Source of the DNA: a virus
Length of the DNA stretch: 64,000 bases
Virus record (IMG/VR): IMGVR_UViG_3300020442_002635
Coordinates: 1 to 64,000 of that record
Direction: 5' to 3' (one strand)
Below, piece after piece: positions 1-64,000 of this stretch. The stretch's first letter is position 1. Every line of letters begins with the position of its first letter. Made by a program: the position numbers and the translations under genes. The notes beneath the pieces are model-generated. The model saw only the letters and a list, made by a program, of their open reading frames with translations. It did not search any database and was not told the DNA's origin.

Positions 1-128
1 ATCAGATTGCCGTGAAGATAAACAGAGGAAGTGTTAGTTTCCTTGTCAATCGTTACCTCAGTGTTACCAGATTTCCAGTTCTTGTTAGACTGAACAGCGG
101 CACACATTTGGGATTCGATCTTACGCAT
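1..128 (-). CDS. hypothetical phage protein, 3'-truncated by window edge (MRKIESQMCAAVQSNKNWKSGNT...)
   Basis: ATG at 128 lies downstream of repeat copy 1; frame is open to the window edge; hand translation. Confidence 0.6.
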   Translation of the reverse strand, partial: MRKIESQMCAAVQSNKNWKSGNTEVTIDKETNTSSVYLHGNL

Positions 129-192
129 GAGAAGTGAGTTAAAGTTTGGTTTGTTGTGTGGGTTGTGGGTTTACCCTTCGGGTGTCCCTCAC

Positions 193-221
193 ACTACTGG
201 GACACTTTAGAGGTGAGTAAC
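193..221 (-). repeat. 29-bp early-region direct repeat, copy 1
   Basis: + strand actactgggacactttagaggtgagtaac; minus consensus GTTACTCACCTCTAAAGTGTYCYAGTWGT. Confidence 0.95.
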
Positions 222-240
222 AATAATACTCAGAAACTAG

Positions 241-477
241 TCAAACATAATGTAATGCAAGGGCAATGATTTGATCATCCTTTACAATACGATTAGGGCC
301 AGTTTTCGTCTCGAATTGATGATAGATTGTGTTAGGATCTTCATTGTCCCAATACATTGCATCAACTAAATCAGAGCACATTTCACGAACTGTTTTAATG
401 CCTCGATAAGTTGCATTGAATTCATCAGCAAGAATAGTGAGAGCAGATGAGAATGTAAGTGCGTTTGTGTTATTCAT
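241..477 (-). CDS. hypothetical protein (78 aa)
   Basis: ORF track; ATG directly abuts repeat copy 2. Confidence 0.7.
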   Translation of the reverse strand: MNNTNALTFSSALTILADEFNATYRGIKTVREMCSDLVDAMYWDNEDPNTIYHQFETKTGPNRIVKDDQIIALALHYV

Positions 478-506
478 ACTACTAGAACACTTTAGAGGTG
501 AGTAAC
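478..506 (-). repeat. 29-bp repeat, copy 2
   Basis: actactagaacactttagaggtgagtaac; upstream TAA is 1 nt away, downstream ATG 0 nt away. Confidence 0.95.
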
Positions 507-507
507 T

Positions 508-702
508 TTAATCATCAAGAAGAATAACTTCGTATGATGTAAAATCAGGATAGCACTTTTCTACCCATTGTGATAGTTTATTGTTCTGTGATTTAATCCC
601 TTTGTGTGTCTTTGGCCTTGTTGGCATTGTCTTGTAAAATGTGATGATGTTTTCATCGTCGGTTGTTACATTGACGATGTAAGTTGCAGTTGTTGTGTTC
701 AT
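508..702 (-). CDS. hypothetical protein (64 aa)
   Basis: ORF track; ATGA-coupled to the upstream ORF. Confidence 0.7.
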   Translation of the reverse strand: MNTTTATYIVNVTTDDENIITFYKTMPTRPKTHKGIKSQNNKLSQWVEKCYPDFTSYEVILLDD

Positions 703-863
703 TCTTCTATAGTAACAGATTGAATCACAAAGTTAGGATTAAGTCGATTACATGTTGCAATCGCATCCTCTTTTGTTTCTTTGATGTAACCTAAACAATC
801 ATTCATAATCCAACCATTAGCACGATGAAATTGTCCGTGAAGAATGAACTTAGTTTCTTGCAT
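699..863 (-). CDS. hypothetical protein (54 aa, MQETKFILHGQFHRANGW...)
   Basis: Hand translation; start and stop overlap both neighbours. Confidence 0.65.
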   Translation of the reverse strand: MQETKFILHGQFHRANGWIMNDCLGYIKETKEDAIATCNRLNPNFVIQSVTIEE

Positions 864-1021
864 CAATCGTAAGGGAAGAAAGAAGATTTAGTGGAGTCAG
901 TTTCGTAAGGAATGGTAAAATCCTCACCAAACATTTCATAGTAAAGTTCACTGAAGATTGCAAAATCATCAGGGGTTTCACTGTTCCAGATCTTCAGGAT
1001 TTCAGAGTAAGTGTTGTTCAT
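863..1021 (-). CDS. hypothetical acidic protein (52 aa, MNNTYSEILKIWNSETPDDF...)
   Basis: Hand translation; ATG abuts repeat copy 3. Confidence 0.65.
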   Translation of the reverse strand: MNNTYSEILKIWNSETPDDFAIFSELYYEMFGEDFTIPYETDSTKSSFFPYD

Positions 1022-1050
1022 ACAACTGGGACACTTTAGAGGTGAGTAAC
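1022..1050 (-). repeat. 29-bp repeat, copy 3
   Basis: acaactgggacactttagaggtgagtaac; TAA 1 nt upstream, ATG 0 nt downstream. Confidence 0.95.
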
Positions 1051-1051
1051 T

Positions 1052-1282
1052 TTAATCATCAAGAAGTTGTGGATAATACTCCTCTACCTCTTCAATCAGT
1101 TCATCAACTGTATACGAATCATAATTGTTGCTCATGTTATCATAAAGAATGGCCATCATTGTTTTGATGTCCATGTCATCCAAGATCTGGTTAATCATTG
1201 CATCTTGGAGTGCATCACGGTCGATGATTTTGTCGTTGGTTTCAGTCATTTTTGTGTGAAGATAAGATTTGATAAGTGACAT
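1052..1282 (-). CDS. hypothetical acidic protein
   Basis: ORF track; true start may be the second Met (MTETND). Confidence 0.7.
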   Translation of the reverse strand: MSLIKSYLHTKMTETNDKIIDRDALQDAMINQILDDMDIKTMMAILYDNMSNNYDSYTVDELIEEVEEYYPQLLDD

Positions 1283-1286
1283 AAAC

Positions 1287-1514
1287 TCAGCACGATGCTG
1301 GCATGTATTGTTGTGGTTCAGTCAGGAAATCTGTGACTTCATAACCATGAATGTCCAGACGAGAATTGCACGTTTCAATCATCTCTTTTTTGTTGAACAA
1401 TCGCATCGACTGTGTGTCACCCTTGAACTTTAAAGTGTAGACAAACTTATCAGTCAAGATTGCATGAGGGCGAAACTCAACAACCATGGAATGACGCTTT
1501 GAAGTGAGTTGCAT
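1287..1514 (-). CDS. hypothetical protein (75 aa)
   Basis: ORF track; follows repeat copy 4. Confidence 0.7.
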   Translation of the reverse strand: MQLTSKRHSMVVEFRPHAILTDKFVYTLKFKGDTQSMRLFNKKEMIETCNSRLDIHGYEVTDFLTEPQQYMPASC

Positions 1515-1534
1515 TTAAAAAAACCAGTGAACTT

Positions 1535-1563
1535 ACTACTACAACACTTTAGAGGTGAGTAAC
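1535..1563 (-). repeat. 29-bp repeat, copy 4
   Basis: actactacaacactttagaggtgagtaac; TGA 5 nt upstream. Confidence 0.95.
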
Positions 1564-1568
1564 AATAA

Positions 1569-1712
1569 TCATCGCATAATAGGATTTACACCAATTACTT
1601 TAGCCTTAGGATTACGCGCAGTTGCTGTTTCCTTTGCGTCCTGATAGTTTGCAGCATGTACTTCTTCAGTGAAAACTTTGCCACCAACATACAATTTAAC
1701 TTCGTATTTCAT
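1569..1712 (-). CDS. hypothetical protein (47 aa, MKYEVKLYVGGKVFTEEVHAANYQDAKETATARNP...)
   Basis: Hand translation; tight gene packing. Confidence 0.7.
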   Translation of the reverse strand: MKYEVKLYVGGKVFTEEVHAANYQDAKETATARNPKAKVIGVNPIMR

Positions 1713-1713
1713 G

Positions 1714-1881
1714 TCACCAAATCTCCGTGAATCGTTTGTGAGTTGCCTTGGTCATTCTACCATCTGCCAACAGATTGTCGCAGACATTAACAAAGACTTG
1801 AAACTTTTCCTCTCTTGTGAGTGTGTCTGCTCCATCGCAATTCTTCATCACGTTGAGCATTTGCTTTTTAGATGTGATCAT
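1714..1881 (-). CDS. hypothetical protein (55 aa, MITSKKQMLNVMKNCDGADTLTREEKF...)
   Basis: Hand translation; ATGA overlap with the upstream ORF. Confidence 0.7.
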   Translation of the reverse strand: MITSKKQMLNVMKNCDGADTLTREEKFQVFVNVCDNLLADGRMTKATHKRFTEIW

Positions 1882-2087
1882 TTCTTGAAGTTTTTGTTGT
1901 GGAAATAAGCATCAATAATTTCTAAAATCTCACAGCATTCTTCTGCTACTTCTTCACTTACCAACACGCCATAATCTTCAACTGCTTCTGCAATTAGTTC
2001 TAATTGACGATCATTGAACATAAGTGATTTTTTTCTGATTGTTAACATATTTAACTGTGATTGTGTACCAGAGAAAAGTTCAGTCAT
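1878..2087 (-). CDS. hypothetical protein
   Basis: ORF track; start uncertain. Confidence 0.55.
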   Translation of the reverse strand: MTELFSGTQSQLNMLTIRKKSLMFNDRQLELIAEAVEDYGVLVSEEVAEECCEILEIIDAYFHNKNFKK

Positions 2088-2440
2088 CAGAGATAAAGAA
2101 ACGAACCGTAAGCATCACAAATGTGAGGATTGTCTGCTAACTGTGTGATAAGATAACGAACACCTTTTGCAGGTGCTTTGTATGATGCAGGTTTGTAACA
2201 TTCACCAGAGTTCTTATCAACGAACATCCAGCAGCTTCGTCCTCTGATTCTTCCCTCGTCACCAACAAGATAAGACCAGACTTTGATATACTTTCGACCA
2301 ACTTCATACTCAAGTTGAGTATAAACAGAATGACCAGATTCGATCGCATCGACTTTCCACTGATTGTTGAGCACTTCGATAAGTGCTTCGGTCAGGAATT
2401 GTGGTTTGGTTTGAGTTGCGATCATTTTAGTGTTGCTCAT
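2087..2440 (-). CDS. conserved hypothetical phage protein (GRKYIKV...FVDK..G.CYKPAS.KAPAKGVRY)
   Basis: ORF track; motif typical of a small T4-like phage protein family; ATG abuts repeat copy 5. Confidence 0.8.
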   Translation of the reverse strand: MSNTKMIATQTKPQFLTEALIEVLNNQWKVDAIESGHSVYTQLEYEVGRKYIKVWSYLVGDEGRIRGRSCWMFVDKNSGECYKPASYKAPAKGVRYLITQLADNPHICDAYGSFLYL

Positions 2441-2469
2441 ACAACTGGGACACTTTAGAGGTGAGTAAC
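2441..2469 (-). repeat. 29-bp repeat, copy 5
   Basis: acaactgggacactttagaggtgagtaac, identical to copy 3. Confidence 0.95.
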
Positions 2470-2474
2470 AATAA

Positions 2475-3371
2475 TCACCAGGTTTTTGCCATCAGAAAGT
2501 TAGCACGACTGAACTCTTCACGATCAACAACTTTGAACATGCCAAACTTGTTTGTGATAACATAACCTTCATGCAGTGTTTGCTCATCACCAATCACACA
2601 AATGATTTCATCACATTCTTTGATGAACATGAACAAATCATCCTTGATTGATGCAACGAGTTTCCACAATCTGATGACGTTGGCATCACAATCAAATTTT
2701 TCTGCAATTTCATTCTCATCCACGACATTCTCATGGCGAATGCAGTCATTGATGTGTTTTTTGATTTTTGTTGCTTTGGCAGGAGTTACAAACTCACATA
2801 GAGTAGCCATTTGTTTGGCAAATGCACAAACATCAGCAATATCCTCACGATCAGGATTCAAACTGCACTCAGGTTGCACGAAGTGGCATTCATCATTGCT
2901 GCACAGATTGTCAGTCAAAGGTGATGCAACTGCATTGCGAAGATCACCCTCAGCAACATAAACTGTGTGAGGTGCAATGATAATATCCTCAGTGATTACC
3001 TCAGGAAAGATGTAAGTGATCGTGTTGGGACGATAAGTAAGGCTACCACCATAACCAATAAAATCACCTTGAATGATAGAATCTGTGCGAGGAAGGCAAT
3101 CAAAGCAAGCATGAAGAATACGCGCAACTTTACCTTGATGGTTTTTGTCAATTTCTTCATGTGAATGATTGATTTTGATTTTTACTTTGTTGAAGACAGA
3201 TTTAGTGCCAACAAAAAATGTACCAGTCGCAGGATCTGTGCCCCAAACAATAGCAGGAGCACCATCCATCTTGGTTGAGATAATACTATCAGACTCAGAG
3301 AACCAGTTAAGAACTGACAGATCTCCAGTCAGGATAGAATCTTCAGGGTGTTCGATGTGTGTGTTCTTCAT
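2475..3371 (-). CDS. DUF6267-like protein with ATP-dependent ligase/nucleotidyltransferase-like motifs (298 aa)
   Basis: KMDGAP (KxDG), IQGD, HEGYVI, FKVVDR. Start moved to ATG 3371 (MKNTHIEHPED), which abuts repeat copy 6; the ORF-track 5' extension crosses a terminator. Confidence 0.75.
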   Translation of the reverse strand: MKNTHIEHPEDSILTGDLSVLNWFSESDSIISTKMDGAPAIVWGTDPATGTFFVGTKSVFNKVKIKINHSHEEIDKNHQGKVARILHACFDCLPRTDSIIQGDFIGYGGSLTYRPNTITYIFPEVITEDIIIAPHTVYVAEGDLRNAVASPLTDNLCSNDECHFVQPECSLNPDREDIADVCAFAKQMATLCEFVTPAKATKIKKHINDCIRHENVVDENEIAEKFDCDANVIRLWKLVASIKDDLFMFIKECDEIICVIGDEQTLHEGYVITNKFGMFKVVDREEFSRANFLMAKTW

Positions 3372-3400
3372 ACTATTGGGACACTTTAGAGGTGAGTAAC
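3372..3400 (-). repeat. 29-bp repeat, copy 6
   Basis: actattgggacactttagaggtgagtaac. Confidence 0.95.
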
Positions 3401-3414
3401 ATTTATATCGACAT

Positions 3415-3440
3415 AAAAAAAGAGGGTAATGATACCCTCT
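3415..3440 (-). terminator. Rho-independent terminator
   Basis: Minus strand AGAGGGTA-tcat-TACCCTCT followed by a T run, just after stop 3448. Confidence 0.85.
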
Positions 3441-3447
3441 CTTCTTA

Positions 3448-3612
3448 TTATCGATCAGTGGCCATGTAGAAAGCCTTGTCTGTGATTGCATTCATCACAA
3501 GGGAAAGATCCTCTTGGAGTTTCTTAACCTCAAACTGATGAATCTGCCAACGAACTTTGATGTCTTCGATGTAATCTGCGCGAGACAGGAGAACTTCGGG
3601 ACGTTCGGTCAT
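3448..3612 (-). CDS. hypothetical protein (MTERPEVLLSRADYIEDIKVRWQIHQFE...)
   Basis: ORF track with start moved to ATG 3612, because the GTG at 3633 overlaps the repeat. Confidence 0.7.
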   Translation of the reverse strand: MTERPEVLLSRADYIEDIKVRWQIHQFEVKKLQEDLSLVMNAITDKAFYMATDR

Positions 3613-3631
3613 GCGTTGAGTTGCTTGGTAC

Positions 3632-3660
3632 ACTACTAGAACACTTTAGAGGTGAGTAAT
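3632..3660 (-). repeat. 29-bp repeat, copy 7
   Basis: actactagaacactttagaggtgagtaat; TGA 4 nt upstream. Confidence 0.95.
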
Positions 3661-3664
3661 AATA

Positions 3665-3904
3665 TCACACAGGAAGTTTGGCAACTGATTTACCCTTACT
3701 GTGCTTCGCAATAAAGTTCAGTGCTGACTTACGATTGCGACAGATCTTTAACTGCTTGCCCTGATGAATCACCACCAGTTTAGTATCACTGCCAGCAATA
3801 GGTATGGCAGCATACATCCTAGGATCATCATATTTGCCCATGATAAATCCCTCTTCGATAGGCTTGGGTTCTAAAACAGATCTTTTAGTTTCTGCAATCT
3901 TCAT
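3665..3904 (-). CDS. hypothetical protein (79 aa)
   Basis: ORF track; ATGA coupling. Confidence 0.7.
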   Translation of the reverse strand: MKIAETKRSVLEPKPIEEGFIMGKYDDPRMYAAIPIAGSDTKLVVIHQGKQLKICRNRKSALNFIAKHSKGKSVAKLPV

Positions 3905-4104
3905 CCCCAGTTCTCCATAAACTCCTCCAAAGTGTAACCATCATCTGTGCTAGTTTCTTCTATCAACTCCTCCAAAGAATAGTTTTGAAGTTCTTCACGA
4001 TATTCTTCTGTACTTTGATCATTTTCAGGATCAAAATCATCATGGCAGAGATAATCCCACTCTGCACATAATGCATTGATAAGTTCAGCTCTTGTATAAT
4101 TCAT
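3901..4104 (-). CDS. hypothetical acidic protein (67 aa)
   Basis: ORF track; ATGA coupling to the helicase stop. Confidence 0.75.
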   Translation of the reverse strand: MNYTRAELINALCAEWDYLCHDDFDPENDQSTEEYREELQNYSLEELIEETSTDDGYTLEEFMENWG

Positions 4105-5312
4105 CGACGAACCTCACTAATAGCAGGTTGACCTTGGTTGAACACGACATCAACAACTGCCTGAACTTTACGAGCAGTGCTGATACCTACAGTATCATAT
4201 GTAGGGATGCAAACAAGACCAAAGGTCTTAGATTCACCACCCAACCTGATGACACGACCAATCGACTGACTGATACCAATGTAGTCCATGTTACGCATGA
4301 AGATAACAGCTTCAAGACCACTGACGTTGATACCCTCAGACAGAATACTGTGGTGGATAACAACAAACTTTTTGCTAGAGTCTTTGCCCCAAGCATTCAG
4401 AGTCTCGAAGAATGTCTCACGATCAACCTTACGTCCATCAATGATTGCACCTGTCTTAGATGTGATCGTCATCCAAGAATAGCCACGCTGATACAACTCA
4501 GCACAGAAATCAGACTGAGAGATAAGACCCACAATCTGCTTGGTAGTACGAGCACAAATGAGAGTTTTGTTGATGTTGTTCTCATCAATCGTTTCAAGAA
4601 GATTGTCACAATCCTCTGCATACATGACTTTGCGACCTTTGATGAGATCCAGTTTCTTGACTACAACTTTGGGAGGAAGAATGTAACCACCTTCAACAAG
4701 CTCAGGAGCAGGAACATTCACCAGAACCTGACCATAAACATCAACCCAATTCATCCCAGGTTTCTTAGGAGTAAGAGAGTGCTTAGGAGTAGCAGTGAAG
4801 AAATAGCAACGATCAGAATCAGCAGCAAAGTATTCTGTAGCAGTGAAAAAGTTTCTCTGCACAGAGTTATGTGCTTCGTCAAAATAGATCGTATTGACCT
4901 CAACATCTGCCTCCATGATACGGTGCAGGCTATGATATGTAGTGAAAATAACTACATTTTCACCCATAGTACGAGCACAATTGACATAAAGGTTAATCTT
5001 TTCTGCGTTAGTTGTGCTGGTATAGTGTGTCTCACCACTATGAACGTGCATCACATGCAGATAAGGATCTGCATTGTTAGGATCAAGAACTTCCATGAAC
5101 TCAGAGCACAATTGTTCTGCCAACAAAATGCGTGGAGCAACAACAACTGTGGTGGTGCCATTCTTGATAGTATCATGGCGACGTTTTGTGTCCATGATCA
5201 TTGTCAGAGTCTTGCCACCACCAGTGGGTACAATCATCTGACCTTTGTTGTATGCAAGCATACGATCAAGGATGCGATTCTGATGGGGACGAAGAGAAAT
5301 AGTCACGTTCAA
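4101..5312 (-). CDS. superfamily II DEAH-box helicase (type III restriction ResIII-like)
   Basis: LRPHQ (Q motif), PTGGGKT (Walker A), DEAH, TAT, LSEGINV, QSIGRVIR; start may be GTG 5306. Confidence 0.92.
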   Translation of the reverse strand: MNVTISLRPHQNRILDRMLAYNKGQMIVPTGGGKTLTMIMDTKRRHDTIKNGTTTVVVAPRILLAEQLCSEFMEVLDPNNADPYLHVMHVHSGETHYTSTTNAEKINLYVNCARTMGENVVIFTTYHSLHRIMEADVEVNTIYFDEAHNSVQRNFFTATEYFAADSDRCYFFTATPKHSLTPKKPGMNWVDVYGQVLVNVPAPELVEGGYILPPKVVVKKLDLIKGRKVMYAEDCDNLLETIDENNINKTLICARTTKQIVGLISQSDFCAELYQRGYSWMTITSKTGAIIDGRKVDRETFFETLNAWGKDSSKKFVVIHHSILSEGINVSGLEAVIFMRNMDYIGISQSIGRVIRLGGESKTFGLVCIPTYDTVGISTARKVQAVVDVVFNQGQPAISEVRR

Positions 5313-5333
5313 GTGGTTTGATACCCAAAGATA

Positions 5334-5369
5334 ATAATAGCACCCTTACAGAGGATTGTAAAGGGTGCT
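5334..5369 (-). promoter_or_regulatory. sigma70-like promoter within a stem-loop, upstream of the helicase
   Basis: Minus TTTACA-N17-TATTAT; inverted repeat agcacccttaca/tgtaaagggtgct. Confidence 0.7.
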
Positions 5370-5381
5370 GGGGGTGCTTAT

Positions 5382-5410
5382 ACAACTAGGACACTTTGGA
5401 GGTGAGTAAC
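5382..5410 (-). repeat. 29-bp repeat, copy 8
   Basis: acaactaggacactttggaggtgagtaac; TAA 1 nt upstream. Confidence 0.93.
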
Positions 5411-5411
5411 T

Positions 5412-6023
5412 TTAATTGCTCATTCTTTTGTTTACACGTCCAAGAATTTTTGTTCTTCCTTTTGCATCAGGATTCTGGCCTGTCTCTTTCTTATACTTTG
5501 CAGTTTCCTGATCCTTAAATACACTCTTCAGATACTTTTCACCTTCTCCTCTAATCTTATCACGTTCTGCTCTTGTCTTACCTGATGCTTTCTGTGGTTT
5601 GTAGTTAGGATTAACTGCTGCTTTTTTCTTCTTAGAGAGTAACTGTTTTGCAGTAGGAGTTTCTTTCTTTTCAGGTGCAGGTTTGCCACCTTTCTTTGCA
5701 GCAATTCTTGCTTGTGCTGCTTTCTTTCTTTCTGCCTTTACCTTATCTGCATAAGATTGTTTAACCTCAGCAGAACCTCTTTCTTTCTCAGGTTGTTGCT
5801 CTCTGGTAGATGCTTGACGTTGCTGACCAATATCTTTTCTGTCTTTATATGATTTTGCTGGCACCATCTTACCACCACCAGCAGCCTTCATTCTTCTCTT
5901 TTCAGGTTCAGACTTTCTACGATCTGCACCAACTCTACCACCTTCGCCAGACTTTTTGATCTGGGATGATCCCATCACATCCTTATCATAGGCTTCAGTA
6001 ACAAATTGCGCGAACGTTTTCAT
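5412..6023 (-). CDS. Lys/Arg-rich putative internal head protein with T4-type capsid-targeting N-terminus
   Basis: N-terminus MKTFAQFVTEA resembles the T4 internal-protein capsid-targeting sequence MKTYQEFIAE; late promoter ATAAATA at 6047-6053. Confidence 0.7.
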   Translation of the reverse strand: MKTFAQFVTEAYDKDVMGSSQIKKSGEGGRVGADRRKSEPEKRRMKAAGGGKMVPAKSYKDRKDIGQQRQASTREQQPEKERGSAEVKQSYADKVKAERKKAAQARIAAKKGGKPAPEKKETPTAKQLLSKKKKAAVNPNYKPQKASGKTRAERDKIRGEGEKYLKSVFKDQETAKYKKETGQNPDAKGRTKILGRVNKRMSN

Positions 6024-6046
6024 TGAAAGAAAGAATAACCTTTCAT

Positions 6047-6111
6047 TATTTATTACAATAAACCCCTATCGCTCAAAAGTCAAGCGATAGGGGTCACTTC
6101 ATCAACTGTCC
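6047..6111 (-). promoter_or_regulatory. composite promoter: late box ATAAATA, sigma70 TTGACT-N17-TATTGT within a 12-bp stem-loop, and an upstream dyad
   Basis: acccctatcgct/agcgataggggt inverted repeat at 6062-6094; dyad GGTCA-N10-TGTCC at 6092-6111. Confidence 0.7.
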
Positions 6112-6323
6112 TCTTCTTCCTCAGTCTTAACTTTATTAACTTTAGGGCCAATTTGCACACGATTCGTTTCATAGAACCATGCAACTCTTTCTCGCCTTGC
6201 TTGCATCAACATATCATATTGATCCTGCTGATCTTTAGTGAATCGAAAATCTTGAAGTTTCCAAGTCTTACGAAGTTCTTCAAGGTGAGACAGAACGTTG
6301 ACAGTTTCAGTAGGAAAGTTCAT
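6102..6323 (-). CDS. hypothetical protein (MNFPTETVNVL...)
   Basis: ORF track with start moved to ATG 6323. Confidence 0.75.
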   Translation of the reverse strand: MNFPTETVNVLSHLEELRKTWKLQDFRFTKDQQDQYDMLMQARRERVAWFYETNRVQIGPKVNKVKTEEEEDS

Positions 6324-6324
6324 T

Positions 6325-6462
6325 TCAGTAATCAATTTTAGAGTTGAGATAATCGTTCATATTGAAATCTTGTTGATCTTCAATCAAATCTTCAAGATCT
6401 TCACTAACATGGTCAAAATTGACCAGTTCTTCAATTTGTTGTTCAGTCAAATAGCAATCCAT
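6325..6462 (-). CDS. hypothetical acidic protein (45 aa, MDCYLTEQQIEEL...)
   Basis: Hand translation; follows repeat copy 9. Confidence 0.65.
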   Translation of the reverse strand: MDCYLTEQQIEELVNFDHVSEDLEDLIEDQQDFNMNDYLNSKIDY

Positions 6463-6477
6463 TTAAATGTGCCTTAC

Positions 6478-6506
6478 AGTAATGAAACAGTTTAGAGGTG
6501 AGTAAT
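6478..6506 (-). repeat. 29-bp repeat, copy 9 (most divergent)
   Basis: agtaatgaaacagtttagaggtgagtaat; TAA 1 nt upstream. Confidence 0.85.
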
Positions 6507-6507
6507 A

Positions 6508-6651
6508 TTATTTGACAAGGATTTTGATTTCCTTGCATCCTTGATCTTTTAGGATATTTTCCCAAAAGATTGCATCATCAATCTTCAAAAAAGTAGCACG
6601 TTGATTAGAAAAACCTTTTTTCTTAGGTTTCATGTAGTTTACTTCATACAT
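6508..6651 (-). CDS. hypothetical protein (47 aa, MYEVNYMKPKKKGFSNQRATF...)
   Basis: Hand translation; TAATG coupling. Confidence 0.7.
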   Translation of the reverse strand: MYEVNYMKPKKKGFSNQRATFLKIDDAIFWENILKDQGCKEIKILVK

Positions 6652-6917
6652 TATGGATCTTTGTGTCTGTACTGCTGTGATTTGTATTCATCAACATTAT
6701 AACTTCTTCGATTCTTCACATATTCTAGTTCATGCCAATCAAAATTGTAGCATACAAGTAGAATGTGATTTTTCTTATGAAATGATGCTCCATGATCATG
6801 ACACACTTTATCTTTCACACCTAGCTCGATACTAATACATTCATCACACTTAAAATACACCCAACCTTCGTGATTTTTCCATTTTACATAGTCATCAACC
6901 TGTGGGATGTATTTCAT
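6651..6917 (-). CDS. hypothetical protein (88 aa)
   Basis: ORF track; coupled to both neighbours. Confidence 0.75.
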   Translation of the reverse strand: MKYIPQVDDYVKWKNHEGWVYFKCDECISIELGVKDKVCHDHGASFHKKNHILLVCYNFDWHELEYVKNRRSYNVDEYKSQQYRHKDP

Positions 6918-7207
6918 ACAAATGCTGCCTCCAATGGATTAAGATTGAGTTGCATTGCAGTATAAGGGCGAGTATCAGAAATGTCTACCTGATCTCCACG
7001 CTTGGTGGAGTTAATAGGCGCATAATAGGTTCTCTGTTTTGTGTTGTAGAATCCCCAAATAGTTTTTGCAACAGTACCGCCGTTGAAATTGAATTTAGCA
7101 TGATTGCAACACCAAATAGATAAAATGTTGCGTCTGAATTCTTCAACCTCGTAAGTGTAGCCTTTAGGTGGTTCATGAATAAAATCAGGTGGGAGTTCCA
7201 GTGTCAT
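6914..7207 (-). CDS. conserved hypothetical cyanophage protein (97 aa)
   Basis: ORF track; coupled to both neighbours. Confidence 0.8.
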   Translation of the reverse strand: MTLELPPDFIHEPPKGYTYEVEEFRRNILSIWCCNHAKFNFNGGTVAKTIWGFYNTKQRTYYAPINSTKRGDQVDISDTRPYTAMQLNLNPLEAAFV

Positions 7208-7365
7208 TGCTCACGAACAATGCGAATGCGATCAGGACTGATACCATCAGCTAAAATTTCACTGTAGCGTTGACTTGCTTCAGCTTGGGTGAGACCAGTG
7301 TCATTCTTTTCGACAAGTGTCCAACCAGATGTTTCTAATTCTTCGATTCGATAAAGTTTTTCCAT
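7204..7365 (-). CDS. hypothetical protein (MEKLYRIEELETSGW...)
   Basis: ORF track with start moved to ATG 7365. Confidence 0.7.
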   Translation of the reverse strand: MEKLYRIEELETSGWTLVEKNDTGLTQAEASQRYSEILADGISPDRIRIVREQ

Positions 7366-7369
7366 TAGA

Positions 7370-7609
7370 TTAAGTGGTAAATTCCTCAACAATTCCAGAC
7401 TCAAGTTCTTCTGCTAGTGCATAAGTGCGTGACTTTATGATATTCTCACGCAAATTTGCATAGTATTGTTGATTGAAACCATCGTCAGTATCGGTGATGA
7501 GATTAAAACATTCCTCATCACTTTCAGCGATTACATTCCACAACCCACCATATTCACTGGTAGGGAAAGGAATGAAGTGATCTACAATGTAGAAGAACTT
7601 TTGTGTCAT
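7370..7609 (-). CDS. conserved hypothetical protein (FYIVDHFIPFPTSEYGGLW)
   Basis: ORF track; upstream promoter. Confidence 0.8.
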   Translation of the reverse strand: MTQKFFYIVDHFIPFPTSEYGGLWNVIAESDEECFNLITDTDDGFNQQYYANLRENIIKSRTYALAEELESGIVEEFTT

Positions 7610-7632
7610 TGTTTTGAACAGATTACCTCTTA

Positions 7633-7661
7633 ATTATATCAGGAGCAGAAGAACTCTGCAA
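7633..7661 (-). promoter_or_regulatory. sigma70-like early promoter
   Basis: Minus TTGCAG-N17-TATAAT. Confidence 0.6.
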
Positions 7662-7764
7662 GATAGTAGTCAACTGTGACTTCAAGTGCTGCTGCTTCGG
7701 CTTCAACCTGCGCCCAGAACTCTTCAGCAATTTGTTGCTCTTCCATTTTGTCGTAAATGTTCAT
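7639..7764 (-). CDS. hypothetical acidic protein (41 aa, ...EAEAAALEVTVDYYLAEFF)
   Basis: Hand translation; ATGA coupling. Confidence 0.7.
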   Translation of the reverse strand: MNIYDKMEEQQIAEEFWAQVEAEAAALEVTVDYYLAEFFCS

Positions 7765-8141
7765 GCCATCAGTGCTCCTTCTGGAATAATAACCCTTTCA
7801 GGTTGTTTGTTGTCATCAAACTGGTGCATATCATAACACACCCAACCTGCACTAGTGAAGATGTAAGAGAATTCTTCACCATCAGAGAGAAACTGTTCGC
7901 GAGTTTCATCATAACGAGGAGGACAATTCTCACCACGCTCAGAGTAATACTCTGCACGATTTTCATCGCCCCAAGCAGCGGACATGTCACCACCATCAAT
8001 CAACTCAGAAGCAAGATCGCGTGAATTGTAGTGAGTCTTCAGGATGCGACCCAGCCACTCAGGATAACCATCCCAGTGGTGGTAAGAAGACACAATGCTG
8101 CCATCTTTAAGTTCAATGCCGACTCGTGATCGTGTTGCCAT
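7761..8141 (-). CDS. conserved hypothetical phage protein (YHHWDGYPEWLG motif)
   Basis: ORF track; MATRSRVG...YxHWDGYP motif is widespread in phages. Confidence 0.85.
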   Translation of the reverse strand: MATRSRVGIELKDGSIVSSYHHWDGYPEWLGRILKTHYNSRDLASELIDGGDMSAAWGDENRAEYYSERGENCPPRYDETREQFLSDGEEFSYIFTSAGWVCYDMHQFDDNKQPERVIIPEGALMA

Positions 8142-8160
8142 GTCAGTGATGTGTGCTTAC

Positions 8161-8189
8161 ATAACTGAGACACTTTAGAGGTGAGTAAC
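8161..8189 (-). repeat. 29-bp repeat, copy 10
   Basis: ataactgagacactttagaggtgagtaac; contains the stop codon of the Mom-like gene. Confidence 0.93.
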
Positions 8190-8825
8190 TTTATTATCAG
8201 GGTTTTTCCACTTCTCTTCTTTCCATTTAACGTCCAACTTCTTGTCAAATGTCATCAAGAACCTGTGCTTTTGACTTCTCTTGCGATACTCTCCCTCTAA
8301 ACCTTTACCACCACCTCTAGATTTTTTAGTGTAAGTTCCATCATCATTCAATACCCAGAAGTCAGCAACATTTGCTGATGTCATGCCATAGTATTTGAAA
8401 TTAGATGCTGCATAAATCACACCTTTGTGAAACTTACCATCAGCATATGAAAGTATGGCCCTTACATCAACATCTTTGCGAAATTGTTTGATTGCTCTTG
8501 ATACAAACCATGATGTGATGTTGTGCTCTTCTCCTTGAATATCTGGATGAATGCACAATCTAGACAGTTCAAATAATCCATCCTGTTCATCTCTTTCCAG
8601 TCCATATGCAGATACAGCAATCTCAGGAACTGGAATACCTGTGAATACAATAGCACCAATACATGTACCCACAGGTCTTAAGATATAGTCAGGATCACCC
8701 TTGAATAGTGCATAATTATGCCCTGATCGAAATGTTTTAGAGTGATCCTTCAGATAATGATATGTAAGCAGTAAATGTTCAACTTCTTTTCTTTCTACTT
8801 TCTCAATATAATACTCGCTCTTCAC
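8175..8825 (-). CDS. Mom-like GNAT acetyltransferase (DNA modification family)
   Basis: YHYL, ELSRLC, SWFVSRAIK, ILSYAD..FHKGVIYAASNF motifs characteristic of the Mu Mom family. Confidence 0.8.
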   Translation of the reverse strand: MKSEYYIEKVERKEVEHLLLTYHYLKDHSKTFRSGHNYALFKGDPDYILRPVGTCIGAIVFTGIPVPEIAVSAYGLERDEQDGLFELSRLCIHPDIQGEEHNITSWFVSRAIKQFRKDVDVRAILSYADGKFHKGVIYAASNFKYYGMTSANVADFWVLNDDGTYTKKSRGGGKGLEGEYRKRSQKHRFLMTFDKKLDVKWKEEKWKNPDNKVTHL

Positions 8826-9254
8826 TCAACCTCCATCAACTTGACATCCTGCCAATGCACCACCAACAACACCCAAAGGTATAGCCCACCAGCGACCATC
8901 TCCACGCGATAATGCTGCACCAGCACCACCGCCAAGGATACCACCAAGGACAGAACCTTCTACACAGGAATTTTCATCAACACGACCCATGTTGGGATAT
9001 TCTTCTTCATATCTAATATCAGGAGGAATTGAAGGCACATGATGATTTCTGCAAGGAACTCTCTTTCTTCTGTGTTTTACATATCCACCAACCCATTGAC
9101 CATATTTGTTGTAATATCCAGGTTCATATATTTCTACATTCTTATAGCAATAGTTTTCGTATCGCACACTTCTTTGCCCTCTAATTACAGGGCCTCCAGC
9201 ATATGCAGGGACAGAAGTGGCACCAATCAGAAGCAAAGCAGCAAGAAGTTTCAT
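8826..9254 (-). CDS. signal-peptide protein with C-terminal glycine zipper (2TM)
   Basis: Hydrophobic N-terminus ending AYA; GSVLGGILGGGAGAAL...GVVGGALAG. Confidence 0.8.
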   Translation of the reverse strand: MKLLAALLLIGATSVPAYAGGPVIRGQRSVRYENYCYKNVEIYEPGYYNKYGQWVGGYVKHRRKRVPCRNHHVPSIPPDIRYEEEYPNMGRVDENSCVEGSVLGGILGGGAGAALSRGDGRWWAIPLGVVGGALAGCQVDGG

Positions 9255-9274
9255 GAATTCCTCTCAATAATAAC

Positions 9275-9332
9275 AATTTATATTAAAAAAGCGTCCCTGT
9301 CAAGGGACGCTGTGACACTTATTCTTTTGTCC
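9275..9332 (-). promoter_or_regulatory. sigma70 promoter whose -35 lies in the loop of a terminator-like hairpin, with an upstream dyad
   Basis: Minus TTGACA-N17-TAAATT; GCGTCCCT/AGGGACGC stem plus T6; dyad TGACA-N10-TGTCC at 9313-9332. Confidence 0.7.
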
Positions 9333-9468
9333 TTGCCTGTTGAACAAGATATTCAGCAAATTCTTCCATTTTTTCTGGATGAATTGCCCGAATATCATAC
9401 TGCTCTACCGCAATTTTCATAGACTCAATGTGTTCATGCTTAAGTTTTTTGTCTTTGGGTAGAGTCAT
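9319..9468 (-). CDS. hypothetical protein (49 aa, MTLPKDKKLKHEHIESMK...)
   Basis: Hand translation; AGGAG upstream. Confidence 0.7.
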   Translation of the reverse strand: MTLPKDKKLKHEHIESMKIAVEQYDIRAIHPEKMEEFAEYLVQQARTKE

Positions 9469-9526
9469 GGGCAATCTCCTGAATGTAGTGACATGCTAAC
9501 ATGTCATTTCACAATTAGTTAGCAAT

Positions 9527-9691
9527 TTAATCTTTTCTTTGGGATTGTGTTACAGGAGTTAATGGTTCAACCTCATCCATTTCTTTCCACACATTTTCAA
9601 AATCTGTGATATGCCAAGTCCCAAACTTCTCAGGGGAATACCAAAAGTCTTCCCAATCTTGTGGTGTGGCTTCAGAAATGTTAGCACTCAT
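9527..9691 (-). CDS. hypothetical protein (54 aa, ...ATPQDWEDFW...)
   Basis: Hand translation. Confidence 0.6.
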   Translation of the reverse strand: MSANISEATPQDWEDFWYSPEKFGTWHITDFENVWKEMDEVEPLTPVTQSQRKD

Positions 9692-9863
9692 CTTTCTTAA
9701 ACTGTTTACGACATTTTTTGACTTCTTTGAGTTCTTCTTTAATCATCTGATAAGCATCTTCAGAACTAATTCTTTTTGATAGTTCCATAGCACAGATGAC
9801 TTCAACTCTAGTACCAAAATGTTTGAGTGCTTCCTCAAAACAATTTAGTTCTTCATACATCAA
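9681..9863 (-). CDS. conserved hypothetical protein (cyanobacteria/cyanophage type, [12 protein letters not shown])
   Basis: ORF track; coupled to petF. Confidence 0.75.
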
Positions 9864-10150
9864 TAGAGTTCCTCTTCAGCTTCTGCTTTAATTACACAGT
9901 CACTGGTTGGATATGCAACACAGATCAATGCAAATCCTGCTTCAATTTGATCATCATCCAAGAATGATTGATCGCTCTGATCAACTGTACCTGACTCAAT
10001 CTTTGCTGCACATGATGAACATGCACCAGCACGACAGGAATATGGAAGATCTACACCTTGTTCTTCAGCAGCATCAAGAATGTATTGATCGTCCTCACAT
10101 TGAATAGTTGATTCGCCCTCAGAAGACTTGATAGTAATTGAATAAGTCAT
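9860..10150 (-). CDS. petF: plant-type 2Fe-2S ferredoxin (auxiliary metabolic gene)
   Basis: [25 protein letters not shown]...DQSFLDDDQ...[11 protein letters not shown]. Confidence 0.97.
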
Positions 10151-10371
10151 GTACCTTTGTTACTGTCAGAGATATTATATATCACAGGATGAATCTTGTC
10201 AATCTGAGATTTGAGTGATGTTTCTATTTCAAGAACAAGATCATGCAGTTCACGATTTTCTTTTTCTAATTCAACAACACGTTCAGTTAATGTTTCAATT
10301 TGGTTGTATAGATTGTCACTAACTGATAACTTTTTTGTTGGAGAAAAGAATTTTTGCACCCAGGTTAACAT
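10147..10371 (-). CDS. hypothetical coiled-coil protein
   Basis: ORF track; heptad pattern. Confidence 0.7.
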
Positions 10372-10394
10372 ACATTATTCTATACGATTATAGA

Positions 10395-10511
10395 TTATGT
10401 ATCCTCTGTTGTCTTATTTTCGTTAAGTTTTTTAACTGCTTCAATCACTTCAGGAGTTTCTTCCCACTCCCATGTATTTCCTTTACTATCTACAAATGTT
10501 CGTGTTGCCAT
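10395..10511 (-). CDS. hypothetical protein (38 aa, MATRTFVDSKGNTWEWEETPE)
   Basis: Hand translation; TAATG coupling. Confidence 0.6.
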   Translation of the reverse strand: MATRTFVDSKGNTWEWEETPEVIEAVKKLNENKTTEDT

Positions 10512-10897
10512 TAGTTCTCCTCAAATGAAAGGTTTGGGTTGTAACAAGAAAACAATTCATCACCAGCTTTAACATCGCGAGTTGTATAGTAATTCTGAGT
10601 CATATTAACTCCATCAACATACCACTCAACATTGAAATGTTCTCGTGAATGATTAAACAATGAACCAACACCAAATCCAATAAACAATTTCCCCTTTATA
10701 TTTGCAACATAACGTGGCAATTCAACTGCATCTGGTGATATTTCATCAGGATCGACGATTGCAATAGGACATTCTTCAATAAGTTCATACTGAGGAATAT
10801 CTTCATTAGCAAAAACTCCCCATCCTTGGATGGGAGATCGCTTCACCTGAATCTTTGGATTACGATATAGTTCAGTTTTATATACGCTATGGTTCAT
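10511..10897 (-). CDS. SET-domain protein-lysine methyltransferase
   Basis: SPIQGWGVFA.EDI, FNHS...N, TRDVKAGDELF..Y. Confidence 0.9.
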   Translation of the reverse strand: MNHSVYKTELYRNPKIQVKRSPIQGWGVFANEDIPQYELIEECPIAIVDPDEISPDAVELPRYVANIKGKLFIGFGVGSLFNHSREHFNVEWYVDGVNMTQNYYTTRDVKAGDELFSCYNPNLSFEEN

Positions 10898-11051
10898 TTC
10901 TCCCCAAGTTACGAATTTGTCGCTCTAGTTCATATTTTACAGGGTTTAGATGCCTGTAAATATAAGGTTTATATTCATTATCCTCCAAAAGGCTAACAAT
11001 ATTATTGATTTGTGTCAAGGCAGAGAATAACCTTTCAGCTTCAGTGATCAT
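10887..11051 (-). CDS. hypothetical protein (MITEAERLFSAL...KYELERQ)
   Basis: ORF track with start moved to ATG 11051. Confidence 0.65.
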   Translation of the reverse strand: MITEAERLFSALTQINNIVSLLEDNEYKPYIYRHLNPVKYELERQIRNLGRNEP

Positions 11052-11503
11052 TTGTATATACTCTTTGTGCGGCAATGAGAGTATCATATGGAATCCATGC
11101 AGGATCTTCTTTATCAAACTGAACCTGAACTTCAGTGATTACTTTCTCAAGATACCTATTATATGTTTTTCTAGTGTTCTTTACTGGTGCAATTGGATTT
11201 GTCATTTTTTTCATTTATTATGTCAGACGAAGACGATAGTCTTTTAATTTTTGAATCAATCGTGAATGATTTACAACACCAGGATCAATTTGTTCCCTTG
11301 CTCTAGCTACATAATGTTCTGACATTGTTTCTAATGCTTTAAGGACGTGATCGACTTCTTGGAGTGATAGATTCATATGAATTATGTGAGTGATTTGTAA
11401 ACTGCTTCAATGTGCATATGACCATGAAAATATCCTGCAACAATGACACAGAGAGTACAAAAGATAACTCCCAAAAACATCAGTACAGGGACATTATAGT
11501 TCT

Positions 11504-11701
11504 TTAGTGCCATCTTTTGGACTTGAGATATTTTAACATATCTGAACGAATATCCATCAGTTCATGATAACATCTTTGATTGTGAGCACACTGACGAAGT
11601 GCAGGATCTGGTTTGATTACAGACTCGATAAAGATGTCAAGACCACGATTCCATTTTTCTTGTTTAGATTCGTTGTCATCAATAGTGTACTGATCCTTCA
11701 T
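11504..11701 (-). CDS. conserved hypothetical cyanophage protein (65 aa)
   Basis: ORF track. Confidence 0.75.
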   Translation of the reverse strand: MKDQYTIDDNESKQEKWNRGLDIFIESVIKPDPALRQCAHNQRCYHELMDIRSDMLKYLKSKRWH

Positions 11702-11734
11702 TAAAACACTCCTGTTGAATCTCTTCGATATTTA

Positions 11735-11929
11735 TCACACAATTGCTTCCCAATTATCATCAGCTGATTCACTCATCCAAAAACTGTACTTGCCAGTGAT
11801 AGATGACAGAAATACCTGACCATCTTTACGTTGTTCAACACGACAAGAGTGGAGGTTATGCATCAAGTTAGCAAAACGATTTTTTGCTTTTGAGCTCTTC
11901 GGTTTTACACAAATGAATTCGGTCTTCAT
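11735..11929 (-). CDS. hypothetical protein (64 aa)
   Basis: ORF track; upstream promoter. Confidence 0.75.
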   Translation of the reverse strand: MKTEFICVKPKSSKAKNRFANLMHNLHSCRVEQRKDGQVFLSSITGKYSFWMSESADDNWEAIV

Positions 11930-11953
11930 ACTTTAATTAACCTCGACAAAGGT

Positions 11954-11982
11954 ATTCTACAGAGTTTTTAGGATGCTGTCAA
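11954..11982 (-). promoter_or_regulatory. sigma70-like early promoter
   Basis: Minus TTGACA-N17-TAGAAT. Confidence 0.75.
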
Positions 11983-12435
11983 GCGATTAGGGAAAGCAGT
12001 TCCTGATCCAAAAGATCCAGGTCCAAGTCCAAGATATGAGTGATAGAGTTTTACCTCCATCTCTTGGGCTTCAATCTCCCATGGTTGGTCGGAATAGTCT
12101 GTATGAGAGTGGTCTATGCCCCTCCAATAGCGTTTCTCTCCCCTATCTTTAAGATCACCCTTGACATGCTGATAAACGTGCCACAGTTCATGTAAGAGGA
12201 TGGTACTGTACTTATCAACACTGAGACGATTGTGCATCTCAATCTCAAACTCTCTTGGGCGAGAATCAGAATCCATCACAGTACACCATCCAAAGACACC
12301 TTCGCGAAGAAGTCCACGATGATTAACTGTAATGTCAAGTTTATGGCGTGGCAGATACTTATCTACAAACCAGTGAACAATGTCATCACATCGTTTACGG
12401 CTGTAGTTGTATCCACAAGTTTCAAGATAGAGCAT
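11968..12435 (-). CDS. zincin-like metallopeptidase (HExxH)
   Basis: LLHELWHVYQ plus downstream PWEIEA. Confidence 0.8.
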   Translation of the reverse strand: MLYLETCGYNYSRKRCDDIVHWFVDKYLPRHKLDITVNHRGLLREGVFGWCTVMDSDSRPREFEIEMHNRLSVDKYSTILLHELWHVYQHVKGDLKDRGEKRYWRGIDHSHTDYSDQPWEIEAQEMEVKLYHSYLGLGPGSFGSGTAFPNRLTAS

Positions 12436-12579
12436 TGAGAGTAACTGTTGTGACTCGTGTTCCCCACTGCATCATCCACATAAATGATGCAATAAAGATT
12501 AGTTTTTCAGTGGTGGTCATTCCTCCTCTGTGGTTATCCACATAGTTTAAGGTATCATGATCCATTTTTTGTCAAGAGT

Positions 12580-12629
12580 GTGCAGTAATCAAACTGTCCA
12601 TTGACATCTTGATTGTATTTTGTTAGTAT
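12580..12629 (+). promoter_or_regulatory. sigma70 promoter with upstream dyad for the plus-strand gene pair
   Basis: TTGACA(12601)-N17-TAGTAT(12624); GTGCA-N10-TGTCC at 12580-12599. Confidence 0.75.
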
Positions 12630-12653
12630 TCAAATCATCTATACCATATAATA

Positions 12654-13388
12654 ATGATCACTGTATATTGGTCTCCTTGGTATGCAGATAAGAAGACATA
12701 TGATGAAAACTATCTAACACACTATGGATTAGATAATGTTTATGCTGATCTTCTAGTGCATAAAGATCAATCAAATGCTAGAGATAACTTCTTTAATTGC
12801 TATGCATTTAAAGGTGCAATGAAGAATATGTATTGTCTTAGGAATCCTTACTCTGTTGATCTTCGATATGAGAATGGTAAATGTATTTCTAATGCACCAC
12901 CAAAAGCAATTTATGATCTTGCAATGACATCACAAGTCAAAGCTCCTTCAATGCAAGATGCACTGACGATTAACTATGGCGTCAGTTGGATATTCTTTGC
13001 TGATAAACCCCTACACATACAAACAATGCATCCATATATGCATGGGACAGAGGCAAGTAAGACATCATTTTATGTCCCTGGATCTTTTGACATCTCTAAA
13101 TGGTTTCGACCAGTTGAAACTGCATGTCAGTTATTTCCTGGTGAGAATACATTTAAGTCTGATGAAGGTGAGCCACTAATCTATGCAAACTTCCTGACTG
13201 ATGAGAAGATTCAATTCAAGAAGTTCTACCTGACTCAGGAAATCATTGATCATTCAATGAGTTGTATGAAACTCAAATACTTCAAGTCATTCAAGGCACT
13301 AAATTACTTGTATAAGATATTTGTTCAGAGTAAACTGAGAAATAAAATCCTGACTGAGATCAAGAAAAATGTTATTGAGGATGAATGA
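12654..13388 (+). CDS. hypothetical protein (possible dUTPase-like beta-clip fold)
   Basis: ORF track; C-x-A, VPGSFDISKWFRP, GEPL motifs; fold is an inference. Confidence 0.75.
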   Translation: MITVYWSPWYADKKTYDENYLTHYGLDNVYADLLVHKDQSNARDNFFNCYAFKGAMKNMYCLRNPYSVDLRYENGKCISNAPPKAIYDLAMTSQVKAPSMQDALTINYGVSWIFFADKPLHIQTMHPYMHGTEASKTSFYVPGSFDISKWFRPVETACQLFPGENTFKSDEGEPLIYANFLTDEKIQFKKFYLTQEIIDHSMSCMKLKYFKSFKALNYLYKIFVQSKLRNKILTEIKKNVIEDE

Positions 13389-14113
13389 TGTTTAAGAAAC
13401 CACTCAAGTTGACTGCATATACTTGGGAGAATGATATATTTACAAATGATAAACCAACATTCAATAAGACTGATCAGACTGATTGGATGAGATTATTGCC
13501 ACCAAGTTATGATGAGTTTGATCAACCATCAAACAGTTACTTTGAGATGGCAACTGCCAAGAATTGTCCTGGCATTAAGAACTTTATTGGTGGTGGAATT
13601 AAGTTTCGCATGTGGGCACATTTACATGCAAGAGTTCACCCAAATGGATATGTAGAGGAACTTCCTGGATCTTTTAAGGGCAACAACCCAGCACCATTGT
13701 TTGCTCAGCATCCAAAGGCTCAGTATGAACACATTTATCAAAGAAATAAAACATCATTCAAGTTAAACAATCCTTGGATCATGCAATGCAACAAACCAAC
13801 AAAGTTTGTGTTCGTTGAATCTCATTATTCTACAAATCATTTAAGGGAAAATAATGTCAACATTGCTCCAGGTATCATTGACTTTAAATATCAGAAAGCA
13901 ACAAACATTCATCTGATTGTTGATGTAAAAGAAGAACCATATGAATTGATTATCCCATATGGCACTCCATTGATGACACTATTTCCCATGACTGAGGAGA
14001 AGATTAACTTCGATTGTGAATTAGTATCAAAGGATGAATATGAAAGAATCAATATTACATTTCCAAGATGTCCAATGAGAAAATACTATCAGTTAATTAA
14101 GAACCTTAGCTAG
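13385..14113 (+). CDS. hypothetical protein, distant paralogue-like of the upstream gene
   Basis: ORF track; TAKNCPG, KLNNPW, PGIIDF, GTPL motifs; ATGA coupling. Confidence 0.75.
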   Translation: MMFKKPLKLTAYTWENDIFTNDKPTFNKTDQTDWMRLLPPSYDEFDQPSNSYFEMATAKNCPGIKNFIGGGIKFRMWAHLHARVHPNGYVEELPGSFKGNNPAPLFAQHPKAQYEHIYQRNKTSFKLNNPWIMQCNKPTKFVFVESHYSTNHLRENNVNIAPGIIDFKYQKATNIHLIVDVKEEPYELIIPYGTPLMTLFPMTEEKINFDCELVSKDEYERINITFPRCPMRKYYQLIKNLS

Positions 14114-15772
14114 TTTCTGAATCTCTGGTAGATACATATATTCTATGTCACTTTTGCGAAGTGTAGTAACTGCATCGTCAATAGTTTCTACCAGAGGATC
14201 TCCACCTAGATTAAAACTCGTATTGAATAAAATAGGAACTTCGCTGAGTTTTTCAAACTCTGAGATTAAGTTATAGTAGTGTTCATTCTGTTCTTTTGTG
14301 ACAGTCTGAATCCTACATGTATTGTCTACATGAATGACTGATGGGATAATATCTGCAACACCTTCTCTTGCTTCAACTGCATACATCATGTTGGGAGATT
14401 CATCCATACCTGCAAGATCAAACCAGTCATGAACTTTTTCTTTTAAAATAGAACATGCAAATGGTCTGAACCATTCACGATGTTTGACCTGGTTTACAAT
14501 ATCCTTTCCATCTTTGATTGTAGGATCAAATAGAATAGATCTGTTGCCTAATGCTCTTGGTCCTCCTTCAGATCTACCTTGGAAGATAGTTACGATGTTT
14601 CCATCTCTGATGAGTTTGGCAACATCTTCATAGGAAGTATCAACCACATCAACATCATTCAGATCTCTTAGATAATTATCTGGATCATATTGTGGACCAT
14701 AATAAACTACAGATTGTGGTTCTGGAATTCTCTCAGTTGTATGAGCATAGTGATACTTTGCTGCACCAATAGATGTTCCACCATCATGAGAGATTGGTTC
14801 GCAGTATATGTTGAGGTCTGGGAATTCTTTTACATACTTATAATTTGCTACGCAATTCAAACCATATCCACCACAGATGACAATATTTGTCTCTCCTGTC
14901 ATTTCATGAGCCTTACGAATCAATTCAACCATACGATCTGATGTTTCTTCCTGAACTTTGTATGCAAGATCTTTTTGAATGTCAGTGTATTCACCTTGAG
15001 TCTGCAACTTACAATCATCATGAATAATTTTATATCTAGAAATATTGATTGTTGCTGCATTTGGATACGTTGGAATAATCAAGTTTCTATTCCCCCAACC
15101 ATCAACAAAGAAATCAGGTAGATCATCATTTGGTTTTCCGTATGGAGCAAGACCCATAAGTTTTCCTGCTTCAATAGCTTTAAACCCACAGTGCTGTGTG
15201 ACTGCTTCATACATTTTTGTGAGTCCAGGATATTCTGTTAGATGTATATCTGGTTCTATCTCAGTATATCCTATGGGTACTTTCGTTCCAATGTGTTTAT
15301 ATACAGTGTCAAAATGAGTTGGGTTATGTACTCTAATAATTGATTCAAATTCATAGCAAGGTTCTTGGATGTCCCCAATCTTTAGAAAACTACCTGCTCC
15401 ATCAGCAATTACACAAACAGCAGTTTCAAATCCAGAATTGTAATATCCACATGCGGCGTGCATTTCATGATGAATTTCATCAATATAATGTGTTTTAAAC
15501 TGAAACTTTTTCTTTGCTAATTTTCTAACCCAACCTTCGTAAATACTTTCACGGGTCCATTCAAAAATTGGTCCATCTCTATGAGTATGGCATATTATTA
15601 AATCATCGATATAATCAACATAATCAAATACTTTCTGAAGTCCCAAAAGAGGATCTCCATCCCATTTATCTCTAGATAATCTCTCCTCTTCAAGATAAAA
15701 AACTACCTCACCATCAACTAAAAGTGTGGTACTGCCATTATGACCACGAGCAATAGAAACAATAACTGACAT
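14093..15772 (-). CDS. carbamoyltransferase (CmcH/NodU family)
   Basis: EEERLSR, HHEMHA, DGAG, GKLMGLAPYG, GGYGLNC..N, DGGTSIG, EGGPRALGNRS, RPFA, NTSFN. Confidence 0.95.
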   Translation of the reverse strand: MSVIVSIARGHNGSTTLLVDGEVVFYLEEERLSRDKWDGDPLLGLQKVFDYVDYIDDLIICHTHRDGPIFEWTRESIYEGWVRKLAKKKFQFKTHYIDEIHHEMHAACGYYNSGFETAVCVIADGAGSFLKIGDIQEPCYEFESIIRVHNPTHFDTVYKHIGTKVPIGYTEIEPDIHLTEYPGLTKMYEAVTQHCGFKAIEAGKLMGLAPYGKPNDDLPDFFVDGWGNRNLIIPTYPNAATINISRYKIIHDDCKLQTQGEYTDIQKDLAYKVQEETSDRMVELIRKAHEMTGETNIVICGGYGLNCVANYKYVKEFPDLNIYCEPISHDGGTSIGAAKYHYAHTTERIPEPQSVVYYGPQYDPDNYLRDLNDVDVVDTSYEDVAKLIRDGNIVTIFQGRSEGGPRALGNRSILFDPTIKDGKDIVNQVKHREWFRPFACSILKEKVHDWFDLAGMDESPNMMYAVEAREGVADIIPSVIHVDNTCRIQTVTKEQNEHYYNLISEFEKLSEVPILFNTSFNLGGDPLVETIDDAVTTLRKSDIEYMYLPEIQKLAKVLN

Positions 15773-15774
15773 GA

Positions 15775-16698
15775 TTATTCTCCAATTTTTTTCTTAGCAT
15801 CAACTAGGATCTTATTTGTGATGTCATCTAATTCTTTTCTGGTGAAATCCATACAAGTGTCATTATATCTGTTTATCAATTCTCCATCCAAACCATCAAT
15901 TCTAATTGGAGAATATTTCTTTTTAATTCCTTTCTTCTCTAAGATATTAAAGTGTTTTGGATATGATATGTTCTCTGCAAATGTCGATCCAAGTATAATA
16001 CTTCCTGGTTTATTAAAAGCATATGCCATATGCTGTCCCACAGAATCAATACCAACAAAATAATCTGCAGCCTCTATGATTGCAGACCATTGTCTAATAT
16101 TAGTCTCCACATACATATTCTCATCATTATCAAATTTAATTTCACTGAATGTGATTAGATTATACTTTCTTCTAATCTTTTCAGAAATATAGAAGTAATC
16201 ATCAGTAGATAGTGATCGACTTGATGGATCAATTGTATGTCCAGTTTTGTGAAGACTACAACTTCTACCAAATGGTTGAATGACAATAGTCTTTTTCTTT
16301 TTATGATAATCTCTTACATTAGAAACTGCATCAAGTGCATTGATCTCCTCCATTTTAGAGAGAACAATCTTTGGTTTCTCCAAATCAGAATGATCATCTG
16401 TATTGTTTATTAACTTATCAAAAGATTGTGACAAAGATTTCTTTTGATTGTAATAACCATGTTCGCGATATGGTTCTATCGTTACCAGATCATTGGGTTT
16501 GATAATATCCTCAAACAAACCCTTATGATTTAACTCAAAGGCTAAATCTTGAAGTTCTGGATGACCGACGAAAAATTCTATTCCAGATTCTGATAAGATA
16601 TAAAAATCTGGACCATGATTCTTATAGTATTTCTGCAATGCTGGCAATGCACATATTACTCTCCCTGCACCACCATTAATGACAAAAACCTTCTTCAT
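15775..16698 (-). CDS. GT-B fold glycosyltransferase (GT9-like)
   Basis: NGGAGRVIC, IVIQPFG, FVGIDSVGQHMAYAF.KPG. Confidence 0.75.
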   Translation of the reverse strand: MKKVFVINGGAGRVICALPALQKYYKNHGPDFYILSESGIEFFVGHPELQDLAFELNHKGLFEDIIKPNDLVTIEPYREHGYYNQKKSLSQSFDKLINNTDDHSDLEKPKIVLSKMEEINALDAVSNVRDYHKKKKTIVIQPFGRSCSLHKTGHTIDPSSRSLSTDDYFYISEKIRRKYNLITFSEIKFDNDENMYVETNIRQWSAIIEAADYFVGIDSVGQHMAYAFNKPGSIILGSTFAENISYPKHFNILEKKGIKKKYSPIRIDGLDGELINRYNDTCMDFTRKELDDITNKILVDAKKKIGE

Positions 16699-16719
16699 TC
16701 ACAAAACCATAATACTGTA

Positions 16720-17388
16720 CTATGTAGTTGAGATTCCTAAATCAGTTCTCATGCGTACTATCATATCATTTTGATGTCCATCAGTATCTTTGAGATATTG
16801 TAGATAATCACTAAAATCTTCATCTACATGATATTTAAATATACTCTGAGCAACTCCATCAGAAAATTCTACAGGAGTGCTAAATGTTGCAGTCTTAGCA
16901 GTATTATCAACTGTTGGACTTCCAGTTTCCAGAGCATTGATCAGAGTTTTTAGGTTAGCATTTACTTGAGTCCAATTATCATATAATTCTTGAGTTGATT
17001 CAATATCTGCATATAAAGATGCAGAAGCTACTGGTCTTGGAAGATCTGCTGGATTGATAGTTTGATCAGGTGCTTCAACAGGAGTTGGTGCTGCAGGTGC
17101 ATTTGCATCAATTTCTGCTTGCAATTCTGCTAATCTTCTTGCCTCTTCTTCTTCTCTTGCTACTCTATTTGGTTCTTCTTGAGTATGAATCAAATCACGA
17201 ATGATAGAATAATTATCTGAATCAATATTGATGAATTGATTATTATAGTAATAATCGCCAATTGCAGGTGATCCAGATGATATTTCAGTCCACTCTAGTC
17301 CACTAGTTCTTACAAAGTTTTCATTTGTTGAGATATCAATTACAATATCAATTCCATAGATATTCTGTTTTGTTCTTATGTAACTCAT
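16720..17388 (-). CDS. hypothetical protein, possible fibre assembly/accessory protein
   Basis: ORF track; directly follows the Cys-rich fibre-like gene; W.E...P.IGDYY.N.QF motif. Confidence 0.65.
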   Translation of the reverse strand: MSYIRTKQNIYGIDIVIDISTNENFVRTSGLEWTEISSGSPAIGDYYYNNQFINIDSDNYSIIRDLIHTQEEPNRVAREEEEARRLAELQAEIDANAPAAPTPVEAPDQTINPADLPRPVASASLYADIESTQELYDNWTQVNANLKTLINALETGSPTVDNTAKTATFSTPVEFSDGVAQSIFKYHVDEDFSDYLQYLKDTDGHQNDMIVRMRTDLGISTT

Positions 17389-17397
17389 TTACTTACC

Positions 17398-18987
17398 TCA
17401 GTATAATAGTACGACTACGCCACTTCCTGCAGCAGGATATTTTCTATTTCCTCCACCACCATAACCAGCACTGGTTGTAATACCTGCACCATTACCATAA
17501 GCAATATCAGAAATATTTGCATCATTTTCATCAACTAGTGTGGATGTTGGAATAATATACTCTTCTGAATAATTTGCAGTTTTATCTTGAACAAATCCTA
17601 AGTTGTGTGATCTCTTGTAATTTACTGTATTTCCAGACTCATGAGCTAATCCATATGGCATACAGAAGCAATGAGCATTTCCAGATTGTGCTGTTCCAAA
17701 ATAATAGGTATATGCAAATCCCATGCAGCAGTAGCACCAAGTTTGACTACCTAATGTTCCTGTAAATGATGAACAATTTGAGAAGCATCCAGGAAGTACA
17801 TCAGTACAAATATATGAGCAGCCATTTCCACCAAAGGAATAATCATAACCATAATTGGTATAGGTATAGCACATACGCATAGCAGCACCACCACCTCCTC
17901 CAGTGGTTTTACTAACACCAACTTCAGTGACTATTCTTTCTGCACTTCCATCTTTTCCATCATCAGCACTTGTTCCTGCCTGAGCTCCAATTCCCATTGG
18001 AGTTTCATTATGGAATAAATCTGCAGCGGCATCTGCAGTACTGTCAATAGTTGCTGATCCAACAAATCCATGAGTAGAATCCTTTTGATTTCTACCTTTA
18101 AAAACATATTCAGATACGTTAGAATCTGCTTGGACACATGCACAAAGATTAGTGATACCACTACAAAGATAATAACAATAACAACTTGTCAATGAAGTTC
18201 CACCAAACTGAGATCCACCAAATGTACTGTGATATCCTCTATTTGCACATGCACAAGTTACTGTTGGGTTAATCCAACAGGCACTTTGATTACCACCGAC
18301 TCCACCACCTCCAGAACTTCTAATACCATCAACACAAGAATCATATAAAAATTCTGGAATTAAAAGACCATCTCCACCTGTTCTATTAACGTCTCCTCCG
18401 GTTGCAGTTCCACCCTTATTGTAATATCCAGAGATATTATTTGCATAACCACAAACAGGAAGGGAAAAACCAAAGGCAACTGGATTATCATTTGATGCAT
18501 CTCTTGCTGTCGAATTACTAGTACACGCCCAAGTATGTGCAGCTTCTGTTGCATTTGCTGCAGATATAGTAGTGAATCCATCACCAGCAACACTACTGGC
18601 ACTTAATCCACCAACAGATCCAACATTAATTGTTAATGTTTTTCCTGGTACATCTTCATCTGAGGCGAATGTCTTTTCTGCATATCCCCCACCAGCACCA
18701 GTTAAGTGACCAGTAAAGCACATTGAGTATGTTGATATAGGGAATGCAACCCCAGAACAACAATTAGTAGATACATGGCAGTATGTTCCTGTTCTATAAC
18801 AAGATCCTGCACCAATTACAATTGCTTTTACATTAGTTGAAGTTGATGGTACATCAAATGTTGTTGATCCTGGAGTAGAGAAAACTTTTACGTTAGAAAA
18901 TACACCACCGCCGCTTCCACCGCCACCGCCGCCTCCTCCAGAGGATCCTTTTGTTCTGCCAGCTGCAGTTCCTAAAAATCTTCCCAT
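17398..18987 (-). CDS. Gly/Cys-rich virion structural (fibre-like) protein
   Basis: F.TPG..TF.VP...V.A.VIGAG, GGGGYAEK and C-terminal GSGVVVL.Y glycine-rich domain; about 26 Cys. Confidence 0.75.
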   Translation of the reverse strand: MGRFLGTAAGRTKGSSGGGGGGGGSGGGVFSNVKVFSTPGSTTFDVPSTSTNVKAIVIGAGSCYRTGTYCHVSTNCCSGVAFPISTYSMCFTGHLTGAGGGYAEKTFASDEDVPGKTLTINVGSVGGLSASSVAGDGFTTISAANATEAAHTWACTSNSTARDASNDNPVAFGFSLPVCGYANNISGYYNKGGTATGGDVNRTGGDGLLIPEFLYDSCVDGIRSSGGGGVGGNQSACWINPTVTCACANRGYHSTFGGSQFGGTSLTSCYCYYLCSGITNLCACVQADSNVSEYVFKGRNQKDSTHGFVGSATIDSTADAAADLFHNETPMGIGAQAGTSADDGKDGSAERIVTEVGVSKTTGGGGGAAMRMCYTYTNYGYDYSFGGNGCSYICTDVLPGCFSNCSSFTGTLGSQTWCYCCMGFAYTYYFGTAQSGNAHCFCMPYGLAHESGNTVNYKRSHNLGFVQDKTANYSEEYIIPTSTLVDENDANISDIAYGNGAGITTSAGYGGGGNRKYPAAGSGVVVLLY

Positions 18988-19000
18988 AGTATTTTACCTC

Positions 19001-19321
19001 TTATGCGGATTCTTCGATACCATAAACTGCCACAGAAACATCAGTGGTTGATGCATATGCAACTACATTCTTTGAGGAATTGATTACAACACCTGTCCTT
19101 TCTAAAACACCTTGAGCACTCAGTGACGCTTCATATTCAATATACTCTGCATTTACTGGAGTATCACTTGCAGAAATAGCCAGTCTTACAGTTGCAGCTG
19201 ACGCAGATCTATTTAAAATATTGATGTTTGTGACAGCAAGAGTGGATGCCGGTACAGTATAAACAGTGTGATTTGTTGATGCTGTAGAAATTCCTACTTG
19301 CCCTAAGATGCCGGACGCCAT
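19001..19321 (-). CDS. small virion structural protein
   Basis: MASGILG...TVYTVPA...YIEY...LERTG...V.VYGIEE pattern; TATAAATA at 19345-19352. Confidence 0.75.
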   Translation of the reverse strand: MASGILGQVGISTASTNHTVYTVPASTLAVTNINILNRSASAATVRLAISASDTPVNAEYIEYEASLSAQGVLERTGVVINSSKNVVAYASTTDVSVAVYGIEESA

Positions 19322-19357
19322 GTAAAAAATACTCTAATCTGTTGTATTTATATTTAA

Positions 19358-19540
19358 CTAGTTAAAAGAACTATGAAAAAATGATTTGGTAGTGACACCA
19401 CTTCCCTTTTCTTTAATTTCTCCGTTAACATCTAATGCTGATGTTGGACTTGATGATTGAATTCCAACACGACTATGTGCAACATCAGAGAAAATATTTC
19501 CCTTTGATACTAAATTTGCAGATTGTCTTGTTTTTCCCAT
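19358..19540 (-). CDS. small protein with fibre motif (RVGI.SSSP..ALDVNG)
   Basis: ORF track. Confidence 0.65.
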   Translation of the reverse strand: MGKTRQSANLVSKGNIFSDVAHSRVGIQSSSPTSALDVNGEIKEKGSGVTTKSFFHSSFN

Positions 19541-19561
19541 TTCAGTATCTTTTATTTGTAT

Positions 19562-20422
19562 TTAGATATTGACAGTGCCAATTCCAGATCTTAGTGATAC
19601 TGTAAAGGCAATTCCAGAGATATTTTGTGTAATAACTCCAGACCTTGTTCCTATTGATAGTGCAGCAGCAGGACCAGCAGGGCCTGTATTACCAATACCC
19701 ATTGTATATTCGACAAGATCAAATACGTCTCCTTCATTTGCTGCAGTTGCAAGAACGACTGTAGATCCATTACTTGCAATAAATTCACTTGGATTTAATC
19801 TAATACCATTTAGATACACATCTATATTGCCTGCAGTATATCCTCCAGAAATAGTGAATGTTTGTTGTCCTTGAGTTGCAGTTGCTGTTTTTTCTGCTTT
19901 TCCTGGGCCTAGATTTACCTCCTCTTCCTCTTCTGGAGAACTATATGGTGCAGCATCAACCCATACAGAAGTAGATCCAATACCTAATGTTGGTTCATCA
20001 TAGTAAACGAATATTCTACCAAAGTCTGTACTGTACCAAAGATCTCCTGAGGATGGATCTCCTGGAGCAGTTTGACCAATAGAAACTGTTGATGATCCAC
20101 TACTACTTCCACCTGAAGCATTTGATGGAGATGCATCTACCCATTGAGCACTACTTCCATCATTATAATAAACAAAAGTTCTACCTTCTTCAGAATTGTA
20201 CCATAAAGATCCTGAAGATGGTGATCCTGGTGCAGTAGTTGAAATTGAAATGCCACCAGCAGGAATATTAGTTAAATTGCTACCATCACCATAAAAAGAT
20301 GTTGCAGTAACAATTCCAGTAAAATTAGAGTTGCCAACGACCTCTAATACTGTCTTATTCTCACTATAAGATACAATACCAACTTTGAGTTCTCGTTCTC
20401 GGCCGCTTAGAAACTTAGACAT
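19562..20422 (-). CDS. tail-fibre-associated protein with two P..G.LWY...GR.FVYY.....WVDA repeats
   Basis: Motifs seen directly; paralogous to 54912..56270. Confidence 0.75.
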   Translation of the reverse strand: MSKFLSGRERELKVGIVSYSENKTVLEVVGNSNFTGIVTATSFYGDGSNLTNIPAGGISISTTAPGSPSSGSLWYNSEEGRTFVYYNDGSSAQWVDASPSNASGGSSSGSSTVSIGQTAPGDPSSGDLWYSTDFGRIFVYYDEPTLGIGSTSVWVDAAPYSSPEEEEEVNLGPGKAEKTATATQGQQTFTISGGYTAGNIDVYLNGIRLNPSEFIASNGSTVVLATAANEGDVFDLVEYTMGIGNTGPAGPAAALSIGTRSGVITQNISGIAFTVSLRSGIGTVNI

Positions 20423-20423
20423 A

Positions 20424-20765
20424 TCAGTTCAGAGTCTCCAATACGCTAACAATGCACTTCACATTGCTTGCATTATTTGCCGATAAAACAATTACATCAC
20501 TTGGTTCTAACACCAATTTACCATTTACAATACTTGCAGTGTCATTTGCTGCAACAGGAAAGTCTTTTACAATTTCTGTTGTAACTGCTGTTCCTGTTGA
20601 TGATCTCTCATGAGATACTGTGACTGTATATGTGTCTGATCCTACATTTGCCACTTGAGCAAGTAATACAATGCCACTATATCCAGTAGGTGCAGTGTAG
20701 ATACCCACTGGTGATGTTGATGCAACCTTTGTGATTGTTTTGTAGTTGTTAAGTGCGAGTGCCAT
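20424..20765 (-). CDS. small virion structural protein
   Basis: IYTAPTGY..IVLLAQVAN...KLVLE...SVLET pattern. Confidence 0.7.
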   Translation of the reverse strand: MALALNNYKTITKVASTSPVGIYTAPTGYSGIVLLAQVANVGSDTYTVTVSHERSSTGTAVTTEIVKDFPVAANDTASIVNGKLVLEPSDVIVLSANNASNVKCIVSVLETLN

Positions 20766-20769
20766 TTTA

Positions 20770-22341
20770 TTAGTTTCCTCCTAATGCTAAGATGAGTGGC
20801 GTTACGTTTGCATACAAACTCTTGGTATATGCATTACCAGAAATATCACCGGTGCTTTGGTTAATAGCAACCCCATCACCAATTCTGAAGTTACCTGCTT
20901 GATCTGTGCTGGTATAAACAACCAGGCCACCATTTCTCATATCAATTTCATTTGCCTGGATAGCAACTCCACCAGTAGAAGGTAGAGCATTTGCGATTGT
21001 GACACCAGAACCAATATATTCAAATGAATGCCCTGATGCCAAAATACGACTTTGCTTGAATACTGGTGCTGTAGTTCCAACACCAACTGCATATGGTAGA
21101 TTTTCTGTTATTGTAACAGTTGAAATGCCATTTGTAGGAGTTGTTGCACTTTCAATAGAATAATATTTTGCTATGGTTTCAATAGATAGTGATAATCCAC
21201 TACCACCTCCACCACTGGTAGTGATTCCAGGAGTAGAAGTATATCCTCTACCGTTTGAAACAATATCAACAGAAGTAACAACACCATTAGTAAGTGTTGC
21301 TACTGCCTGAGCAGCAATACCCCAATCAGTTGATGGATCTGCAATGACTAATGTTGGGGCTGAGGTATATCCAGATCCACCATCATTAATTGTTATCTTA
21401 TTAACTTCGTAATACAGATCATCAAAGTACATTGTCTGACCATTATATGGTCTATTTGTTCCTACACCTGCGATCGTAAATGTAGAATTATTTGCTGATG
21501 CTGCTGTAGTGATAATACCAACATATTGCTCAGATCCAACACTCTCAGCAACTAATCCATAGTTGCCAAATGATGAATTTGAGTTAGTTAGATCACATTG
21601 ACCACCAGATCCACAATAGATTGCAACATCATTGCAAATCGTGAATACTGAAACTAACTGAGCATAGCCCTCATTTGTAATTGATATACCAATACCACCT
21701 TGATTGTATTGTGTGTAACTATCAACCACCATACTCTTGAGGTTTCCTGTTGCATGAGCACCATTGATCCTCATTCCAGTGCTATTTTGAATAAAGTTGG
21801 TGCAGTTCTGAACGTATGGTGACTGTGTTATATTTCCTGCGCCTGCTGGATTAAATGCAATCATTGCACCAGTATTTGCAGAACCTACAAAAGAGAGTTC
21901 TGTGATGTAGTTTCCATTAGTTACATGGAAAAGATCATCAGCATTTGATGGAGTAACTGATACTTCTCTTAGATTATCTCCAACAATACTAACTTGAGCA
22001 GGTAAAACAATTGGATTGTCTTCTGTATATGTACCTGCAGATATTTTAATTACTGTTCCTGCTGATGCACTAGCAACTGCTGATTTGATTGTTGCCTTTG
22101 CATCACCTAGTTTTTTACCTGTATTATCATCATTTCCATCTTCTGTCACATATAGTACGTTGGAAACTGTAGATCCAGCACCAAGACTAATAATATCTGT
22201 GGCAATACCTGATCTTTCTCTGCGAGTATAGAGTTCACCATCAGTGGTGTTAAGAGCTAATTCGCCTAAATTAATATTTCCTGTTGTTGGTTTTTTACCA
22301 GCAACAGCTGAGCGTTTAATCTTAATTATAGGATCAGCCAT
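20770..22341 (-). CDS. tail fibre/spike protein with beta-helix-like region
   Basis: N-terminal IKIKRSAVAGKKP...GELALN..DG (T4-like fibre N-terminus); LYVT.DGND.N.G...A.ATI..A; SPYVQNCT. Confidence 0.8.
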   Translation of the reverse strand: MADPIIKIKRSAVAGKKPTTGNINLGELALNTTDGELYTRRERSGIATDIISLGAGSTVSNVLYVTEDGNDDNTGKKLGDAKATIKSAVASASAGTVIKISAGTYTEDNPIVLPAQVSIVGDNLREVSVTPSNADDLFHVTNGNYITELSFVGSANTGAMIAFNPAGAGNITQSPYVQNCTNFIQNSTGMRINGAHATGNLKSMVVDSYTQYNQGGIGISITNEGYAQLVSVFTICNDVAIYCGSGGQCDLTNSNSSFGNYGLVAESVGSEQYVGIITTAASANNSTFTIAGVGTNRPYNGQTMYFDDLYYEVNKITINDGGSGYTSAPTLVIADPSTDWGIAAQAVATLTNGVVTSVDIVSNGRGYTSTPGITTSGGGGSGLSLSIETIAKYYSIESATTPTNGISTVTITENLPYAVGVGTTAPVFKQSRILASGHSFEYIGSGVTIANALPSTGGVAIQANEIDMRNGGLVVYTSTDQAGNFRIGDGVAINQSTGDISGNAYTKSLYANVTPLILALGGN

Positions 22342-22407
22342 TCAATCCTCGCATGGGTGGTATGTACCTTAAAATCTAGTATATACTAGATGTGTTAGTA
22401 ATATTTA

Positions 22408-22611
22408 TCAGGAAAATTCTTCCTCAGTTTTTGAAGATTTGCGTGTTCTAACTTTTGGTTGTGCCTCAAGTTGTTCAATCTTCTTCGACAAAGCTTCAAT
22501 CGTTTGTCTATATTTTAATTCTCTTGCCTCTAGAGCAACGTTTTGATTGATTTGATCAAATAGTTTAGTTTGATAAACTGAAATCAAATTTTTATAATCT
22601 TGTTCATCCAT
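22408..22611 (-). CDS. small coiled-coil protein
   Basis: ORF track. Confidence 0.7.
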   Translation of the reverse strand: MDEQDYKNLISVYQTKLFDQINQNVALEARELKYRQTIEALSKKIEQLEAQPKVRTRKSSKTEEEFS

Positions 22612-22638
22612 AAAAAAAGAGGGAGACTTGCTCCCTCT
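22612..22638 (-). terminator. Rho-independent terminator overlapping late promoter CTAAATA
   Basis: AGAGGGAG-caagt-CTCCCTCT plus T6. Confidence 0.75.
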
Positions 22639-22660
22639 ATTTAGATTATGTTAGTTAAGA

Positions 22661-24013
22661 TCAGAATGTACCAGCATCAATGGTGACATTTGTTAGAACA
22701 ATTGATCCACTATCGCAACTAATAACTTCAGTTGCACTTCCAAGACATCCATTGACATATAAAGATGCAACCTCTAATGCACCACTAGTGTTGTTTGTTA
22801 AGACACCAGTTGACTCTGAAACATCTGCAGAAACAACAATTCTAGATGTGCTATCATCCCAGTAAATTGCTGCTTTCTTAGCAGAACCAGAATAATAGTT
22901 AAACAGAACACCAATATCTTTGTTCAGATCAGATCCAGGTGCTGATCCATCAACCATACCAAGATCAAGGAGTTGGTCTTCAATGGTTGTTGTTGCTGTA
23001 TTAACCTGAGTTGTGGATCCATTAACATAAAGGTTTCCACTAACAGTTAAGTTATTGGAAACAGTAACATCATTAGGAAGTCCAATTGTGATAGCCTGAC
23101 CAGAGGCAGAGGTTTCAATTTCGTTAGTGGTTCCAGAAACAGTCAGTGATTGTGATGTATTAACTGTACCAGTTCCAGAGTCACCAGCAGTTCCAAACTC
23201 AACATCAACTGCAGCGACCTGAGTATCAACGTAATCTTTTACTGCAGCAGATGTTGGGAGAGTTGTATCATTATCATTAGAACCAATTCCTTCAGACTCA
23301 GTGACAAGAGTACCGGCAGCAACTTCACTAGCACTAATTGAAACTGCTAAATCAATAGTTCCATCACCATCTTGATAGGTAGCAGTAATACCTGTCTCTG
23401 TATTGGAAGAGAACATTGCACCAGCAATGTCCTGTATTCTCTCTGCGTTTACAGTAACATCACCAGATGTGACAGTAAAGTCTGTACCATCGAAAGATGC
23501 AATACCCTTATTTGTTTCAGTCGCGTCTTCTGCAGCAATCGTGATTGTATTATCACTTACTGTAGTATCAATACCCTCTCCACCAGTAAAGGTGAGAGTT
23601 TCTCCAGTATTGAATGAATCACTTGTTCCACTATCAGCAGCAAGAGTAAAACTTGATGCTGCTGGTTCAGAGAATGAAAGGGCTCCAGAACCATTTGTAG
23701 TTAAGACATGACCATTGGAACCATCAGTTCCAGGCATTGTGAATGTAACAAAACCAGCAAGAGAATCTGGTGACTTAATTGTTACATAATGAGAACCATT
23801 TGAGGTTCCTTCAACTAGATTTACACCACTACCTGTTGAACTTGCTTCTCTAGTCCAATAACGATGTGAACCAAAGAACTTATTACCTGCAGAGGTACTG
23901 TTTAGACCAACATATAGTTCATGTGTGTCTGTAGTAAGGGCGGGTTCACCAGCCTGCAAAGCAGGAAGATTGCTAAAGGCACCCCTCTTAAACTGAATTA
24001 CTGGAGAAGCCAT
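22661..24013 (-). CDS. tail fibre protein
   Basis: IQFKRG...LP.L.AGEP..T.DT.ELYVG N-terminus; V.GNL.VNG.TT.VN fibre motif; ends DAGTF. Confidence 0.8.
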   Translation of the reverse strand: MASPVIQFKRGAFSNLPALQAGEPALTTDTHELYVGLNSTSAGNKFFGSHRYWTREASSTGSGVNLVEGTSNGSHYVTIKSPDSLAGFVTFTMPGTDGSNGHVLTTNGSGALSFSEPAASSFTLAADSGTSDSFNTGETLTFTGGEGIDTTVSDNTITIAAEDATETNKGIASFDGTDFTVTSGDVTVNAERIQDIAGAMFSSNTETGITATYQDGDGTIDLAVSISASEVAAGTLVTESEGIGSNDNDTTLPTSAAVKDYVDTQVAAVDVEFGTAGDSGTGTVNTSQSLTVSGTTNEIETSASGQAITIGLPNDVTVSNNLTVSGNLYVNGSTTQVNTATTTIEDQLLDLGMVDGSAPGSDLNKDIGVLFNYYSGSAKKAAIYWDDSTSRIVVSADVSESTGVLTNNTSGALEVASLYVNGCLGSATEVISCDSGSIVLTNVTIDAGTF

Positions 24014-24051
24014 GCTTATCTATTGATTTTTAAGTTATTATTATTTATTAC

Positions 24052-24285
24052 TCAAAAAGTCCCAGCATCTAAACCACTAAAACCCACGTTGTTAATGTCA
24101 ATTTCTTCTTCAACAATATCTACAAATTCCTGAGGTATTGATGTTGCTGCGGCACTTACAATTGAGTCTGCAGTTATAACATCAAATTTATTAGTTGTTG
24201 AATTAAACTTAAGTACGTTTTTGTTATTTACACTACTTAGATTTTGCAAATCTGTATCAGATAAGTCTCTAAATCTAGTTGGCAT
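24052..24285 (-). CDS. small structural protein ending DAGTF
   Basis: ORF track. Confidence 0.7.
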   Translation of the reverse strand: MPTRFRDLSDTDLQNLSSVNNKNVLKFNSTTNKFDVITADSIVSAAATSIPQEFVDIVEEEIDINNVGFSGLDAGTF

Positions 24286-24608
24286 TAGAACGAGCCTCCA
24301 TCTAGATTATCAATTTGAATCGTGCCTAAATCTAATTCTGTTTCTAATTCAGAAATAAAATCATCAGGTAAATCTTCATCTTCAGATGATGCAGATAAAA
24401 CTTCATCGGGTGTAATTAAAACAAATTTATCTGATGTACTATCATAAGAAACAAGAAGACCATCTTTTGAATCATCTAAAGTTCCAAATGCAACATCACC
24501 CATCTCCCCTATTTGAGAAGGTTGCCTTATAGATCTAACTGGAGGTTTTTCTGGTTGCTTCTTTTGAATTACTTTTGAAACAGACTGTATTTTTTTAACT
24601 ACTGCCAT
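24285..24608 (-). CDS. small structural protein ending DGGSF
   Basis: ORF track; paralogue-like of the neighbour (L.[YF].S...KF..IT.D). Confidence 0.7.
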   Translation of the reverse strand: MAVVKKIQSVSKVIQKKQPEKPPVRSIRQPSQIGEMGDVAFGTLDDSKDGLLVSYDSTSDKFVLITPDEVLSASSEDEDLPDDFISELETELDLGTIQIDNLDGGSF

Positions 24609-24613
24609 AATTC

Positions 24614-24949
24614 TTAAGTGGTAATTCCTGCTCTTACAAAGGCCATTCCCTCAACTAATCTTGATTTTGATCCAGAACCTGATGTCAAAACAACATCATA
24701 ATAATATCTTCCTGGATCTAGATCAGTTGTTTGTGTATCTGTCAAAGAAATAGTAACTTCACCAATTGATGCTGTAATAGAAATTGAGAATGATGTAGAA
24801 GCAGAAGCACCTGAGTGCTTCTTCATTTTCGCAGCAGCACTATATCCAGCAAGGTTGGATGCAGATCCATCTGATTCAGTTGAAACAAATGTTTCAGAAA
24901 AATCTGAACCCTGTGGGATTGATATGTTAATGACTGGATTAACTGCCAT
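24614..24949 (-). CDS. virion structural protein (NI.I.QG.DF...GRYYYDV...R.VEG...V.AG.T)
   Basis: Motif typical of T4-like cyanophage structural proteins. Confidence 0.75.
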   Translation of the reverse strand: MAVNPVINISIPQGSDFSETFVSTESDGSASNLAGYSAAAKMKKHSGASASTSFSISITASIGEVTISLTDTQTTDLDPGRYYYDVVLTSGSGSKSRLVEGMAFVRAGITT

Positions 24950-24969
24950 GATGTCTTTTTAGTTATTTA

Positions 24970-27429
24970 TCACTCATCTTTAAGGTAAGCATTAAACTGC
25001 ATATTACTATTTTGATATGTACTTATACCAACACTTCCAAGTTTCCATTGTGTTCCTGGAATTTGGATTGGTGATGAATATGCAATCTCACTAGTATTAT
25101 TACCAACTTCTCCACCATAAGCACCAAGACCCCACGCCCACAATGTTCCATCAGTCTTCTTAGCACGACTTCCATATCTAGTACATCTAAATTCATTAGT
25201 CCACTGAGTTCCTGAAATTTGAATTGGTGATGAATAATATGCATCATTATTAAGACCCAAAGAACCGTTGGAGTTTATTCCCCATGTCCATAGGTATCCA
25301 TCTCCCTTACTAGCAAGACAATGGTAATTACCTGATGACACATCAGTCCATGTTCCTGGAACTTGTGTTGGTGATGAACGATTTACTACATCATTGAGAC
25401 CCAAACCACCATAAGTTTGATTAATTCCCCATCCCCAAAGAGTTCCATCAGTTTTAAGTGCCATAGCTCTAGAATACCCACCTACTGCATATTTCCATTC
25501 TGTTCCTGAAATTTGATTTGGTGATGACCTAGGAACGCTGGCGCTGCTGTTGGTCCAACCCAGGGCTCCCATGTAATCATATCCCCATGACCACAATGTT
25601 CCATCAGTTTTTGTGCAATACATTGAATCTCTTCCAACAGCCGGTACACCCCATTCTGTTCCTGGAACTTGAGTTGGTGATGAACGACTTATACCTTGAT
25701 CATTAACACCATGTTTACCATTATTATCATTTCCCCATGTCCATAATGTTCCATCAGTCTTTTTGGCTATAGTAGTTCCGTATGTTTTTAATCCACCTTC
25801 CCATTGTGTCCCTGGAACTTGAACTGGTGATGAACGATCTACTCTATCATTTGCACCATATTCTCCATTCTGATTAAGTCCCCATGCCCAAAGAGTTCCA
25901 TCTGTTTTAACTGCTGTTATACATTCCTGCATTATATCAGTATGAATATTTTTCCATTGTGTCCCTGGAACTTGAACTGGTGATGAACGTTTTATTATAT
26001 CACCTTGTCCCAGTTGTCCATATAGATTATCACCCGTCATATACAAACTATATGCTGGACTAGTTAAAGCAACAGTTCCAAAATAATAACTTGAAATACC
26101 AACACTATCGCTGGTTCTCATTGTATCTTGGAATGCATTTGCAGGGAACAGTACATAATAGTTTGTACCACCAATACCAAGATCGGTTGCAGGATTAATT
26201 GTTAAAGTTGCATTGTCAATAGAGATTGTTGAACTAGATCCAACAGTAGCAACATCAAATCTTTCTGATACATTATCTTGAACAACAATTTCCCCAATCA
26301 TTGCAGGGTGAATACTGCACTGATAATAATATGTTCCTGGTGTAACTCCAAAAGTATCCCAGGTTGTGGTTGCTGTTCCTTCTCCTGTTAGTGTGCCTTC
26401 ACTTACACTTGCACCACCATCACTGACCCTAATATACAGTGGGTGATCTCCGTACACACTATTGCTGAATATGAGTGTATCACCAACATTTACTGTAATA
26501 GTTACATTATTTCCACTTACAGCACCACTTCTATCATTTCCTGCTACACCATAGAGACCAGCTCCTGGAGATGTAATTGCCTGGGTGTATGATAATTCTT
26601 CTGTTTGAATCGTAACAATACCAACATTTGCTGAGATTGGTTTTTGAAACGTTAAAACAATATTTGTATCTGCTGCAATTCCAGTTGCACCAATACCAGG
26701 ACTATAGACAAGAGGTTCTAATGCACCACCAATGTTCGTCAGTCCTGATCCATCACCACTAAATGATGTAGCTGTAATGATTCCTGTTGTATTGATACTA
26801 CCTGTGGTTCCAATACCAGCAACGACACCTTCTAAACCCGATCCATCACCATAGAATACTGATGCTGTAACAATACCAGCAGTAATACCATCAGAACTTA
26901 CTGTTGCACCTGATCCAATAGTGACTCTATTTGTAGATCCATTTACTACGATACTACTAGTTCCAATGGTTGCAATACCAGTGATAGTAATGTTACCTGC
27001 AGTATCCCAATTTGGGCCTCCAGATGTTAAGTTGTAACCATATATAGATCCATCATCTACAGATGACATCTGAACTTTACCACCAAATACAAGACCATAG
27101 AAGGTCAATGCTGCATCAGGTGCTGTTGTAAATGTAATATTACTTCCTGATGTTGTATAATCTGTTCCTGCTTCTTGTACAACACCACCAAGACTGATAA
27201 TGACTTGAGCATCACTTACTGGAGTAATAGGATAACTTCCAGAAGTTAATGCAAAGGTTGTATCAGATCCATTAAAGGACCCTGATATATTATCAAGTTC
27301 CTTTATATTTTTTGGATTTTGAGTATTGAAGTTAATCCAAACGGTACCATTCCATTGATACACATTCCCTGATGCAGTATCAACATGAATTTGGTTTACA
27401 CTTGGACTTCCAGGAAATGATAGTGCCAT
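24970..27429 (-). CDS. class A RCC1-like beta-propeller virion protein with Ig-like domain and inserted cupredoxin domain
   Basis: MALSFP.SP N-terminus; seven SSPxQxxG blades with K.DG.LW.WG; YYYQCSIHPAM. Confidence 0.85.
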   Translation of the reverse strand: MALSFPGSPSVNQIHVDTASGNVYQWNGTVWINFNTQNPKNIKELDNISGSFNGSDTTFALTSGSYPITPVSDAQVIISLGGVVQEAGTDYTTSGSNITFTTAPDAALTFYGLVFGGKVQMSSVDDGSIYGYNLTSGGPNWDTAGNITITGIATIGTSSIVVNGSTNRVTIGSGATVSSDGITAGIVTASVFYGDGSGLEGVVAGIGTTGSINTTGIITATSFSGDGSGLTNIGGALEPLVYSPGIGATGIAADTNIVLTFQKPISANVGIVTIQTEELSYTQAITSPGAGLYGVAGNDRSGAVSGNNVTITVNVGDTLIFSNSVYGDHPLYIRVSDGGASVSEGTLTGEGTATTTWDTFGVTPGTYYYQCSIHPAMIGEIVVQDNVSERFDVATVGSSSTISIDNATLTINPATDLGIGGTNYYVLFPANAFQDTMRTSDSVGISSYYFGTVALTSPAYSLYMTGDNLYGQLGQGDIIKRSSPVQVPGTQWKNIHTDIMQECITAVKTDGTLWAWGLNQNGEYGANDRVDRSSPVQVPGTQWEGGLKTYGTTIAKKTDGTLWTWGNDNNGKHGVNDQGISRSSPTQVPGTEWGVPAVGRDSMYCTKTDGTLWSWGYDYMGALGWTNSSASVPRSSPNQISGTEWKYAVGGYSRAMALKTDGTLWGWGINQTYGGLGLNDVVNRSSPTQVPGTWTDVSSGNYHCLASKGDGYLWTWGINSNGSLGLNNDAYYSSPIQISGTQWTNEFRCTRYGSRAKKTDGTLWAWGLGAYGGEVGNNTSEIAYSSPIQIPGTQWKLGSVGISTYQNSNMQFNAYLKDE

Positions 27430-27453
27430 TATTGTCTACACTTTTTTAGTTAT

Positions 27454-29613
27454 TTATGGATAATCCTTCAAGTAGAATGTTGAACCTTCAGCAACTTGTC
27501 CATAAGCCCATTTGGTTCCTGGAACTTGTACTGGTGATGAATACTGCACAGAGCCACTATCATTAAGTCCAAATCTTCCAGGGCTTTGATTACCCCACAT
27601 CCAGAATGTTCCATCAGTCTTAGTTGCACAATAGAAATAGTTACCACCACTAACCATTTCCCATTGATTTCCTGGAATTTGTACTGGTGATGAATAATAG
27701 TTAACTGTGGTGCTATTTTGAGCAAATCCCCCACTTCCACCATTTCCACCTAGAGCCCATAGTGTTCCATCTGTTTTAATTGCAAAAGTAACTTGACCAG
27801 CACTAGTAAACTTCCATTCACCTGGGATTTGGTGTGGTGATGAACGTCTTACTAGATCATTTATACCACATTCTCCATGATCATTATATCCCCATGCCCA
27901 CAGACTGTTATCTTCTTTTATGGCCATCATTGGTCTTTGTTTATGAGATTGACCATTTTTACTTGACCATGTTCCTGGAATTTGAATTGGTGAGGAATAA
28001 GATATTGTAGTGTTTTGGCCAAGATTACCGTAACCATTATCTCCCCATACCCACATTGTTCCATCTGTTTTGAAAGCATATGACATTCGATCGCCTTCAT
28101 TACATTCCTGAACTCCAGAAAGTTTCCATTGGGTTCCTTGAATTTGAACTGGTGATTGGTAATCAGTGGTGTTATTTAATCCAAGATTACCATATCCATT
28201 CTCACCCCAACCCCATAGTGTTCCGTCAGTTTTGGTTGCCAATGCATACCTGCTTGTGGCACCACCCATGAAAATATCATTCCATTGGGTTCCTTGAATT
28301 TGAGTTGGTGATGAGCGATGTTCATTATTAGATAATCCTAATATACCACCATTAGCTTGCCCCCATGCCCACAGTGTTCCATCAGTCTTAGTTCCAAGTG
28401 CCGAATTCCTTTGATTAGTGACGTATCGCCATGAATTCCCTGAAATCTGGGCTGGTGATGAATAAGATATTCCTTGATTGTTTTGGCCAAGAACTCCACT
28501 ACTACCAGAACCTGATGCAAAAAGTTGGAAAGTTCCATCAAATGGATCAGTATAAGTTACCCCTTCAGTTTCAAAGGAATAAGTTGAAATTCCTGGAGAT
28601 GATGAAGTATTCAGTATATCTTTGTAAGAACCAGCAGGAACTGCAACATAAATTGATGTAGAGAAACTAAAATTAGAAGCTGGATTAATTGTAATTTGAC
28701 CACCACTGATTGTAATATTATCACTAGTTGCTACATCAAAACTTTCTACTGTTGATCCATCAGCAGCACCTTCTTTGAGTGTGATGGTTCCAGTATTAGC
28801 CTTAACTGGTTTGTTGAAAGTAATAACGATATTTGACGTTGCACCTACTCCTGTTGCAGCAATGCCAGGACTGTATGAAATGGCGTGCATTTGTCCGCCA
28901 ATATTTGTAAGTTCTGCTCCAGATCCACTAAATGATGATGCAGTAATGATACCAGATGTATTAACACTATCTGTGGTTCCAATTCCACTGGTAACACCAT
29001 CTAAATTAGATCCATCACCATAGAATGTTGTTGCAGTAACGATACCAGATCCACCAATTACAATACCACTTGCATTTATTGTGGCTCCTGTTCCTACTCT
29101 TATCTCATTTGATGGACCATCAATAACAACACTACTTGATCCAACAGTAACAATACCAGCAACAGTTACATCTCCTCCAACGTTCCATATAGGACCACCA
29201 GTACTAAGTGAGGATGTAGTAATTGATCCTGCAGCAACACTATTCATGGATACTGATGATCCATAGAACATACCTTGGAAAGTCAGACCTGCATCTGGTG
29301 CAGTTGTAAATGTTATCTGATCTCCAGAGATTGTAAAGTCATCACCAGCATTTTGTAAGATGCCACCAATAACAATAGTGATTTGATTAACACTTAAAGG
29401 ATAAACCTTTGTTGATCCATTTGCAAATGTTAGTGAAAATGTCGTGGTGGATCCATTAAAAGAACTCGATATATCATCAAATTCTTTTAATGATGTTGTT
29501 TGTGTGGATGCAACAGAAATCCATACAGTTCCATTCCACTGGTAGGTAAAACCTGACGTATTATCAGTGAAGTATTCATTTGTGGCTGGATTGTCTGGAA
29601 AATTAAGAGCCAT
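27454..29613 (-). CDS. class A RCC1-like beta-propeller virion protein
   Basis: MALNFPDNP N-terminus; Ig-like domain; seven blades. Confidence 0.85.
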   Translation of the reverse strand: MALNFPDNPATNEYFTDNTSGFTYQWNGTVWISVASTQTTSLKEFDDISSSFNGSTTTFSLTFANGSTKVYPLSVNQITIVIGGILQNAGDDFTISGDQITFTTAPDAGLTFQGMFYGSSVSMNSVAAGSITTSSLSTGGPIWNVGGDVTVAGIVTVGSSSVVIDGPSNEIRVGTGATINASGIVIGGSGIVTATTFYGDGSNLDGVTSGIGTTDSVNTSGIITASSFSGSGAELTNIGGQMHAISYSPGIAATGVGATSNIVITFNKPVKANTGTITLKEGAADGSTVESFDVATSDNITISGGQITINPASNFSFSTSIYVAVPAGSYKDILNTSSSPGISTYSFETEGVTYTDPFDGTFQLFASGSGSSGVLGQNNQGISYSSPAQISGNSWRYVTNQRNSALGTKTDGTLWAWGQANGGILGLSNNEHRSSPTQIQGTQWNDIFMGGATSRYALATKTDGTLWGWGENGYGNLGLNNTTDYQSPVQIQGTQWKLSGVQECNEGDRMSYAFKTDGTMWVWGDNGYGNLGQNTTISYSSPIQIPGTWSSKNGQSHKQRPMMAIKEDNSLWAWGYNDHGECGINDLVRRSSPHQIPGEWKFTSAGQVTFAIKTDGTLWALGGNGGSGGFAQNSTTVNYYSSPVQIPGNQWEMVSGGNYFYCATKTDGTFWMWGNQSPGRFGLNDSGSVQYSSPVQVPGTKWAYGQVAEGSTFYLKDYP

Positions 29614-29636
29614 TATTCCTACACTTTTTTAGTTAT

Positions 29637-31790
29637 TTATGAGTAGTTCTTCATCAAAAATGTTGAACCTTCAGCAACGACCCCATAAGCCCATTGGGTT
29701 CCTGGAACTTGGATTGGTGATGAATATGAAGTGGTTAGACCATTATTGTTTCCAAATCTTCCGGGAGCACTATATCCCCACATCCAGAGTGATCCATCAG
29801 TCTTAGTTGCGACATAGAAATAGTTACCACCCTGAACTGTTTCCCATTGTGTTCCTGGAATTTGAATTGGAGAGGAACGAGGTACGTCAGCAATGTTTAA
29901 AGGTATACTTCCATTGCTGCCATTTCCACCTATGCACCATAGTGTCCCATCTGTTTTAATTCCAAAATTGGCTTGTCCAGAAGTAACCATATTCCATTCA
30001 CCTGGAACTTGTTTTGGTGATGAACGTTGTGCCGTATCATTAAATCCCAAGTTTCCATTACCATTATATCCCCATGCCCACAGACTGTTATCTTCTTTTA
30101 TTGCAAATACTCCCCTTGAGAAATAGAATCGACCATTTTCAGTTTCCCATGTTCCTGGAATTTGAACTGGTGATGAACAAGTTACTTCATTATTTTGACC
30201 AAGCGATCCACCACTATTAGAACCCCATCCCCATAGGCTTCCATCAGTTTTGAAAGCAAATGCCGACGATGTACCTTCATTAGCTTCACCAAAAGCAACT
30301 TTCCATTGGGTTCCTTGAACTTGAACTGGTGATCCATTATCGTTAATGTTATTGTGTCCAAGTTGACCGTGGCCATTGGTTCCCCACGTCCATAATGTTC
30401 CATCAGTTTTGGTTGCCATTGCAGCCTTTGAAGTTTGAGCAGTCATAGCAATATCATTCCATTGGGTTCCTGGAATTTGTTTTGGCGATGAAAAAGGTGT
30501 AAGATTATTATGACCTAATACATAACCACTACCATCTCCCCAACTCCATAGTGATCCATCAGTTTTGGTTGCAATTGCCGAATTCCTTTGATTGACAGCA
30601 TATCGCCATGAATCCCCTGAAATTTGTCTTGGTGATGAATAATTTATTCCGGAGTTATTGTGACCAAGAACTCCACTACTACCAGAACCTGTTGTATAAA
30701 GTTGGAAAGTTCCATCAAATGGATCACTATAAGGTAATGTTAAAGCAGTTACAAAGGTAAAGCTTGTAATGCCTAAGTTTCCACCAGTATCATAACTATC
30801 TCTGACTGTATTTGCAGGAACCTCAACAAAGTATGTTGTACCTGTACCAAGAGTTGAGTCTGGTGTAATGGAAAGTGTTGCTCCAGAAATTGCAATAGTA
30901 GAACTTGATCCTACAGTTGCGACATCAAAACTTTCTACAATCGTACCACTAATTGAATTCTCTCTTAAATTGATAACTCCAGTATTTTTTGTAATGGATT
31001 TGGTAAATGTAATACCAATACCAGTATCAGTTGCTGCTTGTGTTGCACCAATACCAGGGTTGTAGATTAATCCTGCAAGATATCCACCTACGTCAGTTAG
31101 ATTTCTACCGTCTCCTGTAAATGATGTTGCAGTAATAATACCTGATGTATTAGCACTTCCATCAGTTCCAAGTCCACCAACAATACCATCTAAATTAGAT
31201 CCATCACCAACATATGATCCTGCAGTGATAATACCAACGATATCAATACCACTTTCATTAATCGTACCTGCAGTACCTACAGTAATCTGATTTGCATCTC
31301 CATCAAGAGTAACACTACTCGTTCCAGATGTTAAAATGCCACTTACAATAAAATCACCAGAGGAATTCCATGAGAATCCACCAGTTGATAGTGCTTCTGG
31401 GCCTACACTTGCATTAGGTAATGTTGATTTTGATTGATCAGTTTGTAATACCTGAGCAAAGAATGTCAGACCATTAGTTGGTGGTGTTGAAAATGTAATC
31501 TGCGTACCAAATACAGAGTAATCATCACCTGGATTCTGTAAAACACCACCAAGACTAACAATTGTCTTATTAGTTTCTAATGGAGCAATTACTTCTCCAT
31601 TACATAAGAAATCAAAAACCGCTTCACTTCCATCGAAAGAAGCAGAAATGTCATCAACCTGTTTTATATTGCCAATCTTTCTATCAACGGTACTTATCCA
31701 GACAGTCCCATTCCAGGTATATGTAAAACCAGAAGTACTATCTCTATATGTATCATTTAGACTGGGATTATCTGGAAAATTAAGTGCCAT
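29637..31790 (-). CDS. class A RCC1-like beta-propeller virion protein
   Basis: MALNFPDNP N-terminus; Ig-like domain; seven blades. Confidence 0.85.
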   Translation of the reverse strand: MALNFPDNPSLNDTYRDSTSGFTYTWNGTVWISTVDRKIGNIKQVDDISASFDGSEAVFDFLCNGEVIAPLETNKTIVSLGGVLQNPGDDYSVFGTQITFSTPPTNGLTFFAQVLQTDQSKSTLPNASVGPEALSTGGFSWNSSGDFIVSGILTSGTSSVTLDGDANQITVGTAGTINESGIDIVGIITAGSYVGDGSNLDGIVGGLGTDGSANTSGIITATSFTGDGRNLTDVGGYLAGLIYNPGIGATQAATDTGIGITFTKSITKNTGVINLRENSISGTIVESFDVATVGSSSTIAISGATLSITPDSTLGTGTTYFVEVPANTVRDSYDTGGNLGITSFTFVTALTLPYSDPFDGTFQLYTTGSGSSGVLGHNNSGINYSSPRQISGDSWRYAVNQRNSAIATKTDGSLWSWGDGSGYVLGHNNLTPFSSPKQIPGTQWNDIAMTAQTSKAAMATKTDGTLWTWGTNGHGQLGHNNINDNGSPVQVQGTQWKVAFGEANEGTSSAFAFKTDGSLWGWGSNSGGSLGQNNEVTCSSPVQIPGTWETENGRFYFSRGVFAIKEDNSLWAWGYNGNGNLGFNDTAQRSSPKQVPGEWNMVTSGQANFGIKTDGTLWCIGGNGSNGSIPLNIADVPRSSPIQIPGTQWETVQGGNYFYVATKTDGSLWMWGYSAPGRFGNNNGLTTSYSSPIQVPGTQWAYGVVAEGSTFLMKNYS

Positions 31791-31822
31791 TATGCCTACT
31801 TTTTAGTTATTTATGAAGTGCC

Positions 31823-33433
31823 TTATGAGACTGTTCCTCTAAAGGCAAATGTAGTAGCTTCTGCAGACATTCCAACATACCAATTTGTTCCAGGAATTTG
31901 TACTGGTGATGAACGAGGTATTACATCATTCAAACCAAGTCTACCATTTTCATTATATCCAGACACCCAAAATGTACCATCAGTTTTGGTTGCTTGTAAA
32001 AAATAATTACCAGCTATAGCTTCATTCCATTGGGTTCCTGAAACTTGTTTTGGTGATGAATAACTTACATGATCATTATGAGAAAGATAACCATAAGTAC
32101 CTACTCCCCATGTCCATAATGTACCATCAGTTTTAGTTGCAGCAGTTCCTTGGGATCCTGCAATAGTTTTCCATTGGGTTCCTGGAATTTGAATTGGTGA
32201 TGAATAATTGCCATATGTGACATTAGTACCCAATCTATCACCCATTCCCCACACCCATAATGATCCATCAGTTTTCATACCTGCCATACAATAAGCCGTG
32301 TTAGATTTAAAATTATCACTATCCCATTGTGTTCCTGGAACTTGAACTGGTGAAGAAGTATAATAACTTACATTCTGTCCAGTGTATCTATCATTGCCAC
32401 ATGTCCATAATGTACCATCAGTTTTGAATGCAAAAAATGCGTTTCCACCATCATTAGCACTGTTTCTTGCAAGAACCCAATTTGTTCCTGGAACTTGAAC
32501 TGGTGATGAACGATGTACTCTATCATTTATGCCCAATTGCCCACTATCATTATTACCCCACGCCCACAATGTTCCATCATCTTTAGATGCTAAACAAGCA
32601 CTATAAGGATGAGTAGTTTTAACCCATTGGGTTCCAGGAATTTGGATCGGTGATGAAATATCATCGGATGGATCGTTTATACCCAAACGTCCCTCAGAAT
32701 TGCGACCCCATACCCATAATGTTCCATCACTTTTTATTCCATAAACTGCTTGCAAAGTTGTATTAATTTCCCTCCAATTTGTTCCTGGAATTTGAACTGG
32801 TGATGAGCGATGAGTAGTATAATTTTGACCTAACTGACCATAAGATCCTTGTCCCGCTACAAATAATTCTGCATTAAGACCTGGTGGAGGAGCATCATAT
32901 TGCATTGCTTCATAACCATACCAAGTAACACCTTGGTCTCTTGTGGTTAAATTGAAGATCTGCACATCATTAGCACTACTACTATCAATTAATGTAGGAG
33001 CAGATCCACCATTCCAGATGATAGATTCTGGCCAAGTAATAGTTCTTGCATCAGTTGTATCATCCTTTACTCTTATAAAGAAAAGTTCTTGTACTGATTC
33101 TGTACTTGCAAATGCAACAGTAGTATCAGTATCTTGCGTAAAGTAAATTACATTACCAGCAGAAAGATCAATTGTTGTTGTACCTGATTGTGCTGCTGTT
33201 GTTTGTCCTACATATCCTGCTGCTGCAACCCCATCTAGGTTTGATCCATCACCATAAAATGATGTTGCAGTAACAACACCTGCAGTAACATTTGCTCCGG
33301 CAGCAAGACCAGTAACAGTACCACCAGAACCAACAAAAGATGTTGCTGTTACAATACCAGCACCAGTCACATTAATTCCTGGCGGAGTAAACGTATCTAT
33401 AGGTGAAATTAATTGTGCCTTTTGTTGACTCAT
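31823..33433 (-). CDS. class B RCC1-like beta-propeller virion protein
   Basis: MSQQKAQLI N-terminus; TIDLSAGN...WP.SIIWNGG..PTL...TRDQGVTWYG domain; seven blades. Confidence 0.85.
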   Translation of the reverse strand: MSQQKAQLISPIDTFTPPGINVTGAGIVTATSFVGSGGTVTGLAAGANVTAGVVTATSFYGDGSNLDGVAAAGYVGQTTAAQSGTTTIDLSAGNVIYFTQDTDTTVAFASTESVQELFFIRVKDDTTDARTITWPESIIWNGGSAPTLIDSSSANDVQIFNLTTRDQGVTWYGYEAMQYDAPPPGLNAELFVAGQGSYGQLGQNYTTHRSSPVQIPGTNWREINTTLQAVYGIKSDGTLWVWGRNSEGRLGINDPSDDISSPIQIPGTQWVKTTHPYSACLASKDDGTLWAWGNNDSGQLGINDRVHRSSPVQVPGTNWVLARNSANDGGNAFFAFKTDGTLWTCGNDRYTGQNVSYYTSSPVQVPGTQWDSDNFKSNTAYCMAGMKTDGSLWVWGMGDRLGTNVTYGNYSSPIQIPGTQWKTIAGSQGTAATKTDGTLWTWGVGTYGYLSHNDHVSYSSPKQVSGTQWNEAIAGNYFLQATKTDGTFWVSGYNENGRLGLNDVIPRSSPVQIPGTNWYVGMSAEATTFAFRGTVS

Positions 33434-33449
33434 GGTGTTTTTTAGTTAT

Positions 33450-35075
33450 TTATTGTTTAATTGCACCTGAAGATACTCCAGAACAAAGATTGTCTTTCCA
33501 TCCTGTTCCTGGAAGTTGAATTGGTGATGAACGATTTATTGTATCATTAAGACCTAATCTACCAGCACTGTTGCTACCCCATGTCCACAATGTTCCATCA
33601 GTTTTGGTACAAAGACCTCCAACATATGATTGATTGTGACTGGCACTAACGTTTACAGCTTTCCATGAGGTTCCTGGAATTTGAGTTGGTGATGAATAAT
33701 GCACTACATTATTTTGACCCAATTGCCCATTACCATTGAATCCCCAAGACCATAGTGTTCCATCGGTTTTAAGAGCTCTAAGTACATATCTATCACCCCC
33801 TAAAGCAAATTCTCCAGTATCCCATTGTGTTCCTGGAATTTGAGTTGGTGATGAACGTCTATGATTGGAAGAACTGTTAATACCAAGTCCTTGTAGGTTT
33901 CCCCATGACCATAATGTTCCATCAGTTTTGGTTGCTAAAGTGATACCATAAGTTGCTTTTACTGTTGCCCACTGAGTTCCTGGAATTTGAGCCGGTGATG
34001 AACGATGTGCTCTATCATTAATACCTAGATCACCATAATAATTATATCCCCACGCCCACAGTGTTCCATCAGTTTTTTTACAGAATCCAGATCCATAATT
34101 TGCACTTAATGACTCATTATTCCATGTTCCTGGAACTTGGATTGGTGATGAACGATACACTCTATCATTTTGGGCTAAGTGACCAATTGAATTATCTCCC
34201 CACGCCCATACTGTTCCATCAGTTTTGGTTGCGAAGGTAGCAGCATAACGATTCACCTGAATTCTTGACCACTCAGTTCCTGGAATTTGTACTGGCGATG
34301 AACGTGGAACATAGGGGTCAGACTGGGCAAGAATTCCCTGACCGTCCTCGCCCCACGCCAATAATGTTCCATCATTTCTGATTACACCTACACTACTTTG
34401 ACTACCTCCACCAATACTTAGATAACTCCATCCCGTTCCTGGAATTTGAGTTGGTGATGAAAGTTTTACTAAGTTATTTTGTCCCAATTCACCATAAGTG
34501 TTATCGCCCCATAAAAACAAACTAATTGGTTCAGCAGGATCATTCTTCATTGTTTCATAACCATACCAAGTAACACCTTGGTCTCTAGTTATGAGTTTAA
34601 AGATTTGTACATCACCTGCTTGAGAACTATCGATCAATGTAGGTTCAGTTCCACCGTTCCAGATAATGGATGCTGGCCAAGTAATTGTTCTTGCATCAGT
34701 TGTTGCATCCTTATCTCTAATAAAATCAACAACCTGAACTGATTCAGTATTTGCAAATGCAACTGTTGTATTTGTATCTTGCGTAAAGTAAATTATATTT
34801 CCAAGCGACAAGTCAATTGTTGTCGTTCCAGATTGTGCTGCAGTCACAACACCAATGAATGTAGATCCTGCAACACCTGTTAGATTTTCACCATTTCCAT
34901 AAAAACTCACTGCAGTAACAATACCTGCATTAACATTTGGAGTTCCTATAATTGACCCTGCTGCACCAACAAGGTTTCCATCAAAAGTAGTAGCAGTCAA
35001 AGTACCAGAAACATTCACCCCTGGTGCAGTCATTATTCCAACTGGTTGTATTAATTGTACCTTTGTCTGACTCAT
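33450..35075 (-). CDS. class B RCC1-like beta-propeller virion protein
   Basis: MSQTKVQLI N-terminus; same adaptor domain; seven blades. Confidence 0.85.
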   Translation of the reverse strand: MSQTKVQLIQPVGIMTAPGVNVSGTLTATTFDGNLVGAAGSIIGTPNVNAGIVTAVSFYGNGENLTGVAGSTFIGVVTAAQSGTTTIDLSLGNIIYFTQDTNTTVAFANTESVQVVDFIRDKDATTDARTITWPASIIWNGGTEPTLIDSSQAGDVQIFKLITRDQGVTWYGYETMKNDPAEPISLFLWGDNTYGELGQNNLVKLSSPTQIPGTGWSYLSIGGGSQSSVGVIRNDGTLLAWGEDGQGILAQSDPYVPRSSPVQIPGTEWSRIQVNRYAATFATKTDGTVWAWGDNSIGHLAQNDRVYRSSPIQVPGTWNNESLSANYGSGFCKKTDGTLWAWGYNYYGDLGINDRAHRSSPAQIPGTQWATVKATYGITLATKTDGTLWSWGNLQGLGINSSSNHRRSSPTQIPGTQWDTGEFALGGDRYVLRALKTDGTLWSWGFNGNGQLGQNNVVHYSSPTQIPGTSWKAVNVSASHNQSYVGGLCTKTDGTLWTWGSNSAGRLGLNDTINRSSPIQLPGTGWKDNLCSGVSSGAIKQ

Positions 35076-35091
35076 GGTGTTTTTTAGTTAT

Positions 35092-37800
35092 TTATGAACT
35101 TGGTTTGAATAGAACCTGTCCCGACGCGACACCATCATCAACTCCATACCAGTTTGTTCCTGGAATTTGATGTGGTGATGAACGAGGTGTTTTATCATTT
35201 AGGCCCAATTCAGCATTACTATTATTTCCCCATACCCATGTTGTTCCATCATCTTTAGTTGCTATGAATCCATATCCACCCAAAGTTTTGACACGAGTCC
35301 ATTGTGTTCCTGGAAGTTGAACTGGTGATGAACGGGGAGCTGATGAATTCCAACCACCGTAAATACTACCATAACCCCACGCCCATAATGTACCATCAGT
35401 TTTTACAATTGACATATTCTGATAGTTTCCACTAGATACTGATTTTATATCAGACCATTGTATTCCTGGAACTTGAACTGGTGATGAACGCGATCCTATA
35501 AAATTGGCTCCAAAGTTTCCATGGTCATTCAGACCCCACGCCCACATTGTTCCATCAGTCTTGAATGCAAAACTAGCCCAATAAGCTGGATGTACAGAAG
35601 CCCATGTTCCAGGAATTTGATGTGGTGATGAACGTTGTACATTACCATTAAGTCCGAGGATTCCAGCACCAACATCATTTCCCCATGCCCATAATGTTCC
35701 ATCATCTTTTATAGCAAGAATACGAGCTCCACCTCCTATAGATCCATCTTGTGTGCTCCATGTTCCCGGAATTTGAGTTGGTGATGAACGATCTACTGTA
35801 TCATTATGACCAAGGTGACCACCACCACCCAGTCCCCATGACCATAATGTTCCGTTAGTCTTGAATGCAAAATGCCCAGTATATGAATTGATGGGATAAT
35901 CCCATTCTGTTCCTGGAACTTGTGTTGGTGATGAACGAGGTACTACATCATTAAGACCAAGATCTCCTGATACATTGTCTCCTATTGACCATAATGTATT
36001 ATCAGTTTTTGTCAGTATTATAGAATTGTTCTCTCCACCTTTACCTTTACCATCCCATTGGGTTCCCGGAATTTGAGTTGGTGATGAACGATGCATTGTA
36101 TCATTAAGACCCAGACTTCCATTAGTATTATTACCCCAGGCATATACTTCATAATCAGTACGTGCAACACTAACAACACTTTGCTTTGCTAATGTTTGAT
36201 AACCATAGATAGCCACGCTCGTCCAAGTTGTTCCTGGAAGTTGAATTGGTGATGAGTATCCAAGGCTTGTTCCTGCAGTTCCATTTAGACCAAAACCTCC
36301 CGCATAGCTACGACCCCACACCCAAAATGTTCCATCAGTTTTGGTCAATCCCATCATCGAGATTCCATGATCATATGAGTTTCTATCTGGCATCACCCAA
36401 TTTCCTTGAAGTTGAACAGGTGATGAATATTGCACCATGTCATTTTGCCCTAATTGACCATTAGCATTACCTCCCCAGATCCAGAATGTTCCATCAGTTT
36501 TGGATGCAAGTACTGGTCCACTTGTAGCGTTACTGATAAAATCACTCCATTGTGTTCCTGAAACTTGAACTGGTGATGAATATGTTACTCTACTATTTTG
36601 ACCTAATTGACCGTCATTATTTCCCCAAACCCACAATGTACCATCAGTTTTTTGTGCCATCTGATGGTATCTAGAATTATCAATTTTAGACCATGTTCCT
36701 GGAATTTGAACAGGTGATGAATATGATACTATACTATTAAGACCTAACTGACCTTGCTGATTATATCCAAAAGTCCATAATGTTCCATCATCTTTTATGG
36801 CCGAAGCATAATACTCACCTCCGGATACAAAAGTCCATTGTGTTCCTGGAATTTGTGTTGGTGATGAACGACTTATTCTATCACCTTGAGCTAATTCTCC
36901 AGCATCATCAGCACGTCCCCAACCCCATAATGTTTTATCACTTTTAATTGCATATGTTGAATGATATCCATTACTAATAACATTCCATGCTGTTCCTGAA
37001 ACTTGAACTGGTGATGAGTAGTGGATTTCGTTATTTAATCCCAATCTACCTTGAGTGTTTTCACCCCACGCCCATAATGTGCTATCTGATTTAATACCAA
37101 AACCTCTGTTTCTTCCTCTTGAGATTTCTAACCATTGATTTCCTGGAATTTGAGCTGGTGATGAAAATCCATTAGGCCATGCCTGCCTAGTATTATTTCC
37201 AACCTGTCCATAATCATTTCTACCCCAAGAGTATAAAACTCCTGATGTAGCAACATCTGCAGGATCATTCTGCAGTGATTCATAACCATACCAAGAAACA
37301 CCCTGGTCTCTTGTGGTTAAATTAAAGACCTGAATAGCATCTGGACTATTACTGTCAATTAATGTGGGTTCAGTACCACCATTCCATATAATAGATGCAG
37401 GCCATGTAATAGATCGAGCAGTCGTAGTTTCGTCTTTTTTGCGAATAAATTGAACTTTTTGTACTGATTCAGTATTTGCAAATGCAACTGTTGTATCAGT
37501 ATTGTGGGTAAAATAAATTGCATTACCAGCAGAAAGATCAATTGTTGTTGTACCTGATATTGATGTAGTTGATTGTGCGGTCCATGCAGGTGATCCAACA
37601 TTATCTAAATTACTTCCATCACCATACAATGTTGCTGTTACTATACCAAGAGTAATATTTGGTGTTCCTGAAAGTCCTGTTGCTGTTCCAGAAAAACTTC
37701 CAATAAAATTGCCAGCAGTTGTTATACCACTTACATCTAGTCCACCAGATAAGGTTACATTTTCAGTAGCATTGATCAGTTGTGCCTTCTGCTGACTCAT
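35092..37800 (-). CDS. class B RCC1-like protein with two tandem propellers
   Basis: MSQQKAQLI N-terminus; fourteen SSPxQxxG repeats. Confidence 0.85.
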   Translation of the reverse strand: MSQQKAQLINATENVTLSGGLDVSGITTAGNFIGSFSGTATGLSGTPNITLGIVTATLYGDGSNLDNVGSPAWTAQSTTSISGTTTIDLSAGNAIYFTHNTDTTVAFANTESVQKVQFIRKKDETTTARSITWPASIIWNGGTEPTLIDSNSPDAIQVFNLTTRDQGVSWYGYESLQNDPADVATSGVLYSWGRNDYGQVGNNTRQAWPNGFSSPAQIPGNQWLEISRGRNRGFGIKSDSTLWAWGENTQGRLGLNNEIHYSSPVQVSGTAWNVISNGYHSTYAIKSDKTLWGWGRADDAGELAQGDRISRSSPTQIPGTQWTFVSGGEYYASAIKDDGTLWTFGYNQQGQLGLNSIVSYSSPVQIPGTWSKIDNSRYHQMAQKTDGTLWVWGNNDGQLGQNSRVTYSSPVQVSGTQWSDFISNATSGPVLASKTDGTFWIWGGNANGQLGQNDMVQYSSPVQLQGNWVMPDRNSYDHGISMMGLTKTDGTFWVWGRSYAGGFGLNGTAGTSLGYSSPIQLPGTTWTSVAIYGYQTLAKQSVVSVARTDYEVYAWGNNTNGSLGLNDTMHRSSPTQIPGTQWDGKGKGGENNSIILTKTDNTLWSIGDNVSGDLGLNDVVPRSSPTQVPGTEWDYPINSYTGHFAFKTNGTLWSWGLGGGGHLGHNDTVDRSSPTQIPGTWSTQDGSIGGGARILAIKDDGTLWAWGNDVGAGILGLNGNVQRSSPHQIPGTWASVHPAYWASFAFKTDGTMWAWGLNDHGNFGANFIGSRSSPVQVPGIQWSDIKSVSSGNYQNMSIVKTDGTLWAWGYGSIYGGWNSSAPRSSPVQLPGTQWTRVKTLGGYGFIATKDDGTTWVWGNNSNAELGLNDKTPRSSPHQIPGTNWYGVDDGVASGQVLFKPSS

Positions 37801-37817
37801 TATGCTCTACGCTATTA

Positions 37818-38579
37818 CTATTTCTTTCTATATTTATAAACTTCCTCAGCGGTAATAATACTAGAACGTTTACGAATTAACTCTTTGACTGCAGGATCAT
37901 TTTCTTGTTCTTTTGTTGGTAGATAAATTGCCTTTGAATGTGTTGCACAATTCTTTGGAGGATCAGTTAGATAATAAACTGCAATACTTTTACGATACTT
38001 ATCTTCTGGACACTGAATAGGATCTGGAAGCCCATGGTAAGAATTCTGAGTTGTGTCAAAAATAATTGCACGATTGAATAGTGTATCAATCTTTGTTGTA
38101 TTAGTTTTTGATTGTAGATGTAACTGACCACCCCATGAAGGATCCCAGCCTTCACCAAGATAGATAATCAGATTTAGTTTTCTCTGTAATTTTAACTTTG
38201 GATGAATAGAATAATCCAAATGCATATTCAACTTATCACCCTGACCATGAAGATGCATACCACCTCCATGCAAACCTACATCAGGATATAACTTTTTAAT
38301 GCCAGTAATTTTTTTGAGTTTAGAAATAAACTGTTGTGAGTTTAGATAGCAAAAAGTAGAATATGCATTTCGTGGAAAAAAGTTCCATGAATTACATGCT
38401 CTCTTCTTTTCTAATGGATTGTTATATATGTGCCAAACGTCTGAATTATAGTCAGGAAACTCATGACTAATTGCCAATGCAGTTTCCTCATCAAAGAAAT
38501 TATCAATGACTACATGATCATAAGGTTTTGCGTTCAAAAATTGTTCCTGAAGATTCAAGTAATCAAGTTTATTGATCAT
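37818..38579 (-). CDS. 2OG-Fe(II) oxygenase (prolyl-hydroxylase-like)
   Basis: PYDHVVIDNF, LHGGGMH, HLDY, RKLNLIIYL, WGGQL, FNRA.IF...HG.P...RKSIA. Confidence 0.9.
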   Translation of the reverse strand: MINKLDYLNLQEQFLNAKPYDHVVIDNFFDEETALAISHEFPDYNSDVWHIYNNPLEKKRACNSWNFFPRNAYSTFCYLNSQQFISKLKKITGIKKLYPDVGLHGGGMHLHGQGDKLNMHLDYSIHPKLKLQRKLNLIIYLGEGWDPSWGGQLHLQSKTNTTKIDTLFNRAIIFDTTQNSYHGLPDPIQCPEDKYRKSIAVYYLTDPPKNCATHSKAIYLPTKEQENDPAVKELIRKRSSIITAEEVYKYRKK

Positions 38580-39208
38580 AGATAATAGTCTTCAGTATAG
38601 ATTGTAGAATGCATACTAACATCTTCTTCTACAATATGCAAGTCTTTGGGTTTGAAATCTTTTCCTGTTCCAATCCAAAGTTCTCTATCAACCTTACGTT
38701 CAAATCCTCTAGTGAATAAGAAATTATGGTCAAGTGTTTGTAGATAATCTGCATTAGCCCACCAGAAGTTACCACTGAAATGTGGTAATGGTTTCTGTCT
38801 CACTTTGACACCAACGCAATTATATTCATCTAGATGATGGAGACACTGCTTCCATTTATCAATGACATAGTATTCCATGAACAATCTCCATGCCTGAAGT
38901 TGTGGATGGTATGAGTCATTCTTACTCGCACCTTTACCATGGAAGAATAGAACTTTATAGTCAGGATTCTTCATGATAAAATCCATCATCGAAACCATTG
39001 TACCACCTTCATCACCAGTAAAATCATTGTATTGAACAATTGCATTTCTTGGTTTGGAGAACATCTCATATTGGCCACTAACTCCAATATGAATAAACTC
39101 TGCAGCATCAACTAATCCAGATGTATACAAACGATGCATCTGTTGTTGATAGATAAACCCTGCAGTATTAGTTTGATATAGATGATAGAAAATTGCGATT
39201 TTACTCAT
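38576..39208 (-). CDS. putative glycosyltransferase-like protein
   Basis: IAIFYH, FHGKG, HFSGNFWWA, RELWIG motifs seen in phage/giant-virus glycan loci; function inferred. Confidence 0.6.
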   Translation of the reverse strand: MSKIAIFYHLYQTNTAGFIYQQQMHRLYTSGLVDAAEFIHIGVSGQYEMFSKPRNAIVQYNDFTGDEGGTMVSMMDFIMKNPDYKVLFFHGKGASKNDSYHPQLQAWRLFMEYYVIDKWKQCLHHLDEYNCVGVKVRQKPLPHFSGNFWWANADYLQTLDHNFLFTRGFERKVDRELWIGTGKDFKPKDLHIVEEDVSMHSTIYTEDYYL

Positions 39209-39953
39209 AAACTTTATCTTCTCCTAATGGAACTTCTGATGACAATCCAGGTGTAGCATTATGGTCTGCAAAATAACCACTTAGTCCAATAGGACTCAAT
39301 TCTAAAACTTTTTCTTGATCTAAAACAGCATACATGACATGTTCAATATCAGTAAATTCTCCAGATTTATATTTGCTAATTATTAAGTCAAACATATCTT
39401 TATACTTAATTTTCATGTACTCTATAAGAGTCCCATCAAAAGAGTATAGTCTGGTTCTATACTTAAATTTTGAAACAGGTTCAAATAAACCCGAATCTCC
39501 ATAATATGGAGATGCATTTAGTTTAGGTCCAAAAATTAATTTTCCTTTTGCTGACTCATGAATAAGGTAATTAAAATTATCATTTAGATAATATCTACCG
39601 GAAATTTTATATATTCTATCGTTTTCCTTTAAAAAATCTTGTTGATTCAAAAACAAATATAATAGATATAACTCGCATGGATGTTTGAAAACATTGGGTT
39701 TATGGTTAGCATGTGCAAATTTAATAAAGTCATCGCTATAACAGTCAAGAACTATATCACATGAAGATAAAAGAACTCTTTTTTGTTCTTCTGTTAAAGG
39801 TTTAGCTGCTCCGTCAATAAGAACTATTTTAGAATCATTACATTTTTTTCTTATACTTGATATTGTTTCCAATGTCTGCTCAAATCTTTGATCTGAATTA
39901 AAAAATCCATAATCAACATTAATACCAGATGTAATCAAAAACCAATTTGTCAT
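39201..39953 (-). CDS. putative glycosyltransferase-like protein
   Basis: FLITS.I, RFEQTL.TI.SIR, KISGRY, DIEH motifs. Confidence 0.55.
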   Translation of the reverse strand: MTNWFLITSGINVDYGFFNSDQRFEQTLETISSIRKKCNDSKIVLIDGAAKPLTEEQKRVLLSSCDIVLDCYSDDFIKFAHANHKPNVFKHPCELYLLYLFLNQQDFLKENDRIYKISGRYYLNDNFNYLIHESAKGKLIFGPKLNASPYYGDSGLFEPVSKFKYRTRLYSFDGTLIEYMKIKYKDMFDLIISKYKSGEFTDIEHVMYAVLDQEKVLELSPIGLSGYFADHNATPGLSSEVPLGEDKVYE

Positions 39954-39998
39954 TTTATTTTTACGTTGTGTACCTGAAGAATTACAAATAAGTGAGTT

Positions 39999-40616
39999 TT
40001 ATTTTCCATGGAAAAATAATAATTGAACTAATCTTGCTGATTGATCATCAGTACCAAACCACTCACCATTAGAGTGCCACATAAATGGATTGAACATTAC
40101 AAGGCGATTATACTTGAATGCGATATTATCAGTCTCAATCCATTTACTACGATCTTTTCCTTCAGTATTAAAGAAGTCTACCATATCATTATGGGATTGT
40201 ATACCATGTTCTTCAGCTTCTGCCATGCCTGGCGCAAACTCCCATCCAGTTCTTTTATGTTTCCAGAACTTTGTACCACCTGTTGGATGGAATGTTGGAG
40301 TGAGATAAATCACTCCCGCCCATACTAATCCTGGATTGGGATCAAAGTGAACATCTTGCGTTCCATGTTGACCTATCTTAGTTCTTCTAAAGTAAGAACA
40401 CTTGTTATATGGCTTTGTTGTGAGTTCCATACCAACAATATCTGAACATACTTTAGTAAGTTCTTCTTTGCCATGCTCATGTTCACTATCACGACCAGGC
40501 CAGTTTCTTACCTTATCTTCTTGATATTCTACACCTAATGCATAGTCACGAACTGAATCTGGATTTTGGTAGAAATTATCAACTACAATTAAATTCTTTC
40601 TGTAAGATTTTTCCAT
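39999..40616 (-). CDS. 2OG-Fe(II) oxygenase (DUF6445-like)
   Basis: VVDNFY.NPD.VR, HFD, GVIYL, GGT.F, YNRLV.F...HS, RLVQL.F. Confidence 0.85.
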   Translation of the reverse strand: MEKSYRKNLIVVDNFYQNPDSVRDYALGVEYQEDKVRNWPGRDSEHEHGKEELTKVCSDIVGMELTTKPYNKCSYFRRTKIGQHGTQDVHFDPNPGLVWAGVIYLTPTFHPTGGTKFWKHKRTGWEFAPGMAEAEEHGIQSHNDMVDFFNTEGKDRSKWIETDNIAFKYNRLVMFNPFMWHSNGEWFGTDDQSARLVQLLFFHGK

Positions 40617-41227
40617 TTATTCAATGCTTCTCTTGCCATTTGTAATGCTAGTGGTTTATCACCTGTTCCTGTATGTATGAGGTATTCTCTCTGCCATGGT
40701 TCCCATGTAATTCCAGTATACCTGAGACCATACTTGGCCATGTTTTGAGAAATACAATACTCATCGATGTCACCCTCACGAACAAATGTGATGCGTCTAC
40801 CCTGTTCAGGAGTAATCGTCAAAGGTTCCCATACATCATGAGTAGAACGATATGATATAACAAAGTTTGATGCAATACCAACATCACGACCATCACGCAT
40901 AAAGTAATGATTCAGATGAAACTTTGTACTTGCATTATAGTTATCATTGAATCCAATGTGATGTGGAGGTACAATCGTTGCAGCATCAGGAAACTGTGGA
41001 TGAATCAGAACATCTGCATCCACAAGAAGATTTACATCAGCATCTTTCCCTGCCTCCCATACCTGCATCTTTTCATAGTTGATATGAAACTCAGGAAACT
41101 TTCGTTCAGTAATTAGATTAATGTCATAACCATATCTCTGTGCATATGCTTGCACAGTAGGAAAAGTCATTTCAAATAACTCAGGAAAAAAGTTATTGAT
41201 ATTAACAATGTGTAGAATCTTTTTCAT
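40589..41227 (-). CDS. GT-A glycosyltransferase (DxD)
   Basis: AYA.RYGYD, YEK, LVDADVLI. Confidence 0.75.
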   Translation of the reverse strand: MKKILHIVNINNFFPELFEMTFPTVQAYAQRYGYDINLITERKFPEFHINYEKMQVWEAGKDADVNLLVDADVLIHPQFPDAATIVPPHHIGFNDNYNASTKFHLNHYFMRDGRDVGIASNFVISYRSTHDVWEPLTITPEQGRRITFVREGDIDEYCISQNMAKYGLRYTGITWEPWQREYLIHTGTGDKPLALQMAREALNKWKNLTERI

Positions 41228-41820
41228 GAAATATTACCTGCAACAGAGATACGATAGTTATCACTTGTAAAGAATGGATATACTGTATGAAGAAGTTTAC
41301 TTGGGAACATAACGATACGACCTTCCCATCCATTTGTTACTTCTAATCTTTCATTAAGGATATTACCAAGAACACTAGAATAAACAAACTGAAATGCTGA
41401 TGCTGTTTTTAAAGTAGAGTTCTGACTATGAGGTACTTGGTATTCATTTTCAATGTTATATGGAATCTGCATCCAGATAACAAAACTCAGTAAACCATCG
41501 TGGTTATGAATGGGGTTATACTCAGTTTTACTTTGATAATTTACCCATAAACTATCTACTTTGAAGTCATAATCTGGATAGTAATCAAAGTGTTTTCCAT
41601 ATTGACGTGCCATTTCTTCAAGAAATGGATTCATAAACTCTTGTGACTTTTTAAGTTGATACTCTTTTTTTATTTGCCCAGCAAGAGAGTTATTCATTTT
41701 TAAGTATCCAGCATCACTTTTCTCTATTTCTTTAATTTCAGACATCAATCCTTCAAAAATATTACGAGGAAGAGTGCTTATTGTAAGGCCAGGATTTTTT
41801 AAGTGAACGTGATTAAACAT
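41224..41820 (-). CDS. 2OG-Fe(II) oxygenase (TIGR02466-like)
   Basis: WVNYQ...YNPIHNHDG.LSFV, FPS.L.H.VYPF...RISVAGN. Confidence 0.9.
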   Translation of the reverse strand: MFNHVHLKNPGLTISTLPRNIFEGLMSEIKEIEKSDAGYLKMNNSLAGQIKKEYQLKKSQEFMNPFLEEMARQYGKHFDYYPDYDFKVDSLWVNYQSKTEYNPIHNHDGLLSFVIWMQIPYNIENEYQVPHSQNSTLKTASAFQFVYSSVLGNILNERLEVTNGWEGRIVMFPSKLLHTVYPFFTSDNYRISVAGNIS

Positions 41821-42685
41821 TTAATTTAAGATAAGAGTTTTCAGGTAATGACCAAGGATTTTTATTTCTTTCCCAAAGATTAATTACGTCTTCATTTGAC
41901 CAATAGAAAGGTTTATCTCCAGCAACAGACATGTGCATAAGATCTGGTTGAAGAGGCATGAACATCATAAAGTCTGGTTTTTGCCATACTTCAGAGATTG
42001 TATTGCCTTCCCAGATAGCAGGATCACTACCTGTTGTTTGGAGAGTATCAAAAATATCTTTATACTTTTTGAAAACCTCGGCCTTAAGCATGAACGTCTC
42101 TTGAGTATACCATGTTGTGCGATAAAAACCAACTGGTGTTGGTACTACATGACAAGGACGAACATATGCATGAGCAAAACGATTATCTGGATATGGAAAT
42201 AACTGAACAAAACATTGAGGGAAAATCCCAATGTCATGCTCAGGTGTAAAATTATTTAAATATTCCCATGCAGATATCATTCTTGTGATTGCATTATCCT
42301 GATGCAATTGATCATCATCCATGATATAGACATAATCTTCATCAGGTAATGTGTAGATATAGTCATAGGCCAATTTGACACTATACCTAGATTGTACATG
42401 AGGACTTTGCCCTTCAGTATTTCTTTCTCCAATAAATTGAATATTTACTTTCTTGCCAGACTTCTCTGACATCCCATGGATTCCATTCTTTAAATGTTGA
42501 CTAGAACGATCATCAAATATTGTTACATCAACATTCTCAAAGTCTTTGATATTTCTGAATACAGAATTAAGACAGCGCAATGTACACTCTGTCTTATTTA
42601 CAATTCTTTTACTTTGAATAGAACCTCTATCGCAGGTTCTGACTACAATATGTAGATTATTGTTCAGTAACATATCGTTTATCAA
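41813..42685 (-). CDS. GT2-like glycosyltransferase
   Basis: IVVRTC, CL.S, IFDD.S, YIMDDDQLH. Confidence 0.7.
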   Translation of the reverse strand: MINDMLLNNNLHIVVRTCDRGSIQSKRIVNKTECTLRCLNSVFRNIKDFENVDVTIFDDRSSQHLKNGIHGMSEKSGKKVNIQFIGERNTEGQSPHVQSRYSVKLAYDYIYTLPDEDYVYIMDDDQLHQDNAITRMISAWEYLNNFTPEHDIGIFPQCFVQLFPYPDNRFAHAYVRPCHVVPTPVGFYRTTWYTQETFMLKAEVFKKYKDIFDTLQTTGSDPAIWEGNTISEVWQKPDFMMFMPLQPDLMHMSVAGDKPFYWSNEDVINLWERNKNPWSLPENSYLKLNV

Positions 42686-43199
42686 TATTCATAGAGACTG
42701 CAATTCTTCGTGCATCAGTCTTAGGGACTTCATGATGCAACCATGCTGGGAAAACAACCAACATACCAGTTTCAGGTTGAACTTTTACTTCATCCTCAAA
42801 AATAATTGGAGCACATCCAGGTTCAACATCAACATAATAGACAGCAGCAAAGTCACTTGGATAGTGTGAGTGTCTAATTGTATGATCACCCTTCTCATAC
42901 ATCATAGCCCAAAAGTTGAAGCAGATAAAATCAACTTCACAATTAAAAAAATCTTTTGATGCAAACTTACAGAAGTTCAGGACCACATCAATGATTGGTT
43001 TGAACTTTGGATTATCATTATGTGTTCCATAATTTGAGTGCCATGCCTTAACATTACTCTCATTAGATTCTGGATTATTATTACGATGCTCAAAGATAAC
43101 CTGCTTGAGATATGCATTCATCTCATCCTTATTGCTAAGGATAGTTGTGAATATGGGTAGTGTCTTTTTAATCGTTTTGATTTCTACAGTGTTTATCAT
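42657..43199 (-). CDS. 2OG-Fe(II) oxygenase (TIGR02466-like)
   Basis: WAMMY..GD.T..HSH....AVYY, FPAWLHHEV....RIAVSMN. Confidence 0.9.
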   Translation of the reverse strand: MINTVEIKTIKKTLPIFTTILSNKDEMNAYLKQVIFEHRNNNPESNESNVKAWHSNYGTHNDNPKFKPIIDVVLNFCKFASKDFFNCEVDFICFNFWAMMYEKGDHTIRHSHYPSDFAAVYYVDVEPGCAPIIFEDEVKVQPETGMLVVFPAWLHHEVPKTDARRIAVSMNIDKRYVTEQ

Positions 43200-43852
43200 A
43201 ACCAGGTTTTATGAATAGTTGAAAGTCCATGATTCTTATCATATGCATAGATACCATCTTGGACAATAGGAAAGATATCTGCACGAAGAATAACATCAAG
43301 TGTTGTTGTGATTCCTTGTTGTAAAACATAAGAAATCATATTCTTTGCAATATGTGGATCAATAGCATATGCATGAGCACGACAGATGAAACGATAGAGA
43401 CCATTATGATCTGTTCCATGTGGAGGAATTGAAATTACCTCTGCACCACGTTTCTGCTCTGATGATCCCAGATATACAATATTATTCAAATACTTATGGA
43501 ACATATAAGGCCTTTCCATCACTGCATCGTGCTCAAGAATTACGATAGGTTTATCAATACTCAAACAATGACACCATAGTGCAAAGTGACTATAGAAAGT
43601 TGCAATCTGAGTTGGAGTAATCCATGATGTATGAACACGCAAGAAATTAATAAATGCCTGATCTTTTAATCCTTCAGGCACCTTGATTTCTCCTGACCTA
43701 CCATTAAATGCCTCAAACAGTTTGTATGGTTGTCCTACATTTTCACAAGACTGTATGCATTGCTGAGTAAGTTTCTCAGATATTTCATCTCCTGGAAGTG
43801 TAATAATATATGCACTCTCTACATTTGTGTCATATGATGCCAAATAATTCAT
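43196..43852 (-). CDS. GT25-family glycosyltransferase
   Basis: AYII, F.AF.G, SHFALW, ILEHDA, AHAYAI.P..AK. Confidence 0.85.
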   Translation of the reverse strand: MNYLASYDTNVESAYIITLPGDEISEKLTQQCIQSCENVGQPYKLFEAFNGRSGEIKVPEGLKDQAFINFLRVHTSWITPTQIATFYSHFALWCHCLSIDKPIVILEHDAVMERPYMFHKYLNNIVYLGSSEQKRGAEVISIPPHGTDHNGLYRFICRAHAYAIDPHIAKNMISYVLQQGITTTLDVILRADIFPIVQDGIYAYDKNHGLSTIHKTWL

Positions 43853-44682
43853 ACAAATTCAGGATAAAAAGTCTTGTAGTATTCTATATTATTTTGAATC
43901 ACCAGTTGTGATTGCTCTGGTGTCATTACCTTTGGCCAACGTGGTTCTAACTTATGAAGTTTAGTTCCAGTCTTGTGTGTGACCATTGAACGATACACAG
44001 TATCATGTTCATAATAATCGGAAGGTGGGATATTGTCAAAATCGTGTTCAAAGTATTCCTCACCAAGGAACTGATAGAGACTTTGGAATGTTCCTCTTGG
44101 ATTTTCGTTGAAGTCTTCGTGTCTTAGGATAAAGAAATTATCTGGATGCTTCTGTGCTACTTCCATGACATGTGGAAGCATATTTAATGGACGACCAAGA
44201 TTGGCCATACCATCAGTACAATACAACTCCATTCTTTTTTCAAATGGTTCGTGTTGGAAATGATGAGTTTCATCACCAACAATAATATTCGGATACTTAT
44301 TAAGAAGAGATTCAAATGAACAAATAATATCTCTTAGATCTCTAATAATATAAATGTATTTTGAATTTGGATTGAGTGCAAGAGTATGATTCAAATATTC
44401 AGACCATACCCTTGACTTTGATACAACAACTGGTTTATCTGTCATACTCTCAAACCATCCACGAAATCCTTGTCGCAGAAAGTTTAGATATGCATCATTG
44501 AGTACATCTTTATCAAGTGCAATAAATTCACTAACCTGACTTGAAATATTCCTACAGGATTCTACAAAATAAGGAAGTGGACATGTGCCAGTCGTAAAAA
44601 ATCTTGGATTCTCATTCAGGATATTCATGATCACTGATGAGCAAGTTCTAGGAAGGCCTAGACAATAATGAAGTTGTTGCAT
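43849..44682 (-). CDS. sulfotransferase
   Basis: GLPRTCSS (5'-PAPS-binding loop), IL..NP, K.R.W, IRDLRDI.CS (3'-PB motif). Confidence 0.85.
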   Translation of the reverse strand: MQQLHYCLGLPRTCSSVIMNILNENPRFFTTGTCPLPYFVESCRNISSQVSEFIALDKDVLNDAYLNFLRQGFRGWFESMTDKPVVVSKSRVWSEYLNHTLALNPNSKYIYIIRDLRDIICSFESLLNKYPNIIVGDETHHFQHEPFEKRMELYCTDGMANLGRPLNMLPHVMEVAQKHPDNFFILRHEDFNENPRGTFQSLYQFLGEEYFEHDFDNIPPSDYYEHDTVYRSMVTHKTGTKLHKLEPRWPKVMTPEQSQLVIQNNIEYYKTFYPEFV

Positions 44683-44706
44683 AATTTAGAAATTTTGAGT
44701 ATTTAT
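44680..44706 (-). promoter_or_regulatory. T4-type late promoter and leader of enzyme block 2
   Basis: Minus ATAAATActcaaaatttctaaattATG; 26/27 identical to 50872-50898. Confidence 0.8.
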
Positions 44707-44733
44707 CAGTTTAGTTAACCATACTAAGATTTA

Positions 44734-45873
44734 TCAAGGTTCCTTTAGGAAGGCAATAGCACTACTATTGGCATATCCATGTGCTTGCTTCCATTGTGTT
44801 CCTGGAAGTTGAACTGGCGATGAACGTAGTACTCGGCCATTAAGACCTAACTGACCAGACTGATTAACACCCCATACCCAGAATGTGTCATCAGTTTTAA
44901 GTCCTTGTATATATCCGTTACCTGCTCCTATAAAACTCCATGTTCCTGGAACTTGAACTGGTGATGAACGATTCGCTTTATCACTTTGAGCCAGCTGTCC
45001 ATATCCATCATAACCCCACATCCATAATGTTCCATCAGTCTTGGTTGCAGCACCAGCAGCCCAACCACCTTCAACTATATCCCAATATGTTCCTGGAATT
45101 TGAACCGGTGATGAATATTGTACTCTATCATTTTGAGCATAGTTTCCATATCCATTATTTCCCCACCCCCATAATGTTCCATCAGTTTTAGATGCCATCA
45201 TAAAAGGTCCACCAGCATGTATTTTATTCCATTGAGTTCCTGAAATTTGTTTTGGTGATGAATATGTTACTCGATTATTTTGACCTAATCTACCGTCACC
45301 ATTTTCTCCCATTACCCACAGTGTTCCATCAGTTTTAGATGCCATTAGATCACCATTGCCCCCTCTAACCAGATCCCACTGTGTTCCTGGAACTTGAGTT
45401 GGTGAAGAACGATCTACTGTATCACTATGACCAGCTCGTCCATTACCATTATGTCCCCATGTCCATAGTGTTCCATCAGTCTTGGTTGCAACTTGAGTTC
45501 CACTATTTTCTGATGCAATATATTTCCATGTCGTTCCTGGAATTTGAATTGGTGATGAACGTGATACTACATCATTCTGACCTAATTGACCATTGGTGCC
45601 GGCACCCCATATCCAAAGTGTTCCATCAGTTTTGGTTGCCATCAAATTACCATAAACATCACTGGTAATCCTCGACCATGTTGTTCCTGGAATTTGTGTT
45701 GGTGATGAACGTTGTACTGTATCATTCTGTCCAAGTCTTGCACCTGCATTATCTCCTGAGACATATAATAAAAATGGTCCAGGTATCGCTGATGGATCAG
45801 AATAACTATTTTTCCCATCTTTAGTTAGATCATAGAGGCCATCCAGGTCCCAGGTGTTCTTTCTTATACTCAT
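44734..45873 (-). CDS. class C RCC1-like beta-propeller protein
   Basis: Short N-terminus NTWDLDGLYDL..DG..SY; seven blades. Confidence 0.85.
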   Translation of the reverse strand: MSIRKNTWDLDGLYDLTKDGKNSYSDPSAIPGPFLLYVSGDNAGARLGQNDTVQRSSPTQIPGTTWSRITSDVYGNLMATKTDGTLWIWGAGTNGQLGQNDVVSRSSPIQIPGTTWKYIASENSGTQVATKTDGTLWTWGHNGNGRAGHSDTVDRSSPTQVPGTQWDLVRGGNGDLMASKTDGTLWVMGENGDGRLGQNNRVTYSSPKQISGTQWNKIHAGGPFMMASKTDGTLWGWGNNGYGNYAQNDRVQYSSPVQIPGTYWDIVEGGWAAGAATKTDGTLWMWGYDGYGQLAQSDKANRSSPVQVPGTWSFIGAGNGYIQGLKTDDTFWVWGVNQSGQLGLNGRVLRSSPVQLPGTQWKQAHGYANSSAIAFLKEP

Positions 45874-46472
45874 TGTACCTCAGAGTAATTGATTCCGCTA
45901 TCTGACTTATTTAGTTTAGTCCAACTCACAAAAGAATATTTAGTTCCACTTTGGAGTTCTGAACTATAATGAACATGAGTAATTGCTGATGGAGCAAGAA
46001 TCATTGTACCAATAGGAGTATCTTTATTGGTAAACTGTTGACGAGGATAGATCAGTTCCCCTCCACTATAACCATGATTGAGTTTAATTGTACCAGTATA
46101 CAAACTATCATCAGCATGTGGACGCAGGCCTCTCTGACCTTCCATTGTATACTTAATGATAAAAGGTACTTTCCAACCAACAAACCATTGATCACTTGGT
46201 AAACCAATTTTTTGTTCCAAGAAAGGAGAGATGACACGTTTCCAGTGCTGACAATAGTTTAAGTAGAACAAATCACTAATTCTACTGATACGTATCTCTT
46301 GACCATACACAGGGTCTCCTGGTTGGCTCTGAAACCCACCTTCAATGTTCTCTGCAATATTGATCAGTGCTTCACAGAATTCTGGTTTCCAGAACTCAAC
46401 AGCATACATATCATTTCCAAGATCCCATGTCTTGGGATTTTCTACTACAGCATCTAAGTAAGTATTATTCAT
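45870..46472 (-). CDS. 2OG-Fe(II) oxygenase resembling the lysyl hydroxylase (PLOD) catalytic domain
   Basis: FC..LI..AE, FIIKY....QRGLRPHADDS.YT..I.LN..Y.GG, THVH......G.KY..VS. Confidence 0.8.
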   Translation of the reverse strand: MNNTYLDAVVENPKTWDLGNDMYAVEFWKPEFCEALINIAENIEGGFQSQPGDPVYGQEIRISRISDLFYLNYCQHWKRVISPFLEQKIGLPSDQWFVGWKVPFIIKYTMEGQRGLRPHADDSLYTGTIKLNHGYSGGELIYPRQQFTNKDTPIGTMILAPSAITHVHYSSELQSGTKYSFVSWTKLNKSDSGINYSEVQ

Positions 46473-47134
46473 TTCAGTAACTCATCACACTTGTCATAGA
46501 AAAGACTGTTGTATATATTCAATCGAGTCTCAAATAGATGATAGAACATATTCACACCAAGATGATTTGAGTATGTTGTTCCAATACCATACTCACCACG
46601 TCCTTGACCAAGATCCCATACTGCATTTCTTGGACGACGTTGGAAATGAGTTGGCATATAGAATTCTACTTCTTTACCACGTTTCTCTGCTTCTAATGTA
46701 TAGAAACCACAGGTATCAGCATTACGATGATCTGGCATGAATGTTAACCTGTTGAATTCCTCAAACATTTGACGACTCAGACAAAATGTTGATGGAGCAG
46801 CATACATGTGCTCTGGATTTTCTAGGTGAGCTCCAATTTGTGCATTACCCACTAGTTTACCATTCTCTACTTGATCAAATGTATACTCAAGCGCATATTG
46901 ATTCAATGGAATGCAATCAACGTCAAGGAGCATGACAGTATCATATCCTTTATTGAATAGTTCATTGAATCCATACTCAACTCCTTGAGGATGAATAACT
47001 TCCTCTCCATGTGTTTGTGAACACAAAGGAAGAAAGTCTGCTGTCTTATTAAACTTTTTGATTACTTCACTTTGAAGACGTACAATCTCTTCATCAATAG
47101 AAAGATTATAGAATGTAAATATTGCTCTCTTCAT
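46469..47134 (-). CDS. GT-A glycosyltransferase (DxD)
   Basis: LLDVDCIPL, L.GNAQ..H, YAAP, YG.GT.Y. Confidence 0.7.
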   Translation of the reverse strand: MKRAIFTFYNLSIDEEIVRLQSEVIKKFNKTADFLPLCSQTHGEEVIHPQGVEYGFNELFNKGYDTVMLLDVDCIPLNQYALEYTFDQVENGKLVGNAQIGAHLENPEHMYAAPSTFCLSRQMFEEFNRLTFMPDHRNADTCGFYTLEAEKRGKEVEFYMPTHFQRRPRNAVWDLGQGRGEYGIGTTYSNHLGVNMFYHLFETRLNIYNSLFYDKCDELLK

Positions 47135-47745
47135 GATGCTCCATTCACCCTTGCGTACATATTTGCTGCGACAACATATCTAGGTTCTTCAGAATCTGGT
47201 AGAACACTCTTATGAGATAACCATCCAGGGAAAATAATCCAACTGTATTCATACCCTGCAATTGATTGAAACTGACTGCCAAGTGCAGGGGCTGTTCGTG
47301 GATCATGAAATTCTGTTCCACCTACTGCAGGATCACCAGGAACTTTAATGTAATAAACTCCAGAAAGAAATGCGGGATTATGATGATGCCATGGGTTTTG
47401 TTGTCCTTGCTCCATAGATTTCCATGACTTATATACCCATGCACTACATCCTGTAAATTCGATATTCTGTTGTTGCGAACAGAACTGTGGTGTTGCTTCA
47501 AGATAGTTTTCACATGCTCTCACAAAAGTTCTCTTCAACTTCTGCCATACTGCAGGAGCATCATTCTGAAAAATAACCAATGATGTCTGATACTTTGGCG
47601 TCAACTCATTATCAGTATAAACACCATTTTCAATCAACATATCAGTGCTATCCATCATATCCTGATGATCTTGGGGATTGATGAAGTCACTGCAATCTGT
47701 TCTTACAGCATTTGTTGGAAATAGATTATAAGTTTCTACTTTCAT
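47131..47745 (-). CDS. 2OG-Fe(II) oxygenase (TIGR02466-like)
   Basis: WHHH...LSGVYY, GTEF.DPR, IFPGWLSH.....RYVVAAN. Confidence 0.85.
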   Translation of the reverse strand: MKVETYNLFPTNAVRTDCSDFINPQDHQDMMDSTDMLIENGVYTDNELTPKYQTSLVIFQNDAPAVWQKLKRTFVRACENYLEATPQFCSQQQNIEFTGCSAWVYKSWKSMEQGQQNPWHHHNPAFLSGVYYIKVPGDPAVGGTEFHDPRTAPALGSQFQSIAGYEYSWIIFPGWLSHKSVLPDSEEPRYVVAANMYARVNGAS

Positions 47746-47747
47746 GT

Positions 47748-48449
47748 TTAATAAAATTTAGATGAATAGTTTGGTTTAATCTCTCTACCTGAAATTATAT
47801 CATTGACTCTCCTGTTCCACAACTCAGGTAGTTCTTCTTTATCAATAAAATCACTAATCCTAAAATAGTGCCATGATCCAGGATATAGTGTTCCTTTACC
47901 CATATAACCATAGTGTGCAAGTGTTGAACGATGGCTATCAAATCCAGTGGGATAAATTAAACGATAGTCCATACCAATTTGATTTGCACGATTTGTAATC
48001 TCCTGTGCAGTATCAATCAACAACTCACCACCATTCTCAAGTGGAATATGATATGCCTTGAAACTAGGTTTTCCTAATTTCTCCCATCCTTTCTTTGAGA
48101 CAAGAATTAGTCCAGGTGCTGCATACAAATAGTTTTTGTGTGGCATGTGCCCAATATTCTGAGCATTACCTACGAAAGAATCATTTGCCTTAGCCCATGA
48201 ATATGCAGAATATAATACATCTTCACTAGTAGGAAGACAATCAATGTCAATAAAACATACAACATCATCATCTTCCTGCTCCATCATCTTGGTTTCAAAT
48301 TCACCATGAGCAAAGAATGCCTCATCAAAAGTATCAAATGCAGGGTATTCGTGATAGTGAACTTCAAGTCCTACTCTTTCAGAACATTTTTTATGATCTT
48401 CAACTATTTGTTTGGGAAGATTGTGAGTATAGAAACTATGAAATCTCAC
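47748..48449 (-). CDS. GT-A glycosyltransferase (DxD), paralogue of 46469..47134
   Basis: FIDIDCLP, FVGNAQNIGH, YAAP, DT.Q, YG..G.GT.Y. Confidence 0.7.
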   Translation of the reverse strand: MRFHSFYTHNLPKQIVEDHKKCSERVGLEVHYHEYPAFDTFDEAFFAHGEFETKMMEQEDDDVVCFIDIDCLPTSEDVLYSAYSWAKANDSFVGNAQNIGHMPHKNYLYAAPGLILVSKKGWEKLGKPSFKAYHIPLENGGELLIDTAQEITNRANQIGMDYRLIYPTGFDSHRSTLAHYGYMGKGTLYPGSWHYFRISDFIDKEELPELWNRRVNDIISGREIKPNYSSKFY

Positions 48450-49737
48450 GTTCTAAAACCTCATGTAGAACTTTAATTGCATCATCCCACTTATTGTATT
48501 GAGATTGTTTGATGACTGTTACATTATCACCATACCATTCATACTTATCTGAAGCCCAGGTGATATAAGCAACAAGTGGTGGCATCACAATAACTCGTTT
48601 ACCCATTGCACCTGCAAGGTGTGCAGTTGCAGTACATGATGTGATGATTAGATCACTCTCTTCAAAAATATTGTAGGTATCAGTCCAATCATTGATGAGA
48701 TGAGTTATATCCCATACTGGAGCATTCTTTGGAAGATCACATTCTTCCATTTGAAGAGAGAACAATTGTCCATACTTATCCAGTTTGAGAATTTCTTCAA
48801 CTGGAATACTACGAAACTGATCATGTTCAAACTCTGGATTACCTTTCCATCGAACACAAATCTTCTTTCGACCTTTTGCAACTTCATTCATCTCAGGAAC
48901 TGGTTTTGCTTCCATCTTGAGATAAGGAAACTCTACACCTTCACAAGGATGATCTAGTTTCAAAAGATATGGAGCTGACATTGCAGGAACAAACTTATTC
49001 CACTTGGTTCTTACAATATCTTCAGTTAGATATACATTCTCATAACCACATGCTTCAAACAAAGATTTTGTTTTTGGTGTTGCAAAGATCTTAAGTGTAT
49101 TGCAATACTTCTTGAAATGGTTTGCATATCGAATGAAGATCATTTCATCACCCATACCACCTTCAAGATAGTATGCAATAGTATCTACTGTTTCACCATT
49201 CCAACGACTTTCTTCACCAATATTGTACTTCAGTTTCAACAACCATTCATGACCCCACACACGAAGATTGGCACCTGTACGAACATATTCATATCCTTTA
49301 TAAAAATCTTCTTCCATAAGAAACCACCCATAGTTAAATGAGGCTTGGGGAATCTTATCTGCAAGTGGTTTCAGGATACGAACACTCTCATCAAACTTTC
49401 CTTGTGCAGTCGTATACAAAGAAAGATCGATCTGAGTCATAGGATCTTCACGAACTTGTTTTGGAAGTGATTTGATTATTTTTTCTGCTTCAGGAGCACG
49501 ACGTAGATAATATAGACACTTTGCTCTGTTTACCTTAATTTGTGGAGATGGATTCTTAATGTTGTTAAGAACTACAAGTGCCTTGTCAAATTCTTTATCA
49601 TCATGATGAATCTTTGCAAGACTATTTGCAACCTCAGGATCATCTTCATGTTTCAGATATGCAATTGCAAGTCCTTTTGCTGCTTGAGGTTCTCCTTTCT
49701 CAATCAATTCAAGAATAAGTTGTCTAATCATAATCAA
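48436..49737 (-). CDS. TPR-repeat + GT9-like glycosyltransferase
   Basis: Helical TPR-like N-terminal half; W.GE, EGGMGD.MIF.RY, W.GNP...HD..RSI, DLIITSCTATAHLAGAMG. Confidence 0.85.
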   Translation of the reverse strand: MIMIRQLILELIEKGEPQAAKGLAIAYLKHEDDPEVANSLAKIHHDDKEFDKALVVLNNIKNPSPQIKVNRAKCLYYLRRAPEAEKIIKSLPKQVREDPMTQIDLSLYTTAQGKFDESVRILKPLADKIPQASFNYGWFLMEEDFYKGYEYVRTGANLRVWGHEWLLKLKYNIGEESRWNGETVDTIAYYLEGGMGDEMIFIRYANHFKKYCNTLKIFATPKTKSLFEACGYENVYLTEDIVRTKWNKFVPAMSAPYLLKLDHPCEGVEFPYLKMEAKPVPEMNEVAKGRKKICVRWKGNPEFEHDQFRSIPVEEILKLDKYGQLFSLQMEECDLPKNAPVWDITHLINDWTDTYNIFEESDLIITSCTATAHLAGAMGKRVIVMPPLVAYITWASDKYEWYGDNVTVIKQSQYNKWDDAIKVLHEVLEREIS

Positions 49738-50312
49738 TAAACTCTCTTTGTTCCTGCTTCCAATCCAATGTTTGGTCTCGTATCATATAACTTATCTTGA
49801 TACGGTCCATTTGCTTCCACATAATGCATGAAGATCTGATACTGTGTTGTTCCTTGGAATGGTTCTCTCCAATGAACAACTTTATCTCCTCTATAAACTA
49901 CAGCATCACCTTCACTTAGATTTGCATGGACTGCACGATTTTCATCTTGAAATGAAAGTGGCCATAGTGCATCATACTCTCCACCTAATGAGACAGAGAC
50001 AGAATGCTGACACTCTGGACGATCCTTATGAGGAAGTAGATCTGCTCCATTGAAGTAGATCCTTGCATATGTGTATGTTGGTAGCAATTTCTTTCCAACA
50101 CTCTCTTCTACCATAGGTAGACACATTAGCATCAACATATCAAATGCAGGATCTCCATAGATGCCAAGAGATTTTTCTACCTGATCATCACCTTTGTTTG
50201 GAACTTGATCATTCCTTCTCAAAAGTTCAAAGTAGTTTCTTAGATATTGAGCAAGATACTGTGGAATAAAACCTTGTCTTATATCAAATCCTTTCTGTTC
50301 GTATTGTGTCAT
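49734..50312 (-). CDS. 2OG-Fe(II) oxygenase
   Basis: LLPTYTYARIY...L.PHKDRP.C..S, GD.V.Y.G...HWR.PF.G...QIF.HY. Confidence 0.88.
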   Translation of the reverse strand: MTQYEQKGFDIRQGFIPQYLAQYLRNYFELLRRNDQVPNKGDDQVEKSLGIYGDPAFDMLMLMCLPMVEESVGKKLLPTYTYARIYFNGADLLPHKDRPECQHSVSVSLGGEYDALWPLSFQDENRAVHANLSEGDAVVYRGDKVVHWREPFQGTTQYQIFMHYVEANGPYQDKLYDTRPNIGLEAGTKRVY

Positions 50313-50874
50313 AAAGTCGCTGCTCTGTCTCTAACCATGAAACCAATGTATATCTGAATCCATACTTAACTGGATGCACTTTATGTGCAAATTCATGAGA
50401 AGAAGGGAATGCTATCATCATACCTTTCTTTGGTCTGATAGTCAATCCTAAGTGAGTAAACTCAAGTTCTCCACCCATATAGTCATCATTGAGATAGTAA
50501 AGAATAGAAATATCTCTAGGAGCAATTCTCTTCCACTTACCATCCTCAAACTGTTCAGAATCATTGTGTTCTATATAGTGACCTCCAACAGGATAACCTA
50601 GAAACTGAACTGGTTCTATATTTTTAACTTTTGAATTATATTTCTTGTGCATGTATTGATCATAACAAGACATCACTGCTGAATTAAGATTCAACAGCAT
50701 TTCATGTGGGATAGGATACCACAAGGTTTTTCTTGTGGTATGTTCCACATCTTGGTCATCACTCGACCCAACAGTCGCATATGATGTTTCTTGATTTGTC
50801 AATTTCATCAATTCATGAATGTGATAATCAGGCACCACATTCGGTTGAATAATAATTTGATCAAAAGGATTCAT
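50284..50874 (-). CDS. 2OG-Fe(II) oxygenase (prolyl 4-hydroxylase/PKHD-like)
   Basis: Y..GGHY..HND, R.IS..YLNDDY.GGE, FPS...AHKV.PV..G.RY.LV.W. Confidence 0.9.
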   Translation of the reverse strand: MNPFDQIIIQPNVVPDYHIHELMKLTNQETSYATVGSSDDQDVEHTTRKTLWYPIPHEMLLNLNSAVMSCYDQYMHKKYNSKVKNIEPVQFLGYPVGGHYIEHNDSEQFEDGKWKRIAPRDISILYYLNDDYMGGELEFTHLGLTIRPKKGMMIAFPSSHEFAHKVHPVKYGFRYTLVSWLETEQRLYDTIRTERI

Positions 50875-50899
50875 AATTTAGAAATTTTGATTATTTATA
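50872..50899 (-). promoter_or_regulatory. T4-type late promoter TATAAATA and leader of enzyme block 1
   Basis: Minus TATAAATAatcaaaatttctaaattATG; its TAA is also the stop of the RCC1 gene ending at 50895. Confidence 0.85.
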
Positions 50900-52058
50900 C
50901 TGGGACTTTAAAAATCATGTTTTGGTATGATAGAGACCCTCCACCCCTTGATATTTCTTTGCCAAAGGGACTAATAGTGCTCCATTGAGTTCCTGGAATT
51001 TGAACTGGTGATGACCTAGCAGGGAAAGCTGAATCAAGAGCAGTCCCCCATTTCCAAAGTGTCCCATCAGTTTTAACTCCAAAAGTGTGGTATCTACCAT
51101 TACCACCTACCTGAGCCCAACTTGTTCCTGGAATTTGTTTTGGTGATGAATAATTTATTCCGTGGTTATTGTGACCCAACTCGCCATTATCATTATTACC
51201 CCATGACCATAATGTTCCATCAGTTTGAGTAGCATAACCTCTGAGATAAGAACCACCCAGTTTATCCCATGATCCTGGAAGTTGAACGGGACTGCCGTTT
51301 GATCCAGTAGCACTATTAAGACCTAATCTTCCACCTACTCTATTTCCCCATACCCATAGGGTTCCATCAGTTTTCTTTGCCATTGCAGCTTCGCCAACGG
51401 TTTCTACTTGAGTGGTCCAATATGTTCCTGGTATTTGAATTGGTGATGAATGTTGAACACCCCCACCATTTCCACCTAGCTGATTGGAGCCGCCGGCACC
51501 CCATGCCCACAATGTTCCATCAGTCTTGGTTGCTAACATTGCATTCAAATTGCCATGTACTGATCTCCAATCTGTTCCTGGAATTTGTTTTGGCGATGAA
51601 TAATTTACTCTATCATTAACACCACACTCACCATTAGAATTATATCCCCACGTCCATAATGTTCCATCAGTTTTAAGGGCAGCTCCTCCATATTGGTGGG
51701 CAGTTACAGCTGTCCAATTTGTTCCTGGAACTTGAGTTGGTGATGAACGAGGTATTACATCATTTATGGGTATTTCTCCAGAGGAGGCTGAAGTATATCC
51801 CCATGACCATAATGTTCCATCACTTTTTACACCATGAGTATTAAGATAACCTGTAGAAATATCTACCCAAGTTCCTGGCATTTGTACTGGTGATGAACGA
51901 GGTGCTCTATCATTTATACCCAAATCGCCATAGGCATTATACCCCCATACCCACATTTGATAAGGACCATTCTGGTCAACATATGTCCAATACCCAGCAT
52001 TATCTTTATGGTAGGCGTCGTTTAAAAGCCAAACACCACTTGTTTCAGAGGAAATCAT
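50895..52058 (-). CDS. class C RCC1-like beta-propeller protein
   Basis: N-terminus SGVWLL.DAY....AG.W.Y; seven blades. Confidence 0.85.
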   Translation of the reverse strand: MISSETSGVWLLNDAYHKDNAGYWTYVDQNGPYQMWVWGYNAYGDLGINDRAPRSSPVQMPGTWVDISTGYLNTHGVKSDGTLWSWGYTSASSGEIPINDVIPRSSPTQVPGTNWTAVTAHQYGGAALKTDGTLWTWGYNSNGECGVNDRVNYSSPKQIPGTDWRSVHGNLNAMLATKTDGTLWAWGAGGSNQLGGNGGGVQHSSPIQIPGTYWTTQVETVGEAAMAKKTDGTLWVWGNRVGGRLGLNSATGSNGSPVQLPGSWDKLGGSYLRGYATQTDGTLWSWGNNDNGELGHNNHGINYSSPKQIPGTSWAQVGGNGRYHTFGVKTDGTLWKWGTALDSAFPARSSPVQIPGTQWSTISPFGKEISRGGGSLSYQNMIFKVPV

Positions 52059-52068
52059 TTATTTACCC

Positions 52069-52770
52069 TCAGTCTAGATGTTCCCAGCGAATAGAAAGTG
52101 AAGGATCATAGTGTCCTACGATAACATCTCTATCATCAACACCAACACCAACACCACTTTCTTCTGTACCAATCTTTTCTGGTTTGGTGATTTCTGTCCA
52201 ACTAGCTAATGCATTGGCAAGACTAGAATCATCGAATGACAGACCTTCAAGTCTATCAGTGATTTTACCACGCAAACCAGCAATCTTTGCTTCAGTTGTT
52301 CTGAATGCTTCGTGATTGGTTACAATCTTGGTTGCCATTGCAAGTGTTGTCAACCCTCTTGCAGTTGCTTCTGTTGCAACAATACCAGCATCAGCACTAT
52401 TATCTGCAACATATGCCTTTGCTAGGTCATACTTATAAACGCCGGCAATAGTAGCAGTATCTCCATACTTACTAAATTGAGAACTACGAATTCCTTTCTC
52501 TTGCTCATATGCAAGATTGGTTCTACCCAATTTTAATGCATTAAATCCATCTTTAATAACTGCAATATATGCTGCCTCGGTGATTTCAAAGATGTAATTA
52601 TCATCATCAGCTGCTGCAGAATCATCAGCAGTTGCATATGTCAAACCATCAAATTCAAAGATGTTAGCAAGACCAGCTAGATTTGGATTAGTTGGACCTT
52701 CTACTGGTTTTTCAATTTCGACGGATTTTCCAGTCGAAGCATCGACCTTGTAAAACTTAAAGAACTTCAT
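52069..52770 (-). CDS. putative tail-fibre assembly/chaperone-like protein
   Basis: EATARG....[LM]A.KI..N...F....A.I.G.R.K helical motif typical of fibre-assembly proteins; lies between two RCC1 genes; own late promoter. Confidence 0.65.
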   Translation of the reverse strand: MKFFKFYKVDASTGKSVEIEKPVEGPTNPNLAGLANIFEFDGLTYATADDSAAADDDNYIFEITEAAYIAVIKDGFNALKLGRTNLAYEQEKGIRSSQFSKYGDTATIAGVYKYDLAKAYVADNSADAGIVATEATARGLTTLAMATKIVTNHEAFRTTEAKIAGLRGKITDRLEGLSFDDSSLANALASWTEITKPEKIGTEESGVGVGVDDRDVIVGHYDPSLSIRWEHLD

Positions 52771-52811
52771 TGTTATTCCCGTGTTTATGAGTATTTATAA
52801 GTTATTAGTAT

Positions 52812-53951
52812 TTATGAAGATTTTAAATAAATGTAATTACTTTGTCTTCCCATAGGTTTCGCGACCCATCCTGCTCCCGTAACTTGAATTGGTGCAGAAC
52901 GTTGCACTTCATCACCATTAAGCAGCTGCCCATCAGAATTAGCACCCCACGCCCACAGTGTTCCATCAGTTTTTGTACAAAAACTGCTATATATACTCAT
53001 TTCTACATCAGAACTCCATTGTGTTCCTGGAAGTTGAGTTGGTGATGACCTGTTTTGATTATGACCAAGACCCAATTGACCTTGACCACCCTCTCCCCAT
53101 GCATAAAGGGTTCCATCAGTTTTGGTTGCCAAGAGTCCAGAGTAACTTCCACTAGAAACATGACTCCATTGTGTTCCTGGAAGTTGTGTTGGTGATGAAC
53201 GAGCAGTATTTATAATATTGTGACCTAAGCCTCCATCTCTATCAAATCCCCATGTCCATAATGTTCCATCAGTTTTTATACCTGCTCTATGCCAATAACT
53301 TGATGAAATCAAACTCCATGTTCCTGGAATTTGAACTGGTGATGAACGATTTACTCTATCATTTTGACCCAAATATCCATCAGTATTTTTGCCCCATGCC
53401 CATGCTGTTCCGTCAGTTTTTATTGCCATTACAGTATTAGCACCACCTGCTACACCATAAGACCACTGTGTTCCTGGAATTTGAGTTGGTGATGAACGAT
53501 CTACTTTATCATTTTGACCTAATGCACCTTGACTATTACCTCCCCACATCCATAATGTTCCATCACTTTTGACTGCACCATTTGTTGAATAACCAGCATG
53601 AATAAAATTACTCCACTGAGTTCCTGGAACTTGTTTTGGTGATGAATAAGGCACTGTATCATTATGACCAAGGTAAGTTGGTTCAGTATTAAAACCCCAT
53701 GTCCACAAGGTTCCATCAGTCTTTATACCTTTATTTGCCGTCGAACCCCCAGCAGCATTTAACCACTGTGTTCCTGGAACTTGAATTGGTGATGAACGAT
53801 CTACTTTATCATTTTGACCTAATTGGCCATTAGTATTTGCTCCAAGGAGATATAATTGAAAAGGACCTCCAGCCCCTCCACTATATGACCAATTACCTGC
53901 TAGATATTCGTCCCTTACGTCTTGTAAGTCCCATACACCTTTTTGTGTCAT
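52812..53951 (-). CDS. class C RCC1-like beta-propeller protein
   Basis: N-terminus KGVWDLQDVRD..LAG.W.Y; seven blades. Confidence 0.85.
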   Translation of the reverse strand: MTQKGVWDLQDVRDEYLAGNWSYSGGAGGPFQLYLLGANTNGQLGQNDKVDRSSPIQVPGTQWLNAAGGSTANKGIKTDGTLWTWGFNTEPTYLGHNDTVPYSSPKQVPGTQWSNFIHAGYSTNGAVKSDGTLWMWGGNSQGALGQNDKVDRSSPTQIPGTQWSYGVAGGANTVMAIKTDGTAWAWGKNTDGYLGQNDRVNRSSPVQIPGTWSLISSSYWHRAGIKTDGTLWTWGFDRDGGLGHNIINTARSSPTQLPGTQWSHVSSGSYSGLLATKTDGTLYAWGEGGQGQLGLGHNQNRSSPTQLPGTQWSSDVEMSIYSSFCTKTDGTLWAWGANSDGQLLNGDEVQRSAPIQVTGAGWVAKPMGRQSNYIYLKSS

Positions 53952-53967
53952 GATTCTATCCTCCTAA

Positions 53968-54888
53968 TCAGGCAGTTTTTGCAGATAGAATTGCTTCTAA
54001 TCTATCAGCTGCGTTTGCTTGTACCCTAACTTTATATCCACTTGGCAAGAACTTAGGTTGCTCAAGAATTTCAACAGTTGCATCAGCAGGAATTACCATC
54101 TCATATACAAAATATCCAACGATGGTATCACTTGAATCAGTCCATACAACAGTTGCTTTTACATCATTAGTTCCATCATCATTGGCAAGAAGAATACCTT
54201 GAAGAACAGTATCAGCAGCTGCTGTATACAAGTCAGTGTAAGTTGTTGCAGCAGTAATATCAGTACCAACACCAATGAATGCAGAACTTCCAGTTTGTGG
54301 TTCTAGTGAGATTGTTGCATGAAGATCACCAGTTGCACTTGCCTGAAGTTGTAGCGTTTCTCCAGTATTCAGAACCTTTGGTTGCTTCAGCATTTCAACT
54401 GAAGATCCTGCAGGAACTGGTACTGTATGTGCAATGGAATATGCTCCTGCATACATTTGACCACTAATATCTGCACTAGATGATCCATCAATATTAGTAA
54501 TATGAACTGAATGCACAACAACAGCATCAGTTGCAGTATATGCAGTAGCCATGGAAGTGGTTACAGGATATCCAATAGCACTTGAAATGCCAGTATTGAA
54601 CTGTCCTGATCCTCCACCACCTCCACCACCTCCTCCAGAGATGCTGATATCAACAGTAGTTCCAGTTACTGCAAAGGTATGTCCTGAACCAACAAAGTTG
54701 AGTGTTGTTAAAGGACCTGATGTAATTGAAGTTCCTGCAGAACTGATACCAAGATTAAATCCACCAGTTGCTGTAATGATACCAGCACTAGTAATATTAC
54801 ATCCAGTCAAATCCAAATTGTCGGATGCTGCTAGCTCCTGAATCTGGTTTGCAGAACTATTAAAGATTAAAGGGAAGCGGTTTGCCAT
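53968..54888 (-). CDS. virion structural protein with two tandem small beta domains
   Basis: MANRFPL N-terminus; two YTA.......V...L.N.DG....VP....VE.L.QPK.L repeats. Confidence 0.75.
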   Translation of the reverse strand: MANRFPLIFNSSANQIQELAASDNLDLTGCNITSAGIITATGGFNLGISSAGTSITSGPLTTLNFVGSGHTFAVTGTTVDISISGGGGGGGGGSGQFNTGISSAIGYPVTTSMATAYTATDAVVVHSVHITNIDGSSSADISGQMYAGAYSIAHTVPVPAGSSVEMLKQPKVLNTGETLQLQASATGDLHATISLEPQTGSSAFIGVGTDITAATTYTDLYTAAADTVLQGILLANDDGTNDVKATVVWTDSSDTIVGYFVYEMVIPADATVEILEQPKFLPSGYKVRVQANAADRLEAILSAKTA

Positions 54889-54911
54889 TGTTTTTTACCT
54901 TATGAATTTAT

Positions 54912-56270
54912 TTAGAAACTAGCGGTTCCAACACCGGAACGAAGAGATATTGTAAGACCTGTACCAACGATACTCAATACCACAGCACCTGTATCTCTAG
55001 TTGCAATTGTAAGAGATTTATTTGCTGGTTGGTTTGGTGCAGCATCGACCCATACTGATGTCGATCCTACTCCTACTGTTGGTTCATCATAATAGATGAA
55101 TGTTCTTCCTAGATCTACACTGAACCAAAGGTCTCCATTGTTAGGAGAAGTGGGAGAATCAGTACTGATGCTAACTCTTGCACCACCACCTGAGCCAGAT
55201 CCACCATTACTTGGTGAGGCATCGACCCATTGTGCATCTGTTCCATATCCAACGGTGTTTTCATCATAATAGATGAACGTTCTTGCATAATCAGGACTAT
55301 ACCAAAGATCACCAGAACTTGGTGAAGAGGGTGCTGCTGTGCTAATGCTGATAGAACCACTTCCACCACCACCAGTTATATGAAGAGTTCCAATTCCAGA
55401 GGAAATAGTGACAGTTGAAATTCCTGCTCCTCTAAAGTCAAGAATTGTTGCTCCTGCACCAATAAATCCACCTGCAGTTTGAAGTCCTACACCTGCTGCT
55501 GGCAATCCCTCAAGTGCAGATCCATCTCCAACAAATGCTGCTGCTGTTACAACTCCTGCAACATAGACATCATTACCAAATGTAGAGAATCCTGCAAGTG
55601 TAGAAAGACCAGTTACATTTAAACTGGTAAGATTATCTGCAGATAAATTAGTTACTTCAAGTGTGGTAATCGTTCCACTTGTACCAGTAATATTGGTGAT
55701 TGTACCACTTGTAGATTCAAGTGTGGTAATAGTTCCACTTGTACCAGTAATATTAGTGATTGTACCACTAGTACCAGTAATATTATCAGATGTTAGATTA
55801 TTAATAGTACCATCAGTCGATTGCAATGTGGCAATCGTACCAATACCACTAACGTCTAAATCTAAGGCTACAATATCGTCAAAGAAAAGATCATCTGCGT
55901 TAATGTCGCCGCTAATCCTTACGTCACCATAAACATAAAGTGCTGTTTGTCCTGTGCTTACAGGAGAACGAACTTCCAGTAAATATCCTGGCAAATTCGT
56001 TCCAACACCAACAGAACCACCTACACCTAGAGCGGTGAAAGTGGTTCCACTTAATCCAACTTTTAAATCTTTTGTTACTTCTACATCATCAGCAAAAGTA
56101 GAGATTCCAGAAGAATAGACGTATGTTACGCCAATTCCACCAGAAACATCAAGAGTTCTTGAAGGTATTGTAGATCCAATACCAACATTTTTTGTAGAGG
56201 CATCTGCTAGGATGAGGTTTTCATTAACCTCAAACCCATTCTTTACTATAAAATTTTTATTTACCCCCAT
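54912..56270 (-). CDS. tail-fibre-associated protein
   Basis: KNFIVKNG.EV N-terminus; VGIG...P...LDV motifs; two GDLW...R.FIYYD...WVDA repeats. Confidence 0.8.
   Translation of the reverse strand: MGVNKNFIVKNGFEVNENLILADASTKNVGIGSTIPSRTLDVSGGIGVTYVYSSGISTFADDVEVTKDLKVGLSGTTFTALGVGGSVGVGTNLPGYLLEVRSPVSTGQTALYVYGDVRISGDINADDLFFDDIVALDLDVSGIGTIATLQSTDGTINNLTSDNITGTSGTITNITGTSGTITTLESTSGTITNITGTSGTITTLEVTNLSADNLTSLNVTGLSTLAGFSTFGNDVYVAGVVTAAAFVGDGSALEGLPAAGVGLQTAGGFIGAGATILDFRGAGISTVTISSGIGTLHITGGGGSGSISISTAAPSSPSSGDLWYSPDYARTFIYYDENTVGYGTDAQWVDASPSNGGSGSGGGARVSISTDSPTSPNNGDLWFSVDLGRTFIYYDEPTVGVGSTSVWVDAAPNQPANKSLTIATRDTGAVVLSIVGTGLTISLRSGVGTASF
55657..55784. repeat. in-frame tandem repeat (30/60-nt period) encoding TSGTITNITG / TSGTITTLES
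   Basis: Near-identical 60-nt units at 55661 and 55721. Confidence 0.85.
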
Positions 56271-56309
56271 GGGTTCACTATCCCCCGTGTGTTTCTTCTA
56301 TTTATCTAT

Positions 56310-58979
56310 TTATAGAATCCCTTCGACACTAAAATTCCTAACATAAGTATTAAATCCACTACCTCTATTAAACCAAATTCTCCATTGAGAGGAATTAATT
56401 TTTTGAATCGCCCCAACACTCATATTAGAATCAAATTGACCACCACCAGCTGTCCATCCAGCAAAATTAGTAATATTCAATGAACTATAATTATTATTCA
56501 CTCTAATTAAATAATGCTTTGCATTTAAATTTCCTGCTGCACCAGACCATCCATTAGGAGCTCCTGGACTTTGTGGATCAACATCTAGAAGAGCATCACC
56601 AAAAGTTATTGATGTAGTTCTTCCTCCACCAAAGAAATGAGTGGCAGATCCAGTTCTAATTGGATTGAATGTCTTAAATACAAGTCTTGCTGTATCTAAT
56701 TCGCTACCACCAACAACAGATGTTAAAACAGTTACATCATCTGAATGATATCCCGATCCACCTCCTCCAGCACCTTGAGGTCCGATACCACCTTGCCCAC
56801 CAGTTGCTCCAAATCCACCATCTGCAGTACTAGTTAATGTAAGTCCACTAAATGAAAGATCAAATCTTCTAGCATATGTTGCTTGTTGTCCTGGCCCTTG
56901 ACTATTCGTCATGCTATAAGCAATCCTAAATCTTCTAGAATCTATGCTTTCTGGATAACCCGCTGCAGCTGTGATTGAATTATCTGCTGCAGCATTTCCA
57001 CTTCCCCTAATCCTTGAATTCACCGACGTTTGTCTCAATTGTACATTATTGGCCTCGACCTCAACAACATATCCAATAAGACCTACTGCATTTCCTTCAG
57101 CACTAGTCGCTCCATCATTATATCTTTGAACACTAATCGGTATTCCAGTATCATTAACAATATCTATTGTTCCTTTAGTATCCGTAACCTCAATTGTTCC
57201 AGATACTTGTGTGGGACTTCCGCTAGATCTTGATCCAGCACCTGCATTAGCACGATATCCACCTGTTCCTGTTTTATATCCTCTGTCAACATGAGTATTA
57301 CTATTATTCACTATTGTTCCATCAGCATGACGGAACTGAACTTGTCCCATATTTTCAGATGGAGAAAATCCTTGTTGAGCCCAATAACTGCCAATAGGAT
57401 ATTCATTTACTCTTCCCCCATCTGGAGCAGAAGCTCTTGGTTCAATGTCCTGAGGTTGATTGGTACTTGATCCTGAAATACCATTTTGACCTAATTGCCC
57501 TGGAGGAATATATTGTCCACCCAGACCTCTAGCACTTGAAATTGCATTAAATCCAGATGCATCAGATCCAGCATCAGACACACCACCACCATGTCCCCCA
57601 TTACCAAGGTTTCCATCAAAAGTTCCAGCAGAACCGTTGCCACCAGATCCAACTACTGCAATAAGTTTGTTTTGTTTATATAGAAAGAACTGACCAATAG
57701 ATTTTCCTGAAATTGCATATTCTACAAATTGTTCTGCAGTAAATCTAATTACAGAATACCCTCCTTTTCCTGGAGTCCCTCCATTAGGTTGTCCACGAGG
57801 ACCAAACATCTCAAGTTCTACATTTAAATCCTTGTCTGGAGAATAGAATACAATATTTTGAAAGTCTATATTTCTATCAATTGTATAAAATGGTCCTGAA
57901 CCTGATGTATCTTCCAAATCAACAGTTTCAAGTGTGGCCTGAGTTCCATTGTTTCTTGGATAATATTCAAAGTTTAAGAAATTTTTATCTGCAGAATCAA
58001 CAACCTCAAGTTCTACAGCATTAGTTGTAATAGGAGAATTATGTGCTCTTGGGTGGGTTATCTGACATCGCAAATCATATGTATTAATTTGTCCAGAAGT
58101 AATAGTTAAATTTCTTGTCTTTGCCCCACTAACAGTAACAGTTTGACCACTTAAACCTATACTAGGATCTTGCTGTAGTCCTTCTGATGGAAAATAATAA
58201 TTAGTTGCGTATGTAGATGCCGTTGTGAGTGCAGTGCATTCGAGATTGATTAGAGAAGAAGAAGATTGATTTTGAAGAAAAACATGTAAATATTTTCCTA
58301 TTGCATTTCTATTTCTAAAAGTTCCTAAGAAACTACCATTTTTATAAAAATTAACTGCACCAGAGTCAGTATTAACAACAACTCCTATAATATCACCTAC
58401 AAAATATTCAAAAGAAGCCAATGACTGTCCTGCACCAGGAAAACTTTTAGTGTCTGTACGTTCACCAAAACCATAAGGTTGAGCAAACCAAGGAGCCATT
58501 CTCACTCCTATATCACCATTCCATTTTTGATATGCTCCATTGGTAGTAATATTACTAGTTCCACCGTCCCAATGTTCTGGATCCAAAACACCAAACCATC
58601 CAACACCCCCTGCTAGAGATTGGGAACCACTTACTTCAAATTCTGCAAAGTAGTTTTCAATCTGATCAGGAACACTAAATCTAACAGAATTTCCAAGTCC
58701 GCCACCCAATACAGAGGTTCCTGAAGCAATTGCAGTTTTTGTTCCTACTGTACCTGCACCACAATTATTATTACATGACCTATATCCAGCTCCCAGTGAA
58801 TCAACAACAGGTGAAAAGAAAAAACTACCAATATCAGATTTAGTAGGTATTGAAGCTCCATCTACTAAGTCAACACCAGAAACCTGCCATTGATATCCAA
58901 TTTGTTTATCTGATCCATCTGAAATCGCTGCTTCTGTTGTAAATATCGCAGCATTGCCTTGGGTTACGATTCTTGCCAT
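56310..58979 (-). CDS. virion structural protein: Ig-like domain, SPRY-like insert and glycine-rich domains
   Basis: YQWQ Ig motif; GDIIGV.VN.D.G.V.FYKNG..LG SPRY signature; GGGGSGY glycine-rich region. Confidence 0.75.
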   Translation of the reverse strand: MARIVTQGNAAIFTTEAAISDGSDKQIGYQWQVSGVDLVDGASIPTKSDIGSFFFSPVVDSLGAGYRSCNNNCGAGTVGTKTAIASGTSVLGGGLGNSVRFSVPDQIENYFAEFEVSGSQSLAGGVGWFGVLDPEHWDGGTSNITTNGAYQKWNGDIGVRMAPWFAQPYGFGERTDTKSFPGAGQSLASFEYFVGDIIGVVVNTDSGAVNFYKNGSFLGTFRNRNAIGKYLHVFLQNQSSSSLINLECTALTTASTYATNYYFPSEGLQQDPSIGLSGQTVTVSGAKTRNLTITSGQINTYDLRCQITHPRAHNSPITTNAVELEVVDSADKNFLNFEYYPRNNGTQATLETVDLEDTSGSGPFYTIDRNIDFQNIVFYSPDKDLNVELEMFGPRGQPNGGTPGKGGYSVIRFTAEQFVEYAISGKSIGQFFLYKQNKLIAVVGSGGNGSAGTFDGNLGNGGHGGGVSDAGSDASGFNAISSARGLGGQYIPPGQLGQNGISGSSTNQPQDIEPRASAPDGGRVNEYPIGSYWAQQGFSPSENMGQVQFRHADGTIVNNSNTHVDRGYKTGTGGYRANAGAGSRSSGSPTQVSGTIEVTDTKGTIDIVNDTGIPISVQRYNDGATSAEGNAVGLIGYVVEVEANNVQLRQTSVNSRIRGSGNAAADNSITAAAGYPESIDSRRFRIAYSMTNSQGPGQQATYARRFDLSFSGLTLTSTADGGFGATGGQGGIGPQGAGGGGSGYHSDDVTVLTSVVGGSELDTARLVFKTFNPIRTGSATHFFGGGRTTSITFGDALLDVDPQSPGAPNGWSGAAGNLNAKHYLIRVNNNYSSLNITNFAGWTAGGGQFDSNMSVGAIQKINSSQWRIWFNRGSGFNTYVRNFSVEGIL

Positions 58980-60313
58980 TATTCCTGAGGTTGCAGAGTG
59001 ACTGAGAGTGTTGGACGAACTGTTAGAATTGCAGAGTTTGATTGAAGGCCATCATTCACAGCATTAGGTGTTGATCTTGCTGTTCCTGCAGTTACAGATA
59101 CTCCAATTGGTTGAACATATGCAGAAGGAACATAATCAACAGTCAAATAAAATCCAGTTTGATCAATCTGATCTGAAGTTGCATCTTCAAGAGTTAATAT
59201 TGTGGTTCCTGCTCCAGTAACTTGAGTATTATCAATCCACTGACCATCAGTTATTAATCCATGATCAGAGTTATACCATTGATATGATAAAGATCCTGTA
59301 TTTGATGCTGGATTTCCTTGAGCTCCTACAAAATCACGAATATCATTTTGTACAGCATAATTAATTGCAAAAGCATCATGTCCCCCACTACCATAATAAT
59401 TAAAAGTCATTGAGGCACAATTGCTACAAGTGCTTAATCCAGGTTCAAGCGTATTTTGCATTAAATTCACTTGATATGATTCATCATCAAGTGCTTGAGT
59501 AAACAATGCGGGAGATTTAGTTCCTGTTATAAAACTCTTAAGAGATCTGGACAGGTATGCATCAGGATCTGCTGTTGTTGAACCAATACCAACATTGATC
59601 TTATTACAAGTAATATTCTCAGTATTCTGATCTCCAGAACATCTGTCCAACAAATCAATGGGCCCTGGAGCATTTGCAATGACACCATCAACAGTATGCA
59701 TAGTATTCAATCTATGAACCAGGTATGCACCTTGGGAATGGCCAAAAGTGTATACCTTGTCGATGGTCTTAGGTATATTATTCGCTGTTAGATAAGAAGG
59801 TAAAGTATTTTTCACCCACAGAAGTGCTGCTTCTGCATATACGATATTGTCACCAATATAGAATGTAGAAAGATCTAATCCAGGAAATTGTTGTGTTGCT
59901 AATGCTGAATTCGCTACATAAGCAGGAATAGCATCTTGAGGATATGCTACAGAAAAGATAATTTTATCCTTAAGATCAACTTTATTCAGAGCAATCTGCA
60001 TAAAAGTTGATGCAGCATCAGCAGGTGTTACTCCTTGAGATGTAATAGTTCCATGATAAAGAACAACTACATCTAGAGCAGAACCTACATTTGCTGATGT
60101 TGGATAATAGAGATATCCTCTAACTGGATAACCATTATATGTTGCTGTAATAAGAGAAGTTGTTGTTCCTGTAGTTGCTGATGGAAATACTGCAGTAGCA
60201 AAACCAGTAAACTGAGCTGAGTTAATACCAGTTGCAGTTACTGATTGAGGATGTACTTGGAATTCTAAAACTGGACCATTAAGGTCCAGTGTTGTATTTT
60301 TATTAATACTCAT
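58979..60313 (-). CDS. Ig-like virion protein carrying an alpha/beta-hydrolase (esterase/lipase) domain
   Basis: VVLYHG, GHSQG nucleophile elbow, QALDD, GGHD; flanked by halves of an Ig-like domain. Confidence 0.8.
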   Translation of the reverse strand: MSINKNTTLDLNGPVLEFQVHPQSVTATGINSAQFTGFATAVFPSATTGTTTSLITATYNGYPVRGYLYYPTSANVGSALDVVVLYHGTITSQGVTPADAASTFMQIALNKVDLKDKIIFSVAYPQDAIPAYVANSALATQQFPGLDLSTFYIGDNIVYAEAALLWVKNTLPSYLTANNIPKTIDKVYTFGHSQGAYLVHRLNTMHTVDGVIANAPGPIDLLDRCSGDQNTENITCNKINVGIGSTTADPDAYLSRSLKSFITGTKSPALFTQALDDESYQVNLMQNTLEPGLSTCSNCASMTFNYYGSGGHDAFAINYAVQNDIRDFVGAQGNPASNTGSLSYQWYNSDHGLITDGQWIDNTQVTGAGTTILTLEDATSDQIDQTGFYLTVDYVPSAYVQPIGVSVTAGTARSTPNAVNDGLQSNSAILTVRPTLSVTLQPQE

Positions 60314-60322
60314 TTAGTTACC

Positions 60323-63300
60323 TCAAGCAAAGTTTTGTCCAACAACGAACGCATACCACGTAGTTCCACCATCAAAAGTCTTATAGGTGTATATATCAAC
60401 ACCATTTGTAGATGGAGTTAGTGCTGGAACTAATCCACCACCAGGCCAGTTGACTGTGAGAGCACTGCCCCCATCATCTCTAACATCATCAAAGTCAACA
60501 GTATGGAATGGAGAACCTGATGCACCTTGAGTGACCTTCAGAGTGAAGGAACTACAATCAGAAGGAATGTTTTGTGCAGTAAACTGCGTTACATCTTCAC
60601 TTGTAGTTAAGTTAAACACCTGAGATGATGCAAGATCAAGAGTAACAACTCCAGAAGAACTTGTTACATTTACTTGATTAGAACTCGTTGTCTTTAATCT
60701 AGATAGACCTTCAACATCAAATTTCGCTCTAGGAGTTACAGTTCCAACACCAATATTGGCACTACTAGTAGTTATAACTGTTCCTGCTGTACCAACTACA
60801 AGATCACTTGTTGTAACAATACCAGCAATGATTTGACCTGATGTATTCTGAATCGCGTAATTACCAATAACAGTACTGAATCCAGTGACTGTTGCGTCAT
60901 TAGCAGTAATGATACCAACAAATCTTGCTTCAGAATAAACGTGCATTGTAGTTCCAGAAGAACCAACTGCACCAACTGTTAGATCAACATCATCGTTTGG
61001 TCTTGTAGTTCCAATACCAACTCTTAAAACATCTACTGGATATAACCCTGTTCCAAGGCCAGCAGCAACACCATCCCATCTACTGTCATTTGCAAGATTC
61101 GTTAATCCAGAACCATCTCCAGTAAATGCTGCTGCAACAACAGATCCAGAAATATCTGCATTGCCGATAATACGAAGTTTCTCACCATTTGCAGTGGTTC
61201 CAATACCAACTCCATCACCATCAACAGCAAATAGAGTAGATCCACTGCCAACTTGTAATGTTGGTTCGCCAATGGTAGTTGTACCAATGCCAACCTTGTC
61301 GAAGATAGCAATGTTTTCGTTTGTAGAAAGACTTACGCTACCAAAACGACGCCAGTTGTTAGTTACACTGTAAATCCAACCAACATATCCACCATCATCT
61401 GGGTTTGCATTGTATACAACGTCACCAGGGTTACCAGCAAGAGCAGGAGTTGCAATTCCTACTGTATACTTTCTTGAAACTGTAGTATCGCCCTGGAGGA
61501 ATAGGGAGTTAGCCTCAATTCCTCTTGATGATGTAGAAGTTAACTTATTACTAAAGATAACTGGTCCACTGAACTCAGAAGTTGCATTGCCATCATCACC
61601 ACCCTCAACCTTAATTGAGCGATTGAATAGTGCTTCAATTGGGTTGATAACATCAATACCTTGCTTGTTACTAATATCTTCACCAGTAACGGTCTGAATT
61701 GGAGTATCGAAGATTTCTTCCTGACCAGTAATGGTACTCATCTTCTTATTTCCATTATAGGAAATACCCTTATCATTCATTCCAGTATAGAAGTTAATAC
61801 CACCATCTCTCTTAGTAGATTGTGCTAATAACTCTTCTGGATCTGAAATTTGACGGTCTTGTCTGTCAGGTAAAGCAGTTGAGTAGTTACCAGGACCAAA
61901 ACCAACATATTCAAATGTATGTCCAGATGCACGAGCAATAGAGTGTCTTCTAAGTTCAACTGGATTTACATCAATCTTTCTGATAATAGAGTTTGTAGAG
62001 TGCGTTCCAATGCCAGACCCAAGAACACCACGGAAGACATCAACAGAAACATCTGTTGAGGCAACTGTTCCTTTAATTCTAAAGATCTCTTCGTCAATAG
62101 TGAAGTAATCGCCAATATTAAAGTCAAGCGATTGAAGTCCAGTGATTGCAACAGTATCACCGGTAATATCAGTAATTGGGCTTCCTAATGTAGTGGTGAT
62201 ACCAGCATACATTGAAGTCATTCTACCATTTAAGTTTTCATCAGTACCAGTTACATTTCCATTGTTAGAACCACCAGTTCGATAACCAAATATTGTTCCA
62301 GTCGCTGTAGGTGCATATGTGCCTACACCCAGATTAACTGCAAAGAATGTTCCACTAGTGCCAACAATATTGCTTACTACAAAGTTTCCATTGTAAATTT
62401 CTTCATTTGCTCCTGTGAGACGAATTACATTATCAACTGACAATCCATGGAAGTTATCTGTGCCAACAGTGGCAATTCCACTAAATCTATCATAGTCGAT
62501 AGAATTAACACGAATTGCTTCACCAGTTGAATATAAAAATGCATTCGATACTTCAGAGTTAACTAATCCAGAGGCTCCACCAGAACTTACACTATTTGCA
62601 GAAACTGCATTGAATGAGTTCGCAACTCCAACGGGAACTTCAGTAATTCTGTAGAGATCATTGAATGGTTGATAGGTTTCAGAAGTAATTCCTCCAACTC
62701 TTACAACATCACCAACATTATCATAAATGCTAGTAACTTGAACAACTGCATCTGTAGGAGATCCAAAGGTTGGAAGTCCTTTGACTGCTAACGTATTACC
62801 AATTCCATATCCACTTCCACCATTCATTACAACTACGTCTTGAACTTCGCCACTTGCATTGACACTTACTTTTGCAGTTGCTCCTTCGCCAGTTGTTGAT
62901 GCACCAATAGAAACTAACTCTGCGTTGTAGAGATCTGCAGATGATCCACTACCATATCCAAGTCCAGCAGAAACAACACTTAAACGAGTAACTCTGTTTA
63001 ATCCATGATTAATGTCAGTGAAGATAATATGATCAGTAGAAGAAGATGATGTAATATCAGTTACTCCAACAGCAACTCTTCCATCATCACGATATTTCTT
63101 ATCAATAGTCTCCCTAGTGAGACTCTTACGAACATCATCAAGTTTAGTTTCTCCAATTAAAGCAGAAGATGCATGAGTTATTGAAGGTGCAGGATCAGAG
63201 TCAGGATTGTCTCTGTTTGTCTGAGGATATAATTCTTTAACTGGTTGAGAGAACTTTTCTCCTGTAAATGGAGCTACATTTGGAGCATTTGAAGCATTTA

Positions 63301-64000
63301 CTGTAGTTAAGTAATAAACACCATCTTGTTCTCCTGCAATATATGGTTGAATCTCTGCTTCTCTATAAACGTAATAAGTATTCTCATATCTCTTTCTCTG
63401 GAAATTTGGTAGAGATGTAGTTCTGGTGTGAACATTATTAGTAAAGTCACCAGGATCTGTTGCAATACCAACGGTAAAGGTTCTAGTGCTTGTAATACCA
63501 GAGACAATAAACGATCCATTAAATCCAGAGTTATCTTCACCAGTTGTATTATTTGTACTAGTGATCTGATTAAGTTGAACTTCAGATCCAGTAGATAGAT
63601 TATGTGGCAATTCCGTAGTTACATTTGCCGTTCCACCTGTCCAATTTGCACTAGAAACAAATCTAAAGTTTCTTTGTTGATTTTCATTCGATAGTGATCC
63701 AGATCCAAAGTATGACTGTACTTCAGCATCAGTATTTGCAATAGTATGATTAGATTCCTGGAGAATAAATCCTTCTGTTGGTGGTCTTGCTACCTCTCCT
63801 CCATTGTTCTTAGGAATGACGTATCTATATCTGTAAATCGTATCTACTGCATTTCTATTATCCAGTCTACGATTAAAGAATGTTCTTGCAGTTGCATCTC
63901 CTAAAGATCCTGTTCCTAGTGCATTTACTGCAGAATAAATTGTATTTTCTGTAGATGCAGTAGCAACCTGTACATACCATTGATTTTCAATAGAGTCAAA
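60323..64000 (-). CDS. very large tail fibre/virion structural protein, 5'-truncated by window edge
   Basis: Frame stays open from 64000 (FDSIENQWYVQ...) through the ORF-track segment 63610..60323; RASGHTFEYVG, VGIGTT repeats, C-terminal WPGG..P...TFDGG.TWY domain. Confidence 0.85.
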   Translation of the reverse strand, partial: FDSIENQWYVQVATASTENTIYSAVNALGTGSLGDATARTFFNRRLDNRNAVDTIYRYRYVIPKNNGGEVARPPTEGFILQESNHTIANTDAEVQSYFGSGSLSNENQQRNFRFVSSANWTGGTANVTTELPHNLSTGSEVQLNQITSTNNTTGEDNSGFNGSFIVSGITSTRTFTVGIATDPGDFTNNVHTRTTSLPNFQRKRYENTYYVYREAEIQPYIAGEQDGVYYLTTVNASNAPNVAPFTGEKFSQPVKELYPQTNRDNPDSDPAPSITHASSALIGETKLDDVRKSLTRETIDKKYRDDGRVAVGVTDITSSSSTDHIIFTDINHGLNRVTRLSVVSAGLGYGSGSSADLYNAELVSIGASTTGEGATAKVSVNASGEVQDVVVMNGGSGYGIGNTLAVKGLPTFGSPTDAVVQVTSIYDNVGDVVRVGGITSETYQPFNDLYRITEVPVGVANSFNAVSANSVSSGGASGLVNSEVSNAFLYSTGEAIRVNSIDYDRFSGIATVGTDNFHGLSVDNVIRLTGANEEIYNGNFVVSNIVGTSGTFFAVNLGVGTYAPTATGTIFGYRTGGSNNGNVTGTDENLNGRMTSMYAGITTTLGSPITDITGDTVAITGLQSLDFNIGDYFTIDEEIFRIKGTVASTDVSVDVFRGVLGSGIGTHSTNSIIRKIDVNPVELRRHSIARASGHTFEYVGFGPGNYSTALPDRQDRQISDPEELLAQSTKRDGGINFYTGMNDKGISYNGNKKMSTITGQEEIFDTPIQTVTGEDISNKQGIDVINPIEALFNRSIKVEGGDDGNATSEFSGPVIFSNKLTSTSSRGIEANSLFLQGDTTVSRKYTVGIATPALAGNPGDVVYNANPDDGGYVGWIYSVTNNWRRFGSVSLSTNENIAIFDKVGIGTTTIGEPTLQVGSGSTLFAVDGDGVGIGTTANGEKLRIIGNADISGSVVAAAFTGDGSGLTNLANDSRWDGVAAGLGTGLYPVDVLRVGIGTTRPNDDVDLTVGAVGSSGTTMHVYSEARFVGIITANDATVTGFSTVIGNYAIQNTSGQIIAGIVTTSDLVVGTAGTVITTSSANIGVGTVTPRAKFDVEGLSRLKTTSSNQVNVTSSSGVVTLDLASSQVFNLTTSEDVTQFTAQNIPSDCSSFTLKVTQGASGSPFHTVDFDDVRDDGGSALTVNWPGGGLVPALTPSTNGVDIYTYKTFDGGTTWYAFVVGQNFA

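Follow-up and report, generated by a model that had tools for sequence, protein, structure and literature searches.

Ten co-oriented repeats among the early small genes of a T4-like cyanomyovirus: a probable promoter-type start signal doubling as a seam for homologous recombination

Why does one short sequence recur, always in the same orientation, between unrelated small genes of a virus genome? The question is raised by a stretch of 64,000 nucleotides (the window; positions 1 to 64,000 of IMG/VR record IMGVR_UViG_3300020442_002635) that comes from a T4-like cyanomyovirus (Kyanoviridae) fragment, a virus of marine Synechococcus. A preliminary description, made from the letters alone, reported ten co-oriented 29-bp repeats on the minus strand. 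It offered two non-exclusive models, a phage-specific promoter giving near-leaderless mRNAs and a junction at which repeat-plus-gene cassettes are gained, lost and shuffled. All ten copies were recovered. A consensus search allowing up to 3 mismatches returned nine of them on the minus strand (193, 478, 1022, 1535, 2441, 3372, 3632, 5382 and 8161), with a chance expectation of 0.00 over 100 shuffles; the tenth, at 6478, is more diverged, lies in register by repeat finding and has 1 mismatch in a search with the 17-nt core. Extending the core search to the rest of the genome, as had been proposed, added no copy in the whole 88,416-bp record. The record starts inside the repeat cluster, so further copies may exist beyond base 1. 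The copies and their neighbouring features are as follows.

193-221, minus strand: copy 1 of the putative start signal (29-nt core; consensus search and repeat finding), with the upstream stop codon at 19 nt, then a 7-bp hairpin (GTGTCCC/GGGACAC) and some 65 nt of C/A-rich leader before the ATG at 128.
478-506, minus strand: copy 2, with the stop of gene 508-702 1 nt upstream; the next base begins the ATG of gene 241-477 (MNNT).
1022-1050, minus strand: copy 3, with the stop of gene 1052-1282 1 nt upstream; the next base begins the ATG of gene 863-1021 (MNNT). The upstream flanks of copies 2 and 3 are identical.
1535-1563, minus strand: copy 4, with the stop of gene 1569-1712 5 nt upstream and a leader of 20 nt to the ATG of gene 1287-1514.
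2441-2469, minus strand: copy 5, with the stop of the DUF6267 gene 5 nt upstream; the next base begins the ATG of the DUF7717 gene 2087-2440 (MSNT).
3372-3400, minus strand: copy 6; the next base begins the ATG of the DUF6267 ligase-like gene 2475-3371.
3421-3440, minus strand: hairpin plus T-run, an intrinsic terminator ending about 20 nt upstream of copy 6.
3632-3660, minus strand: copy 7, with the stop of gene 3665-3904 4 nt upstream and a leader of 19 nt to the ATG at 3612.
5382-5410, minus strand: copy 8, with the stop of gene 5412-6023 1 nt upstream, then a hairpin with a sigma-70-like promoter (5362-5334) and the helicase gene 4101-5312.
6478-6506, minus strand: copy 9, the most diverged, with the stop of gene 6508-6651 1 nt upstream and a leader of 15 nt to the ATG of gene 6325-6462.
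8161-8189, minus strand: copy 10; the Mom-family gene 8175-8825 ends at a TAA within the repeat, and a leader of 19 nt runs to the ATG of gene 7761-8141.

Every copy has the orientation of the surrounding genes in this small-gene region beside the helicase. Between bases 1 and 8825, 10 of the 11 intergenic gaps of at least 30 nt are occupied by a repeat copy, and the remaining gene junctions are mostly overlaps or spacings of 1-4 nt; at junction 7609/7639 a 29-nt gap contains the Shine-Dalgarno-like word AAGAGG. The distances from stop codon to repeat for copies 1 to 9 are 19, 1, 1, 5, 5, 47, 4, 1 and 1 nt. Seven of the ten copies thus lie within 1-5 nt of a stop, four of them at exactly 1 nt, and in an eighth, copy 10, the stop falls inside the repeat, all as first described. 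The ATG said to begin at the very next base in four copies is indeed there at 478, 1022, 2441 and 3372. Two figures of the preliminary description were revised: the intervals hold 1-7 genes rather than 1-6, and the conserved unit reaches beyond the 29-mer, by about 9 nt on its upstream side and by 6-11 nt on its downstream side.

On the coding strand the full element spans about 45-50 nt and reads, from 5' to 3', as an A/T-rich flank that usually contains the stop codon of the preceding gene, GTWACT, a private box of 5-8 nt (CACCT in the window), the shared core CTAAAGYGT-YCY-AKTAGT, a purine, and T-R-A. In 312 unique copies from relatives, a purine directly follows the element (offset 0) in 97%, T occupies +1 in 89% and A occupies +3 in 86%, and the conserved bases extend across the start codon. 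An ATG sits at offset 0 in 114 of these copies (37%) and at offsets 1-14 in only 13, with a second mode at offsets 15-28. An ATG at offset 0 leaves no room for a Shine-Dalgarno sequence; the leaders that follow the repeat elsewhere are G-poor, and a Shine-Dalgarno-like word occurs in only 5 of 137. The fixed ATGs are true N-termini, as the Pfam match of the DUF6267 protein begins at residue 3 and the DUF7717 protein is full length. The locked ATG position could partly be a sequence constraint of the element itself (R-T-R) rather than a sign of leaderless translation.

The word TAAAGT lies 11 nt before the fixed ATG. It had been called near-invariant, which is true of the window copies; most copies in the relative S-SM2 read TAAAGC. 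The reported lack of a canonical -35 was confirmed in two ways: the columns 17 nt upstream of TAAAGT are unconserved both in the 10 copies and in 198 copies, and in a sigma-70 consensus scan only the diverged copy 9 scored (6518-6489, 9/12), by virtue of its private flank. Nor was a stable fold detected, since 9 of the 10 copies fold no better than shuffled sequence, with predicted structures that vary from copy to copy; several copies are less structured than their shuffles. The element had no Rfam match, and inspection revealed no compensatory pairing between box variants and core. A terminator-like hairpin within 100 nt upstream was found for 10 of 192 unique copies (5%), compared with 2.3% of control positions.

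The element was then compared across relatives. At least 104 IMG/VR stretches contain the exact 19-mer. In SynMITS9220M01 (190 kb) the core matches 12 times, always on one strand and only between 36.3 and 50.0 kb. S-SM2 carries the same core at orthologous positions with a different box in front, and both arrays likewise belong to the small-gene region beside the helicase. Syn9, P-TIM40, S-PM2, P-SSM2, Bellamy and S-RSM4 lack the core, so the element is not a general early signal of cyanomyoviruses. All copies of one genome share a box, and boxes differ between genomes: at least nine box types were distinguished, and a single type is used throughout in 74 of 76 multi-copy contigs. The window and SynMITS9220M01 have identical boxes, although their flanking genes share only about 72-78% identity. 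The tree of the cassette gene is out of step with box type, as the DUF6267 cassette tree requires at least 11 changes of the T1 box label on well-supported branches. The preliminary description did not mention that each genome has its own version of the repeat's 5' half.

These comparisons point to a promoter-type early start signal that doubles as a seam for homologous recombination, a reading to which we assign a probability of roughly 0.6. The terminators are informative in this respect. One ends 16-21 nt upstream of a repeat in the window (3421-3440) and in relatives L056, L089 and L035/L067, and in each case a gene directly follows the repeat, so that transcription must restart there; for copy 6 this places the restart for the next gene within the repeat. 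The window terminator is kept in L077 and L002, and L035 and L067 have equivalents. The phage-specific promoter with near-leaderless mRNAs, as first proposed, fits all of the indirect evidence, namely the orientation and position of the copies, the upstream terminators in several independent contexts, the locked start codon and the conserved purine at that codon. On these grounds we infer promoter activity, together with a start site and any factor that reads the box. The repeats would form a promoter class distinct from the perfect or near-perfect sigma-70 consensus promoters that lie nearby on the same strand (10202-10174, 11982-11954, 9303-9275, 6083-6055 and 5362-5334).

In one clade of T4-like cyanomyoviruses, the element would stand at the head of every early transcription unit of the hyperplastic small-gene region. 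Host RNA polymerase, possibly assisted by a phage factor reading the private box, would begin transcription at the purine just after the repeat or within roughly its last six bases, with TAAAGT, the only suitably placed TAnnnT hexamer of the core, as the -10 element. For about a third of the downstream genes, translation would then begin at a leaderless or near-leaderless AUG whose position is fixed; the others would have short, G-poor, C/A-rich leaders without a Shine-Dalgarno sequence. To our knowledge, cyanomyoviruses do not encode a single-subunit (T7-type) RNA polymerase; a search for the corresponding family, PF00940, whose control set contained no member, gave no match in the record or in either complete relative. 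Several features of the sequence run against a promoter: the final T, normally critical in a -10 hexamer, is replaced in most S-SM2 copies (TAAAGC), a start exactly at the fixed ATG would put TAAAGT an unusually long 11 nt upstream, a start after the ATG would follow from other TAnnnT words (TAGTRT, which overlaps the ATG), and a conserved -35 is lacking.

The same geometry could reflect an RNA-level signal in long early transcripts, with processing, or termination-reinitiation and translation start, separating the cistrons. Such a signal would fit a stop codon within 1-5 nt of seven of the ten copies and a next ATG at a fixed distance, and because a terminator precedes only 5% of copies, read-through RNA would usually include the element; copies less structured than shuffles are also what a ribosome entry site would be expected to yield. 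We nevertheless regard it as unlikely. Neither a conserved fold nor an Rfam match was found, a gene directly follows the element even where a strong terminator sits 16-21 nt before it, and a host nuclease or ribosome would need no box that differs between phages of similar hosts, with variants that show no compensatory pairing to the core. The box leads instead to the idea that the element is mainly an operator, at which a phage-encoded regulator shuts off or times the early genes while the true promoters lie elsewhere or only the TAAAGT part is promoter. A strongly conserved, genome-private box suggests recognition by a protein of the same genome, which the identical boxes of the window and SynMITS9220M01 and the single box type of 74 of 76 contigs would favour. 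T4-type translational repressors (RegA) act across the start codon, where the conserved bases of the element also extend. We hold this explanation to be improbable too, because no candidate binding protein was identified and the 30-50 nt gaps that hold only a repeat offer no other promoter-like sequence; operator function would in any case leave promoter function possible.

Exact recombinant junctions are observed at the repeats. Close relatives differ by three independent, exact repeat-to-repeat indels of 685, 463 and 562 bp, with overlaps of 36-42 nt and chimeric single-repeat junctions in L022/L032 (two events) and L044/L072, and one replacement is flanked by two repeats (L060/L090). The repeat-DUF6267-repeat cassette occupies differing positions in relatives, and in L076, L001 and L020 copy 5 and its gene come directly after the helicase. 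The cassette junction of the preliminary description is upheld as far as these exact indels and the repeat-bounded replacement go, but in about 17 of 39 recent indels neither end has a repeat, and among distant relatives the per-junction break frequency shows no significant excess at repeat junctions (Mann-Whitney p = 0.49). Where both genes are present in distant relatives, a break occurs at 47% of repeat junctions versus 23%, and every junction in the small-gene region breaks often.

Direct repeats of about 40 nt would act as seams where homologous recombination deletes, inserts and exchanges cassettes, given their identity and the very active homologous recombination of this phage family, and such exchange would require no site-specific recombinase. 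UvsX/RecA was found in both complete relatives, SynMITS9220M01 and S-SM2. Exact gain and loss from repeat to repeat, replacement between two repeats and the changing position of the DUF6267 cassette might also be produced at a dedicated recombination site of an integron-like or other site-specific mobile-cassette system, with its recombinase encoded outside the fragment, but we consider this very improbable. The window had been said to encode no recombinase, and the 88-kb record indeed has none of the tyrosine or serine type (the serine search was limited to that record). Tyrosine recombinase PF00589, which matched all control genomes, is absent also from the complete SynMITS9220M01 and S-SM2, both of which carry the array. 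The element has no palindromic or attC-like fold, its copies are strictly co-oriented with genes and located at gene starts, crossovers fall anywhere in the 36-42 nt of identity, as homologous recombination predicts, and many indels lie away from repeats.

Known systems resemble the element in part. PeSL cassettes of the T4-type phages RB49/phi1, T4/PST and KVP40/nt-1 consist of a sigma-70-type promoter (-35, N17, -10) immediately preceded by a stem-loop and carrying a Shine-Dalgarno sequence and start codon on the 3' side; homologous recombination among the copies leads to ORF indels, replacements and displacements (Arbiol et al. 2010, PMC2839356; Comeau et al. 2014, PMC4122927). Both are repeated, conserved regulatory sequences, lineage-specific in sequence, that sit between small early genes in the hyperplastic parts of T4-like genomes, with indels and exchanges at the elements. 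The window element differs in lacking a conserved -35, a Shine-Dalgarno sequence and a fold, in having a terminator upstream in only 5% of copies, in being partly genome-private and in the start codon often fused to it; true PeSL-like units, hairpins with TTGACA-type promoters, occur separately in the window (9311-9275, 6083-6055 and 5364-5334). The earlier comparison with integron attC arrays rested on co-oriented short repeats between unrelated small genes and cassette gain or loss there, whereas here an integrase, an attC-type imperfect palindrome and a single common promoter are all missing, and the junctions resemble homologous crossovers. The integron analogy fails, and a classical PeSL, an attC site and a structured RNA were each rejected.

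Doron et al. reportedly described in 2016 a novel, non-host-like regulatory element of early genes in the T4-like cyanophages Syn9 and P-TIM40, said to be widespread in genomes and metagenomes. It shares the neighbourhood of small genes around the helicase, but its phages lack the CTAAAGYGT core, which shows no enrichment in either; the Syn9 repeat at the equivalent place, common to Bellamy, differs in sequence from the window element, which may at most be another clade's sister version. The MotA box plus sigma-70 -10 of T4 middle promoters is a comparable bipartite design, a host-type -10-like word with an upstream box that a phage protein would read in place of a -35. In the window, however, the box abuts TAAAGT rather than lying at -30, and the shared core, not the box, is most conserved. 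Cyanomyoviruses also lack motA and asiA, as well as alt and modA/B, and their early transcription was called unresolved in 2010 (PMC2984593). In halovirus HF2, intergenic repeats of 29 and 58 bp were conjectured and then reporter-tested as promoters (PMC8707807). They too are short repeated intergenic sequences in a virus genome; the virus is archaeal, the promoters are of archaeal type and there is no sequence relation to the window element.

The repeat is thus half common to relatives and half private to each genome. A tentative explanation, for which we would claim far less than for the start signal itself, is that the private box is read by a phage-encoded specificity factor, brought with the virion or made first, that guides host polymerase to the first genes of that same phage. 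If so, the clade would have at least nine orthogonal pairs of box and factor, and incoming cassettes would be re-addressed simply by recombination in the shared core.

The ten 29-nt repeats at the start of the window are best read as a clade-specific start signal for early genes, carrying a box private to each genome; they also act as a seam where cassettes are exchanged by homologous recombination. The preliminary description had listed ten co-oriented copies (starts at 193, 478, 1022, 1535, 2441, 3372, 3632, 5382, 6478 and 8161, here copies 1 to 10), and our searches confirmed them. Its consensus, allowing up to 3 mismatches, gave 9 matches, all on the minus strand, against a shuffle expectation of 0.00. 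The remaining copy, at 6478, is more diverged; it was placed in register by repeat finding and matches the 17-nt core with one mismatch. A search of the 88,416-bp record with this core returned no copy beyond the ten; since the record begins within the cluster, further copies may lie beyond base 1.

By megablast the region belongs to the T4-like Synechococcus myoviruses (Kyanoviridae), with SynMITS9220M01, S-SM2 and Bellamy as the best-matching isolates. It is a hyperplastic small-gene region typical of T4-like genomes; apart from the genes listed here, it consists of small ORFs without a family.

Genes of the repeat region
2087-2440, DUF7717 protein, recognisable gene
2475-3371, minus strand, DUF6267 ligase-like protein, recognisable gene
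4101-5312, minus strand, helicase, recognisable gene
5412-6023, minus strand, very basic Lys/Ala/Glu-rich protein of 203 aa, no Pfam family
8175-8825, minus strand, Mom-family protein (Pfam PF25680, E = 1.5e-18)

The DUF6267 protein has a KxDG motif near residue 45, a motif typical of nucleotidyl-transferase ligases, and its gene behaves as a mobile cassette with repeats on both sides in many relatives. The match to the Mom family suggests a function in DNA modification. The gene at 5412-6023 is equipped with a terminator and a sigma-70-like promoter of its own and belongs to the most syntenically stable gene pair in the region, the junction being kept in 46 of 52 relatives.

Reading the minus-strand sequence against the ORF table bore out the spacing reported earlier. 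The upstream stop codon lies 19, 1, 1, 5, 5, 47, 4, 1 or 1 nt from the repeat, and within it in the remaining case, where the TAA of the Mom-family gene falls inside copy 10; ATG is the very next base after the copies at 478, 1022, 2441 and 3372. Ten of the 11 intergenic gaps of at least 30 nt in 1-8825 contain a repeat, the sole exception (6024-6101) holding a terminator and a sigma-70-like promoter. Most other gene junctions are overlaps of the ATGA type or 1-4 nt apart, and junction 7609/7639 is a 29-nt gap carrying a Shine-Dalgarno-like AAGAGG. The repeats thus head tightly packed groups of genes. Copies 2 and 3 (466-1065) have identical DNA past the repeat on either side, the upstream genes both ending in LLDD-stop and the downstream genes both starting with MNNT, which suggests a recent exchange or conversion between them.

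The ten copies were aligned, as were 198 unique copies from IMG/VR contigs containing the exact 19-mer. Conservation exceeds the 29 nt, running from about 9 nt upstream, an A/T-rich flank that usually contains the stop codon of the previous gene, to 6-11 nt downstream. In the complete relative S-SM2, 11 copies occupy orthologous positions, such as those ahead of its DUF7717 and DUF6267 genes; these copies share the 3' half and have an entirely different, G-rich 5' box. An IMG/VR scan anchored on the core only showed how the unit is generally built: GTWACT comes first, then a box of 5-8 nt (CACCT in the window), the core CTAAAGYGT-YCY-AKTAGT and finally R-T-R-A. At least nine box types were found. 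Contigs with at least two typed copies number 76; 74 of them are uniform in type, and the other two combine near-identical variants. The box is identical in the window and in SynMITS9220M01, where the genes are only about 72-78% identical, so it is held by selection or homogenisation and not by recent common descent alone. In a quick tree of one gene, DUF6267, the cassette departs from box type: the T1 label requires at least 11 changes on well-supported branches, and the nearest relatives of the window gene, after its near-identical partner in contig L077, stand behind T2 and T3 boxes. As the gene tree does not track box type, the box is a property of the genome and not of the cassette.

Several lines of evidence together fit a promoter. 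Every copy is oriented with the genes and stands at the head of a gene group. In the window (3421-3440) and in at least three further contexts (L056, L089 and L035/L067), the element is preceded at 16-21 nt by the end of a strong intrinsic terminator, and a gene comes directly after it, so that the RNA of this gene must begin within the element. The first ATG of a long ORF is the base after the 29-mer in 114 of 312 unique copies, across all box types; offsets 1-14 account for only 13 of the 312, and a second mode lies at 15-28 nt. These fixed ATGs are genuine N-termini. Whether coding or not, offset 0 is a purine in 97% of copies, and the next three positions are T in 89%, R in 94% and A in 86%. 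Leaders of 15-40 nt are G-poor and C/A-rich, with a Shine-Dalgarno-like word in only 5 of 137, which suggests that early genes may initiate translation independently of Shine-Dalgarno pairing; strongly G-depleted leaders are seen at many loci, such as 129-192 of the window. Host-type sigma-70 promoters that lie on the gene strand at a distance of a few kb provide the contrast.

Host-type sigma-70 promoters, all minus strand
5364-5334, in a G+C-rich hairpin (terminator plus promoter)
6083-6055, in a G+C-rich hairpin (terminator plus promoter)
9311-9275, in a G+C-rich hairpin (terminator plus promoter)
10202-10174, 12-of-12 match (TTGACA-17-TATAAT)
11982-11954

Given these textbook promoters, the phage also uses host-type signals, and the repeat is of a different class. 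The helicase gene is preceded by both kinds, the copy at 5382 and the promoter at 5364-5334. Within the element, TAAAGT (often TAAAGC in S-SM2) is the sole TAnnnT word compatible with a transcript that still includes the fixed ATG; its spacing is acceptable if RNA begins at the AG of AGTAGT and, at 11 nt, long if RNA begins at the ATG itself. RNA would start within the final bases of the repeat, or else at the purine that follows, and the messages of a third of the genes would be leaderless or near-leaderless. A scan of metagenome and metatranscriptome contigs with a conserved leader returned 14 DNA contigs and zero informative transcript ends. We put the probability of the promoter reading at roughly 0.6.

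The closest described system is the promoter-early stem-loop (PeSL) of T4-type phages, a repeated early regulatory cassette of hyperplastic regions that mediates indels; its defining parts are a sigma-70 promoter, a stem-loop upstream and a Shine-Dalgarno sequence (PMC2839356; PMC4122927). The three hairpin-embedded promoters of the window are true PeSL-like units, whereas the repeat departs from the classical architecture: it has neither a -35 nor a Shine-Dalgarno, and a terminator lies upstream in only 5% of copies. PeSLs were found to be sparse in the cyanophage S-PM2 in a 2015 study (PMC4503421). A structured RNA, whether a riboregulator or an attC-like fold as in the integron analogy drawn in the preliminary description, was rejected: in 9 of the 10 copies folding is no stronger than in shuffled sequence, the copies have no predicted structure in common, and Rfam gave zero matches in 1-12500. 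A T7-type promoter for a phage RNA polymerase had resemblance only in its favour and was set aside; a search of the record and the complete relatives found no gene for such an enzyme. The window box resembles the 3' end of 16S rRNA (UCACCUC), a mimicry discounted by the unrelated boxes of other lineages; pairing of box with core is set aside by the lack of consistent compensatory changes across lineages, and a three-frame stop module by closure of all three frames in only 3 of 10 copies. Full-text searching of the literature with the motif strings turned up no relevant paper.

Gain and loss of cassettes at the repeats, also proposed earlier, was upheld in part. In distant relatives an excess of synteny breaks at repeat junctions is not significant per junction (means 0.83 versus 0.76, p = 0.49), since hardly any junction in the region is left intact. 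Contigs that carry both neighbours show a modest excess: the two are split in 47% of cases when either genome has a repeat there, versus 23% when neither has, the cases not being phylogenetically independent. Close relatives are more informative. They yielded about 39 indel or replacement events, taken from contig pairs whose flanks are at least 90% identical. Both ends lie within 20 nt of a repeat in five or six of these events, one end does so in 16, and neither does in about 17. Three independent events are exact from repeat to repeat: contig L032 carries a 685-bp cassette absent from L022, L022 a 463-bp cassette absent from L032, and L044 a 562-bp cassette absent from L072. In each, the cassette-free genome shows just one repeat, which has the upstream flank of the first copy and the downstream flank of the second, and the crossovers fall within 36-42 nt of identity. 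Such chimeric junctions are the hallmark of direct repeats that have undergone homologous recombination or slippage. The record contains zero tyrosine or serine recombinase genes, and the two complete relatives have zero tyrosine recombinase genes and do have UvsX/RecA. Larger rearrangements are seen too: contig L076 has the repeat-DUF6267-repeat unit at another position, and in L076, L001 and L020 copy 5 and its gene come directly after the helicase. A role in recombination is demonstrated in relatives and is neither exclusive nor site-specific.

The core is not a general early signal of cyanomyoviruses, as it is not enriched over control in six genomes (Syn9, P-TIM40, S-PM2, P-SSM2, Bellamy and S-RSM4). 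Doron et al. in 2016 reportedly described a new element that regulates the early genes of two of these, Syn9 and P-TIM40. At the equivalent genomic place, Syn9 and Bellamy have in common an intergenic repeat of another sequence, hairpin included; it consists of a GTGGCACA block, the hairpin and a TCGTGTAT...AAGAGTCAAAGG block, and may be the early element of their clade.

Intergenic repeat of Syn9 and Bellamy
Syn9 (L109): 10304-17068
Bellamy (L115): 948-1010, 7609-7640, 10156-10188, 10687-10725

T4-like cyanophages are among the most abundant viruses of the ocean, and how their infection programme starts is an unsettled question on which this repeat family bears. The proteins with which T4 redirects the host polymerase are absent from T4-like cyanophages, and early transcription in cyanomyoviruses was termed unresolved in a 2010 review (PMC2984593). 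Useful here are a shared core with a private box, of one type per genome, and a start codon held in a fixed place where the signal ends, together with the two different boxes of the cultured members SynMITS9220M01 and S-SM2. The family bears on whether a phage factor sets early-promoter specificity and whether leaderless translation is routine in cyanophage take-over. The exact junctions are direct sequence evidence that such signals serve as cassette-exchange seams in natural marine phage populations, hitherto documented mainly for coliphages and vibriophages.

What the first reader, a model, noticed from the sequence alone, without database searches (positions are those of the whole stretch)
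37818..50899. Candidate new system: late-expressed hydroxylation/glycosylation/sulfation machinery for virion propeller proteins
Seen: 17 enzyme genes (8 2OG-Fe(II) oxygenases of at least five subtypes, about 8 glycosyltransferase-like proteins including a TPR-GT fusion, and 1 sulfotransferase). They largely alternate oxygenase-GT, are mostly translationally coupled, and are embedded among RCC1 genes. Both blocks start at T4-type late promoters, and no nucleotide-metabolism genes lie inside. Most propeller blades carry S-S-P-x-Q-[IVL]-P-G. Established: collagen prolyl 4-hydroxylases act on X-Pro-Gly; hydroxy-Pro/Lys are glycosylated in eukaryotes and giant viruses; TPR-GT fusions typically act on proteins. 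Inference: the phage hydroxylates, glycosylates and sulfates its own fibre proteins, giving a glycan coat for adhesion, stability or shielding, rather than modifying DNA or host LPS.
Basis: partly seen in the sequence, partly recalled or inferred. Interest (0 to 1): 0.85.

Follow-up and report, generated by a model that had tools for sequence, protein, structure and literature searches.

The report
Phage propeller-fibre glycosylation gene cluster
A T4-like cyanophage carries two late operons of sugar-adding, sulfate-adding and hydroxylating enzymes among its tail-fibre genes; the core enzyme sits next to the same propeller protein in hundreds of phages and in Bdellovibrio, which suggests, without proving, that the propellers carry sulfated sugars.

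Summary
The observation largely holds. Window 37818-50899 has 17 non-RCC1 genes in two operons, each headed by the same 27-nt late promoter and leader. Fourteen of 18 gene junctions overlap.

Enzyme census:
- Oxygenases: 6 firm 2OG-Fe(II) oxygenases and 2 probable.
- Sulfotransferase: 1 firm.
- Glycosyltransferases: GT25, a borderline GT2 and a TPR-GT-B enzyme are supported. Three more rest on a DxD motif. Two (DUF8361 and an orphan) have no support.

- The C-terminal domain of the TPR enzyme folds like GT9 heptosyltransferases. Its best structural match is TibC, which O-glycosylates a repetitive adhesin.
- This domain is encoded beside a window-type RCC1 gene in 73 of 79 GT9-anchored viral loci, in 37 of 62 bacterial loci and in the only three phage isolates that have it.
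- It is fused to a sulfotransferase in 35 relatives.
- In Bdellovibrionota the partner RCC1 proteins carry twin-arginine leaders.

- The oxygenases are not RCC1-specific: homologues occur in 324 phage records, nearly all without RCC1.
- SSPxQxPG is an elaboration of the ordinary RCC1 blade motif.

No modification is shown. The RCC1/GT9-like/sulfotransferase module looks undescribed. First-stage notes on this same stretch raised similar points; none had been followed up.

The parts
50872..50898 (-). Late-type promoter (TATAAATA at 50892-50899) plus leader of enzyme operon 1
   Evidence: The 27-nt element occurs only twice in the window, with one position differing between the two copies.
50284..50874 (-). 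2OG-Fe(II) oxygenase of the P4H-type Pfam family 2OG-FeII_Oxy_3
   Evidence: 58.9 bits against a cutoff of 27. Homologues in 324 phage records.
49734..50312 (-). Probable 2OG oxygenase; this is the cyanophage 'ferrochelatase-domain' hypothetical protein
   Evidence: phrog_2954. Invariant H95/D97/H147. Only sub-threshold AlkB/ALKBH1 hits.
48436..49737 (-). TPR (residues ~1-170) plus GT9-like GT-B glycosyltransferase (~170-433); the core enzyme of the module
   Evidence: Pfam TPR. AF2 pLDDT 94. Foldseek hits: OGT/SPY for the whole protein; TibC, WaaF and WaaC for the domain. Atlas: Glyco_transf_9. Invariant GGxGD.
47748..48449 (-). DxD-motif domain, paralogue of 46469-47134; candidate GT-A
   Evidence: No Pfam hit.
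47131..47745 (-). 2OG-FeII_Oxy_5 oxygenase
   Evidence: 42 bits against a cutoff of 27.
46469..47134 (-). DxD-motif domain, candidate GT-A. The family is found fused to GT2 domains and once to an Oxy_5 oxygenase.
45870..46472 (-). 2OG oxygenase related to 50284-50874; its stop overlaps the RCC1 start by 4 nt
   Evidence: phrog_61. hhalign 100%, but the two alignments share members. Overlap.
44734..45873 (-). Short seven-bladed RCC1 propeller; last gene of operon 1
   Evidence: Pfam RCC1 and WD40_RLD. UVR8 E = 5e-27.
44680..44706 (-). Late-type promoter (GATAAATA) plus leader of enzyme operon 2
43849..44682 (-). Sulfotransferase; in 35 relatives this domain is fused N-terminally to the TPR-GT9-like enzyme
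43196..43852 (-). GT25 glycosyltransferase; second most conserved enzyme partner of RCC1
   Evidence: 41.1 bits against a cutoff of 24. Found in 26 of 79 RCC1-anchored loci.
42657..43199 (-). 2OG-FeII_Oxy_5 oxygenase
41813..42685 (-). GT2-like glycosyltransferase (borderline)
41224..41820 (-). 2OG-FeII_Oxy_5 oxygenase; a natural fusion of this type with the 46469-type domain exists (P0290)
40589..41227 (-). Conserved protein of unknown fold with invariant D70xD72; GT-like by motif only
   Evidence: 319 homologues, no Pfam hit, no PDB hit.
39999..40616 (-). DUF6445; probable 2OG/cupin-type oxygenase
   Evidence: Invariant H90/D92/H181/R195.
39201..39953 (-). Orphan family, function unknown
38576..39208 (-). 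DUF8361 (viral DUF), function unknown
37818..38579 (-). 2OG-FeII_Oxy_3 oxygenase; last gene of operon 2
   Evidence: 55 bits.
24970..37800 (-). Six long RCC1 paralogues (536-902 aa; one has a double propeller) with fibre-type N-termini. Each is preceded by ATAAATA. Presumed acceptors.
50895..53951 (-). RCC1 (50895-52058), conserved 233-aa spacer gene (52069-52770) and RCC1 (52812-53951); this triplet recurs in relatives
   Evidence: The analogue of the spacer gene hits DUF4376.
14093..16698 (-). Nol/NodU-like carbamoyltransferase plus a 307-aa unknown protein; in relatives these directly follow the enzyme cluster, so they may extend the system

Best explanation
The window comes from a T4-like cyanomyovirus; its nearest isolate is Synechococcus phage S-SRM01. 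The fibre region encodes nine RCC1 beta-propeller proteins and two late operons of soluble tailoring enzymes.

Core of the system. It is a dedicated partnership between the RCC1 propellers and three enzymes: a TPR-tethered GT9-like GT-B glycosyltransferase, a sulfotransferase (fused to the GT in most relatives) and a GT25 transferase.

Inferred mechanism.
1. Newly made propellers fold in the cytoplasm.
2. The TPR arm holds the propeller while the GT9-like domain attaches a first sugar to a repeated surface site. The invariant Ser-Ser of each blade is a candidate site.
3. GT25 and the GT-A-like enzymes extend the glycan.
4. The sulfotransferase adds sulfate. In relatives, methyl- and carbamoyl-transferases may add further groups.
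5. The result would be charged, glycan-coated receptor-binding propellers on the virion.

Accessory shell. The eight 2OG oxygenases are specific to this lineage. They may hydroxylate the protein or the glycan, but they are not tied to RCC1.

Shown here: gene families, folds, promoter type, gene linkage and gene fusions.
Inferred: the acceptor, the sites, the sugars and the order of steps.
For: Architecture and fold.
- TPR plus GT-B, with pLDDT 94.
- The whole protein matches the protein O-glycosyltransferases XcOGT, SPY and OGT best.
- The isolated catalytic domain matches TibC best (E = 2e-6, TMq 0.61-0.67), then WaaF, a GT9 protein and WaaC.
- TibC O-heptosylates serines in a repetitive adhesin (PMC4358343).
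- The Atlas gives Glyco_transf_9 for 28 of 30 hits.
- GGxGD, a later Asp and a His are invariant from phages to Bdellovibrio.

Gene linkage.
- 54 of 79 RCC1-anchored viral loci carry the GT9-like gene.
- 73 of 79 GT9-anchored viral loci carry RCC1, and in 52 it is the immediate neighbour. Loci without RCC1 mostly have the GT9-like gene at a contig edge.
- Among 50,697 phage records the GT9-like gene occurs only in the three phages that have window-type RCC1 (hypergeometric P = 1.7e-11).
- 37 of 62 bacterial loci also pair the two genes, including a complete B. bacteriovorus chromosome.

Fusions.
- Sulfotransferase-TPR-GT9 in 35 ORFs, and the reverse order in one.
- The 46469-type domain fused to an Oxy_5 oxygenase, and to GT2 domains.

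Other points.
- Bdellovibrionota partner RCC1 proteins have SRRxFL twin-arginine leaders, while the GT9-like proteins have no leader. This fits cytoplasmic maturation before export of a folded protein.
- No enzyme has a hydrophobic segment long enough to span a membrane.
- Promoters are late-type and shared with the fibre genes. RCC1 44734-45873 overlaps the upstream oxygenase gene by 4 nt.
- S-SRM01 keeps the same module after its long-tail-fibre gene.
Against: - No direct evidence exists that any virion protein is modified, or that the RCC1 proteins are in the virion. Fibre identity rests on PHROG matches of the N-termini.
- GT9, GT25 and GT2 are classically LPS and glycan enzymes. Relatives also carry UDP-galactopyranose mutase, a sugar epimerase and a CmcI-like methyltransferase. 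These also fit synthesis of a free or lipid-linked glycan.
- Pfam's own GT9 and GT41 models do not match the catalytic domain.
- The margin of TibC over WaaF and WaaC is small.
- The oxygenases are distributed independently of RCC1.
- Two 'GT-like' genes have no GT evidence.
- Alternation of oxygenase and GT genes is not significant (P = 0.07).
- The SSP motif is partly ordinary RCC1 consensus.
Confidence: 0.45

Rival explanations
1. Host-envelope remodelling. The enzymes alter host LPS, EPS or another glycan late in infection, for example to block superinfection or ease release. The RCC1 fibres are merely neighbours in a hyperplastic fibre region.
For: - This is the standard reading of cyanophage GT and epimerase clusters (PMC12801897).
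- GT9 and GT25 are LPS-core families (Pfam description).
- Sugar-nucleotide enzymes occur in relatives.
- P-SSM2-type phages are close relatives by a fibre-region gene. That their GT clusters lie near the fibre genes is recalled from memory and was not checked here.
Against: - The GT9-like gene is almost always adjacent to RCC1 in very different phages and in Bdellovibrionota.
- The enzyme has a TPR arm and fusions to a sulfotransferase.
- There is no flippase, polymerase or membrane-bound enzyme.
- The promoters are late-type.
- The cellular RCC1 partners carry twin-arginine leaders.
Confidence: 0.17
2. Split system. Only the GT9-like, sulfotransferase and GT25 core serves the RCC1 propellers. 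The 2OG oxygenases and the unknown genes do something unrelated, such as DNA or RNA repair, control of 2-oxoglutarate levels, or small-molecule chemistry, as proposed for marine cyanomyoviruses.
For: - Oxygenase homologues occur in 324 phage records without RCC1.
- Sullivan et al. 2010 list several 2OG oxygenases in 14 of 16 cyanomyoviruses and propose 2OG/NtcA or DNA-repair roles (PMC3037559).
- Distant RCC1/GT9 loci lack detectable oxygenases.
- There are weak AlkB-like hits.
Against: - Here the oxygenases are translationally coupled with the GT genes and with an RCC1 gene, under late promoters.
- A natural fusion of an Oxy_5 oxygenase with the 46469-type domain exists.
- A 2OG oxygenase was detected in a cyanomyovirus virion preparation (PMC12801897).
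Confidence: 0.25
3. The GT9-like protein is a non-catalytic assembly or export chaperone for RCC1 propellers, and no glycan is transferred.
For: - TPR domains often act as chaperones.
- No Pfam GT model matches.
- The pairing with Tat-exported RCC1 proteins could reflect a proofreading chaperone.
Against: - GGxGD, Asp and His are invariant across about 25% identity.
- The protein is fused to a sulfotransferase that passes two Pfam sulfotransferase models.
- GT25 and GT2 consistently accompany it.
Confidence: 0.08
4. DNA hypermodification: TET/JBP-like oxidation of bases followed by glycosylation.
For: Only a sub-threshold Tet_JBP hit (15.7 bits against a cutoff of 34.9).
Against: - The promoters are late-type and there are no nucleotide-metabolism genes.
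- The linkage is to fibre genes, not to replication genes.
- A sulfotransferase and a TPR arm have no role in known base-modification pathways (from memory).
Confidence: 0.03

Closest known systems
TibC/AAH autotransporter heptosyltransferases (BAHT) with TibA/AIDA-I
   Same: - Best structural match of the catalytic domain.
- A soluble cytoplasmic GT-B enzyme, related to the WaaC/WaaF fold, that O-glycosylates serines in a repetitive beta-rich adhesin (PMC4358343).
- That its gene lies next to the adhesin gene is recalled from memory.
   Different: [quoted passage not shown]
- Here a TPR arm replaces the barrel and only one Cys is invariant.
- The partner is a propeller rather than a beta-helix.
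- The donor sugar is unknown.
- The context is phage or predatory bacterium.
TPR-GT41 protein O-glycosyltransferases (OGT, SPINDLY, Xanthomonas XcOGT)
   Same: An N-terminal TPR superhelix followed by a GT-B catalytic domain. These are the top Foldseek hits for the whole protein.
   Different: TM scores are only 0.3-0.4. The catalytic domain resembles GT9 enzymes and TibC rather than GT41. There is no Pfam GT41 match.
Mycobacteriophage virion glycosylation (Freeman et al. 2023, cited in PMC12801897 as reference 61; the paper itself is not held)
   Same: From memory: phage-encoded glycosyltransferases next to structural genes decorate virion proteins.
   Different: From memory: other GT families act on capsid and tail-tube C-termini, with no TPR-GT9, sulfotransferase or oxygenases.
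Hydroxylase plus GT pairs: collagen LH3/GLT25D1, Mimivirus L230, Skp1 P4H1/Gnt1 (from memory)
   Same: A 2OG hydroxylase is followed by a glycosyltransferase acting on the new hydroxyl. GT25 is the collagen galactosyltransferase family. A natural fusion of an Oxy_5 oxygenase with the 46469-type domain exists.
   Different: No collagen-like or Skp1-like acceptor is present. Lysyl or prolyl specificity is untested. The oxygenases are not co-distributed with RCC1.
Cyanomyovirus 2OG-oxygenase and 'cell-wall modification' gene sets (P-SSM2, S-SCSM1, S-SCSM2R; PMC3037559, PMC12801897)
   Same: The same oxygenase families, the 'ferrochelatase-domain' hypothetical protein, GT25/GT2 and the carbamoyltransferase, in T4-like cyanophages.
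   Different: - Those phages gave no RCC1 or GT9-like hit in the phage searches.
- The literature assigns their genes to host-surface, DNA or 2OG roles.
- In the papers searched, the term RCC1 never appears together with 'cyanophage'.

Membership tests
2OG-Fe(II) oxygenase superfamily | Match to a family model above the curated cutoff | tested here: met
   Five genes pass Pfam cutoffs. 45870-46472 passes by PHROG and by a non-independent hhalign score.
2OG-Fe(II) oxygenase superfamily | HxD/E...H iron triad in the two unassigned candidates (39999-40616, 49734-50312) | tested here: inconclusive
   The invariant His, Asp and His are present, but no significant profile or PDB match was found.
Collagen-type prolyl 4-hydroxylase acting on X-Pro-Gly | A repeated X-Pro-Gly acceptor that is conserved as such | tested here: not met
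   The 'PG' proline is replaced in 12 of 67 blades. The first Pro is the canonical RCC1 blade proline. No collagen-like repeats were seen.
GT9 (ADP-heptose:LPS heptosyltransferases) | GT-B fold superposable on WaaC/WaaF | tested here: met
   Foldseek hits 1psw, 3tov, 6dfe and 2h1h at E = 1e-5 to 1e-4 and TMq 0.55-0.60. The Atlas gives Glyco_transf_9.
GT9 (ADP-heptose:LPS heptosyltransferases) | Match to Pfam PF01075 | tested here: not met
   No Pfam hit on the catalytic domain in the window protein or in the Bdellovibrio homologues.
BAHT (TibC/AAH) | Four-Cys iron finger and N-terminal beta-barrel | tested here: not met
   Only one invariant Cys in A3. The N-terminus is a TPR helical arm. Family features are taken from PMC4358343.
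GT41 (OGT/SPY) | TPR plus GT-B architecture | tested here: met
   top hits, but TM scores of only 0.3-0.39.
GT41 (OGT/SPY) | GT41-type catalytic domain | tested here: not met
   The isolated domain matches TibC and GT9 proteins, not OGT. There is no Pfam GT41 hit.
GT25 | Pfam PF01755 above cutoff | tested here: met
   41.1 bits against a cutoff of 24.
Sulfotransferase (PAPS-dependent) | Pfam match above cutoff, plus candidate PAPS-binding motifs | tested here: met
   Sulfotransfer_3 at 48.7 bits and Sulfotransfer_1 at 42.7 bits. GLPRTCSS and RDLRD...S are in the translation. The motif assignment is from memory.
T4-type late promoter | TATAAATA about 10-30 nt upstream of the gene, on the coding strand | tested here: met
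   50892-50899 is exact and 44699-44706 is GATAAATA. All 19 ATAAATA sites are on the coding strand. Timing of transcription was not measured.
RCC1-like beta-propeller | Seven RCC1 blades | tested here: met
   Pfam RCC1 and WD40_RLD. UVR8 E = 5e-27. Seven motif copies per propeller.
Virion (fibre) protein | Detected in particles, or homologous to a known fibre module | tested here: inconclusive
   The N-termini of the long paralogues match tail-fibre and virion PHROGs at E about 1e-10. The genes sit between baseplate and fibre genes. No proteome is available.

The most novel reading that the evidence does not exclude
The RCC1 propeller, its TPR/GT9-like glycosyltransferase and a sulfotransferase form an undescribed protein-maturation module. 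It is widespread: at least 584 viral stretches, plus Bdellovibrionota chromosomes. Aquatic phages and predatory bacteria would both use it to coat their prey-binding propellers with sulfated glycans in the cytoplasm, before virion assembly or Tat export. In this cyanophage lineage, 2OG oxygenases would add hydroxylation chemistry.
Probability: 0.4. Interest if true: 0.85.

Novelty: new variant of a known kind. Interest (0 to 1): 0.72.

Why it matters
If the propellers are the acceptors, three things follow.
- This would be the first glycosylation and sulfation system for receptor-binding proteins in cyanophages.
- It would give a second, chemical layer of host-range variation in abundant aquatic phages.
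- It would assign a job to part of the long-unexplained GT and oxygenase load of T4-like cyanophage genomes, which is usually put down to host-surface or DNA modification.

The same gene pair in Bdellovibrionota links phage fibres and predator adhesins. It also offers a genetically tractable test bed.

The question can be tested directly, because the cultured phage S-SRM01 carries the module.

Tried and rejected
Searches that gave nothing useful.
- Sequence-profile searches of the PDB for the TPR enzyme returned only TPR hits. Structure prediction was needed instead.
- PDB profile searches gave nothing significant for 38576-39208, 39201-39953, 40589-41227, DUF6445, 49734-50312 and the 46469 family. 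The only hint was a non-significant alignment of the DxD region of the 46469 family to STIV A197 (E = 0.63).
- All-against-all hhalign of the shallow family alignments linked no unknown to a known family.
- NCBIfam gave only sub-threshold hints.
- Pfam found nothing for the genes around 15775-19321.

Tests with negative or weak results.
- Alternation of oxygenase and GT genes as a signal: P = 0.07, so not used as evidence.
- SSPxQxPG as a P4H signature: rejected.
- gp23 and psbA were not found in the 88-kb record, which is a fragment. Lineage was set by tblastn instead.

Tools and papers that were unavailable.
- The VIA-align libraries.
- PF27674 is absent from the local Pfam copy.
- The Freeman 2023 paper is not held.

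PLOD-type identity of 45870-46472 was not demonstrated.

Full report
WHAT IS THERE

The window is the first 64 kb of an 88-kb IMG/VR virus record estimated to be 41% complete. All genes of interest lie on the minus strand. A fibre-region gene (20770-22341) is 63% identical to a gene annotated 'baseplate wedge subunit' in the freshwater Synechococcus phage S-SRM01 (Kyanoviridae). It is 57% identical to its counterpart in P-SSM2 and P-SSM5. The phage is therefore a T4-like cyanomyovirus. The fragment lacks gp23 and psbA.

The fibre region holds nine RCC1 paralogues.
- Six are long (536-902 aa, 24970-37800). Their N-termini match tail-fibre and virion PHROGs.
- Three are short (about 380 aa): 44734-45873, 50895-52058 and 52812-53951.

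THE ENZYME CENSUS

Between 37818 and 50899 there are 17 non-RCC1 ORFs.
- Pfam gives five 2OG-Fe(II) oxygenases above cutoff, a GT25, a sulfotransferase, a borderline GT2 and an N-terminal TPR region.
- 45870-46472 is a sixth oxygenase. It matches phrog_61. Its 100% hhalign score against the 50284 family is not independent, because the two alignments share members.
- DUF6445 (39999-40616) and the cyanophage 'ferrochelatase-domain' protein (49734-50312) keep an invariant His-x-Asp...His. They reach only sub-threshold AlkB-type hits. I count them as probable oxygenases.
- 46469-47134 and 47748-48449 are paralogues with a conserved DxD. An exhaustive search found 402 relatives. In some of them this domain is fused to GT2, GT7C or GT92 domains and to TPRs. 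In P0290 it is fused to a full-length Oxy_5 oxygenase of the 41224-41820 type.
- 40589-41227 has only an invariant DxD.
- 38576-39208 is DUF8361, and 39201-39953 is an orphan family. Neither has any GT evidence.

OPERON STRUCTURE

Fourteen of 18 junctions overlap by 4-29 nt. This includes the junction from oxygenase 45870-46472 into RCC1 44734-45873, so an RCC1 gene is the last cistron of the first enzyme operon.

Each block starts with the same 27-nt promoter plus leader; one position differs between the two copies, and the element occurs nowhere else in the window. The promoter is TATAAATA in one block and GATAAATA in the other.

All 19 ATAAATA sites in the window are on the coding strand, and most lie within about 60 nt of a start codon, including the start of every long RCC1 gene. 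The total count of sites is no higher than chance. The strand and position bias is what carries the signal. Late co-expression with the fibre genes is thus well supported but not measured.

Alternation of oxygenase and GT genes (11 of 14 junctions) is not significant (P = 0.07) and depends on unverified labels.

THE MOTIF

SSPxQ[IVL]PG occurs 55 times strictly and 67 times loosely. Alignment to UVR8 shows that the proline and the hydrophobic residue three positions later are the ordinary RCC1 blade motif; UVR8 blades read SPTQL and SPVQV. The family-specific features are the invariant Ser-Ser, the Gln and the following PGTxW. The 'PG' proline is replaced in 12 of 67 blades. The motif is not a collagen-like hydroxylation signature. 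The invariant Ser-Ser in every blade remains a reasonable candidate acceptor, but that is inference.

THE KEY ENZYME

48436-49737 was modelled at pLDDT 94. It is a TPR superhelix followed by two Rossmann-like lobes.
- The whole protein matches the TPR-GT-B protein O-glycosyltransferases best: XcOGT, SPINDLY and human OGT (E = 3e-8 to 1e-5, TM 0.3-0.39).
- The isolated catalytic domain (model at pLDDT 94) matches TibC best (E = 2e-6, TMq 0.61-0.67). Next come WaaF, a GT9 protein and WaaC (TMq 0.55-0.60).
- The Atlas places the domain among Glyco_transf_9 clusters (28 of 30 hits).
- TibC is a cytoplasmic enzyme that O-heptosylates serines of the repetitive adhesins TibA and AIDA-I (PMC4358343).
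- The phage domain lacks TibC's beta-barrel and its four-Cys iron finger, and no Pfam GT model matches it. It is a separate GT9-like family, not a BAHT member.
- GGxGD, a later Asp and a His are invariant from phages to Bdellovibrio at about 25-30% identity. This argues for an active enzyme.

COMPARATIVE GENOMICS, THE MAIN NEW RESULT

- RCC1-anchored search of IMG/VR. There were at least 577 relatives and 77 loci were fetched. Seventy-nine loci were analysed (these 77 plus the two phage-isolate loci). The GT9-like gene is present in 54, the sulfotransferase in 42 and GT25 in 26. The oxygenases appear only in about 8-9 close relatives. A recurrent order is RCC1, RCC1, [sulfotransferase-TPR-GT9 fusion], RCC1, small ORF, GT25.
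- The fusion. Pfam confirms it. It occurs in 35 ORFs, and once in the reverse order.
- GT9-anchored search of IMG/VR. There were at least 584 relatives. Of the 79 loci with a called GT9-like gene, 73 have an RCC1 gene within 10 kb, and in 52 it is the immediate neighbour. Loci without RCC1 mostly have the GT9-like gene at a contig edge. Partner RCC1 proteins range from about 370 to 3,200 aa, and most flanking genes are unrelated to the window. Several phage groups are therefore involved.
- Phage isolates. Among 50,697 phage records the GT9-like gene occurs only in AG-345-E08, BUCT-ZZ01 and S-SRM01. These are exactly the three phages with window-type RCC1 (P = 1.7e-11). S-SRM01 keeps RCC1, the TPR-GT9 enzyme, an oxygenase, the 47748-, 39201- and 38576-type genes, a sulfotransferase, a GT and an epimerase, all after its long-tail-fibre gene.
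- Cellular genomes. Thirty-seven of 62 GT9-anchored loci also carry RCC1. Many are Bdellovibrionales, including a complete B. bacteriovorus chromosome. There, large RCC1 proteins (up to three propellers, E down to 1e-196) begin with SRRxFL twin-arginine leaders, while the GT9-like proteins have none. Tat exports folded proteins (textbook knowledge), so this is what one expects if the propeller matures in the cytoplasm first.

Homologues of oxygenase 50284-50874 occur in 324 phage records. These are mainly marine Synechococcus phages, and they gave no RCC1 hit. Sullivan et al. 2010 already list several 2OG oxygenases, and the 'ferrochelatase-domain' protein, in most cyanomyoviruses. They propose 2OG/NtcA or repair roles (PMC3037559). 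The oxygenases are thus a general cyanomyovirus feature that this lineage has inserted into the RCC1/GT operons.

Two findings keep a tailoring role possible. One is the natural oxygenase fusion with the 46469-type domain. The other is the detection of a 2OG oxygenase in a cyanomyovirus virion preparation (PMC12801897).

MECHANISM AND RIVALS

I favour, at about 0.45, a cytoplasmic protein-glycosylation system for the RCC1 propellers.
- The TPR arm binds the propeller.
- The GT9-like domain attaches the first sugar.
- GT25 and the GT-A-like enzymes extend the glycan.
- The sulfotransferase adds sulfate.
- In relatives, methyltransferases, UDP-galactopyranose mutase and the carbamoyltransferase widen the chemistry.

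All the enzymes lack membrane-spanning segments.

The main rivals are these.
- Remodelling of host glycans, which is the literature's default.
- A split system in which the oxygenases are unrelated to the propellers.
- A non-catalytic chaperone role for the GT9-like protein.
- DNA modification, which is unlikely.

Nothing here shows an actual modification.

NOVELTY

Phage virion glycosylation, TibC-type adhesin glycosylation and hydroxylase-GT pairs are all known. The RCC1/GT9-like/sulfotransferase module, and its presence in both phages and Bdellovibrionota, was not found in the literature searched.
- No paper contains both 'RCC1' and 'cyanophage'.
- The papers checked that mention both Bdellovibrio and RCC1 do not discuss a GT partner.
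- The S-SRM01 paper does not mention these genes.

I rate this a new variant of a known kind.

First-stage notes on this same stretch raised the shared leader, the TPR-GT enzyme and the unusual sulfotransferase loop. I checked each of them here.

Noticed in passing
window 14093-16698: A Nol/NodU-like carbamoyltransferase and an adjacent 307-aa protein with no Pfam hit. In many relatives this pair directly follows the GT25 end of the enzyme cluster (for example L009, L015, L058, L079, L152-L164). It may belong to the same glycan-tailoring set, displaced here by the six long RCC1 genes.
   Followed up: partly
window 52069-52770: A 233-aa gene that always sits between the first two short RCC1 genes in relatives (RCC1, this gene, RCC1). 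The analogue in L054 hits DUF4376. It may be a fibre assembly or adaptor protein.
   Followed up: partly
L117 (B. bacteriovorus Bd16 chromosome) 4821-16240; also L088, L092, L112: Bdellovibrionota encode multi-propeller RCC1 proteins with twin-arginine leaders next to a leaderless GT9-like gene. Some loci add a methyltransferase-like ORF (N-terminal LGCG motif) or a sulfotransferase. These may be Tat-exported, pre-modified prey adhesins.
   Followed up: partly
window, all 19 ATAAATA sites (e.g. 27451, 29634, 31808, 33447, 35089, 37831): Every ATAAATA lies on the coding strand. Each long RCC1 gene has its own copy 14-31 nt upstream of its start, so each fibre paralogue appears to have its own late promoter.
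   Followed up: yes
P0290 (metagenomic protein, 429 aa): A natural fusion of the 46469-type DxD domain (residues 1-222) with a full-length Oxy_5 oxygenase of the 41224-41820 type (residues 242-425).
   Followed up: partly
L038 15527-16528; L054 12567-13124 and 14433-14798; L003 24545-25576: Related RCC1/GT9 clusters carry UDP-galactopyranose mutase, SAM methyltransferases (one CmcI-like), CxxCxxCC proteins and a nucleotide-sugar epimerase. The tailoring set therefore varies between phages.
   Followed up: partly
L082-L085, L107, L115, L118 (contigs binned into Chlamydiae, Chitinophagaceae, Caulobacter and other MAGs): These short MAG contigs carry the phage-type RCC1/enzyme synteny. They are probably phage DNA binned into bacterial MAGs.
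   Followed up: no
window 58979-60313: A first-stage note reports an alpha/beta-hydrolase triad inside a virion Ig-like protein. Pfam gave no hit at E <= 0.001. It was not examined further.
   Followed up: no
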